A stretch of DNA of 64,000 nucleotides from Candidatus Omnitrophota bacterium (lineage in GTDB: Bacteria; Omnitrophota; Gorgyraeia; Duberdicusellales; 4484-171), in assembly GCA_003154195.1 (NCBI GenBank), contig PMCS01000029.1, positions 24,142 through 88,141 of the forward strand, in the 5' to 3' direction. The translations under genes and the position numbers were made by a program. This document shows positions 1-64,000 of the stretch, piece after piece; positions within the stretch are counted from its first letter, which is position 1, and each line of letters starts with the position of its first letter. Below the pieces are notes generated by a model. That model ran no database searches, had not been told where the DNA came from, and saw only the letters and a list, made by a program, of their open reading frames with translations.

Positions 1-449
1 CCCGCTCCCCGGCCCAGCCTGTTCTTTTGCCGATCGAAAGCTAAACCGGGGACAATGATTAAATCTATTTTTCCAATATCCAGTTCTTTTGTTTTCTCTG
101 TATCCGGCTGCCGGACGCCAAACGGCCCGGGCAAAAAATCACGGTCAAGGTCGCCGGCTTCAAAGGCACGCAGCTCTTTTTTAGCTGTGTCCATCACAGG
201 AAAACAAAATCTTTTAATCCCAATAGCCTTTCCTATCAACCCTAAAACATCAACTTCGCCCCTTAAAGGGAAATAAGCCATGATAACTTTTGCATCTTTA
301 TATATTTGTAATTCCGATAATATCGATAAAACATTCGCGCTCCTCCTTTTTATTTCTTCTTTGGTTAAAGACAGAAGCTTAGCCAGTAATTTTCCCCGTA
401 AATCTTTCTTTGCTTTGTTAATATCCATAGTATCGGCGAAGATTTGCAT
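1..449 (-). CDS. 5-formyltetrahydrofolate cyclo-ligase (MTHFS/YgfA family), partial because the C-terminus runs off the window
   Basis: Translating the minus strand from the ATG at 449..447 gives MQIFADTMDINKAKKDLRGKLLAKL...IDLIIVPGLAFDRQKNRLGRGAG. This contains the PGLAFDxxGxRLGxGGGYYD signature. A GGAGAG ribosome-binding site lies about 11 nt upstream. The ORF is absent from the supplied track because it has no stop inside the window. Confidence 0.7.
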   Translation of the reverse strand, partial: MQIFADTMDINKAKKDLRGKLLAKLLSLTKEEIKRRSANVLSILSELQIYKDAKVIMAYFPLRGEVDVLGLIGKAIGIKRFCFPVMDTAKKELRAFEAGDLDRDFLPGPFGVRQPDTEKTKELDIGKIDLIIVPGLAFDRQKNRLGRGA

Positions 450-755
450 AAGACTAAATCTCTCCAGAATACGGCAGAATAATCCACCTCACCCTGCGCC
501 CCTTGAGCTTGCTAATTCAACTAAGTCCGGAGTACCGGGCGAGTTTCATTACGGTGAAGTCTCATTAATATTTTTTATTATATCATTCTTTTTATTTTGC
601 GCAAGTAAACCCTAATCCGGCAATCCCGTTATCTTAAATACTCTATCTTCGGCAACGGGATTGCCGGATTAGGCGAATGAAAACCTACGTTTTTTCCGCC
701 AACGGCGGACCAGCCTAAATATTTATTCTTTTGTGGCGAGCAAACTTTCCCTTTT

Positions 756-3700
756 TTATTTCGCCAAAGCCCATTCGGCGGCGGAAGGGTCAAAATCGCT
801 TACGGCAACAATCTCAAAATCAAACCCCTCGAAAACGGCGGGATCGAAAACCACAGGGGAAAACACAGGCGGCAGGGAACGGGAAGCCGGTAAAACAGCC
901 TGAGGCTTTACTTTTTTGGTTTCGATATTAAGATTGGAAGGATTGAAATCAATACCTCCGGTTTTTTCTGGTTTCGCGGGAAGAACCCCGGTTTTTTCTT
1001 CGTAAAGCGAAGAAAAAGGAGAAGAAGCAACCATGCCTTCCCCATTAATCATCTTTTCGATTCTTCCCATTATTGCCGCTTCATTATGCTCTAAGGCGTA
1101 TTTAAATTGCTCTAATTCTCCGGCGGCAAACCTTGTTTCTATTTCTTCCCTTAAATCAGCCGTCTCGCTATCGCCGGCATTTAAAAATCTATCCCGTATT
1201 TCGCCATCAATAATGCCTAAGATTAAGTGCTTGAGCTCAATATACTTTTTTATAATTTTCTTATTAATTGCGTTAGCCCTCTTAGCTCCCTCTTGCGATA
1301 TCTCCTGGCTGATAAGCAATCCCATAAAAGGCTCAACAAATACTCTTTTCTCAAGTGATTCGAAAACTATCATCCTGTAACGTTCCATAGACCGAAAGAT
1401 ATGCGGCTCAAATTTTCCCATCTCATCCAATAGCAAATCATCTTTTTCCATGTGCTCTAAAATACTTTCCAGCACCTTTCTCCTGAATATTTCCGCATGA
1501 CGTATTTCTTCCCCTGTCACCGCAAATCTCCTCCACCCCTCATCGTTTAGAATAATAGAAATATCAACATCGCCCACCGCAGCCAACGCCACCCTGCCAT
1601 CTTGCGCCAAATACATGCTTGAACCGGAAACAAATACCCTATCAATAAGCCTTTGCCCATCACCATCCACCACGCGGGCTACCGCCTGATTAAGTACGGC
1701 ATTCAACCGCACCGGGTACAAGAAATCGCCTTCGATGATCGGCGACGCGGCAACCCGGCCATTCATAATCTTTTCGATTCTTCCCCTTATCGCTACAATA
1801 TTATCATTTAAGTCTTGTTCAAGCCGCCTTCGCTCTCCTGCGGCAAGTATTTTTTTGACTCTTTTTCTCAATTCAGCCATCTGCGCCGCATCGCCGGAAT
1901 TACGCGAAAGTTGTTTTTGCAGAACGCGCAGCTCCACAGTGTCACCCTCAACCAACCGCTTAAGTTCAGTGTATTTTTTAAGAAATTTTAAATCCCGCGC
2001 CAACGGCTCCTTGCCCGCCAATGCCCACCTTTCCGTGCGAGTAAAAAGATCCTTATCGGCCAATCTTTCTTTTAATGATTTTAAAAATTGCGTTTTATAA
2101 CTGCTGTCGGATAAAAAAACTGCCCCCGTCTTTGCCTGCCTGCTATCTAAAAAAGCGCGCTGTTTATCATAGCTTAATATACGCTTTAGCGCCTTCTCAA
2201 ACCCTTTTCTAAAAATGTCTGCCGCCATCGTTCCCCTATCCACCCTATCGATACCCCGCCGGCGAAATAAGTTTTTTTTCATCTCGCGGCCGGCCTTGTT
2301 CAATATAATAAAGATATCCTCGTCGCCTACCGCGCCTAACGCAACCTTGCCGTCCCGCGCCAGATACTGCAGCGAACCATTTACGAATGCTCTTTCAAAA
2401 ATCCTTTGCCCTCTAGCGTTCCTTATTAACCTTGCCGCACGGTTAAGCGCTCTGTTCAACCGCTCCGGATACAAAAAACCACGCTCAATGATAGGAGGGA
2501 CGGCGGGTTTTTCTTTTACTTCTCCGTCCCCCATTCCTCTTCTTTCTTCCCTCATCCCCTGGTCTTCTACAGGCGACCCCGCGCGGCCCTGCCCCCATTT
2601 TACCAAGGCCTTTTTTTCCCGGCCATCATCACGGCGCCATATCACGCCGCAATTTTTGCCGGATACCATCATTGCCGCTGCGCCGCCCCGGCCTTGAGGT
2701 AAAACACGCTGTACGCGGGCAAAAGGAAATTTGTCCTGGATTATTTTTTTAGCCTCGCGTAATATTTTACGCTCCTTCGCATTATTCTCATGGGTATAGA
2801 AAACAACCTGCAAGCTTGTTAAATCTGGGGGTAACTTTTCCATGACTTCCTGCACCGGGACACTGAAATCATGGCCGTCTTTATCATACATGCCCAAAGT
2901 AAAGTGCCCCAACCCGGAAATCGTATCCTTTTTATTTGCGCCAAATAATCCCATACCGGCACAAACAGAAATACCTTCAGTCGCGAGCCGCGCGTCATCG
3001 GGTGGATTGCGCGCTAAAATAAATTTACTCTCTTCCACAACATAGGCTTTAACGCCTTGCCCCAATTGCATGCTCGGCGCTGTCTCACGCGTAATCAAAC
3101 GATAGTTTTGTTTATCCACATCATAATGGCCAAAATCTTCCGGCAAAAAATCGAAATATTTTATTTCGGGAACATCAACAAATGTCCGCAACTCAGCGAA
3201 TAACGGGTTTTCTTCTTCATCGCCCATCTTCCCTCGCCCCGGGCTTGTGCTGAGCGAAGTCGAAGTGTACTCGCGAACCGCCGAACGAGAAAACGCCCCA
3301 TGAGACGCTCGGTCATCACCTTCTTCTCTGTTTTTTACAAATGCCGGCGACCCCGCCCCCCTCAACCGCGCCGTCACGGTTTTACCGCTTTCCATTTCTA
3401 CCGGCTGAAACGGCCGCTCCACCAACGCGCTCGACACTCCGGCTAAAGTGCAACCTCCGGAAAAATAGCGACGGCGGATTTGTTTTCGGACAGGGCTTAG
3501 CCCTGTCCCTACATATTCTTTTTTAATAATATTGTAGGCGCCTTTTTTGTAGGCTTCTAAATACTTTTGATAAACGTTGTCTTTAATCTTGGGATCTATT
3601 TTATCGATACCTTTAATTTTATTTTTGTCGATATACAGATTAAAGGCGTTTAGCCAGTTGGGTCCGTTAGACTCGTCCCCTTCGGGGAGGCTCCGCTTCG

Positions 3701-4694
3701 CTTCGCTCTTGATCCTGTTATTTTTTTCAGCGATCATCTGCTTTTTCTCATCTGCGATCATCAGCGCAGCGCGCAAGCGCCGCTTAAACCACGTTGCCAG
3801 CACAACCGCGTGATAAATCCGGCGTAATTCGGCAAACTGCTTGCCGTTATTCACCTCTTCCTCGATTGCCGGGACAATGATTTCGCGCATGATTTGACTG
3901 CTTAATTCGTTTAGCCCGTTAGGCCCGTTGTGCCGGTTTAGCCGGTTAGAAGACTTTAACCCTGCAACCGGCTTAACTGGCTCAACCGGCTCAACATTTT
4001 TCTTCATGGCAAGATAGTCGCTTTCAAGCATCACCTTCAATTTCGCTTCACCCACCATTGCCTTATCGCCATCGGCGTAAACTACCGCTTTATCCGGCAC
4101 AATCCATACCTTGCTGAAGGTATTGATTATCCGGTTACGGGCGGGGGCAAGCCCCGCCCCTACATTATTGTTGATCCTTTCATAAACCCTATCCCAGAAT
4201 TTTTTGCCCAAAGGCGATTCGGGATAGGTCAGGCTGGCGGATAATTGTTTTAAGATATAATCCTGGTTCAGCAGGCCTTCGCCCATATCGGTAGCATCTA
4301 AACCCGCGGGGATGACCCTATTTTGCTCATAAGGAGAAAGGTTAACCCAGAGGTCGTTTTCGGGTATAGTTAATGCAGCGAGAAAATATCTGATTAATTT
4401 TTCCGCATCCAATTTTAATTCTTCGTTAGAAGAATTAAAATTGCCGGAATCGATAATAAAATCTAACTTCAAAGGGTCACGGGGATAAAATTTAATACCC
4501 TTCAGGGTCGGTGGATTAAACGCCGGGCTTGCGCTGATAAGCGGATAGGCTTGCGGAGCGTTGACCAGCGTAGAAGCGGAAACGTTCACCCCCAGGCTCG
4601 TCGCCAATAAACAAAGCACCAGCGCCGGGGATACGGCCTTGATCAATAATAGTTTTTTAGTGCCCATCCTTACCATAGTATATAAATGTAACAT
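756..4694 (-). CDS. large secreted protein (1312 aa) of unknown function with a signal peptide and an internal duplicated domain of about 90 aa
   Basis: A long uninterrupted ORF. The N-terminus has a hydrophobic signal-like segment (LLLIKAVSPALVLCLLATSLG). Two paralogous segments are present: IIERGFLYPERLNRALNRAARLIRNARGQRIFERAFVNGSLQYLARDGKVALGAVGDEDIFIILN and IIEGDFLYPVRLNAVLNQAVARVVDGDGQRLIDRVFVSGSSMYLAQDGRVALAAVGDVDISIILN. A palindromic 9-mer repeat element lies in frame at 3908..3995. No family was recognised. Confidence 0.7.
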   Translation of the reverse strand: MLHLYTMVRMGTKKLLLIKAVSPALVLCLLATSLGVNVSASTLVNAPQAYPLISASPAFNPPTLKGIKFYPRDPLKLDFIIDSGNFNSSNEELKLDAEKLIRYFLAALTIPENDLWVNLSPYEQNRVIPAGLDATDMGEGLLNQDYILKQLSASLTYPESPLGKKFWDRVYERINNNVGAGLAPARNRIINTFSKVWIVPDKAVVYADGDKAMVGEAKLKVMLESDYLAMKKNVEPVEPVKPVAGLKSSNRLNRHNGPNGLNELSSQIMREIIVPAIEEEVNNGKQFAELRRIYHAVVLATWFKRRLRAALMIADEKKQMIAEKNNRIKSEAKRSLPEGDESNGPNWLNAFNLYIDKNKIKGIDKIDPKIKDNVYQKYLEAYKKGAYNIIKKEYVGTGLSPVRKQIRRRYFSGGCTLAGVSSALVERPFQPVEMESGKTVTARLRGAGSPAFVKNREEGDDRASHGAFSRSAVREYTSTSLSTSPGRGKMGDEEENPLFAELRTFVDVPEIKYFDFLPEDFGHYDVDKQNYRLITRETAPSMQLGQGVKAYVVEESKFILARNPPDDARLATEGISVCAGMGLFGANKKDTISGLGHFTLGMYDKDGHDFSVPVQEVMEKLPPDLTSLQVVFYTHENNAKERKILREAKKIIQDKFPFARVQRVLPQGRGGAAAMMVSGKNCGVIWRRDDGREKKALVKWGQGRAGSPVEDQGMREERRGMGDGEVKEKPAVPPIIERGFLYPERLNRALNRAARLIRNARGQRIFERAFVNGSLQYLARDGKVALGAVGDEDIFIILNKAGREMKKNLFRRRGIDRVDRGTMAADIFRKGFEKALKRILSYDKQRAFLDSRQAKTGAVFLSDSSYKTQFLKSLKERLADKDLFTRTERWALAGKEPLARDLKFLKKYTELKRLVEGDTVELRVLQKQLSRNSGDAAQMAELRKRVKKILAAGERRRLEQDLNDNIVAIRGRIEKIMNGRVAASPIIEGDFLYPVRLNAVLNQAVARVVDGDGQRLIDRVFVSGSSMYLAQDGRVALAAVGDVDISIILNDEGWRRFAVTGEEIRHAEIFRRKVLESILEHMEKDDLLLDEMGKFEPHIFRSMERYRMIVFESLEKRVFVEPFMGLLISQEISQEGAKRANAINKKIIKKYIELKHLILGIIDGEIRDRFLNAGDSETADLREEIETRFAAGELEQFKYALEHNEAAIMGRIEKMINGEGMVASSPFSSLYEEKTGVLPAKPEKTGGIDFNPSNLNIETKKVKPQAVLPASRSLPPVFSPVVFDPAVFEGFDFEIVAVSDFDPSAAEWALAK

Positions 4695-5038
4695 TAATCA
4701 GGTAATGATTGCCATAGAAAAGACGGGGGTTTCGAGGTATTTTGTAAACGGTTACATCAAATTGTTTCGCTATTTTTGCGAAACAATTTGTCAGGCAAAA
4801 ATAAAAATCAAGAAAAAATATAATTTTTTAAATATTTTATTGCCGCCGGCTTCCTTTATCCGCAAAGCGGTATTATTTTATTTTTACGCAGTAAAAATAA
4901 AATCTTGACAATAAACGGTGGAATTATACAATAATATCTTGAAACTTATTGAAAACATTCATTAATCTGCACTTATTGCTTACGGGCGTAAAGTACGCTT
5001 TCAAGCGAAGTGCGCTCAAACTAAAGGGAGGTGTCTTA

Positions 5039-5308
5039 ATGAATAAGGCGCAGTTAATCGAAGAGGTCGCGAAGAAGACTTGCACCAAGAAAGAAGCGCA
5101 GGAAGCAGTAGAATCGGTTTTCGATATAATCAGAGGCTCATTAAAGAAAAAAGACGACGTGGCGATTTCCGGTTTCGGCACATTCCGGGTAAAACAGACC
5201 AAAGCCCGCCAGGGAAGAAACCCCAAGACCGGCGAAACAATCCAGATCCCGGCAAAAAAGAAAGTAGCTTTTCGCGCCGCGAAAGATTTAAAAAACGCGG
5301 TTCTATAA
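5039..5308 (+). CDS. hup: HU / IHF-family nucleoid DNA-binding protein
   Basis: MNKAQLIEEVAKKTCTKKEAQEAVESVFDIIRGSLKKKDDVAISGFGTFRVKQTKARQGRNPKTGETIQIPAKKKVAFRAAKDLKNAV is a canonical 90-aa HU sequence with the GFGxF and RxGRNPxTGE motifs. An AAGGGAGG ribosome-binding site lies upstream of the ATG at 5039. The longer track ORF starting at 4949 is an upstream in-frame extension. Confidence 0.9.
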   Translation: MNKAQLIEEVAKKTCTKKEAQEAVESVFDIIRGSLKKKDDVAISGFGTFRVKQTKARQGRNPKTGETIQIPAKKKVAFRAAKDLKNAVL

Positions 5309-5408
5309 TAAAAATTTGCCGTAAGCAAATTTTTATCGAACAAAAAATAGAGCGCATCATAAACGATGCGCTCTATTTTTTTGGCCGGACGCCCGGTTAC
5401 AAACACCT

Positions 5409-7091
5409 TTAAAAAACTACCTTCCTAAGATTGACCGTATTGCCGGTTAAGCCTTTAATTACTAATTTGTTCAAAACATCCCTGAAATTATTTTCCGGTG
5501 TTATAAAATTTTCTTCAAAAAATTCGTACCGGAATGCCTTGTCCCGGCACGTTTCCTCCACGCGAAAAATTTTCCCCTCTCTCAGCAGCTTCACTAAAAG
5601 AATAATCCCCAGCGCCTCTCTATCTACCCTCGCTGATGTTAATACTGCTTTACTTAAATCCGAATTAAGCGTTTTTTCTTTTAAGAATATGGGAAAATTT
5701 TCGCTGTTAAGCAAAAATTTTCCCATCAGGCTTTTAATAAAGTTAACAATCCGGCAGAGGTAAACTAAAGAAAAAATACCGTCCCGGCCGATATCTTTAT
5801 CGAAGCAGGCGGCGCTGCTGCGAAAAAACAGGTAATCGCTTTCCGCGAAGGAAAATTTCTCTTTCAGCTCATTGAACAAACCGCTTTCGATTACGGGATA
5901 AAAAATACTGGGCCCAAGCATTACGTTTTCAGCGGCTAAGGATTTTATATCCCTGAGGCAATCGCCAAAGCGCTGGCCCGGCAAACCGATAATAAAATGA
6001 ACCGTGGAGGGAATATTTTCCGCCAGCCGGCCGGCGATGGAAAAAATATTTCTTTCCTGAGTTTTGCGCTTCGCGTTATTCCGCGGGGCGGATTGCGCCC
6101 CGGCGATGGAAAAATCAAGATGGGTAAGGCCGGCGGCGGAAAGTTTCCGGCATATTTTTTTAGTCAGCCCGCGGCTCAAAACACCGTTCATGAAGGAAAT
6201 CTTTATTTTCCCGGCGTAGCCGGCGATCAATAAATCCAGGAGTTTTCCCAGTTCCGGGTTAAAGTTAATGTTGTCGTCTTCAAAATTAAAATGGCGGATA
6301 CCCAGAGAATAGCACTCCTCTATTTCCTTAAACACATTATCGGCGCGGCGAAAACGAAATCTTTCTTTTATCGCGCAAAACTTACAGCCAAGACTACAGC
6401 CCCGCGACGTCAACAATGCCGCGGAAAGCATACCTTTAAAAATATACCGGGAAGAATCGATCAAGGAACGCTCGGGAAAGGGCAGGCTGTTTAAGTCGCG
6501 GATTATACCGGAAGTCCGGGAGATATTTAAGTTATTTTTAATTTTATAGCCCAACCCGTCAATCTTAGGCAAAATACCTTTCCCCGCCCCTTCGCATAAT
6601 CTGACCATACTCTGTTCCGCTTCGCCGCGAATAATGAAATCGACGTTTTCTTGCCCTAAAACAAACTCCGGCATTATGGCAGGGAACCTCCCGCCTAAAA
6701 CAACCGGTATTCTCTTGTCGATTTTTTTTACCCGGCCGGCGACGCCCAGCGCGGTATCGAAATAAGGCGAGAAATTCGAGGAAATTCCTACGATGCTCGG
6801 TTTGAATCCGGCAATCTCTTCTTCGATTTCGGCCCAGGACATGCCGAAATGATAGTAATTATCGAAGAGGCAAAAAGGCGATTTGTTCCGGCGATAATAC
6901 CGTTTAAGGTAGGAAAATTCTTCCGGGGTTTTCAGGGAAAATTTTTTATTCCCTTCCAGCGTATTCAAAACTTTTACGTCAAACCCGGCTTGTTTTAAGG
7001 AAGCGGCAAGATAAAGCAAACCTAAAGGATATGCTCTCTGGGGAGTAAAGAAAAAATCTTCGATAGGAGGGGCGATCAGAAGAATTTTCAA
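5409..7091 (-). CDS. B12-binding-domain radical SAM protein (class B radical SAM)
   Basis: An N-terminal Rossmann-like B12-binding region (MKILLIAPPIEDFFFTPQRAYPLGLLYLAASLKQAGFDVKV) is followed by the radical SAM cluster motif SRGCSLGCKFCAI (CxxxCxxC). Confidence 0.8.
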   Translation of the reverse strand: MKILLIAPPIEDFFFTPQRAYPLGLLYLAASLKQAGFDVKVLNTLEGNKKFSLKTPEEFSYLKRYYRRNKSPFCLFDNYYHFGMSWAEIEEEIAGFKPSIVGISSNFSPYFDTALGVAGRVKKIDKRIPVVLGGRFPAIMPEFVLGQENVDFIIRGEAEQSMVRLCEGAGKGILPKIDGLGYKIKNNLNISRTSGIIRDLNSLPFPERSLIDSSRYIFKGMLSAALLTSRGCSLGCKFCAIKERFRFRRADNVFKEIEECYSLGIRHFNFEDDNINFNPELGKLLDLLIAGYAGKIKISFMNGVLSRGLTKKICRKLSAAGLTHLDFSIAGAQSAPRNNAKRKTQERNIFSIAGRLAENIPSTVHFIIGLPGQRFGDCLRDIKSLAAENVMLGPSIFYPVIESGLFNELKEKFSFAESDYLFFRSSAACFDKDIGRDGIFSLVYLCRIVNFIKSLMGKFLLNSENFPIFLKEKTLNSDLSKAVLTSARVDREALGIILLVKLLREGKIFRVEETCRDKAFRYEFFEENFITPENNFRDVLNKLVIKGLTGNTVNLRKVVF

Positions 7092-7250
7092 GGGCGATTT
7101 ATTTTGAGTGAACTGCCACCTTTGTCCGCCCTCGGCGGCATCCCGTCATAGGCGGTGAACAGCGGCAATTTTCTGCGGAAAAATAAAAAAATGAGCCGTA
7201 AACCATCGACATCCGATAATTACCTTATGGCTTACGGCTCATTAATTTAA

Positions 7251-7898
7251 TCATTTCACTAAATCATCGATCTCAACCGCATACCCTTTTTGAAAATTTA
7301 TTTCGGGCACCTCGACACGGGAACCATCGCGTTCCAAACCGCTCAAAGTAAGAGACATGGCCTCTTCCGGCGAAGGCGGGTATATTTCAAATTTTAAAAG
7401 CACGCCGGACCACTTTCCTTTCTCCAGCTCCAGAGCCGAACTCAGCGGTGCCGCAGAAAAGTTACTATTGTCCAGAAAAGCTTTCTTGAAATCCTTAAAA
7501 CAGAATAAACTGGTAAGGTATACTTCCCTGTCGTATTCCGGGCCATAACTGGCAACGGGTTTTAATGTCTTGCCGTAAGCATTTAATTCTACCCCCGAAG
7601 GGTCGAAAGAAAAACCACTGGCCTTAGGTAAAAATGCCATTTCCACGAAAAACGCGTGTTCTACCGGGCCGTCAAATCTTTTAGGGATTTTGAAACCAAA
7701 TAATATCGCGGAAGCATTGACATCGAAATTATACGGCTTGATGGTCATCCGTAAACCAGGCATGATAATATTGCCGTCGTCTTTAACCTTAATATTGCCC
7801 GACACGTAAGGCTTGGGCCGGCTTACGTCAAAACGAGTGGTCATACATCCCGAAAAAAACAAAACAGCAAAAACTAAAAAAATGGCCTTTTTCATCAT
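7251..7898 (-). CDS. hypothetical lipoprotein
   Basis: MMKKAIFLVFAVLFFSGC is a lipobox-type signal peptide. A hairpin terminator lies downstream at about 7190..7245. Confidence 0.55.
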   Translation of the reverse strand: MMKKAIFLVFAVLFFSGCMTTRFDVSRPKPYVSGNIKVKDDGNIIMPGLRMTIKPYNFDVNASAILFGFKIPKRFDGPVEHAFFVEMAFLPKASGFSFDPSGVELNAYGKTLKPVASYGPEYDREVYLTSLFCFKDFKKAFLDNSNFSAAPLSSALELEKGKWSGVLLKFEIYPPSPEEAMSLTLSGLERDGSRVEVPEINFQKGYAVEIDDLVK

Positions 7899-8117
7899 CT
7901 TATCCTCCTCAAGAAAAATTTGCCCGAAGGGAAAATTTTTCTTGATCCCGAAGCAGCAAGCCGAGGGATCTTATATGAAATGATTTCCTATAATTATAAA
8001 TGAACCTGCTTTTCCCTGTATCCTCGAAGGTACCTATAACTGTTAGGGTATAATTTTTTAATATGCATAAAAAGAAACAGTATTAATATACTCTTATCCT
8101 TTAAAAAATCAAGTTTT

Positions 8118-9248
8118 TTATATTTTTCTCAATTTCGCCACGAAAAATCCCTCCATATATGCGTTAGGGATAATCCGGCGGCATAGATGCAAAGGCGCGC
8201 TGCTTTTTAGGCCGCGCCAACCGGTTAAACCGCGGCAAGAGTTTTTTAACGGCGTTTCTATCGGCAGGATCTCCAACCTATCCTTAAATTTATCCACGAA
8301 CCAATCGATTACGCCTTCGTTTTCTTCCGGCGAAAAGGTGCAGGTCGAATAAACCAGCTCGCCGCCTTGTTTCAGGGCGAAGAATGCCGCGGCCAGGAGC
8401 TTTTTCTGCGTATGCACCATCTCTTTAACCTTATTCGGTCGCCAGTATTTAAAAGTTTTTGGTTCGGCTACCCAGAACCGGCCTTCGGCGGAACAGGGCG
8501 CGTCGACCAGAATCTTATCGAAATATTCGGGAAATTTCTTCCGCACCCACATCCCGTCGATCAACATCACCCGCACCCGGGGGATACCATCGTAAACCTC
8601 TCCGGACGCATCATCTTCGACCGGTGAGAATTCCTGTTCGTCGGCGTCGCCGGGGTATTCTTCGCCGGCGCCATCACTGCCATCGCCTTCATCTTCCCGG
8701 CTATCATGCGCATAATCGGGGATCTTGTGGGGATAACGCTCTTCGTAATAACCGCCAATTCGTACCGCTTCGATGCCCTGGATCTTTAAATTAGCCAGAA
8801 GCTTATAGTAGCGGATACGATTCTTTTCTATCGCCACGACATTGCTTCTGGGCGCCAGCGATATGATCTGAGTAGTTTTGGTGCCGGGGGCGGCGCAAAG
8901 ATCAAGAATTTTTTCGCCGTTTTGCGGGTTGAGGATAACCGGGGGAAGCATGCTGGAAACATTCTGGATATAAACACAACCGTTTAAATAAAAACTGGTT
9001 TTTTGGAAATCTCTCAGGGGAGTATTTAATAAAAAAGCTCCTGCGGGATAAGGCAATTCCTGAAAACGTATCCCCTGGCGTAAAAGTTCTTTCTTCAAAG
9101 TAACCAGGTCTATTTTTAAAAAATTAGGCCGGAAGGAACTTAATTTTTTATCCAGGAAAGATTCCAGAATAGTGTTGAAATTAGCCGGATAAATATCCTG
9201 CATTTTTTCGATGAACCCGCGAGGTAGTCGGTAAATAGTTTCTTTCAT
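8118..9248 (-). CDS. NOL1/NOP2/Sun-family RNA cytosine-C5 methyltransferase (RsmB/RsmF-like)
   Basis: The SAM-binding motif LDLCAAPGTKTTQI and the catalytic motifs DKILVDAPCSAEG and TCT are present. It contains an unusual acidic low-complexity insertion (SREDEGDGSDGAGEEYPGDADEQEFSPVEDDASGE). Confidence 0.8.
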   Translation of the reverse strand: MKETIYRLPRGFIEKMQDIYPANFNTILESFLDKKLSSFRPNFLKIDLVTLKKELLRQGIRFQELPYPAGAFLLNTPLRDFQKTSFYLNGCVYIQNVSSMLPPVILNPQNGEKILDLCAAPGTKTTQIISLAPRSNVVAIEKNRIRYYKLLANLKIQGIEAVRIGGYYEERYPHKIPDYAHDSREDEGDGSDGAGEEYPGDADEQEFSPVEDDASGEVYDGIPRVRVMLIDGMWVRKKFPEYFDKILVDAPCSAEGRFWVAEPKTFKYWRPNKVKEMVHTQKKLLAAAFFALKQGGELVYSTCTFSPEENEGVIDWFVDKFKDRLEILPIETPLKNSCRGLTGWRGLKSSAPLHLCRRIIPNAYMEGFFVAKLRKI

Positions 9249-9399
9249 GGTGGCTTTTCATTCTCCCGGCGATTTATAATTGAACAAAATTTGAGATAAT
9301 GCCCCTTATGAGCAATCTCGAAAATTACCCCGATCAACCCTTTGATTCTTCTTCACTTAGCTCAAGATTAATTTTTCCGGCTGTATTCCGCCGGAAAAA

Positions 9400-10716
9400 T
9401 TAAAAGGAATACACCAGGGACGAATTAAGCATCCAATAGCTTGTTTTTACCGTATGGTCTATATCGTCGCTGGCGCCGAGAAGGTAACCCTGGTAATAAA
9501 ATCGCTCTTTTAATTTGCCTTTTGTGTTAATATTAATACAATTAAATCCTAAATTCCAGGTCCAAAACGGATCGATGCGGCAGCTTCCCACGATATCCGC
9601 TAAATATGCTTTTCCTTTGCATACCCCCCGGCTGATCATATCGACGTTGGCGCCCAGAACCGCGTCGGTATCAGGGTAAAGATGCACGTCCTTATCTTTT
9701 ATGCGCACCCACTGCGAAAAGCCGAGCTTAAAATATAAAGTAAATCTTTCCCATGGCGAAATACTTGAAGCTATCCCGATATAAGGCAATTGGGTCTTGA
9801 CGGCATACTCGCACCATTTCAAGTTCTGGGTATCGGTATATCCGGCGTCAAACGGCCCGGGGCCGTAAGGCCCGTAGCCTGCCTGCGCCAGGCTGGTAGA
9901 AGAAAACTTAAACATTTCGTAGCGAAAGCCCGCTAAAACACCCAGGGTATATTTGGGACGAATCAGAAAATTATACAAATAATCCAAGTCGAGCAGGGTT
10001 AAGGCTTCGACGTTTGTATCAGACTCCGAATAAATATCCTTACCGTCATGGTTAGTTGCCCAATTGGCGCTGTTGTTAAGCACGCCGTCGTCGTTGTAAT
10101 CGATATACCCCTTGTCGTTTTGAATCCAATCGGAATCTTTCATCTTGCCGCTGGCCCGGCTGAAGCATTTAAACCAAAATCCCATATCTAATTTATATTT
10201 TGGTTTGTTCTCGTAATCAGGAGAATTAACTCCCAGCGCGCAAAGAACGCCGCTTAAAATGTTATGAATCGGCCATTCCAATGCGCTTTCGCCATGACCG
10301 CCCACAGAATAATCGTTATCAAACATTATATGATACTTCACCTGGCCGCTGATACGGGCCAATTGGAGTCCGAAGGAAATAAACCCGTCTTCACCCAAAA
10401 AGGCTAAGGCTGCCTGTCTAAGTTTCCGGTTGTCGCCGCCGACCGCCTGGATAAATTCTTCTTGCCGGACAACAGGGCCGGCTTTATCCGGGCTGTTTTC
10501 CGCCGCGCCTTCCTGATTCGAATTTTTCCGGCCGGCCTCAACAGCATCAAGATAAACATCTACGGTGGCGGCCTTGGCTTTAGCGTCAATCCCCTGGCTG
10601 AAAACAAAGGAAGGAAAAAGTAGGAAAAAAATGACGAAAAAAAATGAATAAGGATTGTCCGGCTTAAGTATTTTCAAGGGCGAATGGTAAATTTTACAAT
10701 TGTTATCCCTTATCAT
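9400..10716 (-). CDS. putative outer-membrane beta-barrel protein
   Basis: There is an N-terminal hydrophobic signal (FFFVIFFLLFPSFVFSQG) and a C-terminal aromatic residue (SLVYSF) typical of an OMP terminus. Alternating amphipathic strands are seen. A hairpin terminator lies at 9372..9398. Confidence 0.5.
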   Translation of the reverse strand: MIRDNNCKIYHSPLKILKPDNPYSFFFVIFFLLFPSFVFSQGIDAKAKAATVDVYLDAVEAGRKNSNQEGAAENSPDKAGPVVRQEEFIQAVGGDNRKLRQAALAFLGEDGFISFGLQLARISGQVKYHIMFDNDYSVGGHGESALEWPIHNILSGVLCALGVNSPDYENKPKYKLDMGFWFKCFSRASGKMKDSDWIQNDKGYIDYNDDGVLNNSANWATNHDGKDIYSESDTNVEALTLLDLDYLYNFLIRPKYTLGVLAGFRYEMFKFSSTSLAQAGYGPYGPGPFDAGYTDTQNLKWCEYAVKTQLPYIGIASSISPWERFTLYFKLGFSQWVRIKDKDVHLYPDTDAVLGANVDMISRGVCKGKAYLADIVGSCRIDPFWTWNLGFNCININTKGKLKERFYYQGYLLGASDDIDHTVKTSYWMLNSSLVYSF

Positions 10717-10770
10717 ATTTTTTCCGGTTCTGAGATGATTAATTCTCGCGGGTTTTTATGCGATAATTAA

Positions 10771-12213
10771 TCATGCGCCGAACCAACCGGTCACAGGACT
10801 GGGCAACAATCCAATACCGATATGCTTGGATTGGATATATTCGAAAAACCCTTCCCGTCCAAGATTGCGGCCCCAGCCGCTTGCCCGAACGCCGCCGAAA
10901 GGCGTAAGCGAACTCATCTGAACAAAGGAATTCACCCAAACCGTTCCGTAGCTGATCTCTCCGGCGAGCCTTTGGGCATAAGGTAAATCCTTAGTCCAGA
11001 TCTGGCAGACTAAGCCGGTAGGGTTATTTTCAATGATTTCTTCGGCTTCGCGCCGGCCGTTAAAACTTTTGAGCAATACCACCGGCGCGAAAAACTCTTC
11101 GTAGCAGATATTTTTTAATTCGATAACCGTAGCGGGATAAAAATAACCTTTTCCGGCAAGGGGTTTGCCGCCGCATAAAATTACCGCGCCGGTTTTTATC
11201 AATTCGCTCACTTTATTATCGATATCATCCCGGTGTTTTTTCGTCGCTATTGGCCCCAAACCGTTTTCCGGCGCGAACGGGTCGCCGATTTTTATCGCCC
11301 CGGCCTTGCGGACAAGCTCGCGGGAAAACTCCGGATAAATTTTTTCATCCACCAGTGCCAGGCTTGTCCCGATACACATCTGCCCCTGCTTCATAAATGA
11401 CGAACCTAAAATATTTTGCATCGCCGCTTCTTTATCGCAATCGGCAAATACCGCCGCGATGTTGCAGCCGCCTAATTCACAGATTATTTTTTTGGGGTTG
11501 TCGACGGTAGCGGCGATTATCTTTTTCAGCGTTTGGCGCGAACCGGTAAAAGAAATCAAATCGACCGGGCTTTCGGCCAAAGCTTTGCCGATGGTTTCAC
11601 CTCTTCCCGTAACTACGTTAATCAACCCCTTGGGCAAATCTAACCGGTCTAAATGCTTCACCAACTCGAGCAGGGAAAGTGAAGCGAATTCCGAAGGTTT
11701 GATAATTAAAGAATTCCCTGCCGCCAATGCCGCGGCGCCGGTGAAACCAAAAATCATCAACGGCACATTGTAGGGCAGGTAAACGCCGCATACGCCGAAA
11801 GGCTCATATTTGATTAAATCTATCCCGTACTCGCCCGGCAGGCTTTCCTCCTGGATACTTTCCAGAAAAGAAGCGTAATATTTAAAACAATCGGCGCCCA
11901 ATTGGATATCGACAAACAAGGATTCCTTAAACGGTTTACCGATTTCCCGCGTTTCCAAGGTGGCTAAAGTATTCAAATTATCATAAATACACTTGGCGAT
12001 TTCCCGCAACGCCGCCGCCCTTTCCTTGAAGGAAGTTTTTTTCCAGAGTTTTGCCGCTTGCTTCGCGCCGGTAACCGCGGCTTGCAGATCTTTTTCCGAA
12101 GTCTGCGATAGGCGCGCGAAAATTTCTTCCGTGGCGGGATTAACCACATTAATTTTTTCATCGCCTGTTTTAAATTCTCCGGCGATATAATATTTGTATT
12201 CTTCCATAATCAA
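10771..12213 (-). CDS. NAD(P)-dependent aldehyde dehydrogenase
   Basis: ALDH-family motifs are present: ELGGCN, the catalytic-cysteine region FMKQGQMCIGTSL, and the glycine-rich NAD site FTGSRQTLKKI. Confidence 0.85.
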   Translation of the reverse strand: MIMEEYKYYIAGEFKTGDEKINVVNPATEEIFARLSQTSEKDLQAAVTGAKQAAKLWKKTSFKERAAALREIAKCIYDNLNTLATLETREIGKPFKESLFVDIQLGADCFKYYASFLESIQEESLPGEYGIDLIKYEPFGVCGVYLPYNVPLMIFGFTGAAALAAGNSLIIKPSEFASLSLLELVKHLDRLDLPKGLINVVTGRGETIGKALAESPVDLISFTGSRQTLKKIIAATVDNPKKIICELGGCNIAAVFADCDKEAAMQNILGSSFMKQGQMCIGTSLALVDEKIYPEFSRELVRKAGAIKIGDPFAPENGLGPIATKKHRDDIDNKVSELIKTGAVILCGGKPLAGKGYFYPATVIELKNICYEEFFAPVVLLKSFNGRREAEEIIENNPTGLVCQIWTKDLPYAQRLAGEISYGTVWVNSFVQMSSLTPFGGVRASGWGRNLGREGFFEYIQSKHIGIGLLPSPVTGWFGA

Positions 12214-12348
12214 TCCTTTTAAAATCTAGGTAAAGGTTACGGTTAAGAAGCCAGTTTGGGTTTAAGGTAATGGCCTGGGCTTAAAAAATATTTTCAAGCC
12301 GTTACCTTAGCCTTAACCCATATGGGCATCGTAGCCTTAGCCCTAACC

Positions 12349-13380
12349 CTATTGACGATGCGGTTCGATGATGACCTTAAGCGACTCTTTCGCTTCGGCG
12401 GTAAGCCGAAAACCCAAACCCGTATCGGCTAACGACAGCCGATGGGTGATCATTTTCGATAAAGGAAGCCGCCCGCCGGAAATCAAACCGGCGGCGATAT
12501 TCGCGTCGCTGGGGCTGCTCCCGTAAGAAGGCATCAATTTTATTTCATTGCGCCAGAATTGGTTTAACGGCACCGGTAGATTTACGCCCGGCTCGGTACA
12601 GGCAAAAAACAACACCGTCCCTCCCCGGTCTACCGCGGAAAGCGCCTGGGCAAATGCCGGGAGCGCACCGGTACAGACAATAACCAGATCCGCCGGCCTT
12701 CCCTGGTTACGCTCTTTTACTTTCGCCGCGATATCTTCATTGGCTTTAAACACCGCGTCGGCGCCAAACTCTTGGGCAAATTTAAGGCGATAATCGTTTA
12801 TATCCGTAGAGAAAATTTTTCCGGCGCCGGCGTGGCGCGCGGCAATAAGATGCAGAAGCCCGGATATGCCGCTGCCGATAATCAGTATCGTCTGGCCAAG
12901 TTTGGCCTGAGCCAATCTCTGGCCGCGCAAAACGCAGGCCAGCGGTTCGATAAAAGTTGCGTCCTCGTAAGACATTTCCTTCGGCAAAACCACCACGCCC
13001 CGGTCGACATTCAAGCTGGGAACGCGCAAATACTGCGCGAATCCGCCGGGGTCATAGTTGGTAGTGTGCAGCGTCTCGCAAGCCGTATGATAACCGCTTA
13101 AACAGTAATGACAGGTATTACAGGGAACGTGATGGGCGACGAATATCCGGTCGCCCACCTTATACTGGTTGACCCCTTCCCCGGTTTGTACGATTTGGCC
13201 GCCAATCTCATGGCCTAAAACCAACGGCGCTTTTTTTATGCGGTACCACTCTAGAACGTCGCTGCCGCAAATACCGCTGGCAATCACCTTTACCAGAAGT
13301 TCACCCTTGCCGATTTTCGGTATCGGCCTGGTTTCAATGCGCACATCGCGGTTATTATAATAAACCGCGGCTTGCATCAT
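12349..13380 (-). CDS. zinc-dependent alcohol dehydrogenase of the MDR family (threonine/sorbitol dehydrogenase-like)
   Basis: GICGSDV...GHEIGGQIV carries the Zn ligands, and GSGISGLLHLIAARHAGAG is the Rossmann motif. The start could instead be the upstream ATG at 13416, which has an AGGA ribosome-binding site but would overlap the next gene by 35 nt. Confidence 0.8.
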   Translation of the reverse strand: MMQAAVYYNNRDVRIETRPIPKIGKGELLVKVIASGICGSDVLEWYRIKKAPLVLGHEIGGQIVQTGEGVNQYKVGDRIFVAHHVPCNTCHYCLSGYHTACETLHTTNYDPGGFAQYLRVPSLNVDRGVVVLPKEMSYEDATFIEPLACVLRGQRLAQAKLGQTILIIGSGISGLLHLIAARHAGAGKIFSTDINDYRLKFAQEFGADAVFKANEDIAAKVKERNQGRPADLVIVCTGALPAFAQALSAVDRGGTVLFFACTEPGVNLPVPLNQFWRNEIKLMPSYGSSPSDANIAAGLISGGRLPLSKMITHRLSLADTGLGFRLTAEAKESLKVIIEPHRQ

Positions 13381-13381
13381 C

Positions 13382-14188
13382 TCATTTGCTTTTGCTTTTT
13401 TTATTTTTGGTTTCATTGAAAATATCCTGAGCTTCTTTTATATCGGCATCTTCATGAATAATCGCCCTTAAAGCTTTGGCCATGGCAACAGGGTGGGGGC
13501 TCTGCCAGACGTTCCTGCCCAGGTTGACGCCGATCGCTCCTTTTTGCATTCCATCATAGACAAATTCAAAGACCTGCTTTTCGGTTTCGCATTTCGGGCC
13601 GCCGGCAATCACCACCGGCACCGGGCACCCTTTTACCACTTTATCGAAATCCTTATCGCACCAATAAGTCTTCACCACCCGCGCGCCTAATTCCGCGGCG
13701 ATGCGGCAGCAAAGCGCTAAATAGCGCGCCTCGCGCTTTTCGATCTCTTTGCCGACTGCGGTTACGGCCATCACCGGAATACCGTAGTTCTCGCATTGGT
13801 TGACCAACTGGGCTAGATTATTCAAAGTCTGCTTTTCGTAAGCGCTGCCGATAAACACCGATATACCGACCGCGCTGGCATTGAGCCGAATGATTTCTTC
13901 AATCGAAGTTGTCAAAGCTTCGTCGGCTAAATCCTTACCGACCATGCTGGTGCCGCCGGAAACCCGCAGGATTATCGGCTTAGAACCAACCGCTTCGATG
14001 CAGGAGCGCAAAACCCCCCTGGTGCAAAAGAGCGCGTCGCAGTATTCGATGATCGGCTTTATCGTTTCGCCGGGCTTTTCCAAACCGGTCGTCGGGCCCT
14101 GAAAATAGCCGTGGTCAATCGGCATAAAAAAACATTTTCCGTCCTCTTTAATCAACTGCGATAAGCGATTCTTCATCCCCCAATCCAT
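13382..14188 (-). CDS. DhnA-type class I fructose-bisphosphate aldolase / ADH-synthase family (DeoC/LacD-like TIM barrel)
   Basis: CFFMPIDHGYFQGPTTGLE...ILRVSGGTS...VVKTYW (Schiff-base lysine region)...VVIAGGPK are typical of DhnA / 2-amino-3,7-dideoxy-D-threo-hept-6-ulosonate synthase-type aldolases. Confidence 0.75.
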   Translation of the reverse strand: MDWGMKNRLSQLIKEDGKCFFMPIDHGYFQGPTTGLEKPGETIKPIIEYCDALFCTRGVLRSCIEAVGSKPIILRVSGGTSMVGKDLADEALTTSIEEIIRLNASAVGISVFIGSAYEKQTLNNLAQLVNQCENYGIPVMAVTAVGKEIEKREARYLALCCRIAAELGARVVKTYWCDKDFDKVVKGCPVPVVIAGGPKCETEKQVFEFVYDGMQKGAIGVNLGRNVWQSPHPVAMAKALRAIIHEDADIKEAQDIFNETKNKKSKSK

Positions 14189-14309
14189 TTTGTGTCCCCC
14201 TAATTGGTTAATTTAATTCTCTTTGTTTTTCTTCCCCATAACCCGCAAGGTGCGCTTGGAGCGGATAAAGAGCGGTAAGAATTTGACGCGAGCAAGCGCA
14301 TTTTGCGGG

Positions 14310-15314
14310 TTATTCTACGGGAGCCTGTTCCCACAATTTAAACGTCCGCACCATCACCGGATACCATTTGCTCATCTTCGCGAAGTCGCCTTTGGTTTTC
14401 ACCTTGCCCTGGGTAGAGGCAACAAACGGGTCGATTTCGCGGTTAAAAACTTTTCTTAATATTTCCGGCTTGCCGATAATCACAAACTCGGCGTTTTCAT
14501 CATTATCGATTTTCATGATCTTTCCATGCTCATAGACAAACCGTATCACTTCGCCGTTATCCTGGTTCTTCACCGCCAGGGTACAGGTCAAATCATACTT
14601 TCTGCCCAATTCTTGCGCTTCGCTGTCATTGTTGACTATGCCCATCAGCGCCCCGGCATGTTCTTCCGACAGCATCTTATATTTTTTTGTATTTGCCTTT
14701 GCTTCTTCGATAGTTTTTTGCTTCTGGTCTGGTGTCTGTAAATTTGCTGATTTCATCAGCAAATTTACCCTTGCCTGTTCTTCCAGCAATTCGATCAGGC
14801 TGAATGCCGCCTTAAAATCATCTCCCACCGCCACAACCCCGTGGTTTTTTAAAACCACGATATTGGCGTTTTCCAATGCTTCCAATACCGGCTCAATATT
14901 AGTTACGGTGGGCGTATCCTGCGCGATGGCTTTCACCTCGCCCAGATAAAACTTCGCTTCGAAAGAAAAAATATCCAACCGGTCAAAATAGTTAAAAAAC
15001 GCGGTAGTAAAAGAGGGATGCGCGTGCAAGACAACCTTTGTATCTTTAAATTGTTTGTAAATCTCCAGATGAAGCTCCCGCTCCACGCTCGGCTCTTCTT
15101 TTCCTTCTAAGATTTTACCGCCTTCTTCCATCAAGACGATATCGGCCTCCTCTAAAAAGCCCAGATAAGCGTCATGGCCGGTAATCATGATTTTACCTCT
15201 GCCGGCGTTCAGGGAAATATTGCCGCTGCGGCCGATTACCAGATTTTTCGCGCCCAGTAACCGCGCCCAGTAAACTATATCCTTTTTTTCTTGTTCGAAA
15301 TTCATATTTACCAT
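14310..15314 (-). CDS. class II aldolase/adducin-domain protein (FucA/MtnB/Ald2-like) fused to a C-terminal SCP2 sterol-carrier domain
   Basis: The N-terminal roughly 200 aa (GRSGNISLNAGRGKIMITGHDAY...HLEIYKQFKDTKVVLHAHP...LKNHGVVAVG) match the class II aldolase fold. The C-terminus (AEFVIIGKPEILRKVFNREIDPFVASTQGKVKTKGDFAKMSK) matches the SCP2 signature. Confidence 0.8.
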   Translation of the reverse strand: MVNMNFEQEKKDIVYWARLLGAKNLVIGRSGNISLNAGRGKIMITGHDAYLGFLEEADIVLMEEGGKILEGKEEPSVERELHLEIYKQFKDTKVVLHAHPSFTTAFFNYFDRLDIFSFEAKFYLGEVKAIAQDTPTVTNIEPVLEALENANIVVLKNHGVVAVGDDFKAAFSLIELLEEQARVNLLMKSANLQTPDQKQKTIEEAKANTKKYKMLSEEHAGALMGIVNNDSEAQELGRKYDLTCTLAVKNQDNGEVIRFVYEHGKIMKIDNDENAEFVIIGKPEILRKVFNREIDPFVASTQGKVKTKGDFAKMSKWYPVMVRTFKLWEQAPVE

Positions 15315-15579
15315 TTTAATCGGATTTTTTCGAAAGTGAAGTTATAAATTCAACAATATCGGCTGTTTTATTCTTCGCGGCACTAAAACCCCGTTTTTCA
15401 AAACGGGGTACCACCGACGAAGTCGGTGGTATAATTCGACTACAGCCTTGCGCTACGTCCTTCGGGCTTGCGCTCGGCTAAGTCTCATTAATTAACACGG
15501 TGTGCCGCTCTAGAATGAGCCTTGCTGGATACCCCGGTCTTCAGACCGGGGAGTTATGGAAGGCTTCATTTTGCGCGGC

Positions 15580-16905
15580 TCACGGCGTAACGGCATAAAG
15601 CTCATCCAGCGGACTCTTGGGAGCGTTACTCATATCCCGCAGAACATGAGTATAGATCATCGTCGTTTCCACATTCTTATGCCCCAGCAGCTCCTGCACC
15701 TCGCGAATGTTTACCCCGTTCTGCAAAAGATGCGTGGCAAAGCTATGGCGCATGGTATGAACCGTCGCGTGCTTGACAATACCCGCTTTGTTAACCGCGG
15801 CGCGCACCGCCTTCTGTATCGAAGTTTCATCGATATGATGCCGCCTCACCTTACCCGAACGCGGATCAACCGAAAGCTTGCTGGAAGGAAAAACATACTG
15901 CCAGCGCCATTCTTTTCCGGCGTTAGGCATCTTACGCCCTAAGCTGTCCGGTAAAAAAACTTCGCCATATCCGGAAACTAAATCTTTGTCATGAAGTTTT
16001 TTAACTTCTTCCAAATGCAAACGTAATTGCCCCTTAACCGCTTGCGGCAAAATCGTCGACCGATCCTTATCGCCCTTGGCCGCACGGACAAAAATTAAAT
16101 TATTATCGAAATCAATATCCTGCGCGCGAAGCCGCGCCAGTTCCATCAACCGCAAACCCGAGCCATAAAGCACCTGCGCGATCAATAAATCTCTTCCTTT
16201 GATCTGCTTGAATAATTCCTGAACCTCTCTTACCGACAATACCACCGGAAGCTTAAGCCCCCGCTTAGCCCTCACCGTTTTATCTAAATTACCCAGTTCG
16301 GCGCCAAGCACATCGCGAAATAAAAACAATAGCGCGTTAAACGCCTGATTCTGCGTGGATGACGACACTCGCTTATTAATCGCTAAAAACGTAAGAAAAT
16401 CAGTAACATCTTCTGACGATAATCCACTCGAACAAATCTCTTTCTTTTTTACTTCTGCCGTATATTCAAAAAATCGTTTAATCCAATCCAAGTAGGTGCG
16501 TTCCGTGCTGTAAGAAAAATGCTTAACCCGGATTAGCCGGCGGGCCTTCTCTAAAATATCTCCCGGGGTATCAGTGGGATCAGCCGAAATTTCCAAATTA
16601 GACGTTTTCTGCCCTTTAAAATGTTCAAAATAAATCTTCAAAGCATCCTGCGCCTGCCGTAACTGCCATTCGCTGGATTGCGCCCCTTCTAATAAGGCTA
16701 AAAATTTATTCTGCTGTTCGAGAAAAGATAGATTCCCATAATTTTGGGAAAACTTCAAAAACTTATCCACCCAAACCGCGCAATAAGATACATACTTAGA
16801 GTCAGTAAATTTCTTATCCAGCAAAAACTTTTGGAATTCCGGCAATACGTTTTCGTAGGATTTTTTCTTTTCTGCCAAGTTTCCCATGCTATACGGATTC
16901 CGCAT
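15580..16905 (-). CDS. intI: integron integrase (IntI-type tyrosine recombinase) with an N-terminal extension of about 105 aa
   Basis: The C-terminal half [92 protein letters not shown] aligns with IntI1 and VchIntIA. This includes the IntI-specific extra segment between the RHR and HxxR patches and the catalytic RHRY tyrosine. The gene is transcribed divergently from a downstream attC cassette array. Confidence 0.85.
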
Positions 16906-17263
16906 AATCTGATATTATAGAGCAAAGGCGGAACAATTCAATAAGAAAATGATATTTTTAGTGCGTAATCGTCATATTTTTGCTAAAATACACAAGGGTA
17001 CCAAAGAAAACACCGAATCCGTATATTAATTGTTGCGCGAAATCCAAATAATATAGAACCAGTATTTATTTCGCGCAACGCGGAGCTCAGGCTTCGCCGT
17101 TCCGCGCTTTGTCGCGCCTAAATTCAAAAATCGTACGCGCAACAAATCGCTCCAGCGGAATACGCAAAATGTAAGCAGGTAAATGCGCCACCTGTATTAT
17201 CAAAGGAACGCGCACTTACCTGCCACCTACACTTTGCGTATTCCGCTGAGCTCCGCGTTAGGC
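16906..17263. promoter_or_regulatory. putative attI / integron promoter region with nested long inverted repeats, ending at a GTTAGGC core-like site
   Basis: Perfect inverted repeats occur at 17032-17042/17068-17078 (11 bp), 17077-17090/17246-17259 (14 bp) and 17153-17168/17233-17248 (16 bp). GTTAGGC (matching GTTRRRY) lies at 17257-17263, about 10 nt before the first cassette ATG (17274). Confidence 0.4.
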
Positions 17264-17273
17264 CAAAAAATAA

Positions 17274-17861
17274 ATGAAAATTATTGCAATAATAGCGCTG
17301 GTCATTGGTGGATTGATTTCTTCTGGTAATTGGTCTACGATTTATCAATCACACAAAGACAAAAGACACGTTTCAACAATTCCTATTTTAGGAGCTATAT
17401 TCCTCGGCATTGGCCTAACATATTTTAAAGCAACTAGACCGCTTGCCTTGCTATGCTTGATTGCTGACTATGGAACGCTGCTCCTTATTATTTCAACTCC
17501 GCGGCTAATAAACGAAGCCTGGAAAACTAGCCGGTTTAATTTGGTTAACGCCCTTGCCGGTTGTTCCCAGTATACTGAATATAAATTAAATCTTTATAAA
17601 AAGGGAATTTTTGTAATCAGGGCAAAAGTTAATCCTCCTCAAGCAACCAATGAGCATGGCGCCTTAATCAAAGAGTTTGGTTTTGAAAGGCAATGGGAAC
17701 AAAAGAAAAACGTTATTGTTTTAAGCCGATATGCAAACAATAGAGAGGTTACACTAGTGCAAAGCAATAATAAATATATCTCCAGAGAAAGTAATTATCC
17801 CAAAGACAGAAAATGTAATTATGATATGTTGGATGGTATCGAATTTACAAAAAACGCCTAA
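17274..17861 (+). CDS. integron cassette ORF: hypothetical membrane-anchored protein (195 aa)
   Basis: It is the first ORF after the GTTAGGC junction. It is AT-rich relative to the flanking chromosome. There are two N-terminal hydrophobic helices and no recognisable family. Confidence 0.55.
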   Translation: MKIIAIIALVIGGLISSGNWSTIYQSHKDKRHVSTIPILGAIFLGIGLTYFKATRPLALLCLIADYGTLLLIISTPRLINEAWKTSRFNLVNALAGCSQYTEYKLNLYKKGIFVIRAKVNPPQATNEHGALIKEFGFERQWEQKKNVIVLSRYANNREVTLVQSNNKYISRESNYPKDRKCNYDMLDGIEFTKNA

Positions 17862-17951
17862 CAATTTCATCCAGCGGATTTTGCCTACGGCACCCGAAAT
17901 TTTCCCGCAAAAACATTAAAAATATGTTATAATTTGTTTGGAGGCAATCTT

Positions 17952-18170
17952 ATGAAAATAACCGATATCCCTAAAATTTCTCGCTTAAGTATAGCCGAAA
18001 AAATTTTATTCGTAGAAGAACTGTGGGATTCTATCTCGTCCAACAAACGCATCCCTGTCCCTGAATCTCATAAGGCGGAGCTGGATAGAAGGCTGCTTAA
18101 ATACCAAAACAATCGGGGACGCCTACTCTCCTTGAAAGAACTGCAAGCGCGAATAGAAAAAAGAAAATAA
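17952..18170 (+). CDS. antitoxin, putative addiction-module component (CHP02574-like), partner of the ParE/RelE toxin
   Basis: MKITDIPKISRLSIAEKILFVEELWDSISS...ELDRRLLKYQNNRGRLLSLKELQARIEKRK matches the small 'putative addiction module component' antitoxin family. A GGAGG ribosome-binding site and a TGTTATAAT -10-like box lie upstream. The stop is 3 nt before the toxin start. Confidence 0.7.
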   Translation: MKITDIPKISRLSIAEKILFVEELWDSISSNKRIPVPESHKAELDRRLLKYQNNRGRLLSLKELQARIEKRK

Positions 18171-18172
18171 CC

Positions 18173-18484
18173 ATGGGTTATTCGTTATCATTCCTTCCTG
18201 AAGTTGAAGAAGACGCTATCGGCGCGTATCTTTGGTATGAAGAAAAATCCCAAGGCCTCGGCGAAGATTTATTAAGAATATTTTATGCCGGCGCCGCTGA
18301 AATAGCCAGAACTCCCAATCTTTATCCCAGAGTCTATAAAAACTTCCATCGCAAACTTCTTAAACGCTTCCCCTACGCTGTCTATTTTTTTGTTGAAAGA
18401 AAAACTATTATCGTTTACGGATTATTCCATTGCGCCAGAAATCCGTATTTAATACAAGAAAAAATAAACAATAGACACTCCTAA
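18173..18484 (+). CDS. ParE/RelE-family toxin
   Basis: LSFLPEVEEDAIGAYLWYEEKS...FPYAVYFFVERKTIIVYGLFHCARNP fits the ParE/RelE fold consensus. It is immediately downstream of the antitoxin and its stop overlaps the start of the attC. Confidence 0.7.
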   Translation: MGYSLSFLPEVEEDAIGAYLWYEEKSQGLGEDLLRIFYAGAAEIARTPNLYPRVYKNFHRKLLKRFPYAVYFFVERKTIIVYGLFHCARNPYLIQEKINNRHS

Positions 18485-18608
18485 CCAGAAAATCCAGCCG
18501 ACCTGAACCGTTCTGCTTCGCGCTTTATTAGGAAGCATAGTCGCGTTGACGCGCTTCGCAGCAACGAGCCGGCACGAACGGTTCAGGCGGCTGATTATTG
18601 TGTTAGAC
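18479..18608 (+). repeat. integron attC site 1 (about 130 bp, imperfect palindrome, ends GTTAGAC)
   Basis: It begins with CCTAACC overlapping the toxin stop codon. The arm ATCCAGCCGACCTGAACC pairs with GGTTCAGGCGGCTGAT with a bulge, and the site ends ...TGTGTTAGAC. It is homologous to the sites at 19078, 19715 and 20163. Confidence 0.75.
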
Positions 18609-18644
18609 ATAAATAATTAATATAAAAACAAAAAAGGAGGGAAA

Positions 18645-19067
18645 ATGGATAAATTAACGAGAGAAGCTCAAGAACATGGTGAAATTTTTGAATCATTAAT
18701 CTTTTTCGAAAAATTAATACCTGTCTTGTCTGATAAAAATATTGAAAAATTCAAAAGCTTTCTCGATGAACATGCTGAGGATCATTTTGAATTTGAAGAA
18801 AAAGAAATATTCCCAATAATATTAGACAAAGGAACAAATGAAGAAAAAAATTTAATCGAAGAGTTACAAAGTCAGCATAAAGAAATACTGGATATGATCA
18901 ATCAATTAGATAAACTAGTGTCTACCCATGGCGCATCTTCCTCTGGAAATAATAAAGAAAAAATCATGAAACTGAACACAAAAATAATTGAATCACTGCT
19001 TGCGCATGCTCGTAAGGAAGATACTGAGATATTCCCTATTTTTAAAAAATATGGAAACAACATTTAA
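18645..19067 (+). CDS. cassette ORF: hemerythrin-like (HHE cation-binding) protein (140 aa)
   Basis: Repeated H...E / H..H..E spacing (EHGEIFE, DEHAEDHFEFEE, QSQHKEILD, LLAHARKEDTEIF) suggests a hemerythrin-like four-helix bundle. It is very AT-rich. An AAGGAGGG ribosome-binding site lies upstream. Confidence 0.45.
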   Translation: MDKLTREAQEHGEIFESLIFFEKLIPVLSDKNIEKFKSFLDEHAEDHFEFEEKEIFPIILDKGTNEEKNLIEELQSQHKEILDMINQLDKLVSTHGASSSGNNKEKIMKLNTKIIESLLAHARKEDTEIFPIFKKYGNNI

Positions 19068-19077
19068 AATAACAAAT

Positions 19078-19210
19078 GTCTAACCATCAAATCCAGCCGA
19101 CCTGAACCGCTTCTGCTTCGCCCTTTGTTAGGCAAGTAATAGCGTTGATGGGCTTCGCAGAAACAGGGGCACGGAAGGAGTGGTTCAGGCGGCTGATTAT
19201 ATTGTTAGAA
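19078..19210 (+). repeat. integron attC site 2 (about 133 bp, ends GTTAGAA)
   Basis: GTCTAACCATCAAATCCAGCCGACCTGAACC ... GGTTCAGGCGGCTGATTATATTGTTAGAA is about 85% identical to attC site 1. Confidence 0.75.
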
Positions 19211-19277
19211 CCAATAAAATAATAAAAAACTCGAAAAACAAAGGAAAATATGGTAGACTTAAATAGAGGTGGGAACA

Positions 19278-19484
19278 ATGAGCGAAATTATATTTATTAT
19301 TGAAAATTCCGACGAAGGCGGCTACACCGCCAAAGCCCTCGGTTATTCCATTTATACCGAGGCAGAAACCATGGAAGAGCTGAAAGAAAACATTAAAGAC
19401 GCGGTAAAATGCCACATTGACGCTAAAGAACTACCCCATATCGTTCGTCTTCACATGGTAAAAGACGAAGTAATGGCGATATGA
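19278..19484 (+). CDS. hicB: HicB-family antitoxin (UPF0150)
   Basis: MSEIIFIIENSDEGGYTAKALGYSIYTEAETMEELKENIKDAVKCHI matches the HicB N-terminal RNase-H-like fold consensus (EGGYTAxxPxLPGCxTxGETxEEAxxNxKEAI). A GAGGTGG ribosome-binding site lies upstream. It overlaps hicA by 4 nt. Confidence 0.7.
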   Translation: MSEIIFIIENSDEGGYTAKALGYSIYTEAETMEELKENIKDAVKCHIDAKELPHIVRLHMVKDEVMAI

Positions 19485-19720
19485 GACTACCCAGAGAAAT
19501 TAGCGGCGAAGAACTGGCAAAACTTCTCAAAAAATACGCCTACGAAATTACCCGACAAACCGGCAGCCACATGCGGCTTACTACCACCCTTCAAGGCGAA
19601 CACCACATTACCATCCCTGCGCATAAATATCTTAAAATCGGCACATTAAACGGAATTCTGTCCGATGTTGCCAATCATTTCAAAATAGATAAAAACGATT
19701 TAATTAAAGAATTGTTCTAA
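19481..19720 (+). CDS. hicA: HicA-family mRNA interferase toxin
   Basis: ISGEELAKLLKKYAYEITRQTGSHMRLT...ITIPAHKYLKIGTLNGILSDV matches HicA (xLxKxGWxxxRxxGSHxxxxHP...VPxHxxDLxxGTLxSILKQA). The ATGA overlap indicates translational coupling with hicB. Confidence 0.7.
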   Translation: MRLPREISGEELAKLLKKYAYEITRQTGSHMRLTTTLQGEHHITIPAHKYLKIGTLNGILSDVANHFKIDKNDLIKELF

Positions 19721-19797
19721 CCAACAAATCCAGCCGACCCTGCTCCGCCGTCGCTTCGCTCCTGGCTTCGCAGAGGCGGCTGATTTTTGTGTTAAAT
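19715..19797 (+). repeat. integron attC site 3 (short, about 83 bp, ends GTTAAAT)
   Basis: TTCTAACCAACAAATCCAGCCGACC ... GGCGGCTGATTTTTGTGTTAAAT. It has the same left and right arms as the other attC sites but a shorter centre. Confidence 0.7.
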
Positions 19798-19839
19798 AAT
19801 AAATGGGAATAACAACACGCTTTGATATAATGATTATAG

Positions 19840-20019
19840 ATGAATAAAAGAATCATAAAAATAACAAGCATTAAGAATAAGGACAATGCGTTTGCTTATT
19901 GGCTTTCAAAGCCGGCTAGCGAACGTATCGAAGCCGTCGAGATACTAAGGAAACAGCTCAATGGAAACGCAAAAAGATTTCAAAGAACTATTAGAATTAT
20001 TCAACAAGCACAAGGTTAA
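19840..20019 (+). CDS. small cassette ORF (59 aa), hypothetical
   Basis: The ATG at 19840 gives MNKRIIKITSIKNKDNAFAYWLSKPASERIEAVEILRKQLNGNAKRFQRTIRIIQQAQG. It falls below the 60-aa cut-off of the ORF track and overlaps the downstream pseudogene in another frame. Confidence 0.3.
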   Translation: MNKRIIKITSIKNKDNAFAYWLSKPASERIEAVEILRKQLNGNAKRFQRTIRIIQQAQG

Positions 20020-20162
20020 ATACATAATCGTCGGCGCCTACGCTCTGGCATTCCCATGGAAACACACCCGCCTACTTTATCGGCAAAAATGATTTTATCG
20101 TAAACAAAAAGTCCCTAGGCCGGCATAAAGACATGGCTGACATAGAATCTATCACTGAATAA
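19961..20162 (+). pseudogene. decayed cassette gene: nucleotidyltransferase-fold protein fragment with an internal deletion or frameshift
   Basis: The N-terminal piece METQKDFKELLELFNKHKVKYIIVGAYALAF matches the small nucleotidyltransferase family (LLxLLNxxxVxYLVIGGYA). After a frame break, only the C-terminal piece VNKKSLGRHKDMADIESITE* (RPKDLADIE-like) remains in a different frame. Confidence 0.4.
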
Positions 20163-20219
20163 TCATTTAACAAGCCAGCCGACCTCGCCTACGGCGGGCG
20201 ACGAATTTTTGTGTTAGAA
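20163..20219 (+). repeat. integron attC site 4 (short, about 57 bp, ends GTTAGAA)
   Basis: AAGCCAGCCGACCTCGCCTACGGCGGGCGACGAATTTTTGTGTTAGAA shares the CCAGCCGACC left arm and TTTTTGTGTTAGAA right end. Confidence 0.6.
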
Positions 20220-20231
20220 AAGGGAAAAACA

Positions 20232-20825
20232 ATGAAATGGGTAGCTGTTTCACTATTGCTCATGATAACCCTGGGGATAAATTCCAGTGTGGAGCCGGCA
20301 TCATCTGCCGCTCAAGATGAACACATCGAAAAACTCATCCAAGCGTTATACACGCATCCCTGGCCGGGCGCGGAAATGTTTGCCGAGCCGATGGAGTGGG
20401 ATTTTCACTTCACCGAGCCGATACAGGCCCTGCTCGAAATCGGCGCGGCGGCTCAGAAACCGCTTTTAGCGCGGCTTTCGGATCCGGCGATAACGGACCA
20501 GGTCATTTTTTTGCTGGGTGGTGTCGGCGACGAAGAGTCGGTTGGCCCGATAATCGCCGCGATGGAACAGGCGTCAAACCTGCCGGCAGAAAAACGTAAA
20601 AGAATCCTCGAGGTGGGAAATTTGGCACTGACGAATATCACCGTAGCGGATATAATCTGGCACCATGGAGGCGGTATTGTCCTTGACCGCTGCCCGGATG
20701 ACCCGGCCCAATGCTGGGCCCAATGGTGGAAACAAAATAAGGCGACTTTTCGGGTGCGCGATATAAAACAAAGCCGGCGCTACAGCAACTACCCGGGCTA
20801 TGGCATCTATAAAGGCCTGCCGTAA
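20232..20825 (+). CDS. cassette ORF: secreted hypothetical protein (197 aa)
   Basis: MKWVAVSLLLMITLGINSSVEPASSA is a signal peptide. The ATG at 20232 lies just after the attC core. The longer track ORF starts at GTG inside the attC. Confidence 0.55.
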   Translation: MKWVAVSLLLMITLGINSSVEPASSAAQDEHIEKLIQALYTHPWPGAEMFAEPMEWDFHFTEPIQALLEIGAAAQKPLLARLSDPAITDQVIFLLGGVGDEESVGPIIAAMEQASNLPAEKRKRILEVGNLALTNITVADIIWHHGGGIVLDRCPDDPAQCWAQWWKQNKATFRVRDIKQSRRYSNYPGYGIYKGLP

Positions 20826-20966
20826 ACTCCTGTCACCGTTTTCCAACAAATCGTTTCAGCGCACCCGCGAAAAGCGCGAACCGCTTGATTCTTTCTTTAT
20901 AGCCCTACCTTGCGGTGATGATAATTTATATAAGAAAAGCGGAATTGGCGAAAAAGACAGGAAGCG

Positions 20967-21470
20967 TCAGCTTTTGGTCCTGAGGTCAACAGAAACAGTC
21001 AGCATCGGTATTTCGATAAATTCGTCATCCGCCGGAATAATCGAATCGGCTTTATTCGGCGCCGCGATAAATGCCTTGCCCCCCAAAACCGAAACATCGT
21101 CTTTAAATAAACCCGCGGGGGCATTGCCTTGAAGAAAAATCGAAATGGGAACATTATGGAGTTTGCTTAACATCGCGGCATAAAGGCTTCCGGCAATTGC
21201 GGTAATGCCCTGGTCGGTTTTAGTTTTGTAAAAAATCATCGTTTTGGCGATTTTATTTTTATAGAACAACATCCCCAGGGTGTTATCGGTGCAATACACA
21301 AACGACAACTCGGCGCGTTTTAAAATAGACATATTGTATTTAAGCCCCAGCATAAACGGCCGGTTTTCCGGCAGAATCACCAGATTTCTTTGCCGGCGAA
21401 GTTCCATCACCCCCTCGGGAGATATCGGGCCCCAGATTAAAAATGCGTTATTAATATTTTCTAATTTCAT
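20967..21470 (-). CDS. truncated eIF-2B/MtnA-family paralog (C-terminal-domain-like, 167 aa)
   Basis: ENRPFMLGLKYNMSILKRAELSFVYCTDNTLGMLF...GITAIAGSLYAAMLSKLHNVPISIF aligns weakly with the ETRPxLQGxRLTxWEL...GADR...NKxGTYxxAxxAKxHxxPFY region of the adjacent full-length gene. The catalytic residues are not conserved. Confidence 0.45.
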   Translation of the reverse strand: MKLENINNAFLIWGPISPEGVMELRRQRNLVILPENRPFMLGLKYNMSILKRAELSFVYCTDNTLGMLFYKNKIAKTMIFYKTKTDQGITAIAGSLYAAMLSKLHNVPISIFLQGNAPAGLFKDDVSVLGGKAFIAAPNKADSIIPADDEFIEIPMLTVSVDLRTKS

Positions 21471-21486
21471 AATTAATACTTATATC

Positions 21487-22392
21487 TTATTCAAAAAGAT
21501 TAAGCTCGATCGGTTTGGTGACAAAATCGCCTTTAGTAATATCGAACGCCGGGTATACCGCGTCGACCTGGGAAAAATCTCCCCCTAAAAACATAAACGT
21601 TTCTTCTTTCGGCCTTTCTTCAATCGGGATTGCGTCGATATTAATCTTTATGGGGTACTGAGTTAAAGGATAAAAAGGTATCCCAAAGTGTTTAGCCAGG
21701 CGCGCTATCGCGTAGGTGCCTAATTTATTGATGACATCATTGCCGACGGTAGCGCGGTCGGCGCCGGTTACCACGCAGTTAACGATACCGTTCCGCATCA
21801 AGCTTGCCGCCTGGTTGTCGCAAAGAACTTTTACCGGGATATTATTTTTCTGCAGTTCCCAATAAGTCAGGCGCGTACCCTGCAAATACGGCCGCGTTTC
21901 CGAAACATAAAAACAGGCTTTTTTCCCGAGTTGGGTTAATTCTTCATAAAGATAGAGCAATTCGCCGTTAACATTGCAAATGGTTAGAATATTGGCGGGA
22001 TCGGGCAGGATTTGCGCCAAAGCCAGGCAGCGTTTTTTCCTTGCCCGGTCAAAAGCCCACACAAAGCTTTCCACGGCGTCTTTCACCGTTACCCCGTTGC
22101 CGGTCTGGCGCTTGATAATCGAGGCAAGCGTGTCGAAATCGAAGGTCGGCCGCACCGCCTTGAATTGGCCGCAAATATAATCGACAGTTGTCTCCTGCCG
22201 GAATAAGGCGCAGGAATAAAAAAACAGGAGCACCTGGCCCAGGGAACGGGTCTTCATTTCTTTCAAAACCCACAACGCTTTCGGCAAACCGGTAACTTCG
22301 ATATACTCTTCCTTAAAAGGGATAAGGGTTTCATCCAGAACGACAATCTTATTATCTTTTATTTGAACGGGAAATAAGAGTGGGCTTTCCAT
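21487..22392 (-). CDS. eIF-2B alpha/beta/delta-family sugar-phosphate isomerase (MtnA / 5-deoxyribose-1-P isomerase-like)
   Basis: ETRPYLQGTRLTYWELQKNNIPVKVLCDNQAASLM...VVTGADRATVGNDVINKLGTYAIARLAKHFGIPFYPL...IPIEERPKEE matches the methylthioribose-1-phosphate isomerase signatures. Confidence 0.75.
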   Translation of the reverse strand: MESPLLFPVQIKDNKIVVLDETLIPFKEEYIEVTGLPKALWVLKEMKTRSLGQVLLFFYSCALFRQETTVDYICGQFKAVRPTFDFDTLASIIKRQTGNGVTVKDAVESFVWAFDRARKKRCLALAQILPDPANILTICNVNGELLYLYEELTQLGKKACFYVSETRPYLQGTRLTYWELQKNNIPVKVLCDNQAASLMRNGIVNCVVTGADRATVGNDVINKLGTYAIARLAKHFGIPFYPLTQYPIKINIDAIPIEERPKEETFMFLGGDFSQVDAVYPAFDITKGDFVTKPIELNLFE

Positions 22393-22418
22393 AATAAAAA
22401 AATTCTTTCGTAATTTTT

Positions 22419-23219
22419 TTATATTAGCTTTTTATAAAGCTTCCTTATTTTCGGCGTGACGGTGAATTTATCGATATTAAAAGACCGGTCTGCTGCCTGC
22501 GCCACCGGCATTATTCCCATCAACGAGCTGGTCAAGAATACTTCATCGCAGTTAAGCAAATCGGTTTTCGTAAATTCTCCTTCGACAATCTTTATTTTAT
22601 TATCCCGGCAGATATCGATAACGGCTTTCCGGGTGACGCCGGCCAGCAAACCGCAGGAAAGGCCGGGTGTAAAAACTTTCTTATTTTTTACTAAAAAAAT
22701 ATTACTGCGGCTGCCTTCCTGTAGAAACCATCTTTCATTCAAAAAAATAGCCTCTTCTTTTTGCTGTTTTTGCGCGGCCAGCCAGGCAATCCGGTTTTTC
22801 ACATAACTCAAAGATTTGACACTCAAAAATTCGTCTTTGGAGTAGCGGATGATATCGGAAAATATTATTTTTGCCCCTTTCTGGTAATCCTCTTCCTTGT
22901 AATAATCAAATTCCGAAACCTGGATGATACAGCCGGCGCCTTTCCTTTTTTTAAAAACATTGATCCGCACGTAAGCATCCTCCAAATCATTTTGAGCCAT
23001 AAGGCTCAAAATGATTTGCTTATAATCTAAATCAGGGCATTCTAATTGCAAAAATTTAGCACCGTCCCTTAAACGGCCGATATGTTCATTCAGAAAAGGA
23101 ATATTTCCGCCGCGCGGCCGGAAAGTCTCGAACACCCCCCAGCCGAATAAATATCCCGGCTCAAGAACTTCCCCCAACGTTTCTTTTTCAACAAATTGAT
23201 TATTACAATATATTTTCAT
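22419..23219 (-). CDS. class IV aminotransferase (BCAT / D-aminotransferase / ADC-lyase fold)
   Basis: The GWGVFETFR motif and a length of 266 aa are consistent with a fold-type IV PLP enzyme. Confidence 0.7.
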   Translation of the reverse strand: MKIYCNNQFVEKETLGEVLEPGYLFGWGVFETFRPRGGNIPFLNEHIGRLRDGAKFLQLECPDLDYKQIILSLMAQNDLEDAYVRINVFKKRKGAGCIIQVSEFDYYKEEDYQKGAKIIFSDIIRYSKDEFLSVKSLSYVKNRIAWLAAQKQQKEEAIFLNERWFLQEGSRSNIFLVKNKKVFTPGLSCGLLAGVTRKAVIDICRDNKIKIVEGEFTKTDLLNCDEVFLTSSLMGIMPVAQAADRSFNIDKFTVTPKIRKLYKKLI

Positions 23220-23226
23220 AAAATTA

Positions 23227-24114
23227 TCAGCTTATAAATTCCAGAAAATTACCACTGGTTATTTTATTTTTTATACCGGGGCCGAAAGCTTCCAGCTCCC
23301 CGAGATTATCCTGCACGTCGGGATTAACCGGGTAATCCGAGCCCCACAGGATACGGTCGTCGCCGAATAAATCAACGGCAAGTTTTATATTGGTAAGGCT
23401 GGCGCCGGAAGTATCTACGTATATTTTCTTAAGTATTTCCGAAGGCTTTTTCCCTAAATCTTTTACCATACCCCTGGCTTTCAGCATCGGATATACCCGG
23501 TCAAAGCGGTCTTTTAAAAACGGCATTACGCCGCCCAGGGAAGAAAAAATAAACTTGATCCGGTAGCGGTCTAAAACCCCCTGCATCATCAAAATCCCCA
23601 TACACAACGACAAATCAAAACTGTATTCAAGAACCGGCATAAGCAAAGGGTCGTCAACCCGGTCAAACCCTACCGGATTATCCGTCTGGGGATGGATAAA
23701 AACGTTCATCTTATTTGCTTGCAGGGCTTCAAAAACAAGGGTAAGTTTATCGATGACGAACTTGCCGTTATAACTCGACGCCAGGCTTACCGCCTTAAAG
23801 CCTCTCTCCGCCAATTCGGCGATCTGGCCCGGTATATACGAAACATCGTCCATGTTGAGAATCGCGCAGGGGATGATCTTAGGGTTTTCTTTCGCGAGGG
23901 CCTCGACTTCGCCATTATAGATCACCGCTTCCTCTTCGTGGCCGCGCAGCTTTTTATGCGCATCAGTCGAGGGATAAACCAGAAGAGCTTTAGCGATACC
24001 ATTGGCATCGAGAAAATCGTAAAGCTTATCCTTATCCTGCCAAACCCCTTGATAAAAAGAAGTATAGGCGCCGATTGCTTGAGGAATGTAGTGGAGATGA
24101 GCGTCACAGAGCAT
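23227..24114 (-). CDS. amidohydrolase-2 family metal-dependent TIM-barrel hydrolase
   Basis: The N-terminal MLCDAHLHY (HxH metal motif) and a C-terminal D in ...WGSDYP are typical of the amidohydrolase_2 (ACMSD-like) family. Confidence 0.65.
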   Translation of the reverse strand: MLCDAHLHYIPQAIGAYTSFYQGVWQDKDKLYDFLDANGIAKALLVYPSTDAHKKLRGHEEEAVIYNGEVEALAKENPKIIPCAILNMDDVSYIPGQIAELAERGFKAVSLASSYNGKFVIDKLTLVFEALQANKMNVFIHPQTDNPVGFDRVDDPLLMPVLEYSFDLSLCMGILMMQGVLDRYRIKFIFSSLGGVMPFLKDRFDRVYPMLKARGMVKDLGKKPSEILKKIYVDTSGASLTNIKLAVDLFGDDRILWGSDYPVNPDVQDNLGELEAFGPGIKNKITSGNFLEFIS

Positions 24115-24122
24115 AATTTATA

Positions 24123-24218
24123 GTTTAGCCAGTTAGGCCTGTTGGTCAGTTTAGCCTGTTGGGACTGTTAAAAGATTTTAACGCTACAACCGGCTAAACC
24201 GACTCAACCGGCTCAACC
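24123..24218. repeat. palindromic repeat element built from tandem 9-mers (CCGGTTTRG units and their reverse complement)
   Basis: GTTTAGCCAGTTAGGCCTGTTGGTCAGTTTAGCCTGTTGGGA ... CAACCGGCTAAACCGACTCAACCGGCTCAACC gives forward copies, then a spacer, then reverse-complement copies. Homologous elements lie at 3908..3995 (inside a CDS) and 25711..25872. Confidence 0.7.
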
Positions 24219-24219
24219 A

Positions 24220-25683
24220 TTAAATATGCTTTTCTCCCTTAACCGCGCCTTTTTCCCATTTGCTAACGCCGCGCATGACATCCTGGAAACAAAGTTTAGC
24301 CAATTCGTCAAAAGGGCTGGTCATGATTCTTTGCACGCGGCCGGGTTTAGAAAAAAACTCCCTCATACACCAGGCGCCAAGCCGGCCGAGATCTTCGATG
24401 GATAAATGGTCGGTAGGCATTACCGGATGCAAAAAATCCCATTTCAGAAAATCAATTTTGTCGTAATCGATCCAGCCTTTCTTCATCCCGATTCTCCACA
24501 TGGGAGAATTAGGCGCGGGGGTAACGTAACCGATCCAGAGGATATCCGGGTCGACTTCATCGGTAAACTCAAACCGCTGTTTGATAATCGCTTCGGTGTC
24601 ATAGTCAAAACCCATCATAATATCCGCGACGACCGCGATATTGTTCTTGCGCAAAATCTCGATGGTTTTTTTAATCTGGGCGATGGTTATGCCTTTGGCG
24701 ACTTTTTTCAATTCCTCTTCGGTAGTGACTTCGATGCCGAAAACACCGGTGAACAAACCGGTCTCTTTCATCAGCGGCAAAATATGTTCGCAATTGATCC
24801 AATCGATGGCACGGCCTAAAGACACCCATTTAATCGGGTTGCCTTTAGCTTTTTTTAGATTGCAGAATTTTTCCACGCGCTTGGCGTCGACATTAAAATT
24901 ATCGTCCTGGATGACTACGACTTTAGTGCCGAATTTTTTATGCAACAGCTCAAGTTCCTCGATGACCCTTTCCGGGCTTTTCGCGCGCCAGGTAAGGAAA
25001 TCTTCCGGATGCCGGGGATCGTACTGGTCCCACTCATAACAAAATGTGCACGCCGACGGGCAGCCGCGCGAAGTGACCATTTCCACAAATGGCTTCCAAT
25101 AGGTATGGCCGACGTATTTATCCATGGGAAATAAATCATAGGCCGGCAAAGGCAGCTTATCCAAATCTTTAGAAAGCGGGCAATGCGGCCCCATTACCGG
25201 TTTACCGCTCGCGTCGCGGGTAGTGGCTCCGGCAACATCTTTAAGGTTTTTGCCTTTATCAATCGCTTCGATAAGAGCGTAAAAAGATTCTTCTTCGCCC
25301 ATGACCACATAATCCACGCAAGGATGGCGTTCCATCGTTTGCACCGGCGTGGCGCTGAACCACAGGCCGCCTAAAATAATCTTGGTTTTGGGACAGGCTT
25401 CTTTGATTCTTTTCGCCGTATCGAGAAAATAATGGACAATCGCGTAGCCGCCATAAGAATGAAGCATATCCCCCAATACTACGACATCGGGATTTTTTTC
25501 TTTGACTTGAGCTACCATCGCGTCCGATTCGATAAAAAGCGCCCGGCAGTCCATGACTTCCAGCTTATCGTAACCTTTCTCCCGGATATACGCGCCCCAC
25601 TGGGCATAAAGCTGGTTAGGCGCCCGATGTTCGCCATGCGTCGCCCACGCGCCGACCTTGGGCATTACGAATAATATTTTCAT
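24220..25683 (-). CDS. B12-binding-domain radical SAM protein (class B), second copy in the window
   Basis: An N-terminal B12-binding Rossmann region is followed by SRGCPSACTFCYEW (CxxxCxxC). 9-mer palindromic repeat elements lie on both sides. Confidence 0.8.
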   Translation of the reverse strand: MKILFVMPKVGAWATHGEHRAPNQLYAQWGAYIREKGYDKLEVMDCRALFIESDAMVAQVKEKNPDVVVLGDMLHSYGGYAIVHYFLDTAKRIKEACPKTKIILGGLWFSATPVQTMERHPCVDYVVMGEEESFYALIEAIDKGKNLKDVAGATTRDASGKPVMGPHCPLSKDLDKLPLPAYDLFPMDKYVGHTYWKPFVEMVTSRGCPSACTFCYEWDQYDPRHPEDFLTWRAKSPERVIEELELLHKKFGTKVVVIQDDNFNVDAKRVEKFCNLKKAKGNPIKWVSLGRAIDWINCEHILPLMKETGLFTGVFGIEVTTEEELKKVAKGITIAQIKKTIEILRKNNIAVVADIMMGFDYDTEAIIKQRFEFTDEVDPDILWIGYVTPAPNSPMWRIGMKKGWIDYDKIDFLKWDFLHPVMPTDHLSIEDLGRLGAWCMREFFSKPGRVQRIMTSPFDELAKLCFQDVMRGVSKWEKGAVKGEKHI

Positions 25684-25710
25684 TGTGAATCCTCCTCTTG
25701 TATTTGTTTT

Positions 25711-25872
25711 GCCGGTTTGGCCGGTTTGGCCGGTTTGGCCGGTTGAGCCGGTTAAAACATTTTATATAATCAAACGGCATTTAAAACAGTCTTAATAAGT
25801 TAAATAGGGCTTGCTGAATTCAATTAATTCAACCAGCTAAACCGGCTTAACAGGCTCAACTGGCTAAACAGT
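25711..25872. repeat. palindromic 9-mer repeat element, copy with a long AT-rich central spacer
   Basis: (CCGGTTTGG)x3 CCGGTTGAGCCGGTT - 73 nt AT-rich spacer - CAACCAGCTAAACCGGCTTAACAGGCTCAACTGGCTAAAC. Confidence 0.7.
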
Positions 25873-26637
25873 TTATTTCTCAGGATGTTTCTGCTTAAAC
25901 GGTATAACCGGCTTAGTCCACGGCGTAGTCTGGTTGATTACCGCTAACTCCAGGGGACAGGCATTGGCCGGCTGCTTCAACGCGAATAAAATCGCGTCGG
26001 CGATTGTTTCCGGTTCCATAAGCCTTCCCGCTTCGCCTGATACATCTTTTAATTTTCCGGTTAAAGGCGTGTCAGTTACCCCGGGAAAAATCGAAGTCAC
26101 CTTGATGCCAAAATCCCTCATTTCCCAGAATAAGCCTTTGGCAAACGCCCGCAAACCCACTTTCAATGAGGTATAAACTAAAAAATTTCTCGGCGGCGGC
26201 TCGACCATCACCGAACCGGAAGTGATATTGATAATGTGGCCGCATTTCCGGTCCTTCATATGATTGACCACCAGGCGCGCCAACATCACATAGCTGAAGT
26301 AATTAGTGTACATCACTTTCTCGATATCTTCAAGGGGTTGTTCCCAGAAGGGATGCTGGCTGGAAACACCGGCGCCGTTGATTACAACATCGATTTTTTT
26401 GTATTCGAGCAGAGTAGTATTGATTAAACTTTCTAAGTCCTTCTGTTTCGTAACATCGCACTGCACGCAAAGAATATTTTCCTTGCCCTTCACCTTCGCC
26501 TTTAAGTCTTCCAGAACTTCCAGTCGGCGCGCCGCCAATACCAGTGTCGCTCCTTCTCCCGCCAGTTTCTCCACCACCGCTTTACCAATCCCGCCAGACG
26601 CGCCGGTAATAATACAAACTTTGCCTTTTAAACTCAT
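25873..26637 (-). CDS. short-chain dehydrogenase/reductase (SDR)
   Basis: CIITGASGGIGKAVVEKLA is the TGxxxGxG motif. NGAG and the YxxxK active-site motif (YTSLKVGLRAFAK) are present. Confidence 0.85.
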   Translation of the reverse strand: MSLKGKVCIITGASGGIGKAVVEKLAGEGATLVLAARRLEVLEDLKAKVKGKENILCVQCDVTKQKDLESLINTTLLEYKKIDVVINGAGVSSQHPFWEQPLEDIEKVMYTNYFSYVMLARLVVNHMKDRKCGHIINITSGSVMVEPPPRNFLVYTSLKVGLRAFAKGLFWEMRDFGIKVTSIFPGVTDTPLTGKLKDVSGEAGRLMEPETIADAILFALKQPANACPLELAVINQTTPWTKPVIPFKQKHPEK

Positions 26638-26875
26638 GATTTACTCCTTTTTTTAAAAAACATAATCTTTAAGGATAAAGCAAAATTTTCACCACCCGCT
26701 CGTCCCGCCTATGGCGGGACTCGCTAGAGAACACAGGGGGCGCGGAGAAAAACTGTTGATTTCAAACATTTTCCTTTCTCTGTGAGTTCGGTCCCTTCCG
26801 GGAGGCTACGCTTCGCTTTGCACTGCGCTCTGTGGTAAGAATTTTTTTATTTTTCTAGCATCGATCTTCTACAAT

Positions 26876-28006
26876 CTATGGTCTACGCACATCTGCTAAT
26901 AATCTGCTTGCCGCAATCCCTAAAATCACCAATGCCGCCGCCGTAATCCCGAAATGCGTTTTAAAACCAAAATAAAGAATCAAAACATTCGCCGCCAGCG
27001 CCCCCAGGCCGCCGGAAATAAACCGCACCGAGCTATTTAAGCTGGCGGCTTCGTTAACGAATTTCTTCGGCAAATCCGTAAGCAATGCCGAGACGCCGGC
27101 GTGATTAAACGTCCAGCCCATACCCCATATTATCATAATCACCGAAAGAATATATACCGGCGATTTAAAAAATAAAGCGGCAAGCGAAACAACCATAAGA
27201 AACAAGCCCCACTCCATCGTCTTAAGCCGGCCGGACTTGTCGGCCAGCTTTCCGCCGAAGATTTCGCCGAAAACCCCGCTTAGGCTGGTAAGGGTAACCA
27301 GCATGCTGATCGTAAACTGGTTCAGGAAAAAACTTTTAGAGAAATAAACCGCGAACCACTGCTGCGCGCCATGGTAAAGCAGGCTGATAAAAAATATATA
27401 GGTAAAAATAGCCAATACCCGCTTGTCCCGGAACGCATCTAAATAATTTACTTTAAAACCGCTTTCTTGTTTAAAGCTCGGCAGATACATCCAGACATGA
27501 ATCCAAAGAAGTATCCCGAAAATTCCGGGTATCCAAAAAATCATCCGCCAATGCACGATGCCGCTTAAAAATAAACCCAACAGCGACGACGCGTAACTTG
27601 CGGCAAAAAATTTGCCGATGGTTCTGCCTCGCGCTTTCTCTTCGACATGGTTAGCGATGAGGATAAGGACCAAAGGCGTGACCGAAGCGCCAAATAGCCC
27701 CAAAAACAAACGCGCCCAGAACAGAACATCGATATTCCAAGCAATCGCCGCCAGGATATTCGCCAGAGAAAAAAAGAACAAACAGAATAACTCTATTTTC
27801 TTAATATCGAAACGCCGGGCCAACGGCCCGTATAAAAGAGCCGCCAAACCGTAAGGCAGCATATATATCCAGACCAGCTTTCCCGCGGAATATTGCGAAA
27901 CGCCGAAACAAGCGGCAATCGAAGGAAGCAGGGCGGCACAAGCCGCCACGTTAAAAGAAAGAACCGCGCCCTCAAGGCAAAGCAACACAAACGTCGTTCT
28001 GGTCAT
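26876..28006 (-). CDS. MFS transporter
   Basis: There are twelve predicted TM helices, and a D/R-rich loop between TM2 and TM3 (GPLARRFDIKK). Confidence 0.75.
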   Translation of the reverse strand: MTRTTFVLLCLEGAVLSFNVAACAALLPSIAACFGVSQYSAGKLVWIYMLPYGLAALLYGPLARRFDIKKIELFCLFFFSLANILAAIAWNIDVLFWARLFLGLFGASVTPLVLILIANHVEEKARGRTIGKFFAASYASSLLGLFLSGIVHWRMIFWIPGIFGILLWIHVWMYLPSFKQESGFKVNYLDAFRDKRVLAIFTYIFFISLLYHGAQQWFAVYFSKSFFLNQFTISMLVTLTSLSGVFGEIFGGKLADKSGRLKTMEWGLFLMVVSLAALFFKSPVYILSVIMIIWGMGWTFNHAGVSALLTDLPKKFVNEAASLNSSVRFISGGLGALAANVLILYFGFKTHFGITAAALVILGIAASRLLADVRRP

Positions 28007-28069
28007 TAATTTCTTTGATTATAAACCGAAAACCAATTCATCTTAAAATTATCATTTATCATTTTAAGC

Positions 28070-28432
28070 TTAATCCAAAACCGTTTCGTCAACCGCTCGC
28101 CAGGCCGGATCTACGATACATAAAAATTTTAACATCTTTTTCCCGGTATTTTTTATGCACTGAACCACCTCAGGCGGGATGTAGATAACGCTATCGGGAA
28201 AAACTTTCTTTTGTTCATTATCGATATACATAATCCCCGCTCCCTCAAGGATGTAATATACTTCCGATGTTTTCAGGCTATGCCGGACGGTAGTCTTACC
28301 GGGTTTTACCTGGGCGTAAGCTAAACTATAACGCAGGCTCAAACCAGCCTTGGCCGGGTGTAAAAGTTCCCTTAAAACACACTGGTCTCCCGCAGTAAAT
28401 TTTTTGCACTCTTTTAAACGTCTGATAAACAT
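28070..28432 (-). CDS. cupin-domain protein
   Basis: The 120-aa protein has two beta-motifs (VKPGKTTVRHSLKTSEVYYILEGAGIMYI and VIYIPPEVVQCIKNTGKK) typical of a small cupin barrel. Confidence 0.6.
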   Translation of the reverse strand: MFIRRLKECKKFTAGDQCVLRELLHPAKAGLSLRYSLAYAQVKPGKTTVRHSLKTSEVYYILEGAGIMYIDNEQKKVFPDSVIYIPPEVVQCIKNTGKKMLKFLCIVDPAWRAVDETVLD

Positions 28433-28665
28433 AACTTTTTTATGTTAAACCGCTCCGGCCAATTTATTTTTTGCTCTCTATTTCTTTCTTTTTGTTTCTC
28501 TCGTCCCACGTCCCAGCGGCTGCTGCCGCGGGACACCCCCCATCCTTCGGCCTTTTTCCTTATCCCTTCCCTCATCCTCGCCATCTCGTCACCTTTGGTG
28601 ACGGATGGCGAGGTCTCGCCAATTTGTTAACCAAATTGGCGGACTTCATCTCTCAATATCTCCCC

Positions 28666-30345
28666 TCACCCTTGCGCCTGGGCGAACATCTCCTGGGCAT
28701 GTTTAAGCGATACTCCGCTTTCGTGGCTGCCGCCCATCATCTGGGCTAATTCTTTTATCCTGGCTTCGCCGTTCAACGCTTCGATTCCGGTAACGGTGCG
28801 ACCGGCCTTAACCTTTTTAAATACTTTGTAATGAACGCCGGCAAAAGAAGCGATTTGCGCCAAATGGGTGATTACTAAAACCTGCCGGACACGGCTTAAC
28901 TCTTTTAGTTTCCCCCCGGTAACCAGTCCAAGCCGGCCGCCGATCTGGGCGTCGATTTCGTCAAAAATCAATACCGGGACAGAATCGGCTTTAATCAAAG
29001 CTTTTTTTAACGCCAACATCACCCTCGCCGATTCGCCCGAGGAAATAATATCCGCCAGAGGCTTTAACGGCTCGCCGGGGTTAGGGCTGATATAAAATTC
29101 CACGTCATCGAAACCGTCATCTTTAAAATCGGCCCGCGTCATCCGGCAATCAAACAAAACTTTCGTAAAACCGAGTTCGAGCAACTCTTTTTCGATGGTT
29201 TTTTTCAGAATCTTGGCGGCTTTGGCGCGCTTATCGCTAAGCTGGCCGGCAATCGCGGTCAGCTTTTCTTCTAATTGGGCGATGTCGTCACGAATTTGGC
29301 GGTCGTTATGTTCGAAATCGTTTAAAAAATAGAAGCGTTCCCGGGCTTTCTGGAAAAATAACGCCGCGTCTTCGATTTTCGGGCCGAATTTACGCAGAGC
29401 ATCGGCGTAGCTATCGCATAGTTCATTGATCTTAGCGGCGCGCTCCGGATCAAACTCTAAACTATTTATATACTCCTGCAATTTGTTCAATACGCTGTCG
29501 GCTGCTTCCTGCGCCGCGCCGAGTTCCTGCGACAGCGAAGCAGTCGATTCGTCGATGCGGTTAAGTTTTTTCATCAACGCCGAAACCTTCATCAGGCCGG
29601 CAGTAACCGAGATATCGCCTTCCTGGAGAAGATTAATCATCTCACCCACGCAGCCGCTTAATTCCTGCGTATTATTTATACGCGCCTGCTGGGAAAGATA
29701 TTCTTCATATCTGGCGGGATTCAACTCTAAGGGTGATAATTCTTTGATCTGGTGGCCAAGCAGGTCGAGTTCGCGTTCGCGCGTTCGCGCGTCATTTTGC
29801 ATCCCGGCCAGTTTAGCTTTTAAAACGGTGCGCCGGGAAAAAATATCTTTGTATTCGGCAAGCAATCCGTCAATGCCGCTTAAACTATCGAGCATGCCGA
29901 TATGAGATTCTTGGGAAAGTAATGCCTGGTGGTCGTGAGGGCCGTGGAAATCTACCAGTTTATCGCCGATGGCTTTAAGTTGAGCCAGCGTAACCGCCAG
30001 GCCGTTGATTTTAATCTTCCCTTTACCATCGGCAGTAAAAATACGGTTGATCATCAACTCATTCTCCGCGGTCAAAAACTCTCTGACGTTTTCGTTGGCA
30101 TTCAGAAAATCGGCGGATAGTTGGAAAACCGCTTCCAGCACGCAAGGGACAGACGTATCGCGCACCTGCGAAGAATCGATACGCTCGCCTAAGGCGATAC
30201 GCAGCGCGTCGATGATAATCGACTTACCCGCGCCGGTCTCCCCGCTGATCGCGTTAAAACCGGATTCAAAATCAACGGACAAGTCTTCAATCAGAGCGAA
30301 ATTTTTAATCGTAATCGAAGTAAGCATAGCTAAATCTCTATTCAC
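28666..30345 (-). CDS. recN: DNA repair protein RecN
   Basis: MLTSITIKNFALIEDLSVDFESGFNAISGETGAGKSIIIDAL is the Walker A region, with a long coiled-coil centre and a C-terminal signature/Walker B region (VLIFDEIDAQIGG). Two hairpin terminators lie downstream at 28574..28643. The start overlaps the upstream gene's stop by 4 nt. Confidence 0.85.
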   Translation of the reverse strand: MNRDLAMLTSITIKNFALIEDLSVDFESGFNAISGETGAGKSIIIDALRIALGERIDSSQVRDTSVPCVLEAVFQLSADFLNANENVREFLTAENELMINRIFTADGKGKIKINGLAVTLAQLKAIGDKLVDFHGPHDHQALLSQESHIGMLDSLSGIDGLLAEYKDIFSRRTVLKAKLAGMQNDARTRERELDLLGHQIKELSPLELNPARYEEYLSQQARINNTQELSGCVGEMINLLQEGDISVTAGLMKVSALMKKLNRIDESTASLSQELGAAQEAADSVLNKLQEYINSLEFDPERAAKINELCDSYADALRKFGPKIEDAALFFQKARERFYFLNDFEHNDRQIRDDIAQLEEKLTAIAGQLSDKRAKAAKILKKTIEKELLELGFTKVLFDCRMTRADFKDDGFDDVEFYISPNPGEPLKPLADIISSGESARVMLALKKALIKADSVPVLIFDEIDAQIGGRLGLVTGGKLKELSRVRQVLVITHLAQIASFAGVHYKVFKKVKAGRTVTGIEALNGEARIKELAQMMGGSHESGVSLKHAQEMFAQAQG

Positions 30346-31163
30346 TTCAATTGTCCTTGCGTCACATAGGAAACGATATGGGTGGAACCCAGGCCGGTTT
30401 CCAGGCCTTCATATTTAATCCATTGATAAGGCGGCTCCTGGCGGTACCAGAGATAAGTCGGCGGCACGATTAATTTGGAAAGGCCGGTTAACAGCCCTAA
30501 ATTGGGGATTATTCTTATTTTTACCGCGCTGATGACCTTACCGTCGTCCAATTTTATTTCTTCTACGCCGATTATTTTAATATCGATTTTATAAAGCTCC
30601 GGTTCGTTGGTAACCAGATAAAACCTGCGGTAACTTTTATCGTCCCGGCGCGCGATAAAGGCCGTCAGAAAATATATCATCGTGCTATCGTCGGTCATTT
30701 GCTCTTTTAGCCTAAAAATCTTTTCGCTTATCTTTTTCCCTTTACCATCCAGGGCACGATAGTGTACGGTTCGCTTTTCATAGTCGAAAACTTTGCTATA
30801 TTCGATTATTGTTTTTCCGCCCTCATCTTTAATCACGCGGCGCGACTCGATAAGATACAATAAACCTTCTTTTTCTTCCATCCGCGCCTGAATATTCCAG
30901 CTTATATTTTCATATTTATCGTAATTACCTTTGCCCTGTTCCGTCATGTCGTAGAATACCCGGCCGCCTTCTTCCCGCCGCGAAAAAGACGATTCGAATT
31001 CAGAGCGCGGGGCTGAATCTTTCTTGTAAACATAAACGCCTCTTACGGTATGCCGGGTATCCCCTGGGACGGAGGCTTGCACGCCCGGAGCTGACGGAAC
31101 AGCAAACACCGCCGCCACAAAGAACAATACCATCAATTTTAACGATAAAGAATGCTGGTTCAT
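30342..31163 (-). CDS. hypothetical secreted protein
   Basis: A signal peptide is present (MVLFFVAAVFAVPSAPGVQA). No family was recognised. Confidence 0.5.
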   Translation of the reverse strand: MNQHSLSLKLMVLFFVAAVFAVPSAPGVQASVPGDTRHTVRGVYVYKKDSAPRSEFESSFSRREEGGRVFYDMTEQGKGNYDKYENISWNIQARMEEKEGLLYLIESRRVIKDEGGKTIIEYSKVFDYEKRTVHYRALDGKGKKISEKIFRLKEQMTDDSTMIYFLTAFIARRDDKSYRRFYLVTNEPELYKIDIKIIGVEEIKLDDGKVISAVKIRIIPNLGLLTGLSKLIVPPTYLWYRQEPPYQWIKYEGLETGLGSTHIVSYVTQGQLK

Positions 31164-31190
31164 ATCGGTTACGGATAGAAAATCGGTAAT

Positions 31191-31634
31191 TTATTCAGAA
31201 ACGCAGTTGTTTCCTTCGTGGTGCCAGCTTTCGACGGTACCGTTGGTATTTATTACAAAACTGGTCTTGCAGTATAATTTGTATTGCTCGACCGGCGAAG
31301 TCTGCGTCACATACTGGGTGGATATCCCGCTGTATGGTTTATCGCCGATAACGCCGGAGTGAGAGACTGTCCGCTCCTCCACAAAGGTATCGCCGCCGGT
31401 TTGAACCAAATCTTTACGCGCGTATTCCACCGCTTTTTTACCACTATCCAAGCGGTATTCCTTGCGCGGAACGCCCCAGGAAGCTATCAAAGAACCTTCG
31501 CTTTGGCCGATAAAAGTATTCAAGCGCGCTTCGTATTTTGCGACCGTCGCGCAACCGCTTGATAAAAGAATCATAGCGGCAAAAATAAATACCAATTGCC
31601 TTTTATTCATTAACCGCACCATATTTAGTGTCAA
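31191..31634 (-). CDS. hypothetical lipoprotein
   Basis: MNKRQLVFIFAAMILLSSGC is a lipobox. A nearer start at 31610 is likely. Confidence 0.5.
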   Translation of the reverse strand: MTLNMVRLMNKRQLVFIFAAMILLSSGCATVAKYEARLNTFIGQSEGSLIASWGVPRKEYRLDSGKKAVEYARKDLVQTGGDTFVEERTVSHSGVIGDKPYSGISTQYVTQTSPVEQYKLYCKTSFVINTNGTVESWHHEGNNCVSE

Positions 31635-31705
31635 AGCGTCAGAGCGTCAAGGTGTCGGAGGGATTTAACTTTGACACTTTGATACTATGACACTCTGACA
31701 CTATT
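31628..31705. repeat. palindromic intergenic repeat, family B (GTCAGAGCGTCA / TGACACTCTGAC arms)
   Basis: GTGTCAAAGCGTCAGAGCGTCAAGGTGTC...GACACTTTGATACTATGACACTCTGACAC has homologous copies at 39280..39368 and 45128..45190. Confidence 0.65.
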
Positions 31706-31722
31706 AATAATCTTACCTTTTT

Positions 31723-32829
31723 TCAGCGAGGGCCGTCCAACTCTCCGAATATCTCCATGGTTTTCCGGGCCGCTTCTGACCAGCTGAACTCATTAACCCG
31801 CCCAAGCGCGCGCTGTTTTAATAATTTTTTTAAATGCTCGTCTTTAATGATCCGCAGCATTGCCCAGGCGATGGCCGGATAACTATAAGGATCTACCAGC
31901 ATCGCGGCTTCGGCGGCGATTTCCGCGGTCGAAGAAACGTTGGAAGTAACCACCGGCAGGCCGAAGGAGAAAGCTTCTAAGATGGGCAGACCCGCTCCTT
32001 CGTAAAAAGAAGGGTAAACAAACATCTCCGCTCTCGTGTACAAACTTTTAAGCTCGCTGCGGCTTACGTAACCGGTAAAAATTATTTCTTTTTCCAATTC
32101 CCGATCTTTAACCAGAGAAAAAATATCTTCGCACCCCCAGCCTTTCATCCCGCAAACGACCAGCCGATGCGCGACTTTAAAATCTTTTTTCAAGATTCCG
32201 AATGCCCTGATCAGCCCTTCAACGTTTTTTCTCGGCTCGATCGTCCCCACATATAAAATATAGGGCAGAGTGACTTTAAGTTTTTTGTTTAATTCTTTTT
32301 CGCTTAAAATTTTTATTTTCGCCGCCGCGATATCGGTGTTTACTCCCGGATAGACCAGCCTGATCTTAGCCTTATCGACTTCATAGAAACGCGCCAGATC
32401 CTTCGCCGTAGTCTGCGAATCGACGATTATCCTGTCCGCGAGCGGCAAAACTTTTTTTAGGCTTTCGTCAATATCCTTAACCGTCTTCATGGCATGAGCC
32501 AGCGGATAAGCTTTTTGAATAACATCATGGACGACCAGGACCAGCCGGCATTGCTGCGGTTTGGATAAATCATAGCTGGAGGTGTGCAGAACGTGCGCTT
32601 TTTTGAGTAAGGCGGCGGGATTTGTCTTAAACCGGTTTACCAGATGCGTAAAATTCTTCGCGGGCAATTTCGGCAGTTTCTTATCGCGGCTGAAAATTCC
32701 TTTTTGGCTGTAAAGAAAATAATTATCTTTTTTGTCGGCCTCCGCTAAATGTTGGATTAAATTAAGCGTATAATAGCCGATGCCGGTTTTCTGCTTCAAG
32801 GTCGAGCGGATATCGATGGCAATATTCAT
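31723..32829 (-). CDS. GT4-family glycosyltransferase
   Basis: The C-terminal EGAGLPILEAFSFGLPVVTSNVSSTAEI matches the GT4 (E-x7-E) retaining glycosyltransferase motif. Confidence 0.8.
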   Translation of the reverse strand: MNIAIDIRSTLKQKTGIGYYTLNLIQHLAEADKKDNYFLYSQKGIFSRDKKLPKLPAKNFTHLVNRFKTNPAALLKKAHVLHTSSYDLSKPQQCRLVLVVHDVIQKAYPLAHAMKTVKDIDESLKKVLPLADRIIVDSQTTAKDLARFYEVDKAKIRLVYPGVNTDIAAAKIKILSEKELNKKLKVTLPYILYVGTIEPRKNVEGLIRAFGILKKDFKVAHRLVVCGMKGWGCEDIFSLVKDRELEKEIIFTGYVSRSELKSLYTRAEMFVYPSFYEGAGLPILEAFSFGLPVVTSNVSSTAEIAAEAAMLVDPYSYPAIAWAMLRIIKDEHLKKLLKQRALGRVNEFSWSEAARKTMEIFGELDGPR

Positions 32830-32932
32830 ATTTATTTTTTGCAGGGTTTATTTTAAATCACGGTAATCAAACTCACATGGTTTCTTCGGGACGAACTAAT
32901 TAGTTTTCGTTGAAGGTCTTTTTCAGCGAAAA

Positions 32933-33691
32933 CTAATTAGCGTGCCTTATCGTTATTAATCCTATGTTAGTATAAATTTTAGCGGTCAAAATTATTTTTT
33001 TTGGTTTATCGAGAATCCAGAGTTCAAATTTCGAAGAATGGCGTAAGCTTTTATCGCGCCGCGCCACGCTGCCTTTCAGCAAATATACATCAAAAATATT
33101 TTTTCCGATTTGAAGCTGACGTTTTTCCATAACGTTGGCCAAAAGCCGGTAATTTTTTTGGCTGGTATTAATATTCATATCAAAAGCCTTCCCCAGCGTT
33201 AAATCCTGGTTCATTATGCGCAACATCGCCGAAAGGGGATCGTAAGTATTGGGCAAAATTACTCTTTTTTTATTATTTATCTCCATAACCTGGTTTTTCT
33301 GGTCATAAAGAATTATCTTTTCGTCTTTGGTTTTTCCCGAAATAATCAATTCCTGCCGGAATTTCAACGGGCACAACGAATGCCGGTCAATAAAACTATC
33401 GGCGTTGGCGGTTATTTTATAAAAATAATCGGCTAATTTATTAGGTTTAACCCGCGCACTTAAATGGTAGACTCGATCGGGCCCGAAATCTTCCAGCCCT
33501 TTATTTATAATAACCGCTTCGCCTAAAGATATAAAACCTGCGTAGCTGATTTTAAACGTTATCGTTGCCGGATTGCCGCCGGGGCCAAGCTTGCTTAAAA
33601 TAACCCTCAAATCATTGGCGTATGTCCCGGCTACGAAGCCAGCGATTATTGCCACAATAAGTAATACCGCTAGCAACTTGATAATTTTCAC
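32933..33691 (-). CDS. hypothetical membrane-anchored protein
   Basis: There is an N-terminal TM anchor (KIIKLLAVLLIVAIIAGFVAG). No family was recognised. Confidence 0.45.
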   Translation of the reverse strand: MKIIKLLAVLLIVAIIAGFVAGTYANDLRVILSKLGPGGNPATITFKISYAGFISLGEAVIINKGLEDFGPDRVYHLSARVKPNKLADYFYKITANADSFIDRHSLCPLKFRQELIISGKTKDEKIILYDQKNQVMEINNKKRVILPNTYDPLSAMLRIMNQDLTLGKAFDMNINTSQKNYRLLANVMEKRQLQIGKNIFDVYLLKGSVARRDKSLRHSSKFELWILDKPKKIILTAKIYTNIGLITIRHAN

Positions 33692-33766
33692 CTGTTTACC
33701 TCCTTATTAAGCTATATCTCATTGCCGTCATTTTAACCCAAAAAATGAATTTTACCAAATGCATTT

Positions 33767-34438
33767 TTATTCAGGCTTCTTCATAACCATAAAAGTAGCC
33801 GCCAAAATAAAAATAATATAGAAGACTTCTAAACCAAGAAAAAAGGGATGCGCTAAAAAATAATAATTAATTTTTTCGAGCGACAAACATCTTACCGCCG
33901 CAAGAGGCCACTGGTGCCAAAGAATCCTGGGAAAAGACGCCAAAAGAACCGCCGCTAAATATTTTTTGAAAGAAAAGGCGCTTAACCCAAACCCGACATC
34001 CAAGACACGGAAAGGGATCAAAGGATTGGCGCGCAGTACCAATGCGGCCGGCCAATTTAAATTCCCGGCTTTTTCATAGATATTTTTAAATCTTGTCCCG
34101 ATTTTTTCCTGGACGAAATCGCGGCCCAAATTTCTGCTTAACTTAAAAAAAATACAGGCATTTACGCTTTCGGAAAGAAAAATAAGAAAAGTACTGAAAA
34201 TACCGCCGAATAATAGCGCGCCGACGATCTTCAGCGCGTCTTTCAGTCCCCAGATAAAAAATGTGCCGGCGATGTACAAGAGGACAAATACCGCGGCGGC
34301 CGGGCCGAGCGGTATTTTTTTAAGAAACTCGTCGACTTTCTGCGTATCTACCCGCAAAAGGATACCGGCAATAACGATAGCGGTGATAAAAAAAACAAAC
34401 CATGAAAATCGGCGCAACGAACCGGAAATTTTATCCAT
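33767..34438 (-). CDS. TVP38/TMEM64 (DedA/VTT-domain) family membrane protein
   Basis: The polytopic membrane protein carries LLFGGIFSTFLIFLSESVNACIFFKLSRNLGRDF and PLIPFRVLDVGFGLS motifs typical of the VTT domain. Confidence 0.6.
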   Translation of the reverse strand: MDKISGSLRRFSWFVFFITAIVIAGILLRVDTQKVDEFLKKIPLGPAAAVFVLLYIAGTFFIWGLKDALKIVGALLFGGIFSTFLIFLSESVNACIFFKLSRNLGRDFVQEKIGTRFKNIYEKAGNLNWPAALVLRANPLIPFRVLDVGFGLSAFSFKKYLAAVLLASFPRILWHQWPLAAVRCLSLEKINYYFLAHPFFLGLEVFYIIFILAATFMVMKKPE

Positions 34439-34673
34439 AAAATTATGAATTGTAAATTCCCTTCGGTTATTTTAGCCACGGATTAACACTGATTATCACG
34501 GATAAACAATGTATTTGTTAAGTTCTTTGAATAAAATTTAAAAACTAAGCATGTTGTTTTTAAATTCTAAAGTATGTTTTTATTCAAATCCGTGTTTCAT
34601 CCGTGTCAATCAGTGGCTAAAAATGAAGCTCCACAGCCTCACCGCCGCGGTATCTTCTATTTAAGGATTCCGC

Positions 34674-35717
34674 TTAAGTGGAGCGGAATCCCTGGTTTGG
34701 CTTTTCAAATTTTGCCTTCAACTGGCCGCAGGCGGCGTTGATATCGCCCCCGCGGGATTTGCGCAGAAAATAGAAAATACCGCGCTTTTTTAATTCCTGC
34801 GTAAACTCAACAATCGCTTCATCGGGGGACGGCTCAAACCCTTCAAAAGAACTATTACAATTGATAAGGTTGACTTTCGCGTCGAACCCTTTGATGAGTT
34901 TGCCTAACGCCGCGGCGTCCCGGAGTGAATCATTAAATCCTTTAATCAACGCGTATTCGAACATAACGGAGCGTTTTTGCCCCAGGGAAAATTCTTTCAC
35001 CACGGCGATAAGTTCTTTCAGGGGGTATTTTTTATTAACCGGCATGATTTTTGTCCGCGTGCCGTCTTCGGCGGCATGCAAAGAAACAGATAATTTTACT
35101 CCTAAACTCGCGGCAGCAAACTCTCTGATCCCGGGAATAATCCCCGAGGTAGAAACGCAAATTTTATTCTTGCCGAACCCTAACCCTTTGGGTTCCAAAA
35201 ATATTTGGATTGCCTTAATAAGATTGGGCAAATTATCCAGCGGTTCGCCAATCCCCATAAAAACAATATTGGTGACCTTCGAGTTTAAATCTTTGCTCAC
35301 GGATAAATACTGATTTATAATTTCGCTTGCGGCAAGATTTCTCTGGAAACCATCCCGGCCGCTGGCGCAAAATTTGCAAGCATATTTACACCCGACTTGA
35401 GTAGAAAGGCAGAGCGTAAATCTTTCTCTTTCGGGGATATACACCGATTCGATTGCCGCGCCGTCACTAAGCCCAAATAAAAATTTAACCGTCCCGTCGG
35501 ATGATTCCTCTTTTTTCAATGATTTAAGCCTGGGGAAGAAAAAATTATCTTCTAAAAATTTGCGGGCGTCTTTAGAAACATTGGTCATCAAAATAAAGTC
35601 TTCGAGACGCCTTCGGTAAATCCAATTAAAAACCTGTTGGGCCAGAAAACGAGGGTAATCAGCGGCCTGGCAAAATTTTGTTAACTCTTCTAAGGTATAG
35701 TTATAGATATCTTCCAT
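34674..35717 (-). CDS. rlmN: radical SAM 23S rRNA (adenine2503-C2) methyltransferase RlmN/Cfr family
   Basis: CKYACKFCASG (CxxxCxxC) and GIGEPLDN are present, with conserved cysteines at the expected C-terminal positions. A hairpin terminator overlaps the stop. Confidence 0.85.
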   Translation of the reverse strand: MEDIYNYTLEELTKFCQAADYPRFLAQQVFNWIYRRRLEDFILMTNVSKDARKFLEDNFFFPRLKSLKKEESSDGTVKFLFGLSDGAAIESVYIPERERFTLCLSTQVGCKYACKFCASGRDGFQRNLAASEIINQYLSVSKDLNSKVTNIVFMGIGEPLDNLPNLIKAIQIFLEPKGLGFGKNKICVSTSGIIPGIREFAAASLGVKLSVSLHAAEDGTRTKIMPVNKKYPLKELIAVVKEFSLGQKRSVMFEYALIKGFNDSLRDAAALGKLIKGFDAKVNLINCNSSFEGFEPSPDEAIVEFTQELKKRGIFYFLRKSRGGDINAACGQLKAKFEKPNQGFRST

Positions 35718-35948
35718 TCATCCCAGGTTAATTAATGAGACTTCACCGATAATGAAACTTGCCAGGTATTCCGGGCTTAGTTGGATTATCAAACCCAAAG
35801 GGCGCAGATTGAGGCGGTAGTCGAATTACCCAGCACTAATTTTGTTACGACAAAATTAGTGCTGGGTAATACTAGGCCCACCGACGAAGTCGGTGATAAT
35901 TCACTTTTACAGCTGGCCGGCGATCCTGCCGGCGCCCCGCCGAAAAAA

Positions 35949-36446
35949 TTAAAAGGAAAGGTATTTAGGAGTGTTATCTTCCAGATTAATCAGCTCCGCG
36001 CGGGAAGCGCTGATATTAGCCACTCGATAATTGTCAATCTGATCTTTTTCTTTTAGAACTTTCCCGTTGATTATTACCAGAGGAACGGCGCCGTTATTAT
36101 CGTAGATTATCCCTTCCAGCACATACTTATTAGGCGCGTAGGTTTTATCGGGGACGATGATTCTCTTTGCCGCCGGCTTAGAGCTTCGCGCCGAAGAATT
36201 TTTTTTGTTCGCCGAAGCAAGTTCAGGGCTTAATTTAGCTAAAAGATTGGTTACGGTTTCTTTGCTTACATAACGCCGGCCTAAAAAATAAAGCGCGCCG
36301 CAGATTACCAAAAATAATAAAATTACAATCGCCGCATTTTTACCTTTACCCTGCGGTTTATTATCATTTTTTCCGTTATCCTGATTTTCCTTATCTCCGT
36401 CTTTATCCGGCTTATTTAACGCATCGTAAATTACACTCATACTCAT
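35949..36446 (-). CDS. hypothetical membrane-anchored protein adjacent to the ExeA-like ATPase (possible GspB/MshN-like partner)
   Basis: It has a lysine/aspartate-rich N-terminus, one TM helix (AAIVILLFLVICGALYFL) and a small C-terminal domain. It lies immediately downstream of the ExeA-like gene with a 13-nt gap. Confidence 0.4.
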   Translation of the reverse strand: MSMSVIYDALNKPDKDGDKENQDNGKNDNKPQGKGKNAAIVILLFLVICGALYFLGRRYVSKETVTNLLAKLSPELASANKKNSSARSSKPAAKRIIVPDKTYAPNKYVLEGIIYDNNGAVPLVIINGKVLKEKDQIDNYRVANISASRAELINLEDNTPKYLSF

Positions 36447-36459
36447 CTCCCTTTTACGT

Positions 36460-37278
36460 TCAGTTATTATGCGTTTGGGGAAATTCTAATTCTTCAATGC
36501 ATATCTTAAAAAGTGCGGGGTCGAAAATCTTTTTATCGTGGGCGAACCCGCAAAGCAAAACCCGGTCGCAAAGCATATTAATCAACCGCGGGATGCCGCC
36601 GGAAAACTTATAGATAACATCGTAGCTTTGCGGCATAATTTCTATGGAAGAATCGCCGGCTTTCTTGAGCCGGTGTTCGATATATTTTTTTACTTCTCCC
36701 AACCGTAAGGGAGTAAGGGTATGATGAACACAAATGCGCTGGCGTATCTGGCGCAATGAAAATTGGCTTAACTTATCGTCTAATTCCGGCTGGCCCGCCA
36801 AAACAATTTGTAAAAGCTTGCCCGCGGCCGTTTCTAAATTAGAAAGAAGCCTTATCTGTTCAAGCTGCCTTGCCCCCAAATCCTGGGCCTCGTCAACGAT
36901 GAGAACGGCATTACCGCCGACGCGATTTTGTTCGAGGAGAAAAGAATTCAGGCCTTTGACAATATCGAGCCGGCCTTTGCCTTTAATATTTAAACCAAAA
37001 TCCTCGACAATCGCTTTCAATAATTGCACTTCGCTGAAATAAGGATTCAAAATAAGGGAAGTCTTTACTTCCTGAGGCAAAACATTAAGGAAAGTCTTGC
37101 AAAGCGTGGTTTTTCCCGTCCCCACTTCACCGGTAATCAAGATAAGCCCCTTGCGCTCTTTGACACCGTAGAGCAACGCCGCTAAAGCCTCCTTATGCGA
37201 AGCGCTTTCGAAGAAAAATTGGGGGTCGCTGGTGATGTGAAAGGGAAAATTTTTTAAGCCGTAAAATTCAAGGTACAT
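36460..37278 (-). CDS. ExeA/GspA/MshM-like AAA ATPase
   Basis: LILITGEVGTGKTTLCKTFL is the Walker A and AVLIVDEAQDL the Walker B. The overall pattern matches ExeA/MshM. Confidence 0.75.
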   Translation of the reverse strand: MYLEFYGLKNFPFHITSDPQFFFESASHKEALAALLYGVKERKGLILITGEVGTGKTTLCKTFLNVLPQEVKTSLILNPYFSEVQLLKAIVEDFGLNIKGKGRLDIVKGLNSFLLEQNRVGGNAVLIVDEAQDLGARQLEQIRLLSNLETAAGKLLQIVLAGQPELDDKLSQFSLRQIRQRICVHHTLTPLRLGEVKKYIEHRLKKAGDSSIEIMPQSYDVIYKFSGGIPRLINMLCDRVLLCGFAHDKKIFDPALFKICIEELEFPQTHNN

Positions 37279-37465
37279 ATTTTAACTTGGGTTAGGGTAA
37301 TGGTAACGATGCCTGTATGGGTTATGGCTAAGGTTATGGCTTTATTCAGATTAGCCTTAACCCTTGCCCTAGCCCGAACCGGCTTTCCGCCTTCGCCAAA
37401 GGCTTCGGCGAGACTTCTCCGAAGCTCAAAGAGCGAAGGAGAGCCTAGCCTTAGCCCTGGCCGAT

Positions 37466-38857
37466 TTACTTCTGCTTCCCCTGAGCACTCTCCGGCGTAT
37501 TTTCCGACTGAGCCGCAGCAAGAATCCGTTCCGGGGTCACAATCGTCGGCGTGATAAAAATCATCAAGTTTTTCTTGTCGACGGTTTTACTTTTGTGTTT
37601 AAAAAAATACCCTAAAAGCGGAATGTCGCCTAAAAGCGGAACTTTGTTGATAGTATCGATAGTTTTATCACTGATCAACCCGGCGATGACCAATGTATTA
37701 CCGTCTTTAATCATGACTTTCGTAGAAGTACTTTGAGTATTAAGTATCGGTAATTGTACAGTGCCGGAAGTGGAGCTACTCGAAAACGCTACTTCTCCCA
37801 CTTTATCGCTTACCGTCGGTTCGAGCGTAAGCGTAATGAAGCGTTCTTTGTTTATTTGCGGCGTTACCTTAAACGTCACGCCGTAGTTAATTGTGGTAAA
37901 ACCGCTTATCGTAAGAGCCCCCTGTTGTTCGTTATAACTATAGTTGGGCACGGGATAATTGGTAAGCACATTGATACTAGCGACCTGGTTATTCAAGGTA
38001 GTAATTTTAGGCATAGAAATAATCTTAGTATTACTGTCGTTGAAAATAATTTCCAGGGTAGCGGCTAATTGCGAAGCGTCTAAGCTCCCGAATGACCACG
38101 CCCCGGTAGCCCCGGTAGTAGTAGGCACAGCCAAAAAATCGGTAGCCGTTCCCATAAATTTTCCCATCTTTTTGCTGTTGTCGTCTTGTTTAAACGGCCA
38201 TGTCATCGGCCGCTTACTGGCTGAAGCTCCTCCCACGATATTCCAATTAATACCCAGGGTGTTAGTTAATCCTAAGTCGGTTTCGAGGATCTTTGCTTCG
38301 ATTGCAACCTGCGGTGTAATTTCATCGAGCGCTTTTATCGCCTTCTCGATGTTCGGTAAATTGGATTGGACATCGATAACCACTAAAGTATTGGTCCGGG
38401 CATCGGAAATAATCCTGCCCCGGCCGGAAACCATACTCTGAATCGTATTTTTTACATCCTCGACTTTGGCAAAATTCAAACTGAAAACTTTGGAATCAAC
38501 CGGCTCAGCTACTTTCGCTTCGGCGCCTTTTTTACGTTTTTCCGCCAGATTATCCACAGTATCGACTAAAATTATATTTTTCCCCACCCACTCATAGCCG
38601 TAATTGTAAGTTCTCAGCACCGCGTCTAAGGCCGTCTGCCAATCGACATTTTCCAGGTCCACCGTAACCAGCCCCTTTATATCCGGCGCGACCAAAATAT
38701 TGACTTTACTTTCATCCTTAATCGCTTTTTGCGTAATCGCCTGCAAGACGATCCTGATATCGGCATCTTTGAATTTAAGGGTCGAGAGCACCCCTTCCTG
38801 GGCGAAGCTAACGAAACTTACCGCAAGCATCAATGCAAGAACGAATAACTTTCTCAT
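37466..38857 (-). CDS. pilQ: type IV pilus secretin PilQ (MshL-like)
   Basis: It has a signal peptide and a C-terminal secretin domain (VPLLGDIPLLGYFFKHKSKTVDKKNLMIFITPTIV). Confidence 0.85.
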   Translation of the reverse strand: MRKLFVLALMLAVSFVSFAQEGVLSTLKFKDADIRIVLQAITQKAIKDESKVNILVAPDIKGLVTVDLENVDWQTALDAVLRTYNYGYEWVGKNIILVDTVDNLAEKRKKGAEAKVAEPVDSKVFSLNFAKVEDVKNTIQSMVSGRGRIISDARTNTLVVIDVQSNLPNIEKAIKALDEITPQVAIEAKILETDLGLTNTLGINWNIVGGASASKRPMTWPFKQDDNSKKMGKFMGTATDFLAVPTTTGATGAWSFGSLDASQLAATLEIIFNDSNTKIISMPKITTLNNQVASINVLTNYPVPNYSYNEQQGALTISGFTTINYGVTFKVTPQINKERFITLTLEPTVSDKVGEVAFSSSSTSGTVQLPILNTQSTSTKVMIKDGNTLVIAGLISDKTIDTINKVPLLGDIPLLGYFFKHKSKTVDKKNLMIFITPTIVTPERILAAAQSENTPESAQGKQK

Positions 38858-38858
38858 C

Positions 38859-39242
38859 TTACCCCTCCCATTTTAAAGTAAACTCTCTGCCGTCTCTTTC
38901 TAAAATAACAGTATTCTTTTCAATCTTCTTTATTTTATATCCCTGAAAAATACCGCTTTCCTTATACATCTCATTATTGATTATCGCAACGCTTCCCTCT
39001 TGTGAATAGATTATACCTTGCAATAGAGAATCCCCCAGTTCTTTTTTTTCTTTGATCAATACTTCGCCCCGTTCGTTTACCAATGGCCGCATGGGATCGC
39101 GGTCCTTTAAAGAAGAGTAGGGGTACTTAAATTCCTGGGCATCTAAAATAAAATGAACCGCCAGTAACAAGCCCGCGATAAAAAAATATAGCGCGCACCT
39201 TTTTATCCCGTTTGAGTTGACCTTGCGTCTTTTTCCCAACAT
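38859..39242 (-). CDS. PilP-like pilus assembly lipoprotein or inner-membrane protein
   Basis: It is a small protein with one TM helix, positioned between pilO and pilQ as in canonical pilMNOPQ operons. Its stop is 2 nt before the pilQ start. Confidence 0.5.
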   Translation of the reverse strand: MLGKRRKVNSNGIKRCALYFFIAGLLLAVHFILDAQEFKYPYSSLKDRDPMRPLVNERGEVLIKEKKELGDSLLQGIIYSQEGSVAIINNEMYKESGIFQGYKIKKIEKNTVILERDGREFTLKWEG

Positions 39243-39374
39243 ATTCTACCTTCGGTTTATTATCAAAAATACCCAATGTAGTTTCAGAGTATCAAAGTAT
39301 CATAGCGTCAAAGTTGAATTCCTGTAACGCTCTGACGCTATGACGCTATGAAGCCCTGACACTCTTAGCGCATC

Positions 39375-39914
39375 TCAATCCCTCAGCAACGCCGTAAGCG
39401 AGATACTTATTTCGTGATAAGGATTAGCTGCTCTAATCGAAAGCTCTTTTACCAGAAGGGAATAAGGCCCCGTTTCAACCAGATTGAGAAACTGCCCTAA
39501 ATTATGGAAACCCGCTCTCCCTTCCATTTTTAACGGCAGATAAAAAAATTTGCTTTCGCCGATTGTTTTAGCTTCCTGCAATTTTCCCGAAACGATTTCT
39601 TGCGCGTCAAAATTAGTTTCTTTTGCTTTACTGGAAAGAAATACCGAAATCGCCGAAGTGTCGCCGGTGGAAGCGATTTTATTTTCCCGATCCGCTATTT
39701 CCTTATTTATCCTGATCTTTTCATCGAAAAGAGAAACTTCCCGTATCGCTTCCTGCTCAAAAAGATTTATTTTTTTCTTAAGGTCGCCAGCCTGGAGGTT
39801 TACCTTTATAATCTTTTGAACTTGCAGCGGTAAAACCGCCGCCAGGTCGAACAGCAAAACTATATAAAAAGAAGCGTAGACAATTGTTTTTTTATTCAGT
39901 TTTAATTTTTGCAT
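39375..39914 (-). CDS. pilO: PilO-like pilus assembly protein
   Basis: It has an N-terminal TM helix and a coiled-coil, sits third in the pilMNOPQ order and overlaps the pilN stop. Confidence 0.55.
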   Translation of the reverse strand: MQKLKLNKKTIVYASFYIVLLFDLAAVLPLQVQKIIKVNLQAGDLKKKINLFEQEAIREVSLFDEKIRINKEIADRENKIASTGDTSAISVFLSSKAKETNFDAQEIVSGKLQEAKTIGESKFFYLPLKMEGRAGFHNLGQFLNLVETGPYSLLVKELSIRAANPYHEISISLTALLRD

Positions 39915-40462
39915 TCGACCTCGAATCTCATGACTTCCGTGCCGGATAGATAATTTTTGCGGGAATTCTTTAGACTAATATTTTTAAATATCCCGGCAAA
40001 CTTCTCTTTCTTCAAATTCCGGATAAATTCTTGTATTGATGCCAGGTAATCATCTTTCCCCCGCACGGCATAGCCCACAAAATTAAAGGAATTTCCTTTA
40101 AGGTTTATTTCCTCAAGCCATATATTTTCCGGCAACGACTTAAAAAGATCCGCCAGTATCTGGGAAACGCTAATCCCCGAACCCGCCAAATTTTGATAGT
40201 CGGTTTGTTTATTTCTTAAACCATCGACCTCTTTTTTTAAAGTGCTTAACGCTTCGGATTTAGGAATCAAGCTTTTCCATTTTTTGCTTAAATCGTTGCG
40301 CGCCGATAAAGCGAAGGTTGTAAAAACAAATAAAACAATATTCAAAAGCATGACGCCGCATAATGTTAAAAATACAGCGGGCAAAAATTTCTCCAATAAA
40401 TCGATAAGCTTATCGTCCCCGTTGCCGGTATAAGGATAGAGATTAATATCTATTTTTTTCAT
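39902..40462 (-). CDS. pilN: PilN-like pilus assembly protein
   Basis: It has a short cytoplasmic N-terminus, one TM helix (FLTLCGVMLLNIVLFVFTTFAL) and a periplasmic domain. It overlaps pilM by 4 nt. Confidence 0.6.
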   Translation of the reverse strand: MKKIDINLYPYTGNGDDKLIDLLEKFLPAVFLTLCGVMLLNIVLFVFTTFALSARNDLSKKWKSLIPKSEALSTLKKEVDGLRNKQTDYQNLAGSGISVSQILADLFKSLPENIWLEEINLKGNSFNFVGYAVRGKDDYLASIQEFIRNLKKEKFAGIFKNISLKNSRKNYLSGTEVMRFEVECKN

Positions 40463-41466
40463 ACCGCCATACCTAAGCTTACCCCAAGCATCTCCTTAAA
40501 CTTCAACATTGTTTCGTCGGGATTAAAATTAGACCCTTCTAAAGGGTTCCAAATTTTTACCTCCACGCCTAAAGAATTATTCATAATCTTATCGATGCCT
40601 GGCAGTTTGGATAACCCCCCGGTCACATAAAGCGATTGAATACGGCTTCCCCAATTCACTTCAAAATAATCCAGAGAATTTTTTACTTCTTCAGAAAGCT
40701 CTAAAACCATTTCCTCGATTACTTCAATGATTTCGCTTATTTCGCCGACCGACGATTTTTCATCCGCCTGAATAATCATATTCTCCGCAGCCGCTACGTC
40801 GATATTTTTTATTTTTGCTATTCTTTGCAAAAATTCGCCGGCGGACACTTTTATCTCCCTGCTTAGACAAGGCATCCCTTTTTTGAACATATTAAAAAGA
40901 GTGGAATTAAAACCGATATCAAGCACGGCCGCCGTCGAATCCGCGAAAAACGAATTCATAAATAAATTAATCAGAGCCAGGTTGTTCAGGGTTATCGCCT
41001 TAAGATTAATCTTAGCGGCTTGAAAATCCTTTATGAGCGAATCCAAGAAACTCTTTTTCACTACCGCCAGAAGGACAAAGATTTCATGGGAAGAATAATT
41101 TTCATCTAAGACAGAAACATCAAAGTAAACATCATCCTTATTAAACGGCATAAACTTAGAGATCTCATAACCAAAAACTTCTTTGAGATTCTTTTTATCA
41201 ACCTTGGGAAAAGGAGTATATCGTATAAGCGTATCTTGCCCTTTCACGGCTAATTTAACGGGTTTATACGATAATCTTTCTTTTTCCAGCCATTCGCCAA
41301 TTATTCTTATGGGTTCGCCTTTGTTTTTTTCCGCAAGAAATTTGCAGTTATTATTTTCGTCCTTATAAATAGCCTTAATATACCCACCGCCTAAATCAAT
41401 AACTACCTTGGTAGTTTCTTCTTTTTTTAGAATTTTATTGAATATTTGTGTAAGTGTATCCAGCAT
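40459..41466 (-). CDS. pilM: type IV pilus assembly ATPase-like protein PilM (actin/FtsA fold)
   Basis: VIDLGGGYIKAIY, AVLDIGFNSTLFN and SLYVTGGLSKLPGI are the actin-like ATPase motifs of PilM. Confidence 0.8.
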   Translation of the reverse strand: MLDTLTQIFNKILKKEETTKVVIDLGGGYIKAIYKDENNNCKFLAEKNKGEPIRIIGEWLEKERLSYKPVKLAVKGQDTLIRYTPFPKVDKKNLKEVFGYEISKFMPFNKDDVYFDVSVLDENYSSHEIFVLLAVVKKSFLDSLIKDFQAAKINLKAITLNNLALINLFMNSFFADSTAAVLDIGFNSTLFNMFKKGMPCLSREIKVSAGEFLQRIAKIKNIDVAAAENMIIQADEKSSVGEISEIIEVIEEMVLELSEEVKNSLDYFEVNWGSRIQSLYVTGGLSKLPGIDKIMNNSLGVEVKIWNPLEGSNFNPDETMLKFKEMLGVSLGMAV

Positions 41467-41699
41467 AATTATTTTTATCTTACAATATAAACGTTAAAAT
41501 TGCAAGTAACTTCCATTTAATTGGGAAAATGGCATTTTCCCAATTAATGCCGGCAATAGTTTTGTTCGCGGGTAACCGCCGTAATCTCCTCGTAGAGAAT
41601 TATTTATTATCAATATCACCAAAAATAATTAGGCATCATGATATATAACCCAACTCCTTAAACCGCAATAAGTTATGCGTACAACAATATTATGAAAAA

Positions 41700-41906
41700 A
41701 ATTCAACTTAGGGTTGACAAAACCATGTTTATATGTTATCTTCTAATTGGAAAGAAGGAAGAGTTCTTTGGACAAAAGTTACTTAAGGTTGCGTATATTT
41801 CCTAAGGTTGCCCGGTGTTGCATTAAAAACGCAATACTGCCGTAATCTTAGGAAACCTTAAGTAACCTCAGGAACTTTAAGAAACCTAAAAAAAGGGAGG
41901 TGCTTT
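41700..41906 (+). promoter_or_regulatory. pilin promoter and long repetitive 5' leader
   Basis: A TTGACA(-35)...TATGTT-like promoter lies at about 41701..41730. A leader of about 170 nt follows, carrying repeated CTTAAGGTTGC / CCTAAGGTTGC / ACCTTAAGTAACCTCAGG / AACTTTAAGAAACCT units. An AGGGAGG ribosome-binding site precedes the ATG at 41907. Confidence 0.4.
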
Positions 41907-42365
41907 ATGTTGAAGAGAAAAGGGTTTACGCTCGTGGAAATCATGATTGTTGTAGCGATTATTGCGCTATTAGCGGCAATCGCCATCCCCAACTTGCTGC
42001 GCGCCCGGCTTAACGCCAACGAAAGCGCGGCCATCGCAGCGATGCAGACTCTCGTAAGCTCGGCAACCAGCTTTAGGGCAGCCAACCCGCAATATCCCAC
42101 TAATTTAGGATGCCTTACTGCCGTTGCCCCCCCTTACATTGACACGCAGTTGGGATGCGCAAACGCAACTTGTTTAAAGCAAGGCTATAACTTCGCGTTG
42201 GTCGGCGCAACCAACAGCTTTACCGCTACAGCTCAACCGGAAAATACGGGAATCACCGGCGTCCGGAGTTTCTTTGTTGACTCCAGCGGCGTCATTAGAT
42301 ATTGCACGGGAACCACCGGATCACCCTGCACCGCCACCAATGCGTCGGACATTTTGAATAATTAA
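41907..42365 (+). CDS. pilA: type IV major pilin (PilA/MshA-like)
   Basis: MLKRKGFTLVEIMIVVAIIALLAAIAIPNLL shows the class III signal peptide with the G|FTLVE cleavage site and Glu+5. There are C-terminal cysteine pairs. Confidence 0.85.
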   Translation: MLKRKGFTLVEIMIVVAIIALLAAIAIPNLLRARLNANESAAIAAMQTLVSSATSFRAANPQYPTNLGCLTAVAPPYIDTQLGCANATCLKQGYNFALVGATNSFTATAQPENTGITGVRSFFVDSSGVIRYCTGTTGSPCTATNASDILNN

Positions 42366-42372
42366 ATATCAT

Positions 42373-42405
42373 AAAAAAGGGAAGCCTTCGGGCTTCCCTT
42401 TTTTT
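42373..42405 (+). terminator. rho-independent terminator of the pilin gene
   Basis: AAAAAAGGGAAGCCTTCGGGCTTCCCTTTTTTT is a GC-rich hairpin followed by a T-run. Confidence 0.75.
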
Positions 42406-42605
42406 CTGTTACCCCGAAAATACCGGCAGACAGCGTTTATCGATAAGCCCTCGCCCAAAATAGGACAACATCATATTTTTAGATAGTTTTTTATATCGTC
42501 TTATTATATAATAAGTTTGTTGAAATATAACGCCCGTCAATTGCCGGGCGTTCATAGCCTAAAATAACAATTACTAAATAACTTCTTTTTTTACCCGCTA
42601 AACAT

Positions 42606-43160
42606 ATGGATATCGGAAAAAAAATACGCACCCTACGAGGTAACATGAGCCAGGACGAACTGGCCCGCCGGTCCAAAGTAGACAAAGCGATCATCAGTAA
42701 AATCGAAAACGGCAAGATGAACGGCACGATTGCTTGCCACACTAAGATCGCCTCGGCCTTCGGCATGAAACTTTCGGAATTCTATGCGCATCTTGAAAAC
42801 GATAACCGTGAGCCGGCGGCATTGCATCCGGCAAATTTAAAAACTGATGTCTATCAAGATTTTCTGGAAATCCTTACCGTTATTCCTTTAGCAAAAAGGA
42901 TGCTCCCCGTTTTTATTACCGTAAAAGAAAACCAGACGCAATATCTGGAAGAAACCATTAAAAAAGTAGAACGGTTTATTATAATTTTGGAAGGCGAGGT
43001 AGAAATCGAAATAGAAGAAAAAAAATATCTCCTCGGCAAGGAAGATAAAAATGAGAAAGGCGACAGCCTTTATTCTTTAAGCCAGGGCCGGCACGCCATC
43101 AAAAATATAGGCACCGCAACAGCAAAACTTTTATGCGTCAGCGTGCCGCCAGTATTATAA
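42606..43160 (+). CDS. XRE-family HTH transcriptional regulator with a C-terminal cupin domain
   Basis: IRTLRGNMSQDELARRSKVDKAIISKIENGK is an HTH_3 motif. The C-terminal region is a beta-rich cupin-like fold. Confidence 0.75.
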   Translation: MDIGKKIRTLRGNMSQDELARRSKVDKAIISKIENGKMNGTIACHTKIASAFGMKLSEFYAHLENDNREPAALHPANLKTDVYQDFLEILTVIPLAKRMLPVFITVKENQTQYLEETIKKVERFIIILEGEVEIEIEEKKYLLGKEDKNEKGDSLYSLSQGRHAIKNIGTATAKLLCVSVPPVL

Positions 43161-43164
43161 TAAA

Positions 43165-43286
43165 AGGTTAAGGCTAAGGTTACGAAACCGGTTTGGGTAA
43201 GGGCAAGGGTTAGGGCTAAAAAATATTTTAAAACCGTTACCTTAACCCTAACCTATACTGGCTTCGTTACCATTACCCTAACCGAG
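43165..43286. repeat. palindromic intergenic repeat, family C (GGTTAAGGCTAAGGTTACG / CGTTACCTTAACCCTAACC arms)
   Basis: It is about 80% identical to copies at 12226..12345 and 37285..37380. All share the central AAAAAATATTTT. Confidence 0.65.
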
Positions 43287-43303
43287 TTTTTAAGGGGGTA
43301 AAC

Positions 43304-43669
43304 ATGGAAAAGATAAAGATACTGATATGCGAAGATGAAGTGACTTCGCAAAAAGCGATAAAAAATATACTGGCCAAGAGGAAATATGAAGTTTATACGG
43401 CACAAGACGGCGAGGAAGCTTTAGGCAAAGCTAAAACATTGGGCCCGGATTTGATTATTCTCGACATCCGCATGCCTAAAATCGACGGGATTGAAGTATT
43501 GAAAGAAATTAGAAAATTTAACGCGGGAGTAAAAATAATTATCGTTACCGCTTTTCAAAGCCCTCAAATATCCCAGGAAGCCGCTAAATACAATATCTTC
43601 GATTATATCGTAAAACCTCTATCGGGAGAAAAACTGATTGAGGTTGTGGAAAAAGCCCTCCAAAGATAA
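43304..43669 (+). CDS. stand-alone response-regulator receiver domain (CheY-like)
   Basis: ILICEDEVTSQKAIKNIL...DLIILDIRMPKIDGIEVL...IIVTA...K carries the acidic pocket, the phospho-acceptor Asp and the conserved Lys. Confidence 0.8.
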   Translation: MEKIKILICEDEVTSQKAIKNILAKRKYEVYTAQDGEEALGKAKTLGPDLIILDIRMPKIDGIEVLKEIRKFNAGVKIIIVTAFQSPQISQEAAKYNIFDYIVKPLSGEKLIEVVEKALQR

Positions 43670-43884
43670 TATCCCTTCAAAATAAATATTCCTTCGGAAT
43701 ATTTATTTTTGTTGACCGGAAAAATGCGTGAAACTGCATTTTTCCGGTTCGAAGAAAAACTTATAAATTTTCATAAAAATTTGGCTTCAGAAGTATTCCA
43801 ATCAAAGGGAAAGCATGAAAACCGCAGGTTTTCATATGCCTAATTTGGACGAGCTTTTTTGTCTTTGCTTGTGGCTCGTCCAAA

Positions 43885-45090
43885 TTAGTGGCCGAGCATG
43901 GTGGTTATCGAAATAATCGGCAAGAACAGCGCGACCACGATCCCGCCGATCACTATTCCTAAAAATCCTATAACCAAAGGCTCGATAAGACTGGTAAGGC
44001 TGGAAATGACGGCTTCGGTTTGCTCTTCATAAAATTCGGCAATTTTAGAAAGCATTGCCTCAAGCTTGCCCGTCGTTTCTCCGACGCCGATCATCTTTAC
44101 TACCATGGGAGGAAAAACCTTGCTTTCTTCCAAGGGAACGGAAATAGGTACGCCTTCCTGTATTGATTTCTTGGCTTTTATCACCGCCTCTTCAATTACT
44201 TTATTCCCGCTGGTTTTAGCTACTATTTCTAGAGAGTTTACGATGGGGACGCCGCTACGCACCAGAGTTGCGAAAGTCCTGGCGAATTGAGCGATGCTTA
44301 TTTTTTTGATGATATCTCCGGCAATGGGCAATCTAATTAAAAATTTATGGTAGTTCATTTTGCCCCTGGGCGTGGAAACGTATTTTTTAAAAGCGACTAC
44401 GGCGATGACAAAAACTACAACCAATAACAAAAACTGCTTTCGCATTATATCGGAAAAACCCACCAGGATCTGGGTGGGAAGCGGGAGCTTTCCGCCTAAG
44501 GTCGCGAAGATGCCTTTAAAAGTCGGGATGACTTTTAAAATTAAAAAACCGGTTATCCCTATTGCCATAAGGATTACCACTGCCGGATAAGTAAGGCTGG
44601 ATATTATCTTTCTTCTAAGAGCGCTGGATTTTTCCAGATAAACGGACAAACGCTCCAGAATCTCCGGCAGATTACCCGAACTTTCCGCCGCCTCTACCAT
44701 GCTGACATATAATTCAGAAAAAATCTTCGGGTACTTGGCGATTGCCGCGGCAAAACTTGAGCCTTCGCGTAAATCTTTTAAAATTGCCGCGATAACTTTT
44801 TTAAAATAGGGGTTTTCCACTTGCTGATACAAAATATCCAAAGCGCCGACAATGGGAATACTGCTCTCGATTAACGTAGTAAGTTGGCGGGAAAAAATTA
44901 CCAGTTCATCAACCTTTACCTTTCCTTTGGTAGCCGACTTAAGTTTACCGGCTTTCGCCTCCTGTAAAGATAAAACCATATGCCTCTGGGTATGCAAAAG
45001 CTCGATGGCTTTATTCTGGGATTCCGCTTCAAGGCTGCCCTTTAAAACATGGCCGTCTTTATTACGTATGGTATAAGAAAATAAACTCAT
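43885..45090 (-). CDS. pilC: type IV pilus / type II secretion platform protein PilC/GspF (MshG-like)
   Basis: It has two T2SSF repeats and three TM segments, and ends ...FLPIISITTMLGH. Confidence 0.85.
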   Translation of the reverse strand: MSLFSYTIRNKDGHVLKGSLEAESQNKAIELLHTQRHMVLSLQEAKAGKLKSATKGKVKVDELVIFSRQLTTLIESSIPIVGALDILYQQVENPYFKKVIAAILKDLREGSSFAAAIAKYPKIFSELYVSMVEAAESSGNLPEILERLSVYLEKSSALRRKIISSLTYPAVVILMAIGITGFLILKVIPTFKGIFATLGGKLPLPTQILVGFSDIMRKQFLLLVVVFVIAVVAFKKYVSTPRGKMNYHKFLIRLPIAGDIIKKISIAQFARTFATLVRSGVPIVNSLEIVAKTSGNKVIEEAVIKAKKSIQEGVPISVPLEESKVFPPMVVKMIGVGETTGKLEAMLSKIAEFYEEQTEAVISSLTSLIEPLVIGFLGIVIGGIVVALFLPIISITTMLGH

Positions 45091-45195
45091 CCGCTTTACT
45101 CCAATTTTGATAATAAAACCAATACGAAAGTGTCAGAGCGTCAGAGTATTAGAACACCTAAACTTTGACCCTATGACACTTTGACGCTAATCTAA

Positions 45196-46890
45196 TTACC
45201 CCGCAACCCTTAACACTTCTTCCAGAGTCGTAATGCCTTCGATACATTTCTTAAACCCGTCTTCTTTTAAGGAAAGGAAACTTCTTTTCTTCCTGGCATA
45301 ATCCGTAATTTCGTCCTCCGAGTTTTTCTTTAAAATCATCGTTCTAATTGTATCATCAAACGATAAAATTTCCAAGAGGGCAATTCTTCCCCGATAACCG
45401 GTACGATTGCAAAAACTACACCCGGCCGGCCGATAAAGTTCTTCTACCGGTTCTAAATTCAACCTCTCCAGGAGCTTTTGATCCGTTTTTTCTTTAATTT
45501 TACACTTCGTGCAAAGCCTTCGGGCCAGGCGCTGCGCGGTAGTAGCAATCATCGAAGACGCCACAAGAAAAGGCTCTATCCCCATATCAACCAAACGGGT
45601 TATCGCTCCGACGGAATTATTGGTATGCAGCGTCGAAAAGATAAATTCGCCGGTCAGCGAAGCCTTGATGGCGATATCCGCAGTTTCCGCGTCCCTTATC
45701 TCGCCGACCATAATAATATCCGGGGACTGGCGCAGGACACTGCGCAGGCTTGAAGAAAAATTCAAGCCGATTTCCGGTTTTACCTGTATTTGCGTTATCC
45801 CTTCGATTTGATATTCCACCGGATCCTCAATGGTAACGATGTTTTTTTCCGCATTGTTAAGCTGGTTGATTATTGAATAAAGGGTCGTGGATTTACCGCT
45901 GCCGGTCGGCCCGGTCACCAGAATTATCCCGAACGGCGCCTCCAAAGATTCTTCGAATAATTTCTGCGGTACCGGCGAAAACCCTAAGTTTTTAATCCCC
46001 ATGGCAAGGCTTTCTTTATCAAGTATGCGCAGTACTATTTTTTCTCCGAAATTGCCGGGAAGGCTGGAAACACGAAAGTCTATTTCCCGGTTTTCGAATT
46101 TAATCTTAAACCGGCCGTCTTGAGGCACCCTGAACTCCGTAATATTTAATGAAGACATTATTTTAAGCCGGGCCAGGATACCGCCTTGATTTTTTTTGGG
46201 CAGGCTAAACCCGTGATGGAGAACTCCGTCGATGCGGTATCTCACCGATAAATCTTTTTGTGTAGGTTCAATGTGGATATCGCTTGCCCTTCTTTTCAAA
46301 CCCTCATAAATCATCAGATCTACGACTCTTACTACGGGGGGAAGTTTGCTTTCGCTGATCATCCCCTCTAAACCCTGGTCGTCCTTAAGCGAAATATCTT
46401 TTATCGCTACATCGTCGTCGTTGATATCATTTTCCTCCACGAGAGGAGCAATTGTTGTTTCCGAATACAAACTATTAAGGTACTTGGTTATTTTTTCTTC
46501 TTTGGACAAAACCAAATCAATCTTTTTAAAACCCGCGGTTATTCTAAGATCATCCAAGGTAATAACATCCAGGGGATTAGCGGTAGCGACGGTCAAAACG
46601 TCACCGATTTTAGATATCGGCAAAACTCTGTAGCGAAAGGATAATTCTTTCGACAGAAAATTTTTGTTCTCATTCGAAATACGATATTTATCCAAATCCA
46701 TATAAGGTATTTTGTATTCCCGGGATAACACAATAAGGATATCTTCTTCGCTGATGATATTATTTTTGATTAGCTTTTCTTTAAACTCACGGAAGCTAAC
46801 GGATCCCCGGTCGATTTCCCGAACCAGGTCTTCTTTTGCTTTCTTATGAGCTATGATGTAACGCACTATTCTTTCTTTTAATGATTCCAT
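45196..46890 (-). CDS. type IV pilus assembly ATPase PilB/GspE/MshE family with an N-terminal T2SSE_N (MshEN-like) domain
   Basis: VTGPTGSGKSTTL is the Walker A. The Asp box, Walker B, His box and the tetra-cysteine Zn motif (CTKC...CSFC) are present. The N-terminal 150 aa form a GSPII_E_N domain. Confidence 0.85.
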   Translation of the reverse strand: MESLKERIVRYIIAHKKAKEDLVREIDRGSVSFREFKEKLIKNNIISEEDILIVLSREYKIPYMDLDKYRISNENKNFLSKELSFRYRVLPISKIGDVLTVATANPLDVITLDDLRITAGFKKIDLVLSKEEKITKYLNSLYSETTIAPLVEENDINDDDVAIKDISLKDDQGLEGMISESKLPPVVRVVDLMIYEGLKRRASDIHIEPTQKDLSVRYRIDGVLHHGFSLPKKNQGGILARLKIMSSLNITEFRVPQDGRFKIKFENREIDFRVSSLPGNFGEKIVLRILDKESLAMGIKNLGFSPVPQKLFEESLEAPFGIILVTGPTGSGKSTTLYSIINQLNNAEKNIVTIEDPVEYQIEGITQIQVKPEIGLNFSSSLRSVLRQSPDIIMVGEIRDAETADIAIKASLTGEFIFSTLHTNNSVGAITRLVDMGIEPFLVASSMIATTAQRLARRLCTKCKIKEKTDQKLLERLNLEPVEELYRPAGCSFCNRTGYRGRIALLEILSFDDTIRTMILKKNSEDEITDYARKKRSFLSLKEDGFKKCIEGITTLEEVLRVAG

Positions 46891-47046
46891 ACGGCAATTA
46901 AGGAAATTAAGGTATCGGGGAATTAGGAATTGGAAATTAGGGCACTGGGTTATTGGGCAACAACCCTAATCCACTAATTTCCCGATCCCCAAATCCTGAT
47001 AGCCTAATCCCCTGATCTCCTCTCAAAAAATACCTGTGCTCTCAAG

Positions 47047-48747
47047 TTAGCTCTCATCGCCGACCGTCGCCCTAACGACTTCTTCCAGGCTGGTCAACCC
47101 TTTTTCTACTTTCAAAATACCGTCGGACCTGAGCGTTCTCATGCCGTTGCTGATCGCTTCTCTTTTTATCGTATGCTCATCCGAATCTTCTCCTACCAAC
47201 CGGCGTAACGACGAATCCATATGCAAATATTCGATTAACGCTACTCTTCCTTTATACCCGGTCTGATAGCAGAATTTACAACCCCGGGGTTTATAAACAA
47301 CGGCATCGTTTTTTATCTTATATTTTACCCTTGCCGCATCATCCAGGTTATTGGTTTCTCTGCATTTCGGGCAAAGCCGTCGCACCAGGCGCTGGGCTAA
47401 AACTCCAATCAACGTTGAAGAAAGCAAAAACGGTTCAACTCCCATATTGATCAAGCGCGTAATCGAACCGCAGGCAGTAGTCGTATGCAGAGTCGATAAA
47501 ACAAGATGGCCGGTCAATGCCGCTTTTATCGCGATATCCACGGTATCAAAATCGCGGATTTCTCCCACCATAATGATATCGGGATCCTGACGTAAAATAG
47601 AACGCAAGGCGGCGGGAAAAGTAAGCTCAACTTCATAATTCACATTAACCTGGTTTATACCTTCAATCTGATATTCGATAGGATCCTCTACCGTAATGAT
47701 GTTCTTTTCCGGCGAATAAATGTGGCGTAAAATTGAATATAAAGTCGTGGTTTTGCCGCAGCCGGTAGGGCCGCAGGCAAGAATCATGCCGAAGCTTGAC
47801 GTAGCATCGCCTTTGATTCTATCCGCGGTATCGCTTTCAAAACCTAATAGGTTTATATCTAAAAGCCCGGCGGATTTATCGAGAATCCTTAAAACTATTT
47901 TTTCGCCGAGGGTAGAAGGTAGAATAGAAACGCGGAAATCGATGTCGTTGCCGAAAATATTCATCCGGAAACGGCCGTCCTGAGGCAACCGGTGTTCGGT
48001 AATATTTAAATTAGCGATAACTTTAATGCGCGAAATAACAAAAGTGTGCATTTTTTTAGGAAACGCCTGCGCCTGGCGCAGCACTCCGTCAATACGATAG
48101 CGAACCCTTGAGCTATTGCCTAACGGTTCGATTAAAATATCCGAGGCTTTCTCTTCTACCGCTTTTTTTAAAATATAATTGGTGAGCTTTATAATCGGAG
48201 CTTCTTCGATGGAGCGTAAAATCTCTTCGTCTTTTACTTCTTCTTTTTCTTCGTTAATAATCTCTATGGAAGCCTGGTCTGAATCTTTTATAATTTCGTC
48301 AATGGCGTTGGCCAAAGATTCTTTGTAGTGGACATCAAATACCTGCTGCAATTCTGAACGCGAAGCGATAACCGGCGATATTTGGCAGCCGGTTATCCTT
48401 TCTAAATCTTCAAAAATTAAAACATTTAAAGGGTCGGTAACGGCAACCGTAAGGACATTGCCGATTTTGCCTACCGGTAATACCATATACTTTTTCGCGA
48501 TTGCCTTGGGGATAAGATTAAGTATTTCGGGAGCGACTTTGATGTTTGATACTTTTATAGGAGGTATGGCTAAATAGGTAGAAAGAAAAATCATTAAATC
48601 TTTTTCATCGATATAGCCTGAATTTATAAGAAGCTCGCTGAAGGAGCCTCCTTTTTGAGCATGAACCTTGTAAACATCATCAAGGCGCTCTTGAGTTATT
48701 AATCCTTTATCTACTAAAAGTTTGGTAAAATTTTTTACTTCGTCCAT
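47047..48747 (-). CDS. second PilB/GspE/MshE-family ATPase, tandem paralog
   Basis: ACGPTGCGKTTTL is the Walker A. A CPKC...CKFC Zn motif and an N-terminal GSPII_E_N domain are present. The ATPase core is about 50% identical to the adjacent paralog. Confidence 0.85.
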   Translation of the reverse strand: MDEVKNFTKLLVDKGLITQERLDDVYKVHAQKGGSFSELLINSGYIDEKDLMIFLSTYLAIPPIKVSNIKVAPEILNLIPKAIAKKYMVLPVGKIGNVLTVAVTDPLNVLIFEDLERITGCQISPVIASRSELQQVFDVHYKESLANAIDEIIKDSDQASIEIINEEKEEVKDEEILRSIEEAPIIKLTNYILKKAVEEKASDILIEPLGNSSRVRYRIDGVLRQAQAFPKKMHTFVISRIKVIANLNITEHRLPQDGRFRMNIFGNDIDFRVSILPSTLGEKIVLRILDKSAGLLDINLLGFESDTADRIKGDATSSFGMILACGPTGCGKTTTLYSILRHIYSPEKNIITVEDPIEYQIEGINQVNVNYEVELTFPAALRSILRQDPDIIMVGEIRDFDTVDIAIKAALTGHLVLSTLHTTTACGSITRLINMGVEPFLLSSTLIGVLAQRLVRRLCPKCRETNNLDDAARVKYKIKNDAVVYKPRGCKFCYQTGYKGRVALIEYLHMDSSLRRLVGEDSDEHTIKREAISNGMRTLRSDGILKVEKGLTSLEEVVRATVGDES

Positions 48748-48874
48748 AATTTATTTTTTACTTCGTAAAAAATAAATTTATCCCTTTAATCATCTAACCT
48801 AAAATGCAACTACTTAAAGGGATAAACTTATTTTTCGCAATAATTGCGAAACAATTTGAAAGCGAAAAATAAGT

Positions 48875-49318
48875 TTATTTGTAGCATCGCTTTATCGCGT
48901 TACGTATATCGGAAGCGGTACCGACAAATACGTGTATGTCTAAAGAAGTAATATCTTCCAGATCTTCCAGCGCTTCCGCGTTTAAAGGATTAGCCATCGC
49001 CACAGTAAGGGCGTTGCCGATCTTATCAATGGGAATAAAACAATAATGCTGAGCTACGCTGGCCGGAACAAGTTTTAAAACTTCTTCGGAAATTTCGCAA
49101 TTTTCTAACGGCAGGTAAGGAAACCCGTATTGGAAGGAAATACACTGGGCGATCTCTTCTTCATTGGCGAAGTTCAATTTAACAATAATCTCGCCGATCA
49201 TCCCGCCGGTATTCATCTGAATCGTCAAAGCTTCCTTGAGCTGCTCGGGGCCGATGATGCCCCTATCCACGAGGATTTCGCCCAATAATTTTTCGGTTTT
49301 CTTTTTATTAAATCTCAT
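48875..49318 (-). CDS. stand-alone T2SSE_N / MshEN-domain protein (putative c-di-GMP-binding module)
   Basis: LLGEILVDRGIIGPEQLKEALTIQMNTGGMIGEIIVKLNFANEEEIAQCISFQYGFPYLPLENCEISEEVLKLVPASVAQHYCFIPIDKIGNALTVAMANPLNAEALEDLEDITSLDIHVFVGTASDIRNAIKRCY matches the MshEN-type GSPII_E N-terminal domain across its full length. The start was chosen at the ATG at 49318, which has an AAGGAA ribosome-binding site. The track ORF is longer. Confidence 0.6.
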   Translation of the reverse strand: MRFNKKKTEKLLGEILVDRGIIGPEQLKEALTIQMNTGGMIGEIIVKLNFANEEEIAQCISFQYGFPYLPLENCEISEEVLKLVPASVAQHYCFIPIDKIGNALTVAMANPLNAEALEDLEDITSLDIHVFVGTASDIRNAIKRCYK

Positions 49319-49546
49319 ATAAAAAAATTCCTTAACCTCAGTCATTCCGCGCATCGACGGAATTTTTTTATCTATTTTGTCCGCCACAAATAATAAATTA
49401 TTTAGGCGGATCAGCCTTCGGCGGAAAAACCTTCGGTTTTTTCGCCAACGACGAGACTTCGCCAAAAGTTGGAAACTTTTGGCGAGCAAACTTTCCCCTT
49501 GTAAAAATATTCTACTTCCGGCGGCGCGCTTTGCGCTTGCAGTCGG

Positions 49547-50890
49547 CTAAGCCTCATTAAGATGCGACTGGATTCGTTCGAAAAGTTGATCGGGAGTCGT
49601 ACCATCAATGGGGTTTTCCGCGACGGCAAAAGAAAAACGCACTGGTAATTTTTCGCTGTCCTTGAAAGAATCCGACAGCGCTTCCTTCAACTGCGTTCCG
49701 ATATAATGGCTTTGCCTCTTGCTTCTTTCAATCAGGATGACGCCGATTTTATTTTCTTGTATACGGCCTAAGATATCAATCGGCCTTATGTTATTTTTGA
49801 ATATACTAACCGCCTTTTTCAAAATCCTCTCCAGCTCAATCATGCCAAACTTATGTTCATAATCCATACCATTGGTAATTTCTATTACCAAAAAAGCGCA
49901 CGGTCTTTGATAAATCGAAGCCCGGTTTATTTCTTCCTGAAGGCGCACGAAGAAAAATTTCTCATTATATATGCCGGTTAAAGGATCTTTTATTTCTAGA
50001 TCCTCTACTCTTTTGGCAAGAAGCTGGTGTTCCCAGATAATACCGGTATTTCTGGCGAATAACTCTATGATTTGGCAGTCCTCGTCGGAAAAAGCAAAAT
50101 CATCGTCGCGATTACCGGCAATTATAAATCCGATGACTCTATCCCGCAAAGATACGGGATTGACGATAATATTCTTGGCATTAATAATATTTTGCAAGAA
50201 AATTATAGAATCCGCTTTATGTTTTTTATCGATGATTTGCCGTTCTTTTATTTTTAAAAAATTTGCGAATTCGCCGCTTTCAAGCAATTGGCGGGCATTG
50301 CTTAAATTTATCCCGTGCAAAAATATATCATAATTATCGCCGGAGTATTTTTTGATCAGGGTAATCGCCGCTCCGGCTCCGATAATGCCTTTCAGCCGCT
50401 CCGTTAAAAACTGCAGGATTTCTTCCAACGGACCGCCTTTGGAAAATAAAATATTGGCCTGGAGAATAGTCGAAAAAACATTAACTTTTTGCGTAATCGC
50501 CTTATTTAATTCTTCAGTCCTATGGCTTACTTCTTTAAGCTCCTCCACGCTTTCTTTCACCTTGGAAGAAAGCGTGCTAAAAATAAGGTCCAGCCTTTCT
50601 ACTTCATTTTTTACGTAATTTTCGGACCCAATAGCTTCCATTGAATCGACTATTCTGCTGGATTTATTGTGGATTCGTAAAATAGAAAAGAAAACATCGA
50701 AAATAAACCACCAACCGATAAGAGCAAGAGATACCACAATAAAGATTACCGAACCGGTTATGGGAAAAAGATTAGTCAAATAGTGGAAAATCAACGCGGC
50801 CGGAAAAAACGTGGTAAAGGCAAAAGCAAGCCAGAGCCGGCTTTTTAAACTTATTTTGCTTAAGGAAGACTTTTTCTCGGTTGTTTTCAT
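49547..50890 (-). CDS. membrane-anchored sensor with a degenerate GGDEF-like C-terminal domain
   Basis: It has two N-terminal TM helices, a central GAF/PAS-like region and a C-terminal region with the GGDEF fold outline (DPLTGIYNEKFF...AFLVIEI...ILGRIQENKIGVIL). The GG(D/E)EF motif is replaced by RIQENK and the DxD-type metal site is absent, so it is probably catalytically inactive. Confidence 0.55.
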   Translation of the reverse strand: MKTTEKKSSLSKISLKSRLWLAFAFTTFFPAALIFHYLTNLFPITGSVIFIVVSLALIGWWFIFDVFFSILRIHNKSSRIVDSMEAIGSENYVKNEVERLDLIFSTLSSKVKESVEELKEVSHRTEELNKAITQKVNVFSTILQANILFSKGGPLEEILQFLTERLKGIIGAGAAITLIKKYSGDNYDIFLHGINLSNARQLLESGEFANFLKIKERQIIDKKHKADSIIFLQNIINAKNIIVNPVSLRDRVIGFIIAGNRDDDFAFSDEDCQIIELFARNTGIIWEHQLLAKRVEDLEIKDPLTGIYNEKFFFVRLQEEINRASIYQRPCAFLVIEITNGMDYEHKFGMIELERILKKAVSIFKNNIRPIDILGRIQENKIGVILIERSKRQSHYIGTQLKEALSDSFKDSEKLPVRFSFAVAENPIDGTTPDQLFERIQSHLNEA

Positions 50891-51050
50891 TTATCCCCCT
50901 AATCCGGCAAAGCCGGAATTAAAAAAAATAAGTCAGAACTCCGGCTTTGCCGGATTAGGCGACCGAAAAATTGGCGAAGCACATTTTTCGGTTCATAAAA
51001 CCCTGGGGTTTTTTCGCTCGAGGCGAAACTTTGTCAAAAGTTAGAAACTT

Positions 51051-51632
51051 TCATGATGCCTTCGGCCGCCTGGGCGGATTTACCATCTCGATCATGCTTT
51101 TGATAAATTCTTTTTCGACGGATACTAATTTAAAATGGTGTTCCAAAAGAAGGGTATTTTTGGAAGAACTCTTGAGTTTCTGTTGTTTATTGAGCAGCCA
51201 CTTTTTTACTTTTTCAAGAAACATCAGGCGAAACCGAAGCGCCGTCGACATTTCTTTTTTATTGATAAAATGAGAAAAATAGAGCGCGATATCCGACTCG
51301 ATAAACGGCCTTGCCTGCGAAAGCAAAGTCTGTTTACATAACTTCAAAAATTCTTTTTCGCCATGGGTAGTTATCGAATAAACGTACTTTTTTGCGTTTT
51401 TCCCTTGTGTTTCTTTTTTGCGGACCAAACCCTCTTTTTTCATCTGGTTAAGAGGGTAATATATGGACTTATTTTCTAAACCGAAAAAAACGCCCAGTTC
51501 GTCTTGTATATATTTCTTAATATCGTAACCGGACGATGGTTTTTCTTTTAAACTACCTAATATGATAAGTCTTTGAATCATCCAGTGACCCTTCGCTAAC
51601 GCTTCAGGGCAATCCCTTGCGGGAAAATTCAA
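51051..51632 (-). CDS. PadR-family transcriptional regulator
   Basis: LIILGSLKEKPSSGYDIKKYIQDELGVFFGLENKSIYYPLNQMKKEGLV is a PadR winged HTH. The true start is probably the internal MIQRL at about 51584. Confidence 0.7.
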   Translation of the reverse strand: MNFPARDCPEALAKGHWMIQRLIILGSLKEKPSSGYDIKKYIQDELGVFFGLENKSIYYPLNQMKKEGLVRKKETQGKNAKKYVYSITTHGEKEFLKLCKQTLLSQARPFIESDIALYFSHFINKKEMSTALRFRLMFLEKVKKWLLNKQQKLKSSSKNTLLLEHHFKLVSVEKEFIKSMIEMVNPPRRPKAS

Positions 51633-51640
51633 CTACCGCC

Positions 51641-52627
51641 TCAATCTACGCCCTTCGGGCTTGATTTCGGCGAAGTCTCATTAAAAACACCTAATTTTCT
51701 AAATTTATCGTATCGGTTACGCATAAATTCTCCGGATAGTGCGGATACTTCCTCTAAATTATTCAAAAGGGCGAGTTTCAAATTGTTCGCCGCTTCTTCA
51801 TGATTGTTATGGGCGCCGCCTTCAGGCTCCGGTATAATTTGGTCGATGATTCCCAATCCCAGTAAATCCGGCGCGGTTAATTTTAACACTTTAGCCGCCT
51901 CTTCCTTTTTGGCCGAATCCTTCCACAAGATAGCCGCGCACCCTTCCGGTGAAATCACGGAATAATAAGCATATTCCAACATCAAAACCTTATCGCCCAC
52001 GCCGATGCCCAGGGCGCCGCCGGAACCGCCTTCGCCGATAACGATAGCGATAACCGGGGTTTTTAAAGAAAACATATCCCGGATATTTTCCGCAATCGCC
52101 TGGGCCTGGCCTCTTTCTTCCGCGCCGATACCCGGATAAGCTCCGGGCGTATCAATAAAACAGATTATCGGCATGTTGAAACGTTCGGCAAGCTTCATCA
52201 CCCTCATCGCTTTTCGATAACCTTCCGGATGAGCGCAGCCGAAATTACGCTCGATGTTTTCTTTGGTATCTTTGCCTTTTTGGTGCCCGATCACGGCGAC
52301 TTTCTTTCCTTCTATTTTGGCAAAACCGCAGATCATCGCCCGGTCCTCGCCGAAGAGCCGGTCGCCGCAAAGCAAAATAAAATCTTTCATAAGCAAATTT
52401 ATATAATCAAGGGTGGCCGGCCGATTCGGATGTCGCGCAATCTGTACCTTCTGCCAGGGATTAAGGTGGGAATAAATTTCCGTTTTCAGCTTTTTCAACT
52501 TCTCTTCGAGATTGGTAATATCTGAAGAAAGGTTTACTTTTTTAAACTGGGAAAACCTTTTGAGTTCTTCTATCTTGTTTTTTAATTCTATGATCGGTTT
52601 TTCAAATTCCCAAGTATGATGTGCCAT
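51641..52627 (-). CDS. accA: acetyl-CoA carboxylase carboxyltransferase alpha subunit
   Basis: MAHHTWEFEKPIIELKNKIEELK...FIDTPGAYPGIGAEERGQAQAIA is the canonical AccA sequence. Confidence 0.9.
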   Translation of the reverse strand: MAHHTWEFEKPIIELKNKIEELKRFSQFKKVNLSSDITNLEEKLKKLKTEIYSHLNPWQKVQIARHPNRPATLDYINLLMKDFILLCGDRLFGEDRAMICGFAKIEGKKVAVIGHQKGKDTKENIERNFGCAHPEGYRKAMRVMKLAERFNMPIICFIDTPGAYPGIGAEERGQAQAIAENIRDMFSLKTPVIAIVIGEGGSGGALGIGVGDKVLMLEYAYYSVISPEGCAAILWKDSAKKEEAAKVLKLTAPDLLGLGIIDQIIPEPEGGAHNNHEEAANNLKLALLNNLEEVSALSGEFMRNRYDKFRKLGVFNETSPKSSPKGVD

Positions 52628-52758
52628 AATAATTTACCAAAAAACGAAAAAACCTAAAAACCAAAAAACTATTTTTGATTCCCCGGTTTTTCAGCTTCAA
52701 AATTTTCAGGTTCTTTCGTTTTTTATGTTTTTCGGTTTTAGGTTATCCGCCGTTACCG

Positions 52759-53562
52759 TCAGTTAACAACAGTTACTTCCGTCCCCGTGCCGACGATATC
52801 GTAAAGTTCTTCAACCTCTTCGTTTTTCATCCGGACACAGCCGGCCGTTACTTGTTTGCCTAAATCCTGGGGCATGGTAGTGCCGTGTATGCCATAACCT
52901 TTCTTGTCCAGGCCAAGCCAGCGTGACCCCAGGATATTTTCGGGGCTGTCCGACGGCAGCACCGCGCCCGCTTTAAACCAGGTAGGATTCGGGAGTTTAT
53001 TCACGATCTTAAAAGTCCCCACCGGCGTACAGTTATTCTTGCCCGTAGAAACAACATAGGTCTTTAAAATTTCGTCGCCTCTTTTCAAAAAAAGCAGGTT
53101 TTGCGATTTATAAACAAGGATAGAAAACGGGCTGGTATTTATTTTCAGGGTTTGGCCGACGTTTAAAATATCGGATTTTAAATTATTAGCGCGCTTGATC
53201 AGATCGACCGTAGTATTAAATTTATTGGCAATTTTTATTAAAACATCGCCGGGCTTTACCGTGTATTGGGTACTGCCCTCATCTAAAGCGGAAGAAAACA
53301 ACAGCTTCAAGCTTATATCTTCAATCGCCTTTCTGGTATCTTTAAGCTTTTCGGCGTCAATGGTATTTTCTAAAACTTTCTGATATTCTTTTTTCGCCCC
53401 GCGTAAATCTCCTTTGGCCAAAGCGCTTTCCGCTTCCCGCAGGAATGGTATTTGTTCAAGCCTGGCCGCTTCTTTATTTTTACTGTTCGCGATAAAAAAA
53501 ATAGCCGCTCCGGCCGCCAAAACAAGAATAATTACCGACGTAACAATAAGTAGTTTTTTCAT
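52759..53562 (-). CDS. LysM-domain L,D-transpeptidase (YkuD family)
   Basis: YTVKPGDVLIKIANKFNTTVDLIKRANNL is the LysM domain. HGTTMPQDLGKQVTAGCVRM carries the catalytic His and Cys of the L,D-transpeptidase. Confidence 0.8.
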   Translation of the reverse strand: MKKLLIVTSVIILVLAAGAAIFFIANSKNKEAARLEQIPFLREAESALAKGDLRGAKKEYQKVLENTIDAEKLKDTRKAIEDISLKLLFSSALDEGSTQYTVKPGDVLIKIANKFNTTVDLIKRANNLKSDILNVGQTLKINTSPFSILVYKSQNLLFLKRGDEILKTYVVSTGKNNCTPVGTFKIVNKLPNPTWFKAGAVLPSDSPENILGSRWLGLDKKGYGIHGTTMPQDLGKQVTAGCVRMKNEEVEELYDIVGTGTEVTVVN

Positions 53563-53593
53563 ATCCTCCTAATTTTAGTCGACAAAATTCCAA

Positions 53594-54043
53594 TCACTTA
53601 TAGAGCAGCAGCGCAACAACAACCCCCACGATGGCGCCCACAAAAACTTCGATGGGAGTATGCCCTACCAATTCCCGCAGCCTTTCATCGATAGGCTTCT
53701 TATTTTCCTGTAGATCGCCCATCATTCTATTCAATATTTTGGCTTGAGCGCCGACCGACCGGCGCCAAGTCTGAGCGTCAAACATCGTTACCAGGGCGAA
53801 TATCGTGCTTAACGCGAAAAACGGCGAATTAAACCCTAATCCCTTGCCGATACAAATAGCCAAAGATACCACGGCGGCGCTATGGCTGGAAGGCATACCT
53901 CCCGTACCGAGAATCCAGGAAAAATTAAACTTCTTTTTGCTGCATACCCCAATAATAATTTTGGCGCCTTGAGCGATGAACCAGGAGAGAAGCGTTACCC
54001 ATAAAGCCCGATTGTTGAGAACCTGTGCCCAGAATTCTTTCAT
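53594..54043 (-). CDS. DUF212 / divergent PAP2-like membrane protein (acid phosphatase/vanadium haloperoxidase-related, YuiD family)
   Basis: GGMPSSHSA and the surrounding TM helices match the DUF212 signature. Confidence 0.6.
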   Translation of the reverse strand: MKEFWAQVLNNRALWVTLLSWFIAQGAKIIIGVCSKKKFNFSWILGTGGMPSSHSAAVVSLAICIGKGLGFNSPFFALSTIFALVTMFDAQTWRRSVGAQAKILNRMMGDLQENKKPIDERLRELVGHTPIEVFVGAIVGVVVALLLYK

Positions 54044-54224
54044 AATACCTATTATTATAAAGAAAAAGCGCTATTGCGCAATAAAAAAATTCCTTACGTC
54101 CAGCTGTCCCTGTGCCAACGCCGCAAAAAATTTAGCCGATTACATAAAGTTTCTCCTCGCCGGAATTTTTTTATCTGTTTTGCCCGCCAAAAGGTGAAAA
54201 CTTTTGGCGGGCAAACTTTCCCTT

Positions 54225-55478
54225 TTATAAGGATTCAAGGAAAGCTTTAAGTTTCTTTTCCTCGCCCACATCTAAAGGAAAATAATACTTTTTCTTTGTG
54301 CCGTAATCCTGCGCGACATAACCTCCCTGGTCACCCCTCTGATAATCATGAGGATATTGATAATCCTTGGCATGGGTTTTAATATGGCCGGGAACTTCTC
54401 TGGTATTCTCGTTCTCCACATCCGCTAACGCCGCTCCGATTGCTTTAGCAGCGGAATTGGATTTAGGCGAACAGGCTAAATATATCGTAGTTTGCGCCAA
54501 AATCAGGTTGGCCTCCGGCATCCCCACAAATTCCACGGCATTAAAACAACTCGCCGCCATCACCAGACCGAACGGATTGGCGTTGCCGATATCCTCGGCG
54601 GCTAAAATCACCAGCCTCCGGGCGATAAACCGCGGGTCTTCGCCGCCGGTAAGCATCTTGGCCAGCCAATATAAGGCGCTATCCACGCTGGAGCCTCTTA
54701 CCGATTTTATAAAAGCTGAGATTGTATCATAATGATAATCGTCTTTCTTATCATAAAAAATATTCTTCTGGATACTTTCCTTTACCACTCCCATATCTAT
54801 TATAACTGTCCCGTCATTATCAACGGAAGTGCTCAATACCGCGACTTCCAGGCTGTTTAAAGCTTTTCGGGCGTCGCCGGAACTCATTACTACTAAATAC
54901 TTCAGCGCTTCTTCGGATATTTGCGTTTTGTGACCGCCCAGGCCGTTTTCTTTATCTCCCAGCGCTCGTTTTAACAGCGATAAAACCGCCTCATCGCTAA
55001 GCGGTTTAAACTGGCCGACAATCGAACGGGAAATCAAAGATTTAATCAGGTAATAATGGGGATTATAAATCGTCGCGCCGATAAAGATTATTCCGCCGCT
55101 TTCGGTATCCGGCACCAGCGCTTCCTGCTGGAGTTTATTAAACCGGTGGACTTCATCGATAAACAAAATCGTTTTACGGTTTTTTTCATTCAGTTTGCTT
55201 TTCGCCGCCGCTAAAATTTTCTTCACTTCCGCCGTCGAGGTAAACGCGGCATTTAAATATTCGAAGTCGGCTTCGATGTTGTTGGCAATAATCAAACCGA
55301 GGGTAGTTTTGCCGGTCCCCGGCGGCCCGTAAAAAATCAGCGAGGGAACTTTTTTCGCAATAATCACCCGGCGCAACAGCTTCCCTTCACCGAGGATGTG
55401 TTCCTGCCCCGCGAAATCTTCCAGAGTTTTCGGCCGCATGCGCACAGCCAGGGGTTCGTTGGAGTTTGTCGAATTCAT
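54225..55478 (-). CDS. rarA: replication-associated recombination protein A (RarA/MgsA AAA+ ATPase)
   Basis: LIFYGPPGTGKTTLG is the Walker A and ILFIDEVHRFNK the Walker B. The C-terminal MgsA tetramerisation region is present. Confidence 0.85.
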   Translation of the reverse strand: MNSTNSNEPLAVRMRPKTLEDFAGQEHILGEGKLLRRVIIAKKVPSLIFYGPPGTGKTTLGLIIANNIEADFEYLNAAFTSTAEVKKILAAAKSKLNEKNRKTILFIDEVHRFNKLQQEALVPDTESGGIIFIGATIYNPHYYLIKSLISRSIVGQFKPLSDEAVLSLLKRALGDKENGLGGHKTQISEEALKYLVVMSSGDARKALNSLEVAVLSTSVDNDGTVIIDMGVVKESIQKNIFYDKKDDYHYDTISAFIKSVRGSSVDSALYWLAKMLTGGEDPRFIARRLVILAAEDIGNANPFGLVMAASCFNAVEFVGMPEANLILAQTTIYLACSPKSNSAAKAIGAALADVENENTREVPGHIKTHAKDYQYPHDYQRGDQGGYVAQDYGTKKKYYFPLDVGEEKKLKAFLESL

Positions 55479-55724
55479 TTTAAATTTACTAATTATACCG
55501 CGGTTTTATTAAATGGGGTAGGGATTCCAGGGAATAAAAGATAAGTGTGGTTGTATCCGCCATAATTCATCGACGGATTATTTAGTGTTCTATATTTAGC
55601 CCAAAAAATTCAACCGCCCTTTTATAATTGCAGCCATATATATCCGCCCCAGAGTCGTCGGCGGATTATTTTCCCCGCAAGGAATAAGCCTATATAACTG
55701 CGGGGAAAATAAAAAAACCCTGCC

Positions 55725-56150
55725 GTAAGTACGTAGCGGGCAAGTAGACCTACAGCAATTCTCACGCAAGTGGGTACCCTATCAACGGCTTTACGCCGAG
55801 GAAATCAGGCTCCCTATTAAGTATTTGGCTGTAATACTTAAAGCCCGCTTCGATACAGGCAGGGTTGTTGTTAACGCCGTTATGTATCCAAGCGCGATCA
55901 TGTTATCCAATTATATTAAGAGCGTTTCTACTTTTGTTATAACACTTTTTCCAAATTTGGCAAGAAAAAAATAATGAGACTTATCCAGCGCTAATTTAAA
56001 AATGAAATTAGTGCTGGATGTAGTCGGATTACCCCGGAACGAAGCGGAGGGGTAACACTCGAAAAACCTAATAGATACAAGGGTTTTTATGGTTATGCAA
56101 AAAATATTTTGAGTGAAAACCGGCAGGATAGGGGGGTATCAACCCCTGCT
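55725..56150 (+). ncRNA. rnpB: candidate RNase P RNA (rnpB), bacterial type, tentative
   Basis: It lies in a 1.2 kb ORF-free stretch. Spaced matches to rnpB conserved blocks are present: GAGGAAAUCAGGCUCC (cf. GAGGAAAGUCCGGGCUCC, P4 5' strand) at about 55796, then a hairpin insertion, then ACAGGCAGGGUUGUUGUUAACGCC (cf. AUAGGGCAGGGUGCCAGGUAACGCC), then CCCCGGAACGAAGCGGAGGGG (cf. CACCCGGAGCAAGG), then GUGAAAACCGGCAGG (cf. ACAGAACCCGGCUUA, P4 3' strand) at about 56110. P4 complementarity is imperfect, so this is tentative. Confidence 0.3.
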
Positions 56151-56700
56151 CGTAAACCGCCCCAAAAATTTCTTCGATATTTTTGGGGCACTCGCGGGGT
56201 AAGTGCGGCTAAGCTCCGAAAAATCGGAGTTAAGCCGCACTAAATAAAAAAACCCCGCTTTGAGTCCGTCCAGGAATTTCGCGTTCAGTCTCTCGTTCAA
56301 GGTGGGAGCTCCATAGCTCCCAAACAATGTATTTGGCTGAAGCGTCTTACCCGTAAACGCGACAAGCAGGGTTTTTTAGCGCTTTAGTTTAAGTATCCGG
56401 TGAAATGTAAAGAACGATTTTCCCTCTTCCCTTTCTTCAACGTATTTATAACATTTATTCCCGCACGTTACAAGGCTCCAGGCGCCCTGGAATGTAAACG
56501 TTTTCCGATTTACCTGCGAACCGTAAATGTGCACCGAAGCTCCGCGGCCCTACCGGCGTGGCCCTTTGGTGCGTGGATAAAATTAATAACACATGTGGAA
56601 AATAATGTTATGGAAAAATGCAGCGATAGTATTTTTAAAAATAAGCTGCATTTTTAATTTTTAATCGGAAAACGCTTTGGTTCTTAAAAGTGTTTTCCGA

Positions 56701-58704
56701 TTAACGCAGGGTTATACCGTTGATTTTGCTTAAGGTATCGCGCAATAATTGGTGGGAAGAATCTACTTCTTCAGAGGTTAAAGTCCTGTCGGCAGCCTGA
56801 TAAAAAACTCTTAAAGTAAAAGCGGCGCAATCGGGAGGGATGTTTTTCCCCCGATAAATATCCACGACTTTATAGCTGCAAAGTTCCCGTCCGACGCCTT
56901 TTACGGCTTTTTCTACACCGCTGAATTTAATCTTGTTTTGGGCTAAAATGCTGATATCCCGCCATACGGCAGGATAGGGGCTGAATGGTTTATAAGTCTT
57001 ATCCCGCCTTAAATCCAAAAGTGTATTTAAGTCAAATTGCGCGAAATAAAGGTTTTCTTTTAAATCAAATTCTTTTCTTATCTTTTCGTCAAGCTTGCCC
57101 AAGAACCCCGCTGGTTTTCCGTCGGCGTAAACCTGAAGGGCATTGGTAAAATTATTTAATTCCGCTTCCTTAAATTCTAGTTGCGGCCGGTTAAGAAAAA
57201 TAAAAATCTCTTGTGTTGCTCTTTTCAAGTAGAAAAAATCTTCGTGGGAACCGCTGGCCGCAAGGCTAAGCGCGCCGGCCTCACGGAATCCGTTATCCGC
57301 GCGTTGATAAATGTTGGCCGTTTCGAAAAATCTCAATTTAGTCTGGCTGCGGTTCAAATTATGCCGCATCGCTTTAATCATCCCGGGAAGCAGGCTGGGC
57401 CGTAAAACATTTTCCTGGCTACGCATCGGGTTGCTTAAAGGCAGCGGGTCTTTTTCGCCGAGCCTTAAAAGCTCTTCGCCGCTCTCCAAGCTATAAGTGA
57501 TAATCTCTTTCAGCCCCAGGGAAGCAATAAAAACCCTTAATTCATTTTTAAACGCGTAAAACCGGCCCAAAGGGCCGGTTTTTAAAACCCGCTTTTCCGG
57601 AGAGATTAAAAAAGGAATCTTGGTTTTTATATTGTTATAACCATAAATACGGCTAAATTCCTCGTAAACGTCTACTTCCCGCTTAATGTCCAATCTTAGC
57701 GCCGGCGCCAACAATGAAATATTCCCCGCCGATTCCTTAGTCGTAGAAAACCCCAGGTTAGCCAGAATATTTTTCAGCTTCACGGGGGAAAATTCTTCAC
57801 CCAGATAACGGTTCATATGGGCGATATCGATCCGGACTGCCTGCCGCTTCACCAAAGGTTTTTTACCGGCCTGTTGGTAACCGGAAAAGGCGCCGGCACA
57901 CAATTGCCCGATTAAATCAGAGGCTTCCTGCGAAGCGCACTCAAGACAATCGGGGTGGACCATGCGTTCAAAACGATAACTTGAATCGGTATCCAAACCG
58001 ACAGCCCGGCGGGAACGCCGGACGACCACCGGCGAGAAAATCGCCGCTTCCAGAAATATATTTTTTGTGTTTTTATCGACCTCGGTATTTTTTCCACCGA
58101 TCACTCCGGCCAAAGCGATGGCTTTCCGGTCATCGGCGATGACTAAGTTTTCTCCCGACAAAACTCTCTCTTTTTCGTCTATCCCGATAAATTTTTCGCC
58201 GGTTTTAGCGCGGCGAATATATACATTGCCTTCTATTTTGTCTAAATCAAAAGCATGCAGGGGGTTACCCCACTTAAGCATGCAATAATTGGTAATGTCC
58301 ACGGCGTTGGAGATAGAATTAATCCCGCAGTGAGCAACTTTTTGCGCCAGGCCGGCCGACGAATCGGAAACCTTAACATCACGGACAATCCGGGCGATAT
58401 AAAACGGGCAATCGGAAATATTCTCGATGACAATCTTCCGGTCGCGGATTAACGGTTTTTTGATGAGCTCAACATGGGGTAAATTGAATTTTTTATGCGT
58501 GCAGGCGGCGATTTCTCCGGCAATGCCGACCAGAGACAGCCAATCATAGCGGTTGGTAGTAACTTCGATATCGAAAATCCAGTCATCTCCGGCTTGTTCG
58601 TAATGCTCTACCTCCATCCCGGCCATGGTCAGGACCTGGACCAATTCCTGGGGCGGCATCTCAATCGGGAATAATTCTTTGATAAAGTTTAGGCTGAATC
58701 TCAT
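56701..58704 (-). CDS. pheT: phenylalanine--tRNA ligase beta subunit
   Basis: MRFSLNFIKELFPIEMPPQELVQVLTMAGMEVEH is the N-terminal B-domain. B3/4, B5 and the C-terminal FDX-ACB domain follow. The protein is short (667 aa). A terminator hairpin lies at 56655..56695. Confidence 0.85.
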   Translation of the reverse strand: MRFSLNFIKELFPIEMPPQELVQVLTMAGMEVEHYEQAGDDWIFDIEVTTNRYDWLSLVGIAGEIAACTHKKFNLPHVELIKKPLIRDRKIVIENISDCPFYIARIVRDVKVSDSSAGLAQKVAHCGINSISNAVDITNYCMLKWGNPLHAFDLDKIEGNVYIRRAKTGEKFIGIDEKERVLSGENLVIADDRKAIALAGVIGGKNTEVDKNTKNIFLEAAIFSPVVVRRSRRAVGLDTDSSYRFERMVHPDCLECASQEASDLIGQLCAGAFSGYQQAGKKPLVKRQAVRIDIAHMNRYLGEEFSPVKLKNILANLGFSTTKESAGNISLLAPALRLDIKREVDVYEEFSRIYGYNNIKTKIPFLISPEKRVLKTGPLGRFYAFKNELRVFIASLGLKEIITYSLESGEELLRLGEKDPLPLSNPMRSQENVLRPSLLPGMIKAMRHNLNRSQTKLRFFETANIYQRADNGFREAGALSLAASGSHEDFFYLKRATQEIFIFLNRPQLEFKEAELNNFTNALQVYADGKPAGFLGKLDEKIRKEFDLKENLYFAQFDLNTLLDLRRDKTYKPFSPYPAVWRDISILAQNKIKFSGVEKAVKGVGRELCSYKVVDIYRGKNIPPDCAAFTLRVFYQAADRTLTSEEVDSSHQLLRDTLSKINGITLR

Positions 58705-58721
58705 TGTAAGTTTAACTCCCG

Positions 58722-58960
58722 GCGCTGATGATCGCTGATTAAAAGATGCTGATGATCACAGATAATTGAAAATCCCAAATTCCAATATCCAAATCCCAAA
58801 TAAATTCCAATATTCAAATTTCAGACTCCAAACAAAAAATTATTTGTTTCGGTAATTGGGTATTGGAATTTGGATATTATTTGGGATTTGGTATTTGTTA
58901 TTTGGAATTTCATCGTCTTATCAGCGATCATCTGTTTCTTCTCATCTGTGATCATCTGCG
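58722..58960. repeat. long AT-rich palindromic element upstream of pheT, related to the element at 60018..60160
   Basis: The outer arms CGCTGATTAAAAGATGCTGATGATCACAGATAAT / TTATCAGCGATCATCTG...TGTGATCATCTGCG are shared with 60018..60160. The inner arms (ATCCCAAATTCCAATATCCAAATCCCAAATAAATTCC / GGTATTGGAATTTGGATATTATTTGGGATTTGG) are inverted repeats. Confidence 0.65.
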
Positions 58961-58962
58961 TA

Positions 58963-60000
58963 TTAAAATTGCTCTAAGAATTTAACGTCATTCTCGGTAA
59001 ACAACCGAATATCGTCGATGCCGTATTTAAGCATGGCCGGCCGCTCCACGCCCATGCCAAAGGCAAACCCCTGGTATTTACTGGAATCAATCCCGCAAAA
59101 TTCAAGGACATGGGGATGAATCATGCCGCAGCCCAGAATCTCCAGCCACCCTTTGCCTTTACAGACACTGCACTTTTTCTCGCCCCGCACGTTGCCGGAG
59201 CACTTAAAACATGACACGTCCACTTCCGCCGACGGCTCGGTAAAAGGAAAAAAATGCGGCCGAAAACGCAGGCGGGCGTCACCGCTAAAAAATTCCCGCG
59301 CGAAATAAAATAAAACACCTTTTAAATGGCTGAAATTAATCTCCCTGTCCACGGCAAACCCTTCGATCTGGTGGAACATGAACGAATGCGTCGCGTCGAC
59401 TTCATCGGGCCGGTAAACCCTGCCGGGAGAAATTACCGCCAGCGGCGGCTTATTTTCCTCCATCACGCGTATTTGTGACGGCGAAGTATGACAGCGCAAA
59501 AGATGTTTGCCTTTTTCAGGGTCAACCGGCGGGATGTTCAGGTAAAACGTGTCGAAAGCATCGCGGGAAGGATGGTCGCCGGGAAAATTAAGGGCGGTAA
59601 AATTATGCCACTCGTCTTCAATCTCCGCTCCTTCAATAATGTCAAAACCTAATCTTTCGAAAATCGCGCAGATTTCCTGGTTAACCCGGCTTAAAATATG
59701 CAGGGAACCTTTATCGCCGGACGAAGCGGGAAAAGTTAAATCAAATTTTTCCTCGGATGATTGCGAACCTTTTAATTTTTCATCGAGGCAGGAAGTAATT
59801 TTCTGCTTAAGGATATTGAGGTTTCTACCGGCGCGCGCCTTCTCTTCTTTATTTAAAGAAACTATCCCGGCGAATAAATCATTTAAGCTCGATTTCCTGC
59901 CCAGGTACCTTACCCTTAAAAATTCTATATCCTGAGCGGTAACGGCATTCTTGATATCTTCATTGAATCGCGCTTCTAGGTTCTTAATATCATTATCCAT
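58963..60000 (-). CDS. pheS: phenylalanine--tRNA ligase alpha subunit
   Basis: It has class II aaRS motifs 2 and 3 (FRPHFFPFTEPSAEVDV and GFAFGMGVERPAML). It also carries a Cys-rich zinc-ribbon-like insertion (CFKCSGN...CSVCKGKGW). Confidence 0.9.
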   Translation of the reverse strand: MDNDIKNLEARFNEDIKNAVTAQDIEFLRVRYLGRKSSLNDLFAGIVSLNKEEKARAGRNLNILKQKITSCLDEKLKGSQSSEEKFDLTFPASSGDKGSLHILSRVNQEICAIFERLGFDIIEGAEIEDEWHNFTALNFPGDHPSRDAFDTFYLNIPPVDPEKGKHLLRCHTSPSQIRVMEENKPPLAVISPGRVYRPDEVDATHSFMFHQIEGFAVDREINFSHLKGVLFYFAREFFSGDARLRFRPHFFPFTEPSAEVDVSCFKCSGNVRGEKKCSVCKGKGWLEILGCGMIHPHVLEFCGIDSSKYQGFAFGMGVERPAMLKYGIDDIRLFTENDVKFLEQF

Positions 60001-60017
60001 ATATTTTTTATACGCGG

Positions 60018-60160
60018 ATAATCGCTGATTGGAGGATGCCGATGATCACAGATAATAGAAAATATTAAGATTCCTAACAAAATAATGTTTGTTTTGGGCC
60101 GTAGGATTTCATTATTTTATCAGTGATCATCTGTATCTTTTAATCCGTGACCATCTGCGA
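60018..60160. repeat. palindromic element upstream of pheS, shorter relative of 58722..58960
   Basis: CGCTGATTGGAGGATGCCGATGATCACAGATAAT...TTATCAGTGATCATCTGTATC...CCGTGACCATCTGCG. Confidence 0.6.
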
Positions 60161-60502
60161 CTATTTAATGGTCTCGATTATTTTGTCGAAAACCCGAGGC
60201 TCTTCCGCGGCGATTTTTGCTAAAATATCCCGGGAGAGAATTACGTTTTTTAATTTAAGCCGGTGTATCAAATCCCGGTAGCTTAAGCCATGCTCCTTGG
60301 CTGCCGCGCCGATGCGGGTAATCCACAGGGATCGAAATTCCCGCTTTTTTGCCCTACGATCACGATAGGCATAAACGAGCGCGCGTCTTCTGGTCTCTTT
60401 GACGCGGCGTATATTCTTGGAACGTTTAAGAAAATATCCTTTGGCCGATTTGATTAATTTTTTTCTTCTTGCCCGCGAAGCTACTTTATTACGCGCTCTC
60501 AT
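60161..60502 (-). CDS. rplT: 50S ribosomal protein L20
   Basis: MRARNKVASRARRKKLIKSAKGYFLKRSK...YAYRDRRAKKREFRSLWITRI is the L20 signature. Confidence 0.9.
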   Translation of the reverse strand: MRARNKVASRARRKKLIKSAKGYFLKRSKNIRRVKETRRRALVYAYRDRRAKKREFRSLWITRIGAAAKEHGLSYRDLIHRLKLKNVILSRDILAKIAAEEPRVFDKIIETIK

Positions 60503-60771
60503 GTTTTATCTCCTTATGTTTTTTTACTTCGTAAAAAAACATTTGCCTCCGCTTACGCGGATATGTTATAAAAAATCCGAACCCTTAAATGATTACAAAA
60601 AATTGCCTGTTTTTATATTTTCCCTTTGTTCCCATAATTATCAACCCATAAAGGGAAAGTATGCCCGCCACAAATATAAATATTTAGGCGGGTCCGCCTT
60701 AGGCGGAAAAACCGCAGGTTTTCATTCAGCTAATTAAAAGCTAATTTTACCGCAGAAAAATTAGCTTTTAA

Positions 60772-60969
60772 TTAGGCGTAAGGTAGGGCGGCCCTGATCA
60801 TTTTAAATTCGACTTTGTCGATCGTCCCTTTTTTCCTTAAATTTCTTTTCCTCTTCTCCGACCTGCCGCTCAACAGATGCCGGCGGCCTGCCTTAGAATA
60901 TACCGCTTTACCTTTTTTAGTAATCCTGAACCTTTTCGCTACAGATTTTTTTGTTTTTAGTTTCGGCAT
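60772..60969 (-). CDS. rpmI: 50S ribosomal protein L35
   Basis: MPKLKTKKSVAKRFRITKKGKAVYSKAGRRHLL is the L35 signature. Confidence 0.9.
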   Translation of the reverse strand: MPKLKTKKSVAKRFRITKKGKAVYSKAGRRHLLSGRSEKRKRNLRKKGTIDKVEFKMIRAALPYA

Positions 60970-61054
60970 GTTGACTCCTTTTATTTTTTGCTGCGCAAAA
61001 AATAACTGCCACCCGCCTCTGCGGATGGAAAAAGACGAAAAAATTACTTTTTAT

Positions 61055-61558
61055 TTATTTTGGGCCTAAAATCAACACCATCGTCCTTCCCAGCATTATC
61101 GCTTGTTTATCGATCTTCCCGACTTTTTCCACATCCTGCAGCAATTTCCCGATTAATCTATCGCCGATATCCCTATGAGCGATTTCCCTTCCCCGGAACA
61201 TCATTCTTATCTTCACTTTGTGTTTTTTTTCTAAAAACTCTCTTATATGATTTAATTTGATTTGGTAATCGTGATTATCGATCCTCGGGCTGATGCGCAT
61301 CTCTTTTAATTGCGTCTGCTTCTGATGCTTCCGGGCTTCCCTTTCTTTTTTTTCCTGTTCATAGCGGAATTTAGCGAAATCCATTATCCGGCACACCGGC
61401 GGATTTCCTTCCGGCGCGACCTCGACTAAATCCAGTTCAAACTCTTCGGCTTTCTTCAGCGCTAAATCCCGCGGAAACACCCCCAGTTGTTGGCCGTCGG
61501 GGCCGATCACGCGCATGGTCTTGGCAAAAATCCTTTCGTTTATTCTTACATATCTCAC
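61055..61558 (-). CDS. infC: translation initiation factor IF-3
   Basis: INERIFAKTMRVIGPDGQQLGV...FELDLVEVAPEGNPPVCRIMDFAKFRYEQEKK...KEMRISPRIDNHDYQIKLNHIREFL gives the IF3 N- and C-domains. It has an apparent GTG start with an AAGGAGG ribosome-binding site 9 nt upstream. Non-AUG starts are typical of infC. Confidence 0.85.
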   Translation of the reverse strand: MRYVRINERIFAKTMRVIGPDGQQLGVFPRDLALKKAEEFELDLVEVAPEGNPPVCRIMDFAKFRYEQEKKEREARKHQKQTQLKEMRISPRIDNHDYQIKLNHIREFLEKKHKVKIRMMFRGREIAHRDIGDRLIGKLLQDVEKVGKIDKQAIMLGRTMVLILGPK

Positions 61559-61671
61559 TAGCGCATACCTCCTTTGCTGAGCAGAAGATTCACAAATTTT
61601 TACCGGAATTTGTAAATCATACCCCTGACATTAGTGCTGTAGCGCAGCAAACTTGCCAAGGGGCCTGCGAA

Positions 61672-63393
61672 TTAACTTTCCGCCTTTAATCTCGCGACAA
61701 AATCCGCGACGCTCATCACCCCTATATTTTCCATCCCCCGCCGGCGGATAGATACGGTTTTATTTTCTTTTTCTTTCTTGCCGATAACAACCATATAGGG
61801 TATTTTAAGCATCTCTTTCTCTCTTATTTTTTTCTGTAAAGTTTCTCCGCTTAAATCAAGTTCTACCCGGAAATTATCTTTCTCTAAGATACTCTTGACC
61901 GCAGCGGCATAATCGGCTACTTCGGCCGTAATATTTAAAATACTGATCTGCACCGGAGCAAGCCAGAGAGGAAATCTTCCGGCGTAATGCTCGATAAGAA
62001 CACCCATGAACCGTTCCAGCGACCCCAGCAAAGCCCGGTGAATCATATACGGCTGTTTGTGCGTGTTGTCGGAATCATTATAGGAGAGTTCGAATAGTTT
62101 CGGCAAATTGAAATCGAATTGTATCGTAGAACACTGCCATTCACGGTCAAGGGCATCTTTAATCTTAATGTCTATCTTGGGCCCGTAAAACGCCCCTCCG
62201 CCTTCATCCATTTCGCATTCGAGGTTCTCGGCCTTAACCGCTTCTTGCAGCGCCGCGGTAGCTTCTTTCCATTGCGTCTCGTCCCCGACAAATTTTTCTT
62301 TTGGCTTTGTCGCCAGGTAAACTTTAAAAGACTCGAAGCCGAAAGATTTCAACATGAATAAACAAAATTTAAGTACATTGCGTATTTCCCCGGGCATCTG
62401 GTCCGGCCGGCAGATAATGTGCGCGTCATCCTGGGTAAAGCCCCGCACGCGCAGCAGGCCATGCAATACGCCGCTTTTTTCATACCGGTAAACCGTACCC
62501 AGCTCCGCCCAACGCAAAGGCAGCTCGCGATAAGAATGAGCGTGCTTCTTATACATCATAAGATGAAAAGGACAATTCATCGGTTTAACAAAATATTCCT
62601 GTTTATCGATTTCCATCGGCGCGTACATATTTTCCCTGTAAAAATCAAGATGGCCACTGGTCTGCCAGAGGCCGGCACGGCCCAGATGTGGCGTATAAAC
62701 AATTTCATAGCCGTTTTTATAATGCTGCTGGCGCCAAAAATCCTCGATGATCGTGCGCAGCCTGCCGCCTTTAGGATGCCAGAGGATCAAACCCGGGCCG
62801 ACATCTTCACAGACCGAATACAAATCCAGCTCCTGCCCAAGTTTGCGATGGTCGCGTTTTTTTGCCTCTTCTAATATTTTCAGGTAATTTTCCAATTCCT
62901 CTTTGCTGGGGAATGCCGTTCCGTAAATACGGACCAGCTGGGGATTGGAATCGATACCCCGCCAATAGGCTCCTGATGTTGAGAGAATCTTAAAATATTT
63001 GACTTCACCCGTTGACCCCACATGCGGTCCCCGGCAAAGATCGGTAAAATCGGCATGCCGGTAAATCGATACGACTGGCGTATTTAAACCTTTTATCAAC
63101 TCTACTTTATATTTTTCGCCTGCTTTTTCGAATAAGGCAATTGCCCCGCCGGAACTTATTTCTTCACGTTGAAAAGGCGAATTTTCGGCGACGATATCCC
63201 GCATGAGCTTTTCTATCTTTGCCAAATCATCTTCCTTAAAACCTCCGGCTATTTCGAAATCATAGTAGAATCCATTCTCGATCGCCGGCCCAATCCCGAG
63301 CTTCGCCTGGGGATAGAGCCGCTTCACGGCGCTGGCCATGATATGGGAACAGGAATGCCGTAAAATTTCTAACGAAAATTTATTACTTTCCAT
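61672..63393 (-). CDS. thrS: threonine--tRNA ligase lacking the N-terminal TGS domain
   Basis: RHSCSHIMASAVKRL starts in the N2 editing-domain HxxxH region. Class II motifs are FYGPKIDIKIKDALDREWQCSTIQFDFNLP and HRALLGSLERFMGVLIEH, followed by an anticodon-binding domain. At 573 aa it is shorter than the usual roughly 640. Confidence 0.9.
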   Translation of the reverse strand: MESNKFSLEILRHSCSHIMASAVKRLYPQAKLGIGPAIENGFYYDFEIAGGFKEDDLAKIEKLMRDIVAENSPFQREEISSGGAIALFEKAGEKYKVELIKGLNTPVVSIYRHADFTDLCRGPHVGSTGEVKYFKILSTSGAYWRGIDSNPQLVRIYGTAFPSKEELENYLKILEEAKKRDHRKLGQELDLYSVCEDVGPGLILWHPKGGRLRTIIEDFWRQQHYKNGYEIVYTPHLGRAGLWQTSGHLDFYRENMYAPMEIDKQEYFVKPMNCPFHLMMYKKHAHSYRELPLRWAELGTVYRYEKSGVLHGLLRVRGFTQDDAHIICRPDQMPGEIRNVLKFCLFMLKSFGFESFKVYLATKPKEKFVGDETQWKEATAALQEAVKAENLECEMDEGGGAFYGPKIDIKIKDALDREWQCSTIQFDFNLPKLFELSYNDSDNTHKQPYMIHRALLGSLERFMGVLIEHYAGRFPLWLAPVQISILNITAEVADYAAAVKSILEKDNFRVELDLSGETLQKKIREKEMLKIPYMVVIGKKEKENKTVSIRRRGMENIGVMSVADFVARLKAES

Positions 63394-63823
63394 AAAATTC
63401 TTTAATCGCTTTTTGTAAATTGGAACGTGTCGCTACCACAAGCTTTATGCTGCAACCGGCTACGCTTTCTAAATTACCGATTAATTCGAAATCAGTGGGG
63501 TCAAACACGGCTACCGTCAATGATGATAAATCACGGCAAAGCGCCAGCGCATTGCGCCGCGCGGCAAATTCATAGGGGATAAGCTCTTCTAAATTTTCCT
63601 CGGGGATAGGATATAAACGGTTATCTTCCGGACGGATAAAGGCAAGGTTATATTCGCGGCTTAAAAATCCGGCGATCACCTCTTCTTTAACATGGCCGTA
63701 ATCAACCATTAACTCAATAATACTTTTGCGTTCCTTTTTTTGCGCTTGCGTGATTTCTTCCAGCTGCGCTTGCGTGATTAAACGTTCCTGGAGAAGTCTA
63801 TTTTCCAAACGGCTTAGTGTCAT
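63383..63823 (-). CDS. second stand-alone T2SSE_N / MshEN-domain protein
   Basis: LLQERLITQAQLEEITQAQKKERKSIIELMVDYGHVKEEVIAGFLSREYNLAFIRPEDNRLYPIPEENLEELIPYEFAARRNALALCRDLSSLTVAVFDPTDFELIGNLESVAGCSIKLVVATRSNLQKAIKEFYG matches the MshEN-type GSPII_E N-terminal domain across its full length. It overlaps thrS by 11 nt. Confidence 0.6.
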   Translation of the reverse strand: MTLSRLENRLLQERLITQAQLEEITQAQKKERKSIIELMVDYGHVKEEVIAGFLSREYNLAFIRPEDNRLYPIPEENLEELIPYEFAARRNALALCRDLSSLTVAVFDPTDFELIGNLESVAGCSIKLVVATRSNLQKAIKEFYGK

Positions 63824-64000
63824 CTTTAGGATTATTGGTTATGAATTCTCCCGATTCGATCTTCTCACAAATATAACAAAGTTCATCTAACACGGCAATA
63901 AAATTATCTTCACTTTTAAACAAGTTTACGCTCAATAAATAGGTAGGATCGGCAAAACCGACCAGTTTGTTTTTAAGTAAACTGAGCGCGCGTTTTTTAA
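63798..64000 (-). CDS. hypothetical protein, partial because the N-terminus lies beyond the window
   Basis: The open frame runs from the window edge to a TAG at 63800..63798 (...FIAVLDELCYICEKIESGEFITNNPKDDTKPFGK*). It overlaps the start of the MshEN gene by about 26 nt. Confidence 0.3.
   Translation of the reverse strand, partial: KKRALSLLKNKLVGFADPTYLLSVNLFKSEDNFIAVLDELCYICEKIESGEFITNNPKDDTKPFGK

Follow-up and report, generated by a model that had tools for sequence, protein, structure and literature searches.

Toxin–antitoxin (TA) cassettes have been described in the sedentary chromosomal integrons of Vibrio, where arrays of more than 100 cassettes carry parDE, higBA, relBE and phd-doc modules, ParE-type toxins among them, as attC-bounded type II operons with their own promoters (Richard et al., 2024; PMC13108822). 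In these arrays TA modules are known to select against cassette excision, and the idea that TA cassettes stabilise an array derives from large ones, of more than 10 cassettes (PMC13108822). Outside integrons, the closest described relatives of the modules considered here are ParDE2 of Mycobacterium tuberculosis (Rv2142A/Rv2142c; PDB 8C26) and the class 2 hicBA systems. M. tuberculosis ParE2 is a gyrase poison (PMC4906023, PMC10899793), and ParD2 belongs to the same superfamily as the Unstab_antitox antitoxins (PMC4906023). In Gerdes' class 2, one of the two most prevalent classes, hicB comes first and encodes a small HicB of 63-103 codons without a DNA-binding domain; the genes overlap, and HicA has 60-85 aa (PMC10865869).

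The locus described here resembles these systems in a different setting. It is probably a run of three adjoining cassettes in a small chromosomal integron of the sedentary kind, carrying a parDE2-like TA pair, a hemerythrin-like gene and a class 2 hicBA pair, with both TA pairs self-promoted. To judge by the best homologues, the host is probably an Omnitrophota bacterium. The array differs from those of Vibrio in size (about seven cassettes), in host phylum, in attC type and in integrase clade (the integrase has an N-terminal extension), and in that the attC to the left of its ParDE-like pair is decayed.

The integron and a possible role for its TA cassettes

The cassettes lie on the plus strand, about seven of them in about 3.9 kb, and follow a divergent integrase gene on the minus strand. 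All of the ORFs called in the first-pass annotation are present at their coordinates. Positions below are those of the window, the whole 64,000-nt stretch of DNA that was analysed.

15580..16905, minus: intI, integron integrase gene (TIGR02249 match of 409 bits, cut-off 265, over residues 117-436)
17137..17263, plus: attC0, attC of a short first cassette without an ORF, recognised by fold and layout
17274..17861, plus: cassette ORF of 195 aa with a hydrophobic N-terminus
17856..17932, plus: attC1, decayed, the left bound expected for the ParDE cassette
17925..17933, plus: TGTTATAAT, putative extended -10 element (TGnTATAAT) of the ParDE-like operon, conserved with GGAGG in homologous modules
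17940-17944, plus: GGAGG ribosome-binding site of the ParDE-like operon
17952..18170, plus: ParD2-like antitoxin of the Unstab_antitox / TIGR02574 family, 72 aa from ATG
18173..18484, plus: predicted ParE-fold toxin, 103 aa, assigned from homologues, profile and predicted structure
18479..18608, plus: attC2, attC of the ParDE cassette; R'' TCCTAAC (overlapping the toxin stop codon), R' GTTAGAC
18645..19067, plus: hemerythrin-like (HHE) di-iron protein, single domain, 140 aa (PF01814)
19078..19210, plus: attC3, attC of the hemerythrin cassette; R'' GTCTAAC, R' GTTAGAA
19231..19259, plus: candidate cassette-internal hicBA promoter (TCGAAA, 17-nt spacer, TGgTAGACT)
19278..19484, plus: small HicB-like antitoxin without a DNA-binding domain, 68 aa, assigned from profile and fold
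19481..19720, plus: HicA toxin, 79 aa (PF07927)
19715..19797, plus: attC4, attC of the hicBA cassette; R'' TTCTAAC (overlapping the hicA stop codon), R' GTTAAAT
19798..20219, plus: next cassette, with TGATATAAT (19823-19831), a 59-aa ORF, a pseudogene and attC5
19840..20019, plus: intact 59-aa ORF within that cassette
20165-20219, plus: attC5 (covariance model, 37.4 bits)

The integrase, of 441 aa or of 435 aa from a downstream ATG, also matches PF00589 and PF13495 in profile searches. Its N-terminal extension is about 115 aa long, and relatives with 55-63% identity in Omnitrophota, Nitrospirota and Smithella align from residues 1-20 onward. When the cassette proteins were compared with 80 related-integrase loci by tblastn, only two distant HicA matches and one homologue of the 59-aa protein were found; the cargo is therefore not common to related integrons. 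Copies of the array on six contigs are 99.9-100% mutually identical and are thus uninformative on selection, stability and cassette turnover. The pseudogene of the next cassette downstream is nucleotidyltransferase-like and has an internal deletion of about 73 codons and a frameshift; an intact homologous cassette is present in another integron locus (L032). Rfam returned only a spurious, sub-threshold miRNA-precursor match on the attC0 hairpin.

We propose the following mechanism for the three cassettes. In the first, the 72-aa Unstab_antitox antitoxin would neutralise the 103-aa ParE-fold toxin, and the operon would be driven by an extended -10 promoter of its own, TGTTATAAT, situated where the right end of the upstream attC has decayed. 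The hemerythrin-like gene of the second cassette appears to have no promoter and is probably expressed by read-through from upstream. In the third, the small HicB would neutralise HicA, a putative mRNA-cleaving toxin, and expression would come from a cassette-internal promoter. Both TA operons would be expressed independently of the integron Pc promoter, so that a cell from which either TA cassette is excised or deleted would retain a stable toxin while the antitoxin decays, and would be killed or arrested. This would penalise the loss of both TA cassettes and of the hemerythrin gene that they flank.

Alternatively, both TA pairs could be selfish passengers or anti-phage abortive-infection modules that came to reside in cassettes by chance and do not stabilise the array. 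Beyond integrons, the same modules are flanked by housekeeping genes in at least five other contexts, which would make integron residence incidental; an array of this size also fits such a reading, and the contexts of HicA have been argued to indicate phage defence (PMC10865869). However, PADLOC defence models match no protein of the window, and experiments on integron arrays have demonstrated both an enrichment of TA modules and killing linked to excision (PMC13108822). Stabilising and passenger or defence roles are, moreover, compatible. On balance we consider a purely incidental residence somewhat unlikely and favour a contribution of the TA pairs to the retention of the array. Because the array is small, this stabilising role is one that we only infer, and the rationale developed for large arrays may not apply to it.

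The cassette proteins

The first-pass annotation recognised a ParE/RelE toxin with a TIGR02574 antitoxin in the first cassette, and the pair is now better defined. The antitoxin scores well above the curated cut-offs of both PF09720 (55.6 bits, cut-off 23.3; E 5.5e-15) and TIGR02574 (53.5 bits, cut-off 31.9; E 1.8e-14). Its gene lies directly upstream of the toxin gene, at a gap of 2 nt where the M. tuberculosis genes overlap by 4 bp, and this pairing is kept in every locus examined. In a phmmer search of the PDB, the antitoxin matched no chain, ParD2 included; a ferritin match was spurious.

The 103-aa toxin gave no Pfam match even at an E of 10, hence none at the PF05016 gathering score, and nothing significant in an NCBIfam scan. 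Its identification comes from its homologues, 19 of 22 of which match PF05016 at E <= 0.01, from a family profile and from structure prediction. Searched against the PDB, the profile matched M. tuberculosis ParE2 (8c26) over its full length (E 1.2e-10). The AF2 model (pLDDT 89.6) has a long N-terminal helical hairpin (H9-25, H29-46) followed by strands, as expected of a ParE fold, and superimposes on 8c26_A with an rmsd of 1.3 A (TM 0.76/0.89). The predicted C-terminal helix is also shared, and R101, invariant in the family, aligns with Arg102 of MtParE2. Identity to the M. tuberculosis system is about 21%, and Glu98 of MtParE2, one of two residues needed for its toxicity, is replaced by Lys, which counts against our reading. 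The present module also differs in its setting, being carried as an integron cassette by a member of another phylum. As modelled, the protein is a ParE-fold toxin; by analogy with MtParE2, its target is most likely DNA gyrase, the cleavage complexes of which it would trap.

ParE and RelE toxins belong to one superfamily and share one Pfam model (PF05016). The 103-aa protein could accordingly be a RelE-type, ribosome-dependent mRNA nuclease, or have some other activity, rather than poison gyrase; the rest of our reading would be unchanged. Foldseek also retrieved RelE, YoeB and HigB structures at a probability >0.9, two invariant residues of the family, H86 and R89, could act in catalysis, and the loss of Glu98 would fit a different activity. 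Yet the top 18 PDB matches of the model are all ParE toxins (E 3e-5 to 1e-3), with TMq values of 0.71-0.77 as against 0.45-0.59 for RelE-type toxins, and MtParE2 is the sole match in the PDB at the sequence level. The long N-terminal hairpin and the absence of a conserved C-terminal Tyr from the family likewise argue against this alternative, which we consider distinctly unlikely. A gyrase-directed ParE thus remains the preferred assignment.

Between the TA cassettes, the first-pass annotation placed a very AT-rich HHE/hemerythrin-like protein, as both its domain match (PF01814, 55 bits, cut-off 25.3; E 1.5e-14) and its composition bear out. GC content here is 0.29-0.30, compared with about 0.36-0.45 in the rest of the array, the GC-rich last cassette excepted. 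Like E. coli YtfE/RIC (PDB 5FNN) and the bacteriohemerythrins, the protein has an HHE domain in which the metal ligands align: H47/E51, H78 and H121/E125 have their counterparts in YtfE in the motifs HxxxE, H and HxxxE, at positions that bind iron. Unlike those proteins, it is a stand-alone domain of 140 aa, has no ScdA_N domain and scores far below the cut-offs of both the bacteriohemerythrin and RIC models (NF033749, 22.3 bits, cut-off 84; TIGR03652, 32 bits, cut-off 204.7). It may serve in O2 or NO sensing or in iron handling.

The third cassette carries HicB followed by HicA with a 4-nt ATGA overlap (19481-19484), as originally described. HicA is a clear member of its family (PF07927, 43.2 bits, cut-off 27; E 4.4e-11). 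Its G28-S29-H30 is invariant; among solved HicA structures it aligns to GSH in 9svk and to GSA in 4c26, a B. pseudomallei HicA chain that is the H24A mutant. The GSH histidine is common to class 2 hicBA and the present module, and by analogy we infer that His30 is catalytic and that HicA would cleave mRNA. Matches of HicA to designed helical repeat proteins in a phmmer search of the PDB were spurious.

HicB is more divergent. The protein reaches only 13.5 bits against PF15919 (gathering score 27), no member of its family (0/36) matches Pfam at E <= 0.01, and an NCBIfam scan gave nothing significant. A family profile matched TTHA1756, a small HicB-fold protein (PDB 2yzt), at E 1.3e-3 and E. coli HicB at E 0.066, and hhalign against a Pfam-positive HicB from another locus (L064) gave a probability of 91.7% (E 7.9e-7). 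The AF2 model (pLDDT 83.7) has a beta-beta-beta-alpha-beta topology; Foldseek matched it to 3k6q and 2yzt at probabilities of 0.98 and 0.92, with all E values >0.1. The gene invariably adjoins hicA, and the same module of 68 and 79 aa with its 4-nt overlap is present in other genomes. The antitoxin is thus small, of HicB fold and homology, without a DNA-binding domain, and encoded upstream of and overlapping hicA: the pair is a class 2 hicBA. Compared with described class 2 systems, this HicB family falls below the Pfam HicB thresholds and is unusually uniform, its members sharing 76-96% identity although they are spread over hundreds to thousands of database clusters. The suggestion that hicB-first order is the reverse of the commoner arrangement does not hold, given the prevalence of class 2 (PMC10865869).

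The HMM check proposed at first pass thus gave a divided result, significant for the ParD2-like antitoxin and HicA and without a significant Pfam match for the ParE-like toxin and the HicB-like protein. These two were rescued by evidence from profiles, structure and conserved neighbourhood, and the functional assignments of the first pass all stand.

Cassette boundaries, putative promoters and possible module traffic

Each of the three cassettes was thought to have its own attC. On the 3' side this is so. The bottom strands of attC2, attC3 and attC4 fold with T and G bulged out (z = -4.96, -4.08 and -2.75; in attC2 the R boxes pair), and score 80.4, 83.6 and 85.8 bits in a covariance model that was itself built from sites of the present array. 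In 74 other loci the same model found 47 sites, all 47 upstream of intI and 44 of them on the opposite strand. The first site of the array, attC0, has a bottom-strand fold of -40.7 kcal/mol (z = -9.1), the layout R''-8 nt-CCAGCGG seen in the other sites, and a covariance-model score of 61 bits, the site being part of the training set; its R', GTTAGGC (17257-17263), starts the cassette of the 195-aa ORF, for which Pfam and NCBIfam profile searches gave only a sub-threshold DUF3397 match. The left-boundary GTTRRRY is exactly complementary to the cassette's own R'' in the hemerythrin (GTTAGAC/GTCTAAC) and hicBA (GTTAGAA/TTCTAAC) cassettes.

The left boundary of the ParDE cassette is degenerate. 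There, attC1 retains R'' (GCCTAAC, within which the stop codon of the 195-aa ORF falls), the 8-nt spacer and CCAGCGGATT, and its 3' half is eroded. Its fold is weak (z = -0.94), and with filters off the covariance model did not detect it at E <= 10. A GTTRRRY is absent at the spacing expected for R'; the closest GTT belongs to the TA promoter box, and GTTATAA has two mismatches to TCCTAAC. Two candidates for R' were rejected on their spacing from the L' remnant, ATTAAAA at 17915 as a mutated form (6 nt) and GTTATAA at 17926 (17 nt), the distance in the five good sites being 10 nt. Because attC1 is decayed, the ParDE pair and the 195-aa gene before it may be joined in one fused cassette.

The first-pass annotation considered the ParDE cassette self-expressing on account of the box upstream of it, and comparison with homologous modules makes a stronger case than the single sequence did. 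In homologous modules outside integrons, from four contexts (L011/L014, L013, L017 and L101), boxes of the TGTTATAAT type stand at a constant spacing from GGAGG; the match is exact or has one change in three of them and is weaker in the fourth. Box and GGAGG stand out as conserved islands, with spacers of varying sequence between them. This recurrence supports the view that TGTTATAAT is a real promoter. Across the window, TGnTATAAT is not enriched (4 found, 2.75 expected). Upstream of hicBA, elements resembling the candidate promoter recur before homologous hicBA genes in L007 (TAGAAA..TGGTATACT) and L008-L010 (TTGAAG..TGTTAAACT). A generic sigma-70 scan found no good -35 for the TGTTATAAT box and placed the candidate hicBA promoter below its threshold; with -35 elements this weak, neither TA promoter was reported.

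That TGTTATAAT merely represents, as GTTATAA, the R' core that ends the upstream attC, with the TA genes read from Pc, is very improbable: the box does sit where attC1 should end, contains GTT in an array whose other cassettes all start at GTTRRRY, and has no -35, but it is kept in non-integron copies without an attC, including forms without GTT (TGCTATAAT and, weaker, GGCATAAT), and at a constant distance from GGAGG although the spacer varies, and in the array its spacing from L' is wrong and GTTATAA breaks GTTRRRY. We therefore retain the promoter reading.

The conserved ParDE-like unit spans exactly its own -10 box, with the GTT contained in TGTTATAAT, to its stop codon (TCCTAA), and these native ends occupy the expected R' core and R'' core positions in the integron. 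One could envision that the module has been caught in transit between ordinary chromosomal loci and integron cassettes of a single phylum, a reading to which we give little credence. The non-integron TA copies were also considered as recently inserted cassettes; the covariance model found no attC adjacent to them, and this idea was therefore dropped. Among these copies, only L007 has an attC-like 5' half. If traffic did occur, the module could illustrate a gene pair gaining an attC and becoming a cassette or, alternatively, a TA promoter overwriting an attC and thereby welding the neighbouring cassette to itself.

Self-promoted TA cassettes in chromosomal integrons are already established, and the locus adds no new principle. 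It is a well-resolved example of such cassettes in an integron of a poorly studied candidate phylum, and offers a ParDE2-like family (Unstab_antitox and ParE) and a very uniform class 2 hicBA family, both incompletely covered by current Pfam models, together with a comparative footprint of cassette-internal promoters. The decayed attC under a TA promoter, and the presence of the same modules outside integrons, could modestly inform how cassettes fuse and originate.

Two toxin-antitoxin cassettes in a small integron

The cassettes under study sit within a small chromosomal integron, and they are best read as two self-expressed type II toxin-antitoxin (TA) cassettes around one promoter-less cargo gene. 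The ParE-like toxin would most likely poison gyrase and HicA would most likely cleave mRNA, each neutralised through direct binding by its upstream partner until loss of the TA cassette released it. Toxin release upon cassette loss is experimentally supported for Vibrio arrays (PMC13108822); we infer that the model may extend to this array, which is small. Alternatively, the pairs could be selfish passengers or phage-defence modules; none of the PADLOC models matches any of the cassette proteins.

Features of the integron, in window coordinates
15580..16905, minus: integrase gene intI (TIGR02249, 409 bits, cut-off 265; also PF00589 and PF13495)
17137-17263, plus: attC0 of cassette 0, short and without an ORF
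17856-17932, plus: attC1 remnant of cassette 1, 195-aa ORF (17274..17861)
18479-18608, plus: attC2 of cassette 2, ParDE-like pair (17952..18170 and 18173..18484)
19078-19210, plus: attC3 of cassette 3, hemerythrin-like gene (18645..19067)
19715-19797, plus: attC4 of cassette 4, hicBA (19278..19484 and 19481..19720)
20165-20219, plus: attC5 of cassette 5, 59-aa ORF and broken nucleotidyltransferase-like gene
~20843-20905, plus: degenerate site of cassette 6, GC-rich gene (197 or 204 aa)

Housekeeping genes border the array on its flanks. Six metagenome contigs carry the same array at 99.9-100% identity, its proteins are also present on a 429,721-bp contig, and the closest named homologues of cargo and IntI come from Candidatus Omnitrophota, which makes this phylum the probable host. 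In one metagenome copy (L001, 6473-6859), an in-frame 36-bp deletion shortens the hemerythrin-like product to 128 aa from 140 aa. IntI has an N-terminal extension of ~115 aa that matches no family and is kept in relatives of 55-63% identity (Omnitrophota, Nitrospirota, Smithella/Syntrophales and Planctomycetia MAGs; loci L021-L100); by eye, it is similar to a second SAM-like core-binding repeat.

The first-pass annotation placed each cassette on its own attC. This holds for the 3' attC of the ParDE-like, hemerythrin-like and hicBA cassettes; attC1, to the left of the ParDE-like pair, is decayed. attC2, attC3 and attC4 share one layout: R'' (nYCTAAC), an 8-nt spacer, CCAGCCGACC, GGCGGCTG, an 8-nt spacer and R' (GTTRRRn). 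Their bottom strands fold (z = -4.96, -4.08 and -2.75, respectively) with R boxes paired and T and G bulged. In all but one of the six ORF cassettes, the first six bases past G|TT are exactly complementary to the R'' of that same cassette, which is what circularising units should show. A covariance model built on five sites from this array recovered just those five in the whole 64-kb window, missing attC1 and the last array site. Across 783 kb of other loci it found 47 sites, every one upstream of an intI relative and 44 of them on the opposite strand to it; this is independent evidence that the array's sites are real attC.

In attC1, GCCTAAC is still followed by the 8-nt spacer and CCAGCGGATT; the 3' half has eroded, with no GTTRRRY at the expected 10 nt, and the site does not fold (z = -0.94). 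The preceding 195-aa gene and the ParDE-like pair may by now be fused. The cassette 0 region (17032-17263), which separates intI from the first ORF cassette, contains nested repeats: a perfect 12-bp inverted repeat (17032-17043 / 17068-17079), an outer perfect 11-bp repeat (17080-90 / 17246-56) and a long inner hairpin (fold z = -9.1). Two copies of GCGCAAC (17073-79, 17137-43) are candidates for the R'' that goes with the sole R', GTTAGGC.

The ParDE-like pair and its probable promoter

The annotated pairing of a ParE/RelE toxin with a TIGR02574-type antitoxin stands directly for the antitoxin, which has 72 aa, like its homologues, exceeds both the PF09720 and TIGR02574 thresholds, and has GGAGG 7 nt upstream of its ATG. 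The 103-aa toxin has no Pfam match of its own, yet four lines of evidence identify it as a ParE-fold toxin. Several of its 97 homologues are already named RelE/ParE or carry PF05016; 19 of 22 aligned homologues match PF05016; and the family profile matches PDB 8c26, 'Toxin ParE2', along its whole length (E 1.2e-10). For the predicted (AF2) structure (pLDDT 89.6, pTM 0.82), the 18 best PDB matches are all ParE toxins, led by 8c26_A (TM 0.76/0.89, rmsd 1.3 A). RelE-like activity is a less likely reading; RelE, YoeB and HigB rank after the ParE toxins, with clearly lower TM-scores. 8C26 is M. tuberculosis ParDE2 (PMC10899793). Its toxin, MParE2, acts by trapping gyrase cleavage complexes, and its antitoxin, MParD2, is assigned to the Unstab_antitox superfamily (PMC4906023). 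Of the two MParE2 residues tied to toxicity, Arg102 corresponds to R101 here, which is invariant, and Glu98 to Lys97.

A promoter box had also been proposed upstream of this pair. TGTTATAAT (17925-17933) fits the extended -10 pattern TGnTATAAT perfectly, and GGAGG follows after 6 nt. By itself it is weak evidence of a promoter because it lacks a -35 and the window holds four such boxes against 2.75 expected. Homologous modules (toxin identity 76-85%) also lie amid housekeeping genes elsewhere, in four contexts.

Contexts of homologous ParDE-like modules
L011, L014-L016: beta-oxidation operon
L013: ast operon
L017-L020: TA island
L101: downstream of ilvH

In all four, a -10 box (TGTTATAAT, TGTTATACT, TGCTATAAT or the weaker GGCATAAT) lies at a constant distance from an invariant GGAGG, while spacers and upstream sequence vary, which supports the proposal. 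In the integron the box sits at the decayed right end of attC1 and might be a mere attC core, but two of the variants lack GTT and none of these loci has an attC, so the conservation points to a promoter. In the WOR_2-type lineage, the module has on either side a sequence similar to the 3' end of the thiolase gene upstream (~60-130 nt past the toxin stop in L014-L016; 4680-4747 in L011), a hint of a long target duplication where it inserted.

The hicBA and hemerythrin-like cassettes

HicA exceeds the PF07927 threshold. Its G28-S29-H30 is invariant across homologues and aligns with GSH of 9svk and GSA of 4c26, a B. pseudomallei HicA chain that carries the H24A mutation. The annotated HicB partner, a 68-aa protein overlapping HicA by 4 nt, is sub-threshold in Pfam, and profile and fold link it to HicB. 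Its family (2,281 representatives at E <= 1e-3) matches TTHA1756 (E 1.3e-3) and E. coli HicB (E 0.066) by profile, and by hhalign a Pfam-positive short HicB from L064 (probability 91.7%, E 7.9e-7). The AF2 model (pLDDT 83.7) has beta-beta-beta-alpha-beta topology; HicB-fold antitoxins are its most probable Foldseek matches, but with E-values > 0.1. Outside integrons, too, the 68-aa and 79-aa proteins are encoded side by side with the 4-nt overlap. Antitoxin-first order had been called the reverse of the commoner one; instead, the pair matches Gerdes' class 2, in which hicB leads and its small product lacks a DNA-binding domain, and that class is described as one of the most prevalent (PMC10865869).

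The cassette contains a -35/extended -10 element (TCGAAA, 17 nt, TGgTAGACT; 19231-19259) with conserved counterparts in L007 and L008-L010. The family is remarkably uniform: identity to the query is 76-100% for the best 120 of 587 HicB-like and best 120 of 3,451 HicA matches (E <= 1e-3). Source names include Omnitrophota, Planctomycetes and Sedimentisphaerales, a pattern that suggests recent, wide horizontal spread. In L007, a non-integron Omnitrophota locus, hicBA lies between near-identical direct repeats, GTCGTAACGTAATTA upstream (3917-3931) and GTCCGCAACGTAATTA downstream (4481-4496), and after the hicA stop codon comes what looks like the 5' half of an attC, TTCTAATAACTCAATCCAGC (4440-4470). 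Another Omnitrophota integron (L064, 134-7002, minus; at least 11 attC matches) has a cassette encoding a GNAT acetyltransferase (161 aa), small HicB (67 aa; PF15919, 30.6 bits) and HicA (68 aa), all with 4-nt overlaps.

The gene between the two TA cassettes is AT-rich (GC 0.29-0.30) and hemerythrin-like (PF01814, 55 bits), as annotated. H47/E51, H78 and H121/E125 align with the YtfE motifs HxxxE, H and HxxxE. The protein falls far short of RIC and bacteriohemerythrin cut-offs and is best regarded as an HHE protein that stands alone. Its ATG follows a strong ribosome-binding site, AAGGAGGG; no promoter-like element was seen in the cassette, and the gene is probably expressed via read-through.

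Neighbouring cassettes and what is new

Cassette 5 (19798-20219) looks like a third TA-like module, now decayed. TGATATAAT (19823-19831) lies just 8 nt ahead of the ATG of its intact 59-aa ORF, a spacing that suggests a near-leaderless transcript. The nucleotidyltransferase-like gene that follows carries a frameshift and lacks ~73 codons from its interior. An intact counterpart (57 aa + 147 aa) occupies a cassette of another integron (L032, 4998-5690, minus), with sub-threshold DUF6036/AbiEii matches and TGATATAAT 6 nt before the ATG. The gene of cassette 6 (20211-20905) could start at ATG 20232 (197 aa) or at GTG 20211 (204 aa) and has GC ~0.55 against ~0.40 in the rest of the array; the protein has a signal-peptide-like N-terminus and no family match. 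Its degenerate terminal attC has TTCCAAC and lacks GTTRRRY.

The components and their arrangement are of known kinds, and the JGI annotation agrees for four of the five proteins. Our additions to the first-pass annotation are modest: conserved promoter footprints, a decayed attC overlapped by the ParDE promoter and, alongside, a probable third TA-like cassette that has decayed.

Follow-up and report, generated by a model that had tools for sequence, protein, structure and literature searches.

Why would one palindromic motif stand on both sides of a gene and recur within the coding sequence of another? This question is raised by a 64,000-nt stretch of Omnitrophota DNA (hereafter, the window) in which tandem 9-nt units followed by their complements flank a B12-binding radical SAM (rSAM) gene, with E1 downstream and E2 upstream, and in which a third such element, E3, is translated as part of a 1312-aa ORF. 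The three elements had been pointed out in a preliminary description, and our boundaries lie within a few bases of those it gave (Table 1). Based on the evidence that follows, we estimate a probability of roughly 70% that all three are copies of one dispersed repeat that is small, palindromic and non-autonomous.

The three elements are built as (GTTNRGCCN)n, a loop and (NGGCYNAAC)n. On the sense strand of the genes, GTTNRGCCN units of 9 nt, repeated in tandem, form the 5' arm; next come a 24-nt apex, GTTGYAGSGTTAAARTCTYYTAAC, which forms a mini stem-loop by itself, and a 3' arm of two to six complementary NGGCYNAAC units. The 5' arm contains exactly three units in five of the six copies with a conserved apex, four in the L122 copy from another genome and about five in E2. 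E1 and E3 carry the identical apex, E1 having one 8-nt unit in its right arm. In E2 the apex is only partly kept (TAAAATGTTTTAAC) within a 77-nt, AT-rich loop, and four of the five right-arm units are identical (CCGGTTTGG on the plus strand).

Several searches of the window converged on these intervals. Allowing up to two mismatches, CCGGTTNRGCCGGTT had 19 matches compared with 1.1 expected (100 shuffles, largest 5), 16 of them inside the three elements, and TRF placed 9-nt arrays at 3908-3947/3965-3995, 24187-24218 and 25706-25753/25831-25869. A profile built from six copies recovered E1, E2 and E3 together with a decayed right-arm remnant in the 1312-aa ORF (12 bits, E = 0.028); a GATGATCGC-type repeat, at about 3700-3770, seems to have taken the place of the remnant's left arm. 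Profile scores were 72-92 bits in the sense orientation versus about 31-43 bits in antisense; E3 scored 91 bits on the minus strand and 40 on the plus strand, E1 scored 87 bits, and E2, on the minus strand, scored 41. One weak match at 57548-57576 (7.5 bits, E = 0.8), close to the reporting limit, is probably due to chance. All three elements fold into long imperfect hairpins (-40.3, -43.4 and -55.2 kcal/mol; z = -3.9, -6.3 and -5.4), and none of 200 shuffles folded as well as the real elements.

Table 1 Elements, related hairpins and neighbouring genes, in window coordinates
Feature	Coordinates	Strand	Remarks
Host gene, 1312-aa secreted-type protein	756..4694	-	N-terminal domain ~400 aa, Omnitrophota-specific
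Decayed right-arm remnant, loop site 2 of the 1312-aa ORF	3646..3671	-	Codons SNGPNWLN
E3, in-frame copy in the 1312-aa ORF	3909..3995	-	87 nt, 29 codons
E3 parts	left arm 3969-3995; apex 3945-3968; right arm 3909-3944	-	Left arm 3 units; right arm 4 units
Amidohydrolase gene	23227..24114	-	ATG 8 nt past E1 end
E1, intergenic, rSAM stop codon to amidohydrolase ATG	24123..24217	-	
E1 parts	left arm 24191-24217; apex 24167-24190; right arm 24123-24166	-	
B12-binding radical SAM gene	24220..25683	-	Flanked by E1 and E2; no part of an element
E2, intergenic, SDR to rSAM	25706..25871	-	
E2 parts	sense-strand left arm 25831-25871; loop 25754-25830; right arm 25706-25753	-	
Short-chain dehydrogenase (SDR) gene	25873..26637	-	Stop codon abuts E2
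8-nt-unit sister hairpins (GTCANAGY)	31627..31704; 39280-39367; 45127-45189	.	

The ORF that contains E3 is a real gene: it has 1,645 homologs, and a JGI assembly encodes a protein identical to its product (100%). No Pfam family was found for the protein, and a moderate model of the host domain (pLDDT 64.6) returned no PDB match at E <= 0.001. E3 is translated as NVEPVEPVKPVAGLKSSNRLNRHNGPNGLNEL, exactly as first quoted, and its residues fall between two predicted helices (224-234 and 258-283), in a loop where residues 236-242 and 244-256 were modelled as coil with pLDDT below 50. Among 120 homologs, P0002 alone shares this peptide at the same place (site 1) and 118 of the 120 are without it. 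P0002 was also the sole match of a 32-aa element peptide among 1.84 billion representative proteins, and a protein search with an element-peptide profile gave 72 candidates with shared words, none at E <= 10.

Comparison of homologs with and without the segment identified it as an insertion, and loops of otherwise fixed length were found interrupted at two further sites. At site 2 the loop measures 5 aa in 108 of 120 homologs compared with 30 aa in P0002, which has an intact element there in frame; excising exactly 78 nt at site 2 of locus L120 gives back the 5-aa loop. At site 3, 9 aa in 116 of 120 homologs compare with 28 aa in the protein of locus L121, which has an in-frame copy. The site 1 linker is more variable (mode 25 aa, family range 12-57 aa, 34 aa here), and with a net gain of just 9 aa the 29-codon element must have taken the place of most of a linker, unless the linker that it entered was short. 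E3 and the first L120 copy occupy the exact same codon position and may represent a single inherited event.

These results uphold the proposal of the preliminary description that a dispersed, RPE-like palindrome was inserted in frame: the apex is common to this segment and E1, and most homologs are without it. Alternatively, the segment in the protein could be an ancestral linker of low complexity with no more than a likeness to the intergenic repeats. The variable length of site 1, and the presence of the same sequence at the identical codon position in P0002, would fit such a linker, but we judge it extremely unlikely. Besides its rarity among homologs, the segment is a palindrome at the DNA level with an apex in common with the intergenic E1 and L122 copies, and it is 80% identical to the P0002 copy where the flanking codons are 58-59% identical. 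The insertions at sites 2 and 3, moreover, break loops whose length is otherwise fixed.

The anatomy of the element accounts for its survival in genes. The four coding copies (87, 96, 78 and 69 nt) are free of stop codons only in sense frame 1 and antisense frame 2, the sense frame reading V-E-P...A-G-L-K-S-x-N-G-L-N, whereas the intergenic E1, with its 8-nt unit, has stop codons in all frames. Because the lengths of the unit (9 nt) and the apex (24 nt) are divisible by three and a sense frame is open, copies can persist inside a coding sequence, which gives a simple rule for in-protein copies: all modules divisible by three and one open frame.

Beyond the window, the apex GTTGYAGSGTTAAARTCTYYTAAC occurs at three loci of other Omnitrophota (L120, twice; L121; L122). 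Across six copies from four genomes, coding and intergenic, 22-24 of its 24 positions match. The elements are 80-86% identical between genomes, compared with just ~59% for flanking coding DNA, and the L122 copy lies in a spacer between co-directional genes, as do E1 and E2. The family sample is small, at seven copies from four genomes. Arm unit numbers differ within a copy (four versus six in L122, three versus two in L121), and E1 and E3 are just 77% identical, so that a recent burst within this genome is not indicated.

The 9-nt family is one of several in the window, where 14 or more array hairpins, with units of 6-10 nt, occupy the gaps between genes. An inverted partner was found within 260 bp for 14 of 23 short-period arrays, compared with none in 18 of 20 block shuffles. 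Similar hairpins occupy the pheS-pheT and rplT-pheS gaps, and 8-nt-unit sister copies are 78-81% identical to positions 794-877 and 2761-2828 of L122. This abundance, the variable arm unit numbers and a different array hairpin in the orthologous SDR-rSAM spacer of L125, (GCACCTGT)4-loop-(ACTGGTGC)4, would suit an origin as terminator-like palindromes that arose separately at each site, through duplication and slippage on the spot and not through copying from one site to another. However, an apex that matches at 22-24 of 24 nt in four genomes, between flanks that are unrelated or ~59% identical, makes independent origin insufficient as an explanation. The 6-mer and 8-mer families, too, are alike over the whole element between sites and genomes, and we consider purely local generation improbable.

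We then asked what the elements mean for the rSAM operon. The rSAM stop codon (24220) is separated from the amidohydrolase ATG (24114) by 105 nt, of which E1 takes up 95; likewise, of the 189 nt that separate the SDR stop codon (25873) from the rSAM ATG (25683), E2 takes up 166. In two orthologous clusters with the same gene order, E1 and E2 are missing, and the SDR-rSAM and rSAM-amidohydrolase spacers measure 15 and 37 bp (L123) or 96 and 1 bp (L125), compared with 189 and 105 bp here. The bracketing of the rSAM gene that was first described is thus genuine, in that copies stand on both sides, but it is not special, since all spacers of the operon hold long hairpins. Given the hairpins in the MFS-SDR spacer (238 bp) and in more than 20 other gaps of the window, flanking of this gene is expected from density and is incidental.

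The same density bears on the suggestion, made at the outset, that E1 and E2 could be substrates for recombination or phase variation; on this reading the rSAM gene would be inverted or deleted. A single gene does lie between two related palindromes, and LIMP palindromes can mediate rearrangements of a mitochondrial genome (PMC4524435). Against this, a second, independent assembly of the genome (L124) is collinear over 12,255 bp with five mismatches and no gaps, orthologs free of the elements keep the gene order, the many other spacers are filled in the same way and the tyrosine recombinase of the window is not adjacent. No length polymorphism was found between the two assemblies, and across E3 the protein from the JGI assembly shows 100% identity. 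We regard the phase-variation idea as very unlikely.

A scan of contigs with CCGGTTNRGCCGGTTNRGCC, a loose pattern, returned at least 119 loci, mostly in high-GC coding DNA, and no Omnitrophota genome was among the matches listed. The matches listed do include the 9-mer type in MAGs labelled Desulfobacterales and Microcoleus and Tychonema loci that contain CCGGTTTGG units. In two loci labelled Desulfobacteraceae (L067 and L079), the two arrays of a divergent intergenic region are separated by 150-200 bp, and each adjoins a start codon. In viral contigs, the apex had no match and an 18-mer had four chance matches in coding DNA without arrays; a phage vector is not indicated.

Arrays placed in this way, like the TAACTGA arrays just upstream of start codons in Beggiatoaceae (PMC4679880), suggest a further alternative: that the elements are protein-binding iterons, A/C-rich (YNAACCGG)n units at which a DNA- or RNA-binding regulator would act a short way ahead of start codons; the palindrome would then be two sites around a promoter or 5' UTR. 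The 3' arms of E1, E2 and the L122 copy end 8-30 nt ahead of the downstream ATG, and the E2 loop contains a sigma-70-like match (10/12). That match, however, points antisense to the genes, four copies are translated within ORFs and the orthologous operons do without the elements. Moreover, the apex is conserved and not the units alone, and no candidate binding protein was found. A regulatory iteron array is therefore unlikely.

For the dispersed-repeat reading, the signatures of known mobile elements were sought. No flanking direct repeat indicative of target-site duplication was present at any of six copies, no fixed terminal tag (GTAG/CGTC included) was found, the 5' ends reading GTTG or GTTA, and none of the 57 window ORFs of at least 100 aa belonged to a transposase family or RAYT. 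A tyrosine recombinase is encoded at 15580-16905, away from the rSAM elements. Without target-site duplication, a GTAG/CGTC tag or a transposase in the window, the elements are neither classical MITEs nor REPs. The initial likening to MITEs holds for the complementary arms and the long stem-loop and fails on target-site duplication.

At the RNA level, folding energies gave no consistent advantage of the sense over the antisense strand, and covariation among six copies was essentially absent, paired columns being nearly invariant and the comparison hence without power. With neither a sense-strand advantage nor covariation, selection on RNA is not indicated. Rfam gave nothing at the gathering threshold and, below it, only microRNA-precursor models, a response to any long hairpin. 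Neither E1 nor E2 showed a terminator-like site on the strand of the genes, and we found no literature on the array 15-mers or on Omnitrophota repeats.

We propose that whole elements, apex included, were copied to new sites by a process that would leave no detectable target-site duplication, with most copies lasting in short spacers between co-directional genes. A copy that landed in frame in a tolerant surface loop could be kept as an extra peptide. After insertion, the unit numbers of the two arms would shift independently, most likely by slippage, while point mutation decayed the arms. Transcribed intergenic copies would form imperfect hairpins of 30-45 bp lacking a U-tract. We infer that these are read through, as the parallel with REP/BIME, ERIC, Correia and LIMP suggests, and are neutral or modulatory structures within operons, not terminators or switches; candidate roles are as an exonuclease barrier or an RNase III-type processing site.

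It is conceivable, if doubtful, that the array hairpins constitute a distinct bacterial repeat class made by a dedicated mechanism, with the 9-mer family shared horizontally between Omnitrophota and Desulfobacterales. Such a mechanism might be reiterative synthesis of short units and then snap-back copying, or might involve a hairpin-recognising nuclease. Omnitrophota are reportedly host-dependent nanobacteria; if this class were real, the 9-mer family would mark DNA exchanged by a parasite and its host in the sediments they share, and the three colonised loops in a lineage-specific domain would point to diversification of a surface protein. A genuine link to Desulfobacterales could allow gene flow between the two lineages to be followed through the elements.

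The dispersed-repeat reading itself has practical consequences. Low-complexity PVEPV...AGLKS...NGLN peptides in large proteins should be annotated as translated repeats, not domains, and inflated intra-operon spacers as repeat insertions. The elements can also be the sole DNA-level similarity between diverged genomes, which may confuse binning and homology searches.

Finally, we compared the elements with known repeat systems. REP/BIME/REPIN sequences, mobilised by RAYT, are likewise extragenic palindromes of operon spacers without target-site duplication, often numerous and strand-biased (PMC3733652, PMC3116915), and the elements described here, coding copies excepted, are also extragenic within operons. 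REPs are, however, 20-40 bp long with a GTAG/CGTC tag, whereas the present elements span 69-166 nt, open with GTTG or GTTA and are repetitive within their arms. MITEs such as Correia/NEMIS, ERIC and Nezha are similarly small, non-coding as a unit and able to form long RNA stem-loops, with filled and empty sites between related genomes and occasional ORF fusion (PMC3184786). They have defined terminal inverted repeats around a core and target-site duplications (PMC3184786), whereas here the entire element is palindromic and its 3' boundary varies by whole units. The cyanobacterial STRR heptamers and Beggiatoaceae TAACTGA repeats are also intergenic arrays of short units, often near start codons and shared across distant phyla (PMC4679880). 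Those are direct arrays (169 direct sets versus one indirect in the BOGUAY genome; PMC4679880), whereas the elements here are defined by an inverted partner and an apex. RPEs (Ogata et al. 2000, as summarised in PMC3184786) resemble them as dispersed palindromes of ~100 nt, found between genes and also in frame, where they add a peptide segment; the coding copies here sit in frame in ORFs at sites missing from homologs. As described, RPEs are set apart by arms that are not tandem short-unit arrays, and by another phylum and other sequences.

The closest architectural precedent is LIMP, a repetitive palindrome which, with HyLIMP, was described from the mitochondrion of Lobosphaera incisa, where RNA-seq suggested the long stems as processing sites (PMC4524435). 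Both it and the present elements combine (short unit)m, a conserved loop and (complementary unit)n in arms of unequal length, are scattered through the intergenic DNA of polycistronic units and have decayed remnants nearby. LIMP differs in its 5-nt AACCA/TGGTT unit (10 nt in HyLIMP), its 7-nt loop, its green-algal mitochondrial host and its confinement to intergenic DNA; the elements here have 9-nt units and a 24-nt apex, belong to a bacterium with several unit families and are in part translated. There is no sequence relationship between the two. A palindrome of tandem-unit arms around a conserved loop, until now a peculiarity of one algal mitochondrion, is thereby extended to bacteria.

All three 9-mer-array elements of the preliminary description were recovered at their positions in the window (E1-E3, with E3 the in-frame copy), and the feature is real. 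The two-unit pattern CCGGTTNRGCCGGTT matched 19 times with up to two mismatches, compared to 1.1 matches expected; 16 of the 19 fell within E1, E2 and E3, and TRF placed a 9-nt array in each arm of every element. The elements fold into long imperfect hairpins (-40.3, -43.4 and -55.2 kcal/mol) of far greater stability than their shuffled counterparts, none of 200 shuffles folding equally well, and the in-frame translation proposed for E3 was confirmed.

Positions of array elements in the window and in loci from other genomes or assemblies (L-handles)
Feature	Position	Strand	Context
E1	24123-24217	-	95 of 105 nt of spacer from rSAM (B12-binding radical SAM gene) stop codon to amidohydrolase ATG
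E2	25706-25871	-	166 of 189 nt of spacer from SDR (short-chain dehydrogenase) gene to rSAM ATG
E3	3909-3995	-	inside 1312-aa ORF; in-frame translation NVEPVEPVKPVAGLKSSNRLNRHNGPNGLNEL
8-mer family GTCANAGY	31627-31704, 39280-39367, 45127-45189; L122 794-877, 2761-2828		all intergenic
A-rich 8-mer array hairpin	52636-52739
7-mer elements	~46900-47040, 58764-58910
6-mer GGYTAA/GGTAAC family	12214-12335, 37370-37465, 43181-43300		own conserved apex
10-mer element	41780-41890
Desulfobacterales-labelled arrays	L023 2024-2140; L041, L061, L069		short loops
Desulfobacterales-labelled arrays	L067 2175-2430; L079 2115-2435; L089 1660-1880		150-200-bp spacers, divergent intergenic regions

Dispersed, polar and palindromic, the 9-mer repeat was gained at several sites. 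Read in gene sense (minus strand), a 24-nt apex, GTTGYAGSGTTAAARTCTYYTAAC, is common to E1 and E3; it also occurs twice in L120 (the contig encoding P0002, a homolog of the 1312-aa protein) and at exactly two loci from JGI metagenomes, L121 and L122. E2 has both arms around a 77-nt AT-rich loop that retains only TAAAATGTTTTAAC of the apex. When six copies were aligned in register, the 5' arm comprised exactly three GTTNRGNCN units in five copies and four in L122, and the 3' arm two to six units of NGNCNNAAC; these unequal arm lengths point to unit slippage after insertion. The 5' boundary was sharp and preceded by A-rich sequence, and no flanking direct repeat or target-site duplication was seen around the six copies. 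We consider the elements polar because the six-copy profile scored 72-92 bits in sense versus about 31-43 bits in antisense. All seven copies, E2 among them, lie in sense relative to their host or flanking genes, a bias that is only suggestive given the small sample and the fact that coding copies are open in two of six frame-and-orientation combinations.

The ORF that contains E3 (756-4694) is real, since its product is one of a very large family of proteins (1645 matches among the candidates scored) sharing an N-terminal domain of ~400 aa; P0001, from a JGI assembly, is identical to this product. For this protein and the rSAM enzyme alike, the overwhelming majority of homologs carry the annotation Candidatus Omnitrophota. 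No Pfam family was found for the 1312-aa protein, nor any PDB fold match for its N-terminal domain at E <= 0.001. This domain is Omnitrophota-specific and is found on >1600 large proteins whose C-terminal enzyme domains vary.

Loop lengths in an alignment of 120 homologs supported the earlier reading of an in-frame insertion. At site 1, where E3 lies, the modal length is 25 aa (51 of 120; range 12-57), with 34 aa in the window protein and 37 in P0002. The other two sites are otherwise nearly fixed in length: site 2 has 5 aa in 108 of 120 homologs, with 30 in P0002, where an intact 78-nt element is present, and 43 in the window protein, where a decayed right arm (3646-3671) lies beside a different repeat; site 3 has 9 aa in 116 of 120 and 28 in the L121 protein, which carries a 69-nt element. 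Only P0002 shares the element peptide among the 120 homologs, and it was the sole match among 1.84 billion representative proteins. E3 and the first L120 copy occupy exactly the same codon position and may represent one inherited event; between the two ORFs the element is 80% identical and the flanking codons 58-59%, while E3 reaches 82-86% identity with copies located at different sites in other genomes. Also at site 2 of the window protein, a translated GATGATCGC-type repeat (3700-3770; CTGATGATCGCAGATGAG...CAGATGATCGCTGA) adjoins the 9-mer remnant, which indicates that repeats have inserted in a nested fashion in this coding loop.

The coding copies (87, 96, 78 and 69 nt) are all multiples of three and are stop-free in sense frame 1 and antisense frame 2 only. 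In intergenic E1, one unit is 8 nt long and every frame is interrupted by stop codons. When the N-terminal 480 aa were modelled with AlphaFold (alignment of 30 sequences; mean pLDDT 64.6, pTM 0.59), the insert fell in a low-confidence coil between predicted helices 224-234 and 258-283. At site 1, seven homologs (P0006, P0023, P0029, P0080, P0087, P0102 and P0107) have peptides resembling translated unrelated hairpin repeats, such as VGVDPCVDP...GRTHRSAPT and MDSRFRGNDK. This site seems to act as a general sink for palindromic repeats, and because such translations occur in the element-bearing loops of other homologs, these loops are probably permissive in general.

Related genomes contain a syntenic MFS-SDR-rSAM-amidohydrolase-aminotransferase-IF-2B-like cluster (rSAM protein 83-84% identical) with tighter spacing. 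The SDR-rSAM spacer is 15 bp in L123, 96 bp in L125 and 189 bp in the window, and the rSAM-amidohydrolase spacer 37, 1 and 105 bp; the MFS-SDR spacer (18, 16 and 238 bp) is filled by other repeats in the window. E1 and E2, like the coding copies, are insertions. A different array hairpin, (GCACCTGT)4-loop-(ACTGGTGC/TCTGGYGC)4, lies in the 96-bp spacer of L125 (5905-6000). In the same orthologous cluster, an Avd-like gene (23S_rRNA_IVP/bAvd, a DGR accessory protein; L125 461-850, L126 147-536) lies between two ketosynthase genes.

A special link between the elements and the rSAM gene was not borne out; the flanking is incidental, as many other gaps in the window hold hairpins. Hairpins of at least 20 pairs occur in 22 or more of the 42 intergenic gaps, pheS-pheT and rplT-pheS included, and an inverted partner lies within 260 bp of 14 of the 23 short-period arrays, compared to none in 18 of 20 block shuffles. 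The GTCANAGY copies are 78-81% identical between the window genome and L122, which carries both this and the 9-mer family, and the 6-mer copies at 12214 and 43181 share the apex CGGYTTKAAAATATTTTTTA(A)GCCC. Within the thrS-infC-rplT-pheST housekeeping cluster, the pheS-pheT and rplT-pheS spacers (58705-58962, 60001-60160) contain large nested inverted repeats, where a 7-mer array hairpin enclosed by a GATGATCGC-type repeat yields a fold of 90 pairs. Further small repeats (28553-28660, 26768-26861, 51620-51683, 15428-15490, 49522-49559 and 56020-56053) are 75-92% identical to sequences in L120, L121 and L122, all from genomes that are otherwise diverged. Simple hairpins at 611-673 and 50898-50959 (20-23-bp stems, common ends CCTAATCCGGCAA...GCCGGATTAGG) look like a REP-like family. 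Two tandem structured RNAs (55713-55868 and 56248-56375, both minus strand), each with a terminator-like stem and U-run at its end, occupy a 1.2-kb ORF-free gap and scored 31 and 37 bits against Rfam 6S RNA, below the gathering score of 46.4.

The alternative that the gene-flanking copies are recombination or phase-variation substrates found no support, since L124, a second assembly of the same genome, aligns collinearly along 12,255 bp, showing five mismatches and no gaps. No transposase family was found among the 57 window ORFs, in which the sole recombinase is a tyrosine recombinase (15580-16905), and no phage copy of the element was found in viral contigs. In the region 15580-20900, the recombinase gene has as neighbors a 368-bp gap with abundant inverted repeats and a low-GC (0.39) stretch with plus-strand genes, a hemerythrin gene and a HicA toxin gene; the region may be an integrated element. 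With no terminator-like site found on the gene strand at E1 or E2, and similar hairpins inside housekeeping operons, the intergenic elements are probably read through and, by analogy, could influence the processing or stability of transcripts in the manner of REP, Correia or LIMP elements. Neither fold strand asymmetry nor covariation (six copies) supported RNA-level selection.

Outside Omnitrophota, the same 9-mer arrays, palindromically arranged, occurred, among the matches listed, in MAG loci labelled Desulfobacterales or Desulfobacteraceae by record title only, L010 being a further such locus. These have several elements per 8-kb locus and apices unlike the Omnitrophota apex, and some flank divergent promoters with a start codon beside each array. 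In loci of Microcoleus and Tychonema, CCGGTTTGG units lie inside heptamer arrays that lack an inverted partner.

No paper containing the array 15-mers was found in a literature search. The likeness to in-frame MITEs suggested earlier held for the in-frame insertion, which matches the behavior of Rickettsia palindromic elements and in-frame repeat fusions (reviewed in PMC3184786), but not for the MITE class itself, as target-site duplications are lacking; the element also departs from REPs in size and tag (PMC3733652) and from TAACTGA-type direct heptamer arrays, which have no inverted partner (PMC4679880). Palindromes of the (A)n/(T)n type are present in the mitochondrial DNA of Fusarium (PMC7218506). 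The closest architecture we found is that of LIMP in Lobosphaera incisa mitochondria, (AACCA)m and (TGGTT)n in unequal arms around an invariant 7-nt loop, with RNA-seq breaks at long stems (PMC4524435). The 9-mer element belongs among the small palindromic dispersed repeats of bacteria and is distinguished by its tandem-unit arms, its conserved apex and module lengths that are in every case divisible by three.

Follow-up and report, generated by a model that had tools for sequence, protein, structure and literature searches.

PelD of Pseudomonas aeruginosa, in which transmembrane and GAF regions are combined with a degenerate GGDEF domain, binds c-di-GMP at an RxxD I-site and activates Pel synthesis. 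Other receptor domains are fused to PilB-type ATPases. For the MshEN domains of the type IV pilus extension ATPases MshE (Vibrio cholerae) and PilF (Thermus), an extended consensus of the c-di-GMP-binding half-site is available, (R/K/L)LGxx[LVI][LVI]xxG[LVIF][LVI]xxxxLxxxLxxQ, which occurs twice with a 5-residue spacer (PMC11731258). The Gly is the single fixed residue even in the relaxed motif of Wang, and c-di-GMP binding by V. cholerae MshE becomes undetectable upon the substitution G11L. At position 1 the GSPII-B domain of Thermus PilF has Leu or Lys, with a KD of 6 nM, and Pro is found in the c-di-GMP-binding GSPII-C domain; the GSPII-A domain does not bind c-di-GMP (PMC11731258).

Free-standing MshEN proteins and trans-acting c-di-GMP input to PilB have both been described. 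P. aeruginosa PA3740 consists of MshEN_N and a divergent T2SSE_N1 without an ATPase, binds c-di-GMP and affects swarming (PMC5013675); it is found in beta- and gamma-proteobacteria and its C-subdomain is highly diverged (Wang et al., PMC5013675). In the FimX-PilZ-PilB systems of Xanthomonas and Pseudomonas (PDB 7LKM-7LKQ), the N-domain of PilB does not bind c-di-GMP, and the input arrives in trans by way of a small adaptor on that N-domain and a degenerate GGDEF-containing receptor. An earlier sequence-only reading of the DNA studied here had proposed free MshEN modules as a new regulatory layout for pilus ATPases, which in view of these precedents was an overstatement.

The window, by which is meant the whole 64-kb stretch of DNA that was analysed, belongs to a member of the Omnitrophota. 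These are uncultured, mostly ultra-small bacteria. Type IVa pili occur almost throughout the phylum, attachment to host or prey being their presumed function (PMC10066038), and no description of how these pili are regulated was found in the literature searched. The window contains the Omnitrophota form of a type IVa pilus operon, and we put at about even the chances that its regulatory head, the proteins GGDEF* and MshEN-A, supplies c-di-GMP input to the ATPases PilB1 and PilB2 in trans.

Organisation of the pilus locus

The head consists of GGDEF* (49547..50890, minus strand), a protein of 447 aa with matches to Pfam GGDEF (PF00990, 8e-16) and GAF, and MshEN-A (48875..49318, minus strand), a free-standing MshEN protein of 147 aa (Pfam MshEN, PF05157, E=6e-22). 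Downstream on the same strand are two PilB/GspE-type ATPases, PilB1 (566 aa, 47047..48747; Pfam T2SSE 3e-133 plus MshEN) and PilB2 (564 aa, 45196..46890; T2SSE 8e-129 plus MshEN), and the PilC/GspF platform protein (43885..45090; Pfam T2SSF 3.8e-62), whose place after PilB2 is conserved. The remaining pilus machine genes (36460..41466, minus strand), in an order identical to that of related loci, encode PilM (40459-41466, NCBIfam pilM), a PilN-like protein (39902-40462), a PilO-like protein (39375-39914), a T2SSB/GspC-like small protein (38859-39242, Pfam T2SSB), a secretin (37466-38857, NCBIfam PilQ) and an ExeA/MshM-like ATPase (36460-37278, NCBIfam pepcterm_ATPase), all on the minus strand. 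A type IV pilin with an N-methylation motif (Pfam N_methyl 1.6e-8) is encoded on the plus strand at 41907..42365.

The sequence-only reading had noticed a CheY-like receiver and an XRE-cupin regulator near the locus, and Pfam bears out both, as a single-domain REC protein (43304..43669, plus strand; Response_reg 8e-32) and an XRE-family HTH protein with a cupin domain (42606..43160, plus strand; HTH_3 and Cupin_2). Its two ORFs encoding an MshEN domain only were likewise confirmed by Pfam, the second being MshEN-B (146 aa, 63383..63823, minus strand; Pfam MshEN E=5.9e-14). A hairpin-rich spacer of 228 nt separates GGDEF* from MshEN-A in this genome; promoter and terminator consensus scans between 43 and 52 kb gave counts no higher than those in shuffled sequence.

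The gene order GGDEF*, MshEN-A, PilB1, PilB2, PilC was observed in 82 species-level loci. As to the co-occurrence with PilB, which the sequence-only reading had suggested testing, PilB lies directly downstream of MshEN-A in 65 of the 66 assessable loci, an adjacency that spans deep divergence (MshEN-A identity 51-73%). GGDEF* is directly upstream of MshEN-A in 62 of 75 loci, and in another 8 a single gene lies between them. The order YkuD-AccA-PadR-(REC)-GGDEF* recurs in many loci, and in about 15 related ones the REC gene directly precedes GGDEF*.

It could be argued that GGDEF* and MshEN-A form a c-di-GMP unit with a target other than PilB, and that their position at pilB reflects operon hitch-hiking. 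The unit might then act on transcription by way of PadR, REC or XRE, on a different system for secretion or adhesion, or on the giant Omnitrophota surface proteins, and MshEN domains are known with many different outputs. GGDEF* and MshEN-A are also more closely spaced (median stop-to-start distance 4 nt, 18 of 64 pairs overlapping) than MshEN-A and PilB1 (median 38 nt, more than 100 nt in 10 of 66), and in the window's clade the REC gene and that of the PadR-family regulator (51051..51632, minus strand; Pfam PadR 3e-11) are conserved upstream. However, the near-constant PilB neighbour across such divergence speaks against this explanation, as does the fact that GGDEF* and MshEN-A stay with PilB1-PilB2-PilC even where every upstream neighbour differs (MreB-RodA in locus L004, AccA-PadR in the window), and we consider it improbable.

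The free-standing protein MshEN-A

The MshEN-A reading frame can be extended to a TTG at 49489 (204 aa), but the ATG at 49318 is favoured as the start because almost all of 338 homologues are 145-153 aa long. The family is Omnitrophota-wide, with a typical length of about 147 aa. Its members are annotated as 'PilB' by JGI, and the free-standing MshEN ORFs share 31-36% identity with the N-termini of PilB1 and PilB2, as might be expected if MshEN-A and MshEN-B were N-terminal fragments of a split or pseudogenised GspE/PilB. Such an origin is so improbable that it was rejected: the downstream genes are complete (thrS in the one case, in the other a PilB1 of 566 aa with an MshEN domain of its own), the length is constant over hundreds of genomes, and MshEN-A is better conserved than the true PilB N-domains, with a mean column identity of 64% as against 50% for the PilB1 and 36% for the PilB2 N-domain. 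The sequence-only reading had named two observations that would weigh against its proposal, the absence of motif residues and an origin from a split gene, and neither was made for MshEN-A.

MshEN-A carries an intact bipartite predicted c-di-GMP site. The Pfam MshEN model matches with 77.9 bits (cut-off 23.1), although this model spans the C-terminal subdomain only and the c-di-GMP motifs are located in residues 11-63. Both 24-residue half-sites, of which the sequence-only reading had advised a check, are intact by the extended consensus (PMC11731258): motif 1 is LLGEILVDRGIIGPEQLKEALTIQ (residues 11-34), the spacer is MNTGG and motif 2 is MIGEIIVKLNFANEEEIAQCISFQ (residues 40-63). Motif 1 agrees at 11 of 11 key positions and motif 2 at 9 of 11, the family mean being 20.2 of 22. 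Motif 2 of the window protein is looser than that of the family: position 1 is Met, Gly10 has become Asn, and positions 17 and 21 carry Ile in place of Leu. The two half-sites keep their exact register, 5 residues apart, throughout 119 protein homologues and 82 genomic orthologues. Among these orthologues Gly3 is present in 100% for either motif, Leu2 in 100% (motif 1) and 96% (motif 2) and Gln24 in 99% and 100%, respectively, and positions 17 and 21 are hydrophobic in at least 98%.

Position 1 is non-canonical in the family, being P, L, H or Q in the first motif and Leu in the second. Neither the strict nor the relaxed regular expression of Wang matched any of the window's four MshEN domains, on account of a residue other than R, K, P or N at position 1; these expressions are superseded by the extended consensus. 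The NCBIfam model c-di-GMP_motif (NF053729) scores MshEN-A at 60.7 bits (cut-off 38) and is matched by 83 of 83 orthologues (E<=1e-9).

The AF2 model of MshEN-A (pLDDT 91) has four helices (residues 12-18, 24-37, 41-47 and 53-64) and then an alpha/beta unit, and AF2, Foldseek and Pfam together indicate both MshEN subdomains, the four-helix bundle and the alpha/beta T2SSE_N1. The best Foldseek match is 5HTL, the V. cholerae MshEN with c-di-GMP (TM 0.82-0.86, rmsd 2.1 A). MshEN-A has the fold of the MshEN domain of MshE and of GSPII-B/C of Thermus PilF (5HTL, 8PDK; TM 0.74-0.86) and their bipartite motif (24+5+24), in which Gly3, Gln24 and the cluster of Leu residues recur; like them it goes together with an extension ATPase of type IV pili. 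It differs from them in carrying the motif on a separate polypeptide and in having Pro, Leu, His or Gln instead of Arg at position 1. Like PA3740 it is a free-standing MshEN-type protein without an enzymatic domain, with a predicted receptor role; unlike PA3740 it has a canonical, very conserved C-subdomain and, compared with PA3740 as described, a fixed position between GGDEF* and PilB.

This C-subdomain (MshEN_C), with the invariant block PIDKIGN..T.AMANPLN, allows another interpretation, in which MshEN-A needs no ligand and serves as an accessory subunit or decoy: as a free N1-type domain it would occupy or bridge the docking site of the PilB N-domain (on PilM, PilC or a GspL-like protein), and the motif would be kept for the sake of fold or interface. 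The N1 domain of GspE binds GspL and the PilB N-domain of X. citri binds PilZ, both being among the structural matches, and the closest PDB sequence match of MshEN-A is the non-binding PilF GSPII-A. Nevertheless, XpsE, GSPII-A, MshEN-B, PilB1 and PilB2 retain the fold while losing motif residues, so that the near-100% retention of Gly3, Leu2, Leu17, Leu21 and Gln24 in the two half-sites of MshEN-A is not explained by the fold alone. We therefore regard ligand-independent action as unlikely, if the most serious competitor of a receptor role.

N-domains of PilB1 and PilB2

Unlike MshE and PilF, the Omnitrophota ATPases retain an MshEN N-domain without Gly3. In PilB1 of the window Gly3 is replaced by T in half-site 1 and S in half-site 2 and Gln24 by H and Y; the PilB2 domain is more degenerate, with V and K for Gly3. 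Gly3 is present in only 1% (motif 1) and 4% (motif 2) of 68 PilB1 orthologues and in 0% and 7%, respectively, of 58 PilB2 orthologues, and has gone from both half-sites of PilB1 and PilB2 in at least 93% of the genomes.

NF053729 was considered as a discriminator of binders from non-binders and rejected: besides all of the MshEN-A orthologues it matches 56 of 69 PilB1 and 24 of 59 PilB2 N-domains (E<=1e-9). The PilB1 N-domain of the window scores 35.8-38.4 bits, around the cut-off, and the PilB2 N-domain has no match. Since the model separates the classes poorly, residue-level scoring was used instead, and loss of binding in the PilBs is judged by Gly3 and Gln24 only. The PilB1 and PilB2 N-domains thus scored appear to have lost c-di-GMP input, with the qualification that the substitution at Gly3 known to abolish binding is Leu (G11L) and PilB1 of the window has Thr and Ser there.

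The degenerate GGDEF protein

Two predicted membrane helices at the N-terminus of GGDEF* are followed by a long coiled coil, a GAF domain and a GGDEF domain that has degenerated. Its AF2 model (pLDDT 83.6) has helices at residues 15-39, 46-86 and 96-150, then the GAF and GGDEF folds. Of the 'membrane sensor' of the sequence-only reading, the two predicted membrane helices stand, but the AF2 model has no periplasmic domain.

The active-site alignment reads RPID-ILGRI-QENKI where cyclases have RxxD-x5-GG(D/E)EF, which bears out the altered A-site reported before, QENKI being in the place of GG(D/E)EF. The region corresponding to D-x-D..FK..ND..GH..GD reads IEITNGMDYEHKFGMIELE. None of the 69 GGDEF* orthologues has GG[DE]EF. 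As judged from these residues, GGDEF* is unable to make c-di-GMP. The RPID at residues 369-372, an RxxD I-site five residues upstream of the A-site position, is nearly invariant within the close subfamily that makes up the window's clade. Across the orthologues RxxD is retained by 35 and missing in 34 of 69, so that binding at the I-site cannot be a universal role of GGDEF*. The earlier proposal of a receptor or scaffold in place of a cyclase consequently stands as regards catalysis; its receptor part would apply to the window's clade and other RxxD-bearing orthologues.

The architecture resembles that of PelD in its membrane anchor, GAF domain, GGDEF domain without an A-site and RxxD five residues upstream, and differs in that GGDEF* sits in a pilus operon and not a pel operon and keeps RxxD in only about half of the orthologues. 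Membership of the PelD family proper was rejected, as only the generic Pfam GGDEF and GAF models matched and PelD_GGDEF did not. The best PDB matches of GGDEF* are ordinary GAF-GGDEF cyclases, and no PelD chain was among its best 50 Foldseek matches. With no specific homology to PelD by sequence or fold, 'PelD-like' is kept here as an architectural analogy only.

Enzymes of c-di-GMP turnover and the putative ligand

Twelve loci, including that of Ca. Velamenicoccus archaeovorus, have a gene for a REC-HD-GYP phosphodiesterase between PilB2 and PilC, with intact HDxGK and HHExxDGxGYP motifs. A canonical cyclase is encoded 8 kb from the locus in L029, and PilZ and GGDEF proteins have been reported in the phylum Omnitrophota (10.1101/2023.11.21.568195). 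No cyclase, EAL or HD-GYP protein was found in the 64-kb window by regular expressions and a Pfam scan of 20 further ORFs, and c-di-GMP synthesis in this organism is thus supported only through related genomes and the literature.

The phosphodiesterase also bears on whether MshEN-A might sense another nucleotide, such as 3'3'-cGAMP. The V. cholerae MshEN is reported to bind cGAMP as well (PMC5013675), and position 1 is non-canonical in both half-sites of MshEN-A. Confirmed c-di-GMP binders, however, also have Leu or Pro at that position, and the company of an HD-GYP phosphodiesterase and GGDEF-type proteins in the operon speaks for c-di-GMP; a different ligand thus seems very improbable.

Proposed mechanism

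In the model of trans-acting input we infer ligand binding, the protein-protein contacts and the direction of regulation. The N-terminal four-helix bundle of MshEN-A would bind one c-di-GMP, and in the window's clade GGDEF* may, like PelD, bind c-di-GMP as well through its RxxD I-site. GGDEF* probably holds the liganded MshEN-A at the membrane, where it would act on PilB1 and PilB2, or on the site at which these dock to the PilM/PilC platform, and so gate pilus extension. MshEN-A would in this way give in trans the c-di-GMP input apparently lost by the ATPase N-domains.

Such input to PilB is similar to that of FimX-PilZ-PilB by functional analogy only. That system uses an EAL domain as receptor site and a protein of the PilZ fold as adaptor, whereas neither EAL nor PilZ domains were found among the scanned proteins of the Omnitrophota locus, and regulation of the FimX-PilZ-PilB type proper was accordingly rejected. 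The candidate receptor here is instead an MshEN paralogue, together with the RxxD I-site in some clades.

A wider version of the model is offered more tentatively, as we think it somewhat less probable than its opposite. Throughout the phylum, c-di-GMP sensing may have moved off PilB to a free MshEN adaptor and a dead GAF-GGDEF scaffold that license one or both PilB paralogues; this would be a third independently evolved wiring after cis-MshEN and FimX-PilZ, and it would govern the pili with which ultra-small predatory or parasitic bacteria attach.

The conserved three-part cassette provides a concrete handle on the regulation of Omnitrophota pili, and its size is modest enough for heterologous expression. 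If the model holds, the MshEN receptor works as a detachable adaptor for a PilB without a site of its own, the repertoire of PilB cofactors grows, and genome-based receptor censuses gain accuracy. Many proteins annotated as 'PilB' in these genomes would be putative receptors of 147 aa, and probably many genuine PilB N-domains do not bind c-di-GMP.

MshEN-B, a separate copy beside thrS

The sequence-only reading had placed both MshEN copies next to the pilus ATPases and proposed both as c-di-GMP adaptors; the first does not hold for MshEN-B and the second is not supported for it. Its gene lies 14.5 kb from the pilus locus and overlaps the start of thrS, within a triad of a small membrane protein, MshEN-B and thrS that is unrelated to the pilus locus. 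It satisfies the fold-level Pfam model, yet on NF053729 it scores 31.3 bits, below the cut-off of 38. Its half-sites read RLENRLL..AQ and SIIELMV..RE; motif 1 has E and motif 2 has I in the place of Gly3, and motif 2 also has E for Gln24. MshEN-B is probably not a c-di-GMP receptor and probably stands outside the module of GGDEF*, MshEN-A and PilB, and the idea of a trans-acting receptor is plausible, on the residues compared, for MshEN-A only. A word-based search for homologues of MshEN-B found two proteins only, and a HMMER search was then used; the closest relatives (P0195, P0197, P0202, P0203 and P0207) have equal losses of Gly3 and Gln24.

Locus content and gene integrity

Pfam assignments confirmed what had been read from the sequence alone, namely the presence of free-standing MshEN ORFs, a GGDEF protein and pilus ATPases. 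Between 35.9 and 55.5 kb the minus strand carries all genes except those for the pilin, an XRE-cupin regulator and a REC protein. Both free-standing MshEN-domain proteins, MshEN-A (c48875..49318, minus strand, 147 aa) and MshEN-B (c63383..63823, minus strand, 146 aa), match the Pfam MshEN model (E = 6e-22 and 5.9e-14, respectively). Also on the minus strand are GGDEF*, a degenerate GAF-GGDEF protein (c49547..50890, 447 aa; Pfam GGDEF 8e-16 plus GAF), the full-length PilB/GspE ATPases PilB1 (c47047..48747) and PilB2 (c45196..46890), each with a Pfam T2SSE match of about 1e-130 and its own N-terminal MshEN domain, and the Pfam-assigned PilC (c43885..45090). PilM, PilN-like and PilO-like proteins, a T2SSB-like small protein, a secretin and an ExeA/MshM-like ATPase follow downstream of PilC. 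Two components of the pilus locus bring an MSHA-like or T2SS-like element to this type IVa machine: the T2SSB/GspC-like protein (38859-39242) and the ExeA/MshM-like AAA ATPase (36460-37278), whose TIGR03015 score of 283 bits falls short of the 324.5-bit cut-off.

An alternative TTG start at 49489 would extend MshEN-A to 204 aa; the ATG at 49318 is favoured because almost all of its 338 homologues are 145-153 aa long. MshEN-A and MshEN-B might, as single domains, be taken for fragments of split or pseudogenised GspE genes. This possibility is effectively refuted: a complete PilB with its own N-domain directly follows MshEN-A, the MshEN-A family is of constant length, and MshEN-B overlaps the start of a complete thrS.

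The c-di-GMP motif in MshEN-A and the PilB N-domains

The MshEN ligand site lies in the N-terminal 53 residues and comprises two 24-residue motifs, RLGxx(L/V/I)(L/V/I)xxG(L/V/I)(L/V/I)xxxxLxxxLxxQ, separated by a 5-residue spacer (PMC5013675); the Pfam MshEN model spans the C-terminal subdomain only. In MshEN-A, motif 1 (LLGEILVDRGIIGPEQLKEALTIQ), the spacer MNTGG and motif 2 (MIGEIIVKLNFANEEEIAQCISFQ) keep the exact register, as they do throughout 119 protein homologues and 82 genomic orthologues. Among these 82, conservation in motifs 1 and 2 is 100% and 96% for Leu2, 100% and 100% for Gly3, and 99% and 100% for Gln24, with hydrophobic residues at positions 17 and 21 in at least 98%. Systematic deviation is confined to position 1: where MshE has Arg, motif 1 carries Pro, Leu, His or Gln and motif 2 carries Leu, and this makes both the strict and the relaxed original regular expressions fail on MshEN-A. 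In Thermus PilF, studied by crystallography and ITC, GSPII-B has Lys and Leu at these positions and a KD of 6 nM, and GSPII-C, with Pro, binds too; the consensus has been widened to (R/K/L)LG.., with hydrophobic replacements proposed to predict very high affinity (PMC11731258). MshEN-A scores 60.7 bits on the NCBIfam 'c-di-GMP_motif' model (cut-off 38), and the closest structure to its AlphaFold model (pLDDT 91) is 5HTL, MshEN with c-di-GMP (TM 0.82-0.86, rmsd 2.1 Å). The window copy of motif 2 fits the family consensus somewhat more loosely: position 1 is Met, Gly10 is replaced by Asn, and Leu by Ile.

The N-domains of the neighbouring ATPases differ at these sites in the same alignment. Gly3 is found in 1% and 4% of PilB1 orthologues (n = 68; motifs 1 and 2) and in 0% and 7% of PilB2 orthologues (n = 58), and Gln24 in 76% and 0% and in 38% and 10%, respectively; in the window Gly3 is replaced by T and S in PilB1 and by V and K in PilB2. 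The backbone amide of Gly3 contacts the guanine Hoogsteen edge (PMC5013675), binding is undetectable in MshE G11L (Supplementary Table), and Gly is the only residue still fixed in Wang's relaxed search pattern. These replacements suggest that the PilB N-domains may no longer bind c-di-GMP, a reading confined to the residue level because binders and putative non-binders are not told apart by the NCBIfam HMM: at E<=1e-9 it still matches 56/69 PilB1 and 24/59 PilB2 N-domains, and the window PilB1 N-domain (35.8-38.4 bits) lies at its cut-off. Mean column identity falls from 64% in MshEN-A to 50% in the PilB1 and 36% in the PilB2 N-domain.

MshEN-A could instead be an N1 domain that serves as an accessory subunit or decoy without any ligand, its motif residues being kept for the fold or for a protein interface. 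Non-binding MshEN domains (XpsE, GSPII-A and the paralogues at this locus) keep the fold and have lost precisely these motif residues, so the near-total retention in MshEN-A argues for a putative ligand site over fold maintenance, and the accessory or decoy role appears unlikely.

A conserved cassette and its proposed signalling context

The window can be assigned to the candidate phylum Omnitrophota from the names of homologues and the titles of loci. A pattern scan with one genome per species gave at least 600 candidate stretches, and 574 of those listed encode an MshEN-A relative; the best 80 loci are nearly all from Omnitrophota MAGs and include the complete Ca. Velamenicoccus archaeovorus LiM genome. 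One complete Omnitrophota cassette (L037, JAIWAR010000006.1) lies on a contig binned as a 'Methanosarcinales archaeon' MAG, probably bin contamination, and is noteworthy because Velamenicoccus has been described as a predator.

ORFs called in 82 non-redundant loci and matched to the window proteins revealed a recurring order of GGDEF*, MshEN-A, PilB1, PilB2, (REC-HD-GYP or a further free MshEN), PilC, pilin and PilM. A PilB is immediately 3' of MshEN-A in 65/66 loci with sufficient downstream sequence. Where upstream sequence sufficed (75 loci), GGDEF* adjoins MshEN-A in 62, is one gene off in 8 behind a PilT-like ATPase (~355 aa), and was not detected upstream of MshEN-A in 5. The GGDEF* stop and MshEN-A start are a median of 4 nt apart (<=20 nt in 52/64 pairs, overlapping in 18/64), and the median gap from MshEN-A to PilB1 is 38 nt. 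This order is constant despite changing upstream genes, for example MreBCD-PBP2-RodA in L004 versus YkuD-AccA-PadR in the window. The inserted ATPase (355-397 aa; L039, L042, L049, L051, L056, L066, L070, L075) has a T2SSE domain without MshEN.

The GGDEF* model begins with two N-terminal membrane helices and lacks a periplasmic domain; a long coiled coil, whose counterpart in distant orthologues is recognisable as HAMP, leads into the GAF and GGDEF domains. Its A-site reads QENKI, motifs further upstream for metal and substrate binding are likewise lost, and GG[DE]EF occurs in 0/69 orthologues; judged by these residues it cannot be an active cyclase, and the first reading too had suggested a receptor or scaffold instead. 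At the exact place of the inhibitory RxxD I-site, five residues before the A-site, it has RPID, which is nearly invariant within its subfamily, making predicted I-site binding plausible here. Since only 35/69 orthologues overall keep RxxD, such predicted binding cannot be a universal function, and the common denominator is a membrane scaffold or signal-input role via GAF/HAMP. The architecture resembles that of PelD but specific homology is absent, the best structural matches being ordinary GAF-GGDEF cyclases.

No cyclase or phosphodiesterase was found within the 64-kb window. Three lines from related genomes and the phylum point to c-di-GMP. In 12 related loci, V. archaeovorus among them, a gene between PilB2 and PilC encodes a REC-HD-GYP protein that preserves both HDxGK and HHExxDGxGYP; the window itself has no such gene. 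In L029 a cyclase with canonical RYGGDEF (129 bits in Pfam) is encoded 8 kb upstream of the cassette, and PilZ and GGDEF domains have been reported in Omnitrophota (10.1101/2023.11.21.568195). A different nucleotide as ligand is considered very improbable. The PilB2-PilC slot holds RpfG-like REC-HD-GYP in some genomes (L043, L048, L053-L055, L060, L067, L071, L076, L077, L079, L084) and an extra free MshEN in others, the latter with intact motifs and 39-40% identity to MshEN-A (L004:12184-12642, L058:14181-14642, L061:12249-12716).

In the proposed mechanism MshEN-A would bind c-di-GMP and be partnered by membrane-anchored GGDEF*, which in this clade may itself bind c-di-GMP at RxxD; together they would act on PilB1/PilB2 or a docking site, gating pilus extension and replacing the cis-acting site apparently lost by both ATPases. 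We consider this mechanism as a whole about evenly balanced between right and wrong; gene content, motif conservation, the change at Gly3 in the PilB N-domains, synteny and the degenerate A-site were observed, and we infer that ligand is bound, which proteins touch one another and whether regulation is positive or negative. A c-di-GMP unit with a target other than the pilus seems distinctly improbable beside the nearly invariant PilB neighbour.

The MshEN domain and its ligand mode are already known. PA3740 is, like MshEN-A, free-standing, a binder with MshEN_N and a divergent N1 subdomain (PMC5013675, Supplementary Table 4), and motif-intact free MshEN proteins are common in metagenomes. In FimX-PilZ-PilB a c-di-GMP signal is delivered in trans to a PilB whose own N-domain does not bind it (PMC8389850); PDB 7LKM is among the fold matches of MshEN-A. 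The claim of a new regulatory layout was therefore overstated. A free MshEN cofactor is not listed in a 2024 review of PilB cofactors (PMC11656802), and the main genomics study of Omnitrophota covers type IVa pili but names neither c-di-GMP nor PilB (PMC10066038). The cassette is an undescribed arrangement of known parts, conserved across the phylum, and yields a clear biochemical prediction.

MshEN-B

The first reading, supported for MshEN-A and for the dead GGDEF domain, does not extend to MshEN-B, whose half-sites (RLENRLLQERLITQAQLEEITQAQ and SIIELMVDYGHVKEEVIAGFLSRE) have E and I for Gly3, R for Gly10 of motif 1 and E for Gln24 of motif 2. It is 27% identical to MshEN-A, and its 31.3 bits fall short of the NCBIfam cut-off. 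A word-based search gave only two close homologues; with full HMMER the number of relatives rose to 3008 (E<=1e-3). Those nearest to it among free-standing proteins (48% and 44% identity; L086, L087) carry the same substitutions and share the triad of small membrane protein, MshEN-B and thrS; in the window the small protein is seen by its C-terminus, at the edge (63823-64000). Motifs, score, relatives and context gave no evidence linking MshEN-B to the pilus or c-di-GMP. Start and stop codons overlap in the triad (63823-64000 and 61672-63823), an arrangement kept in the 44-48% identical relatives, and the degenerate MshEN-B is coupled to a thrS-infC-rpmI-rplT-pheST cluster.

Other features of the window

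A 1312-aa ORF on the minus strand (756-4694) is without a Pfam match at E<=1e-5. A phage-type integrase (15580-16905; Phage_integrase and SAM-like N-domain) adjoins the stretch of lowest GC in the first half of the window (16000-20000; 0.385-0.40), and the two may represent an integrated element.

The GGDEF*/MshEN-A spacer in the window (49319-49546) measures 228 nt versus a median of 4 nt in 64 other genomes, and is composed of short hairpin modules such as TCGCCAAAAGTT/AACTTTTGGCGA and GGCGGAAAAACC/GGTTTTTTCGCC. These recur at 54081-54222, 60665-60713 and 734-751, intergenic and just 3' of minus-strand genes, and the spacer has the appearance of a dispersed repeat, REP-like or terminator-like, that was inserted into the operon. 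The MshEN-A/PilB1 spacer (48748-48878) contains nested AT-rich inverted repeats on the motif ATAAACTTATTTTT, with arms of 22 nt (95% complementarity), 17 nt (100%) and 14 nt (100%), which could bind a regulator or form a structure in the RNA.
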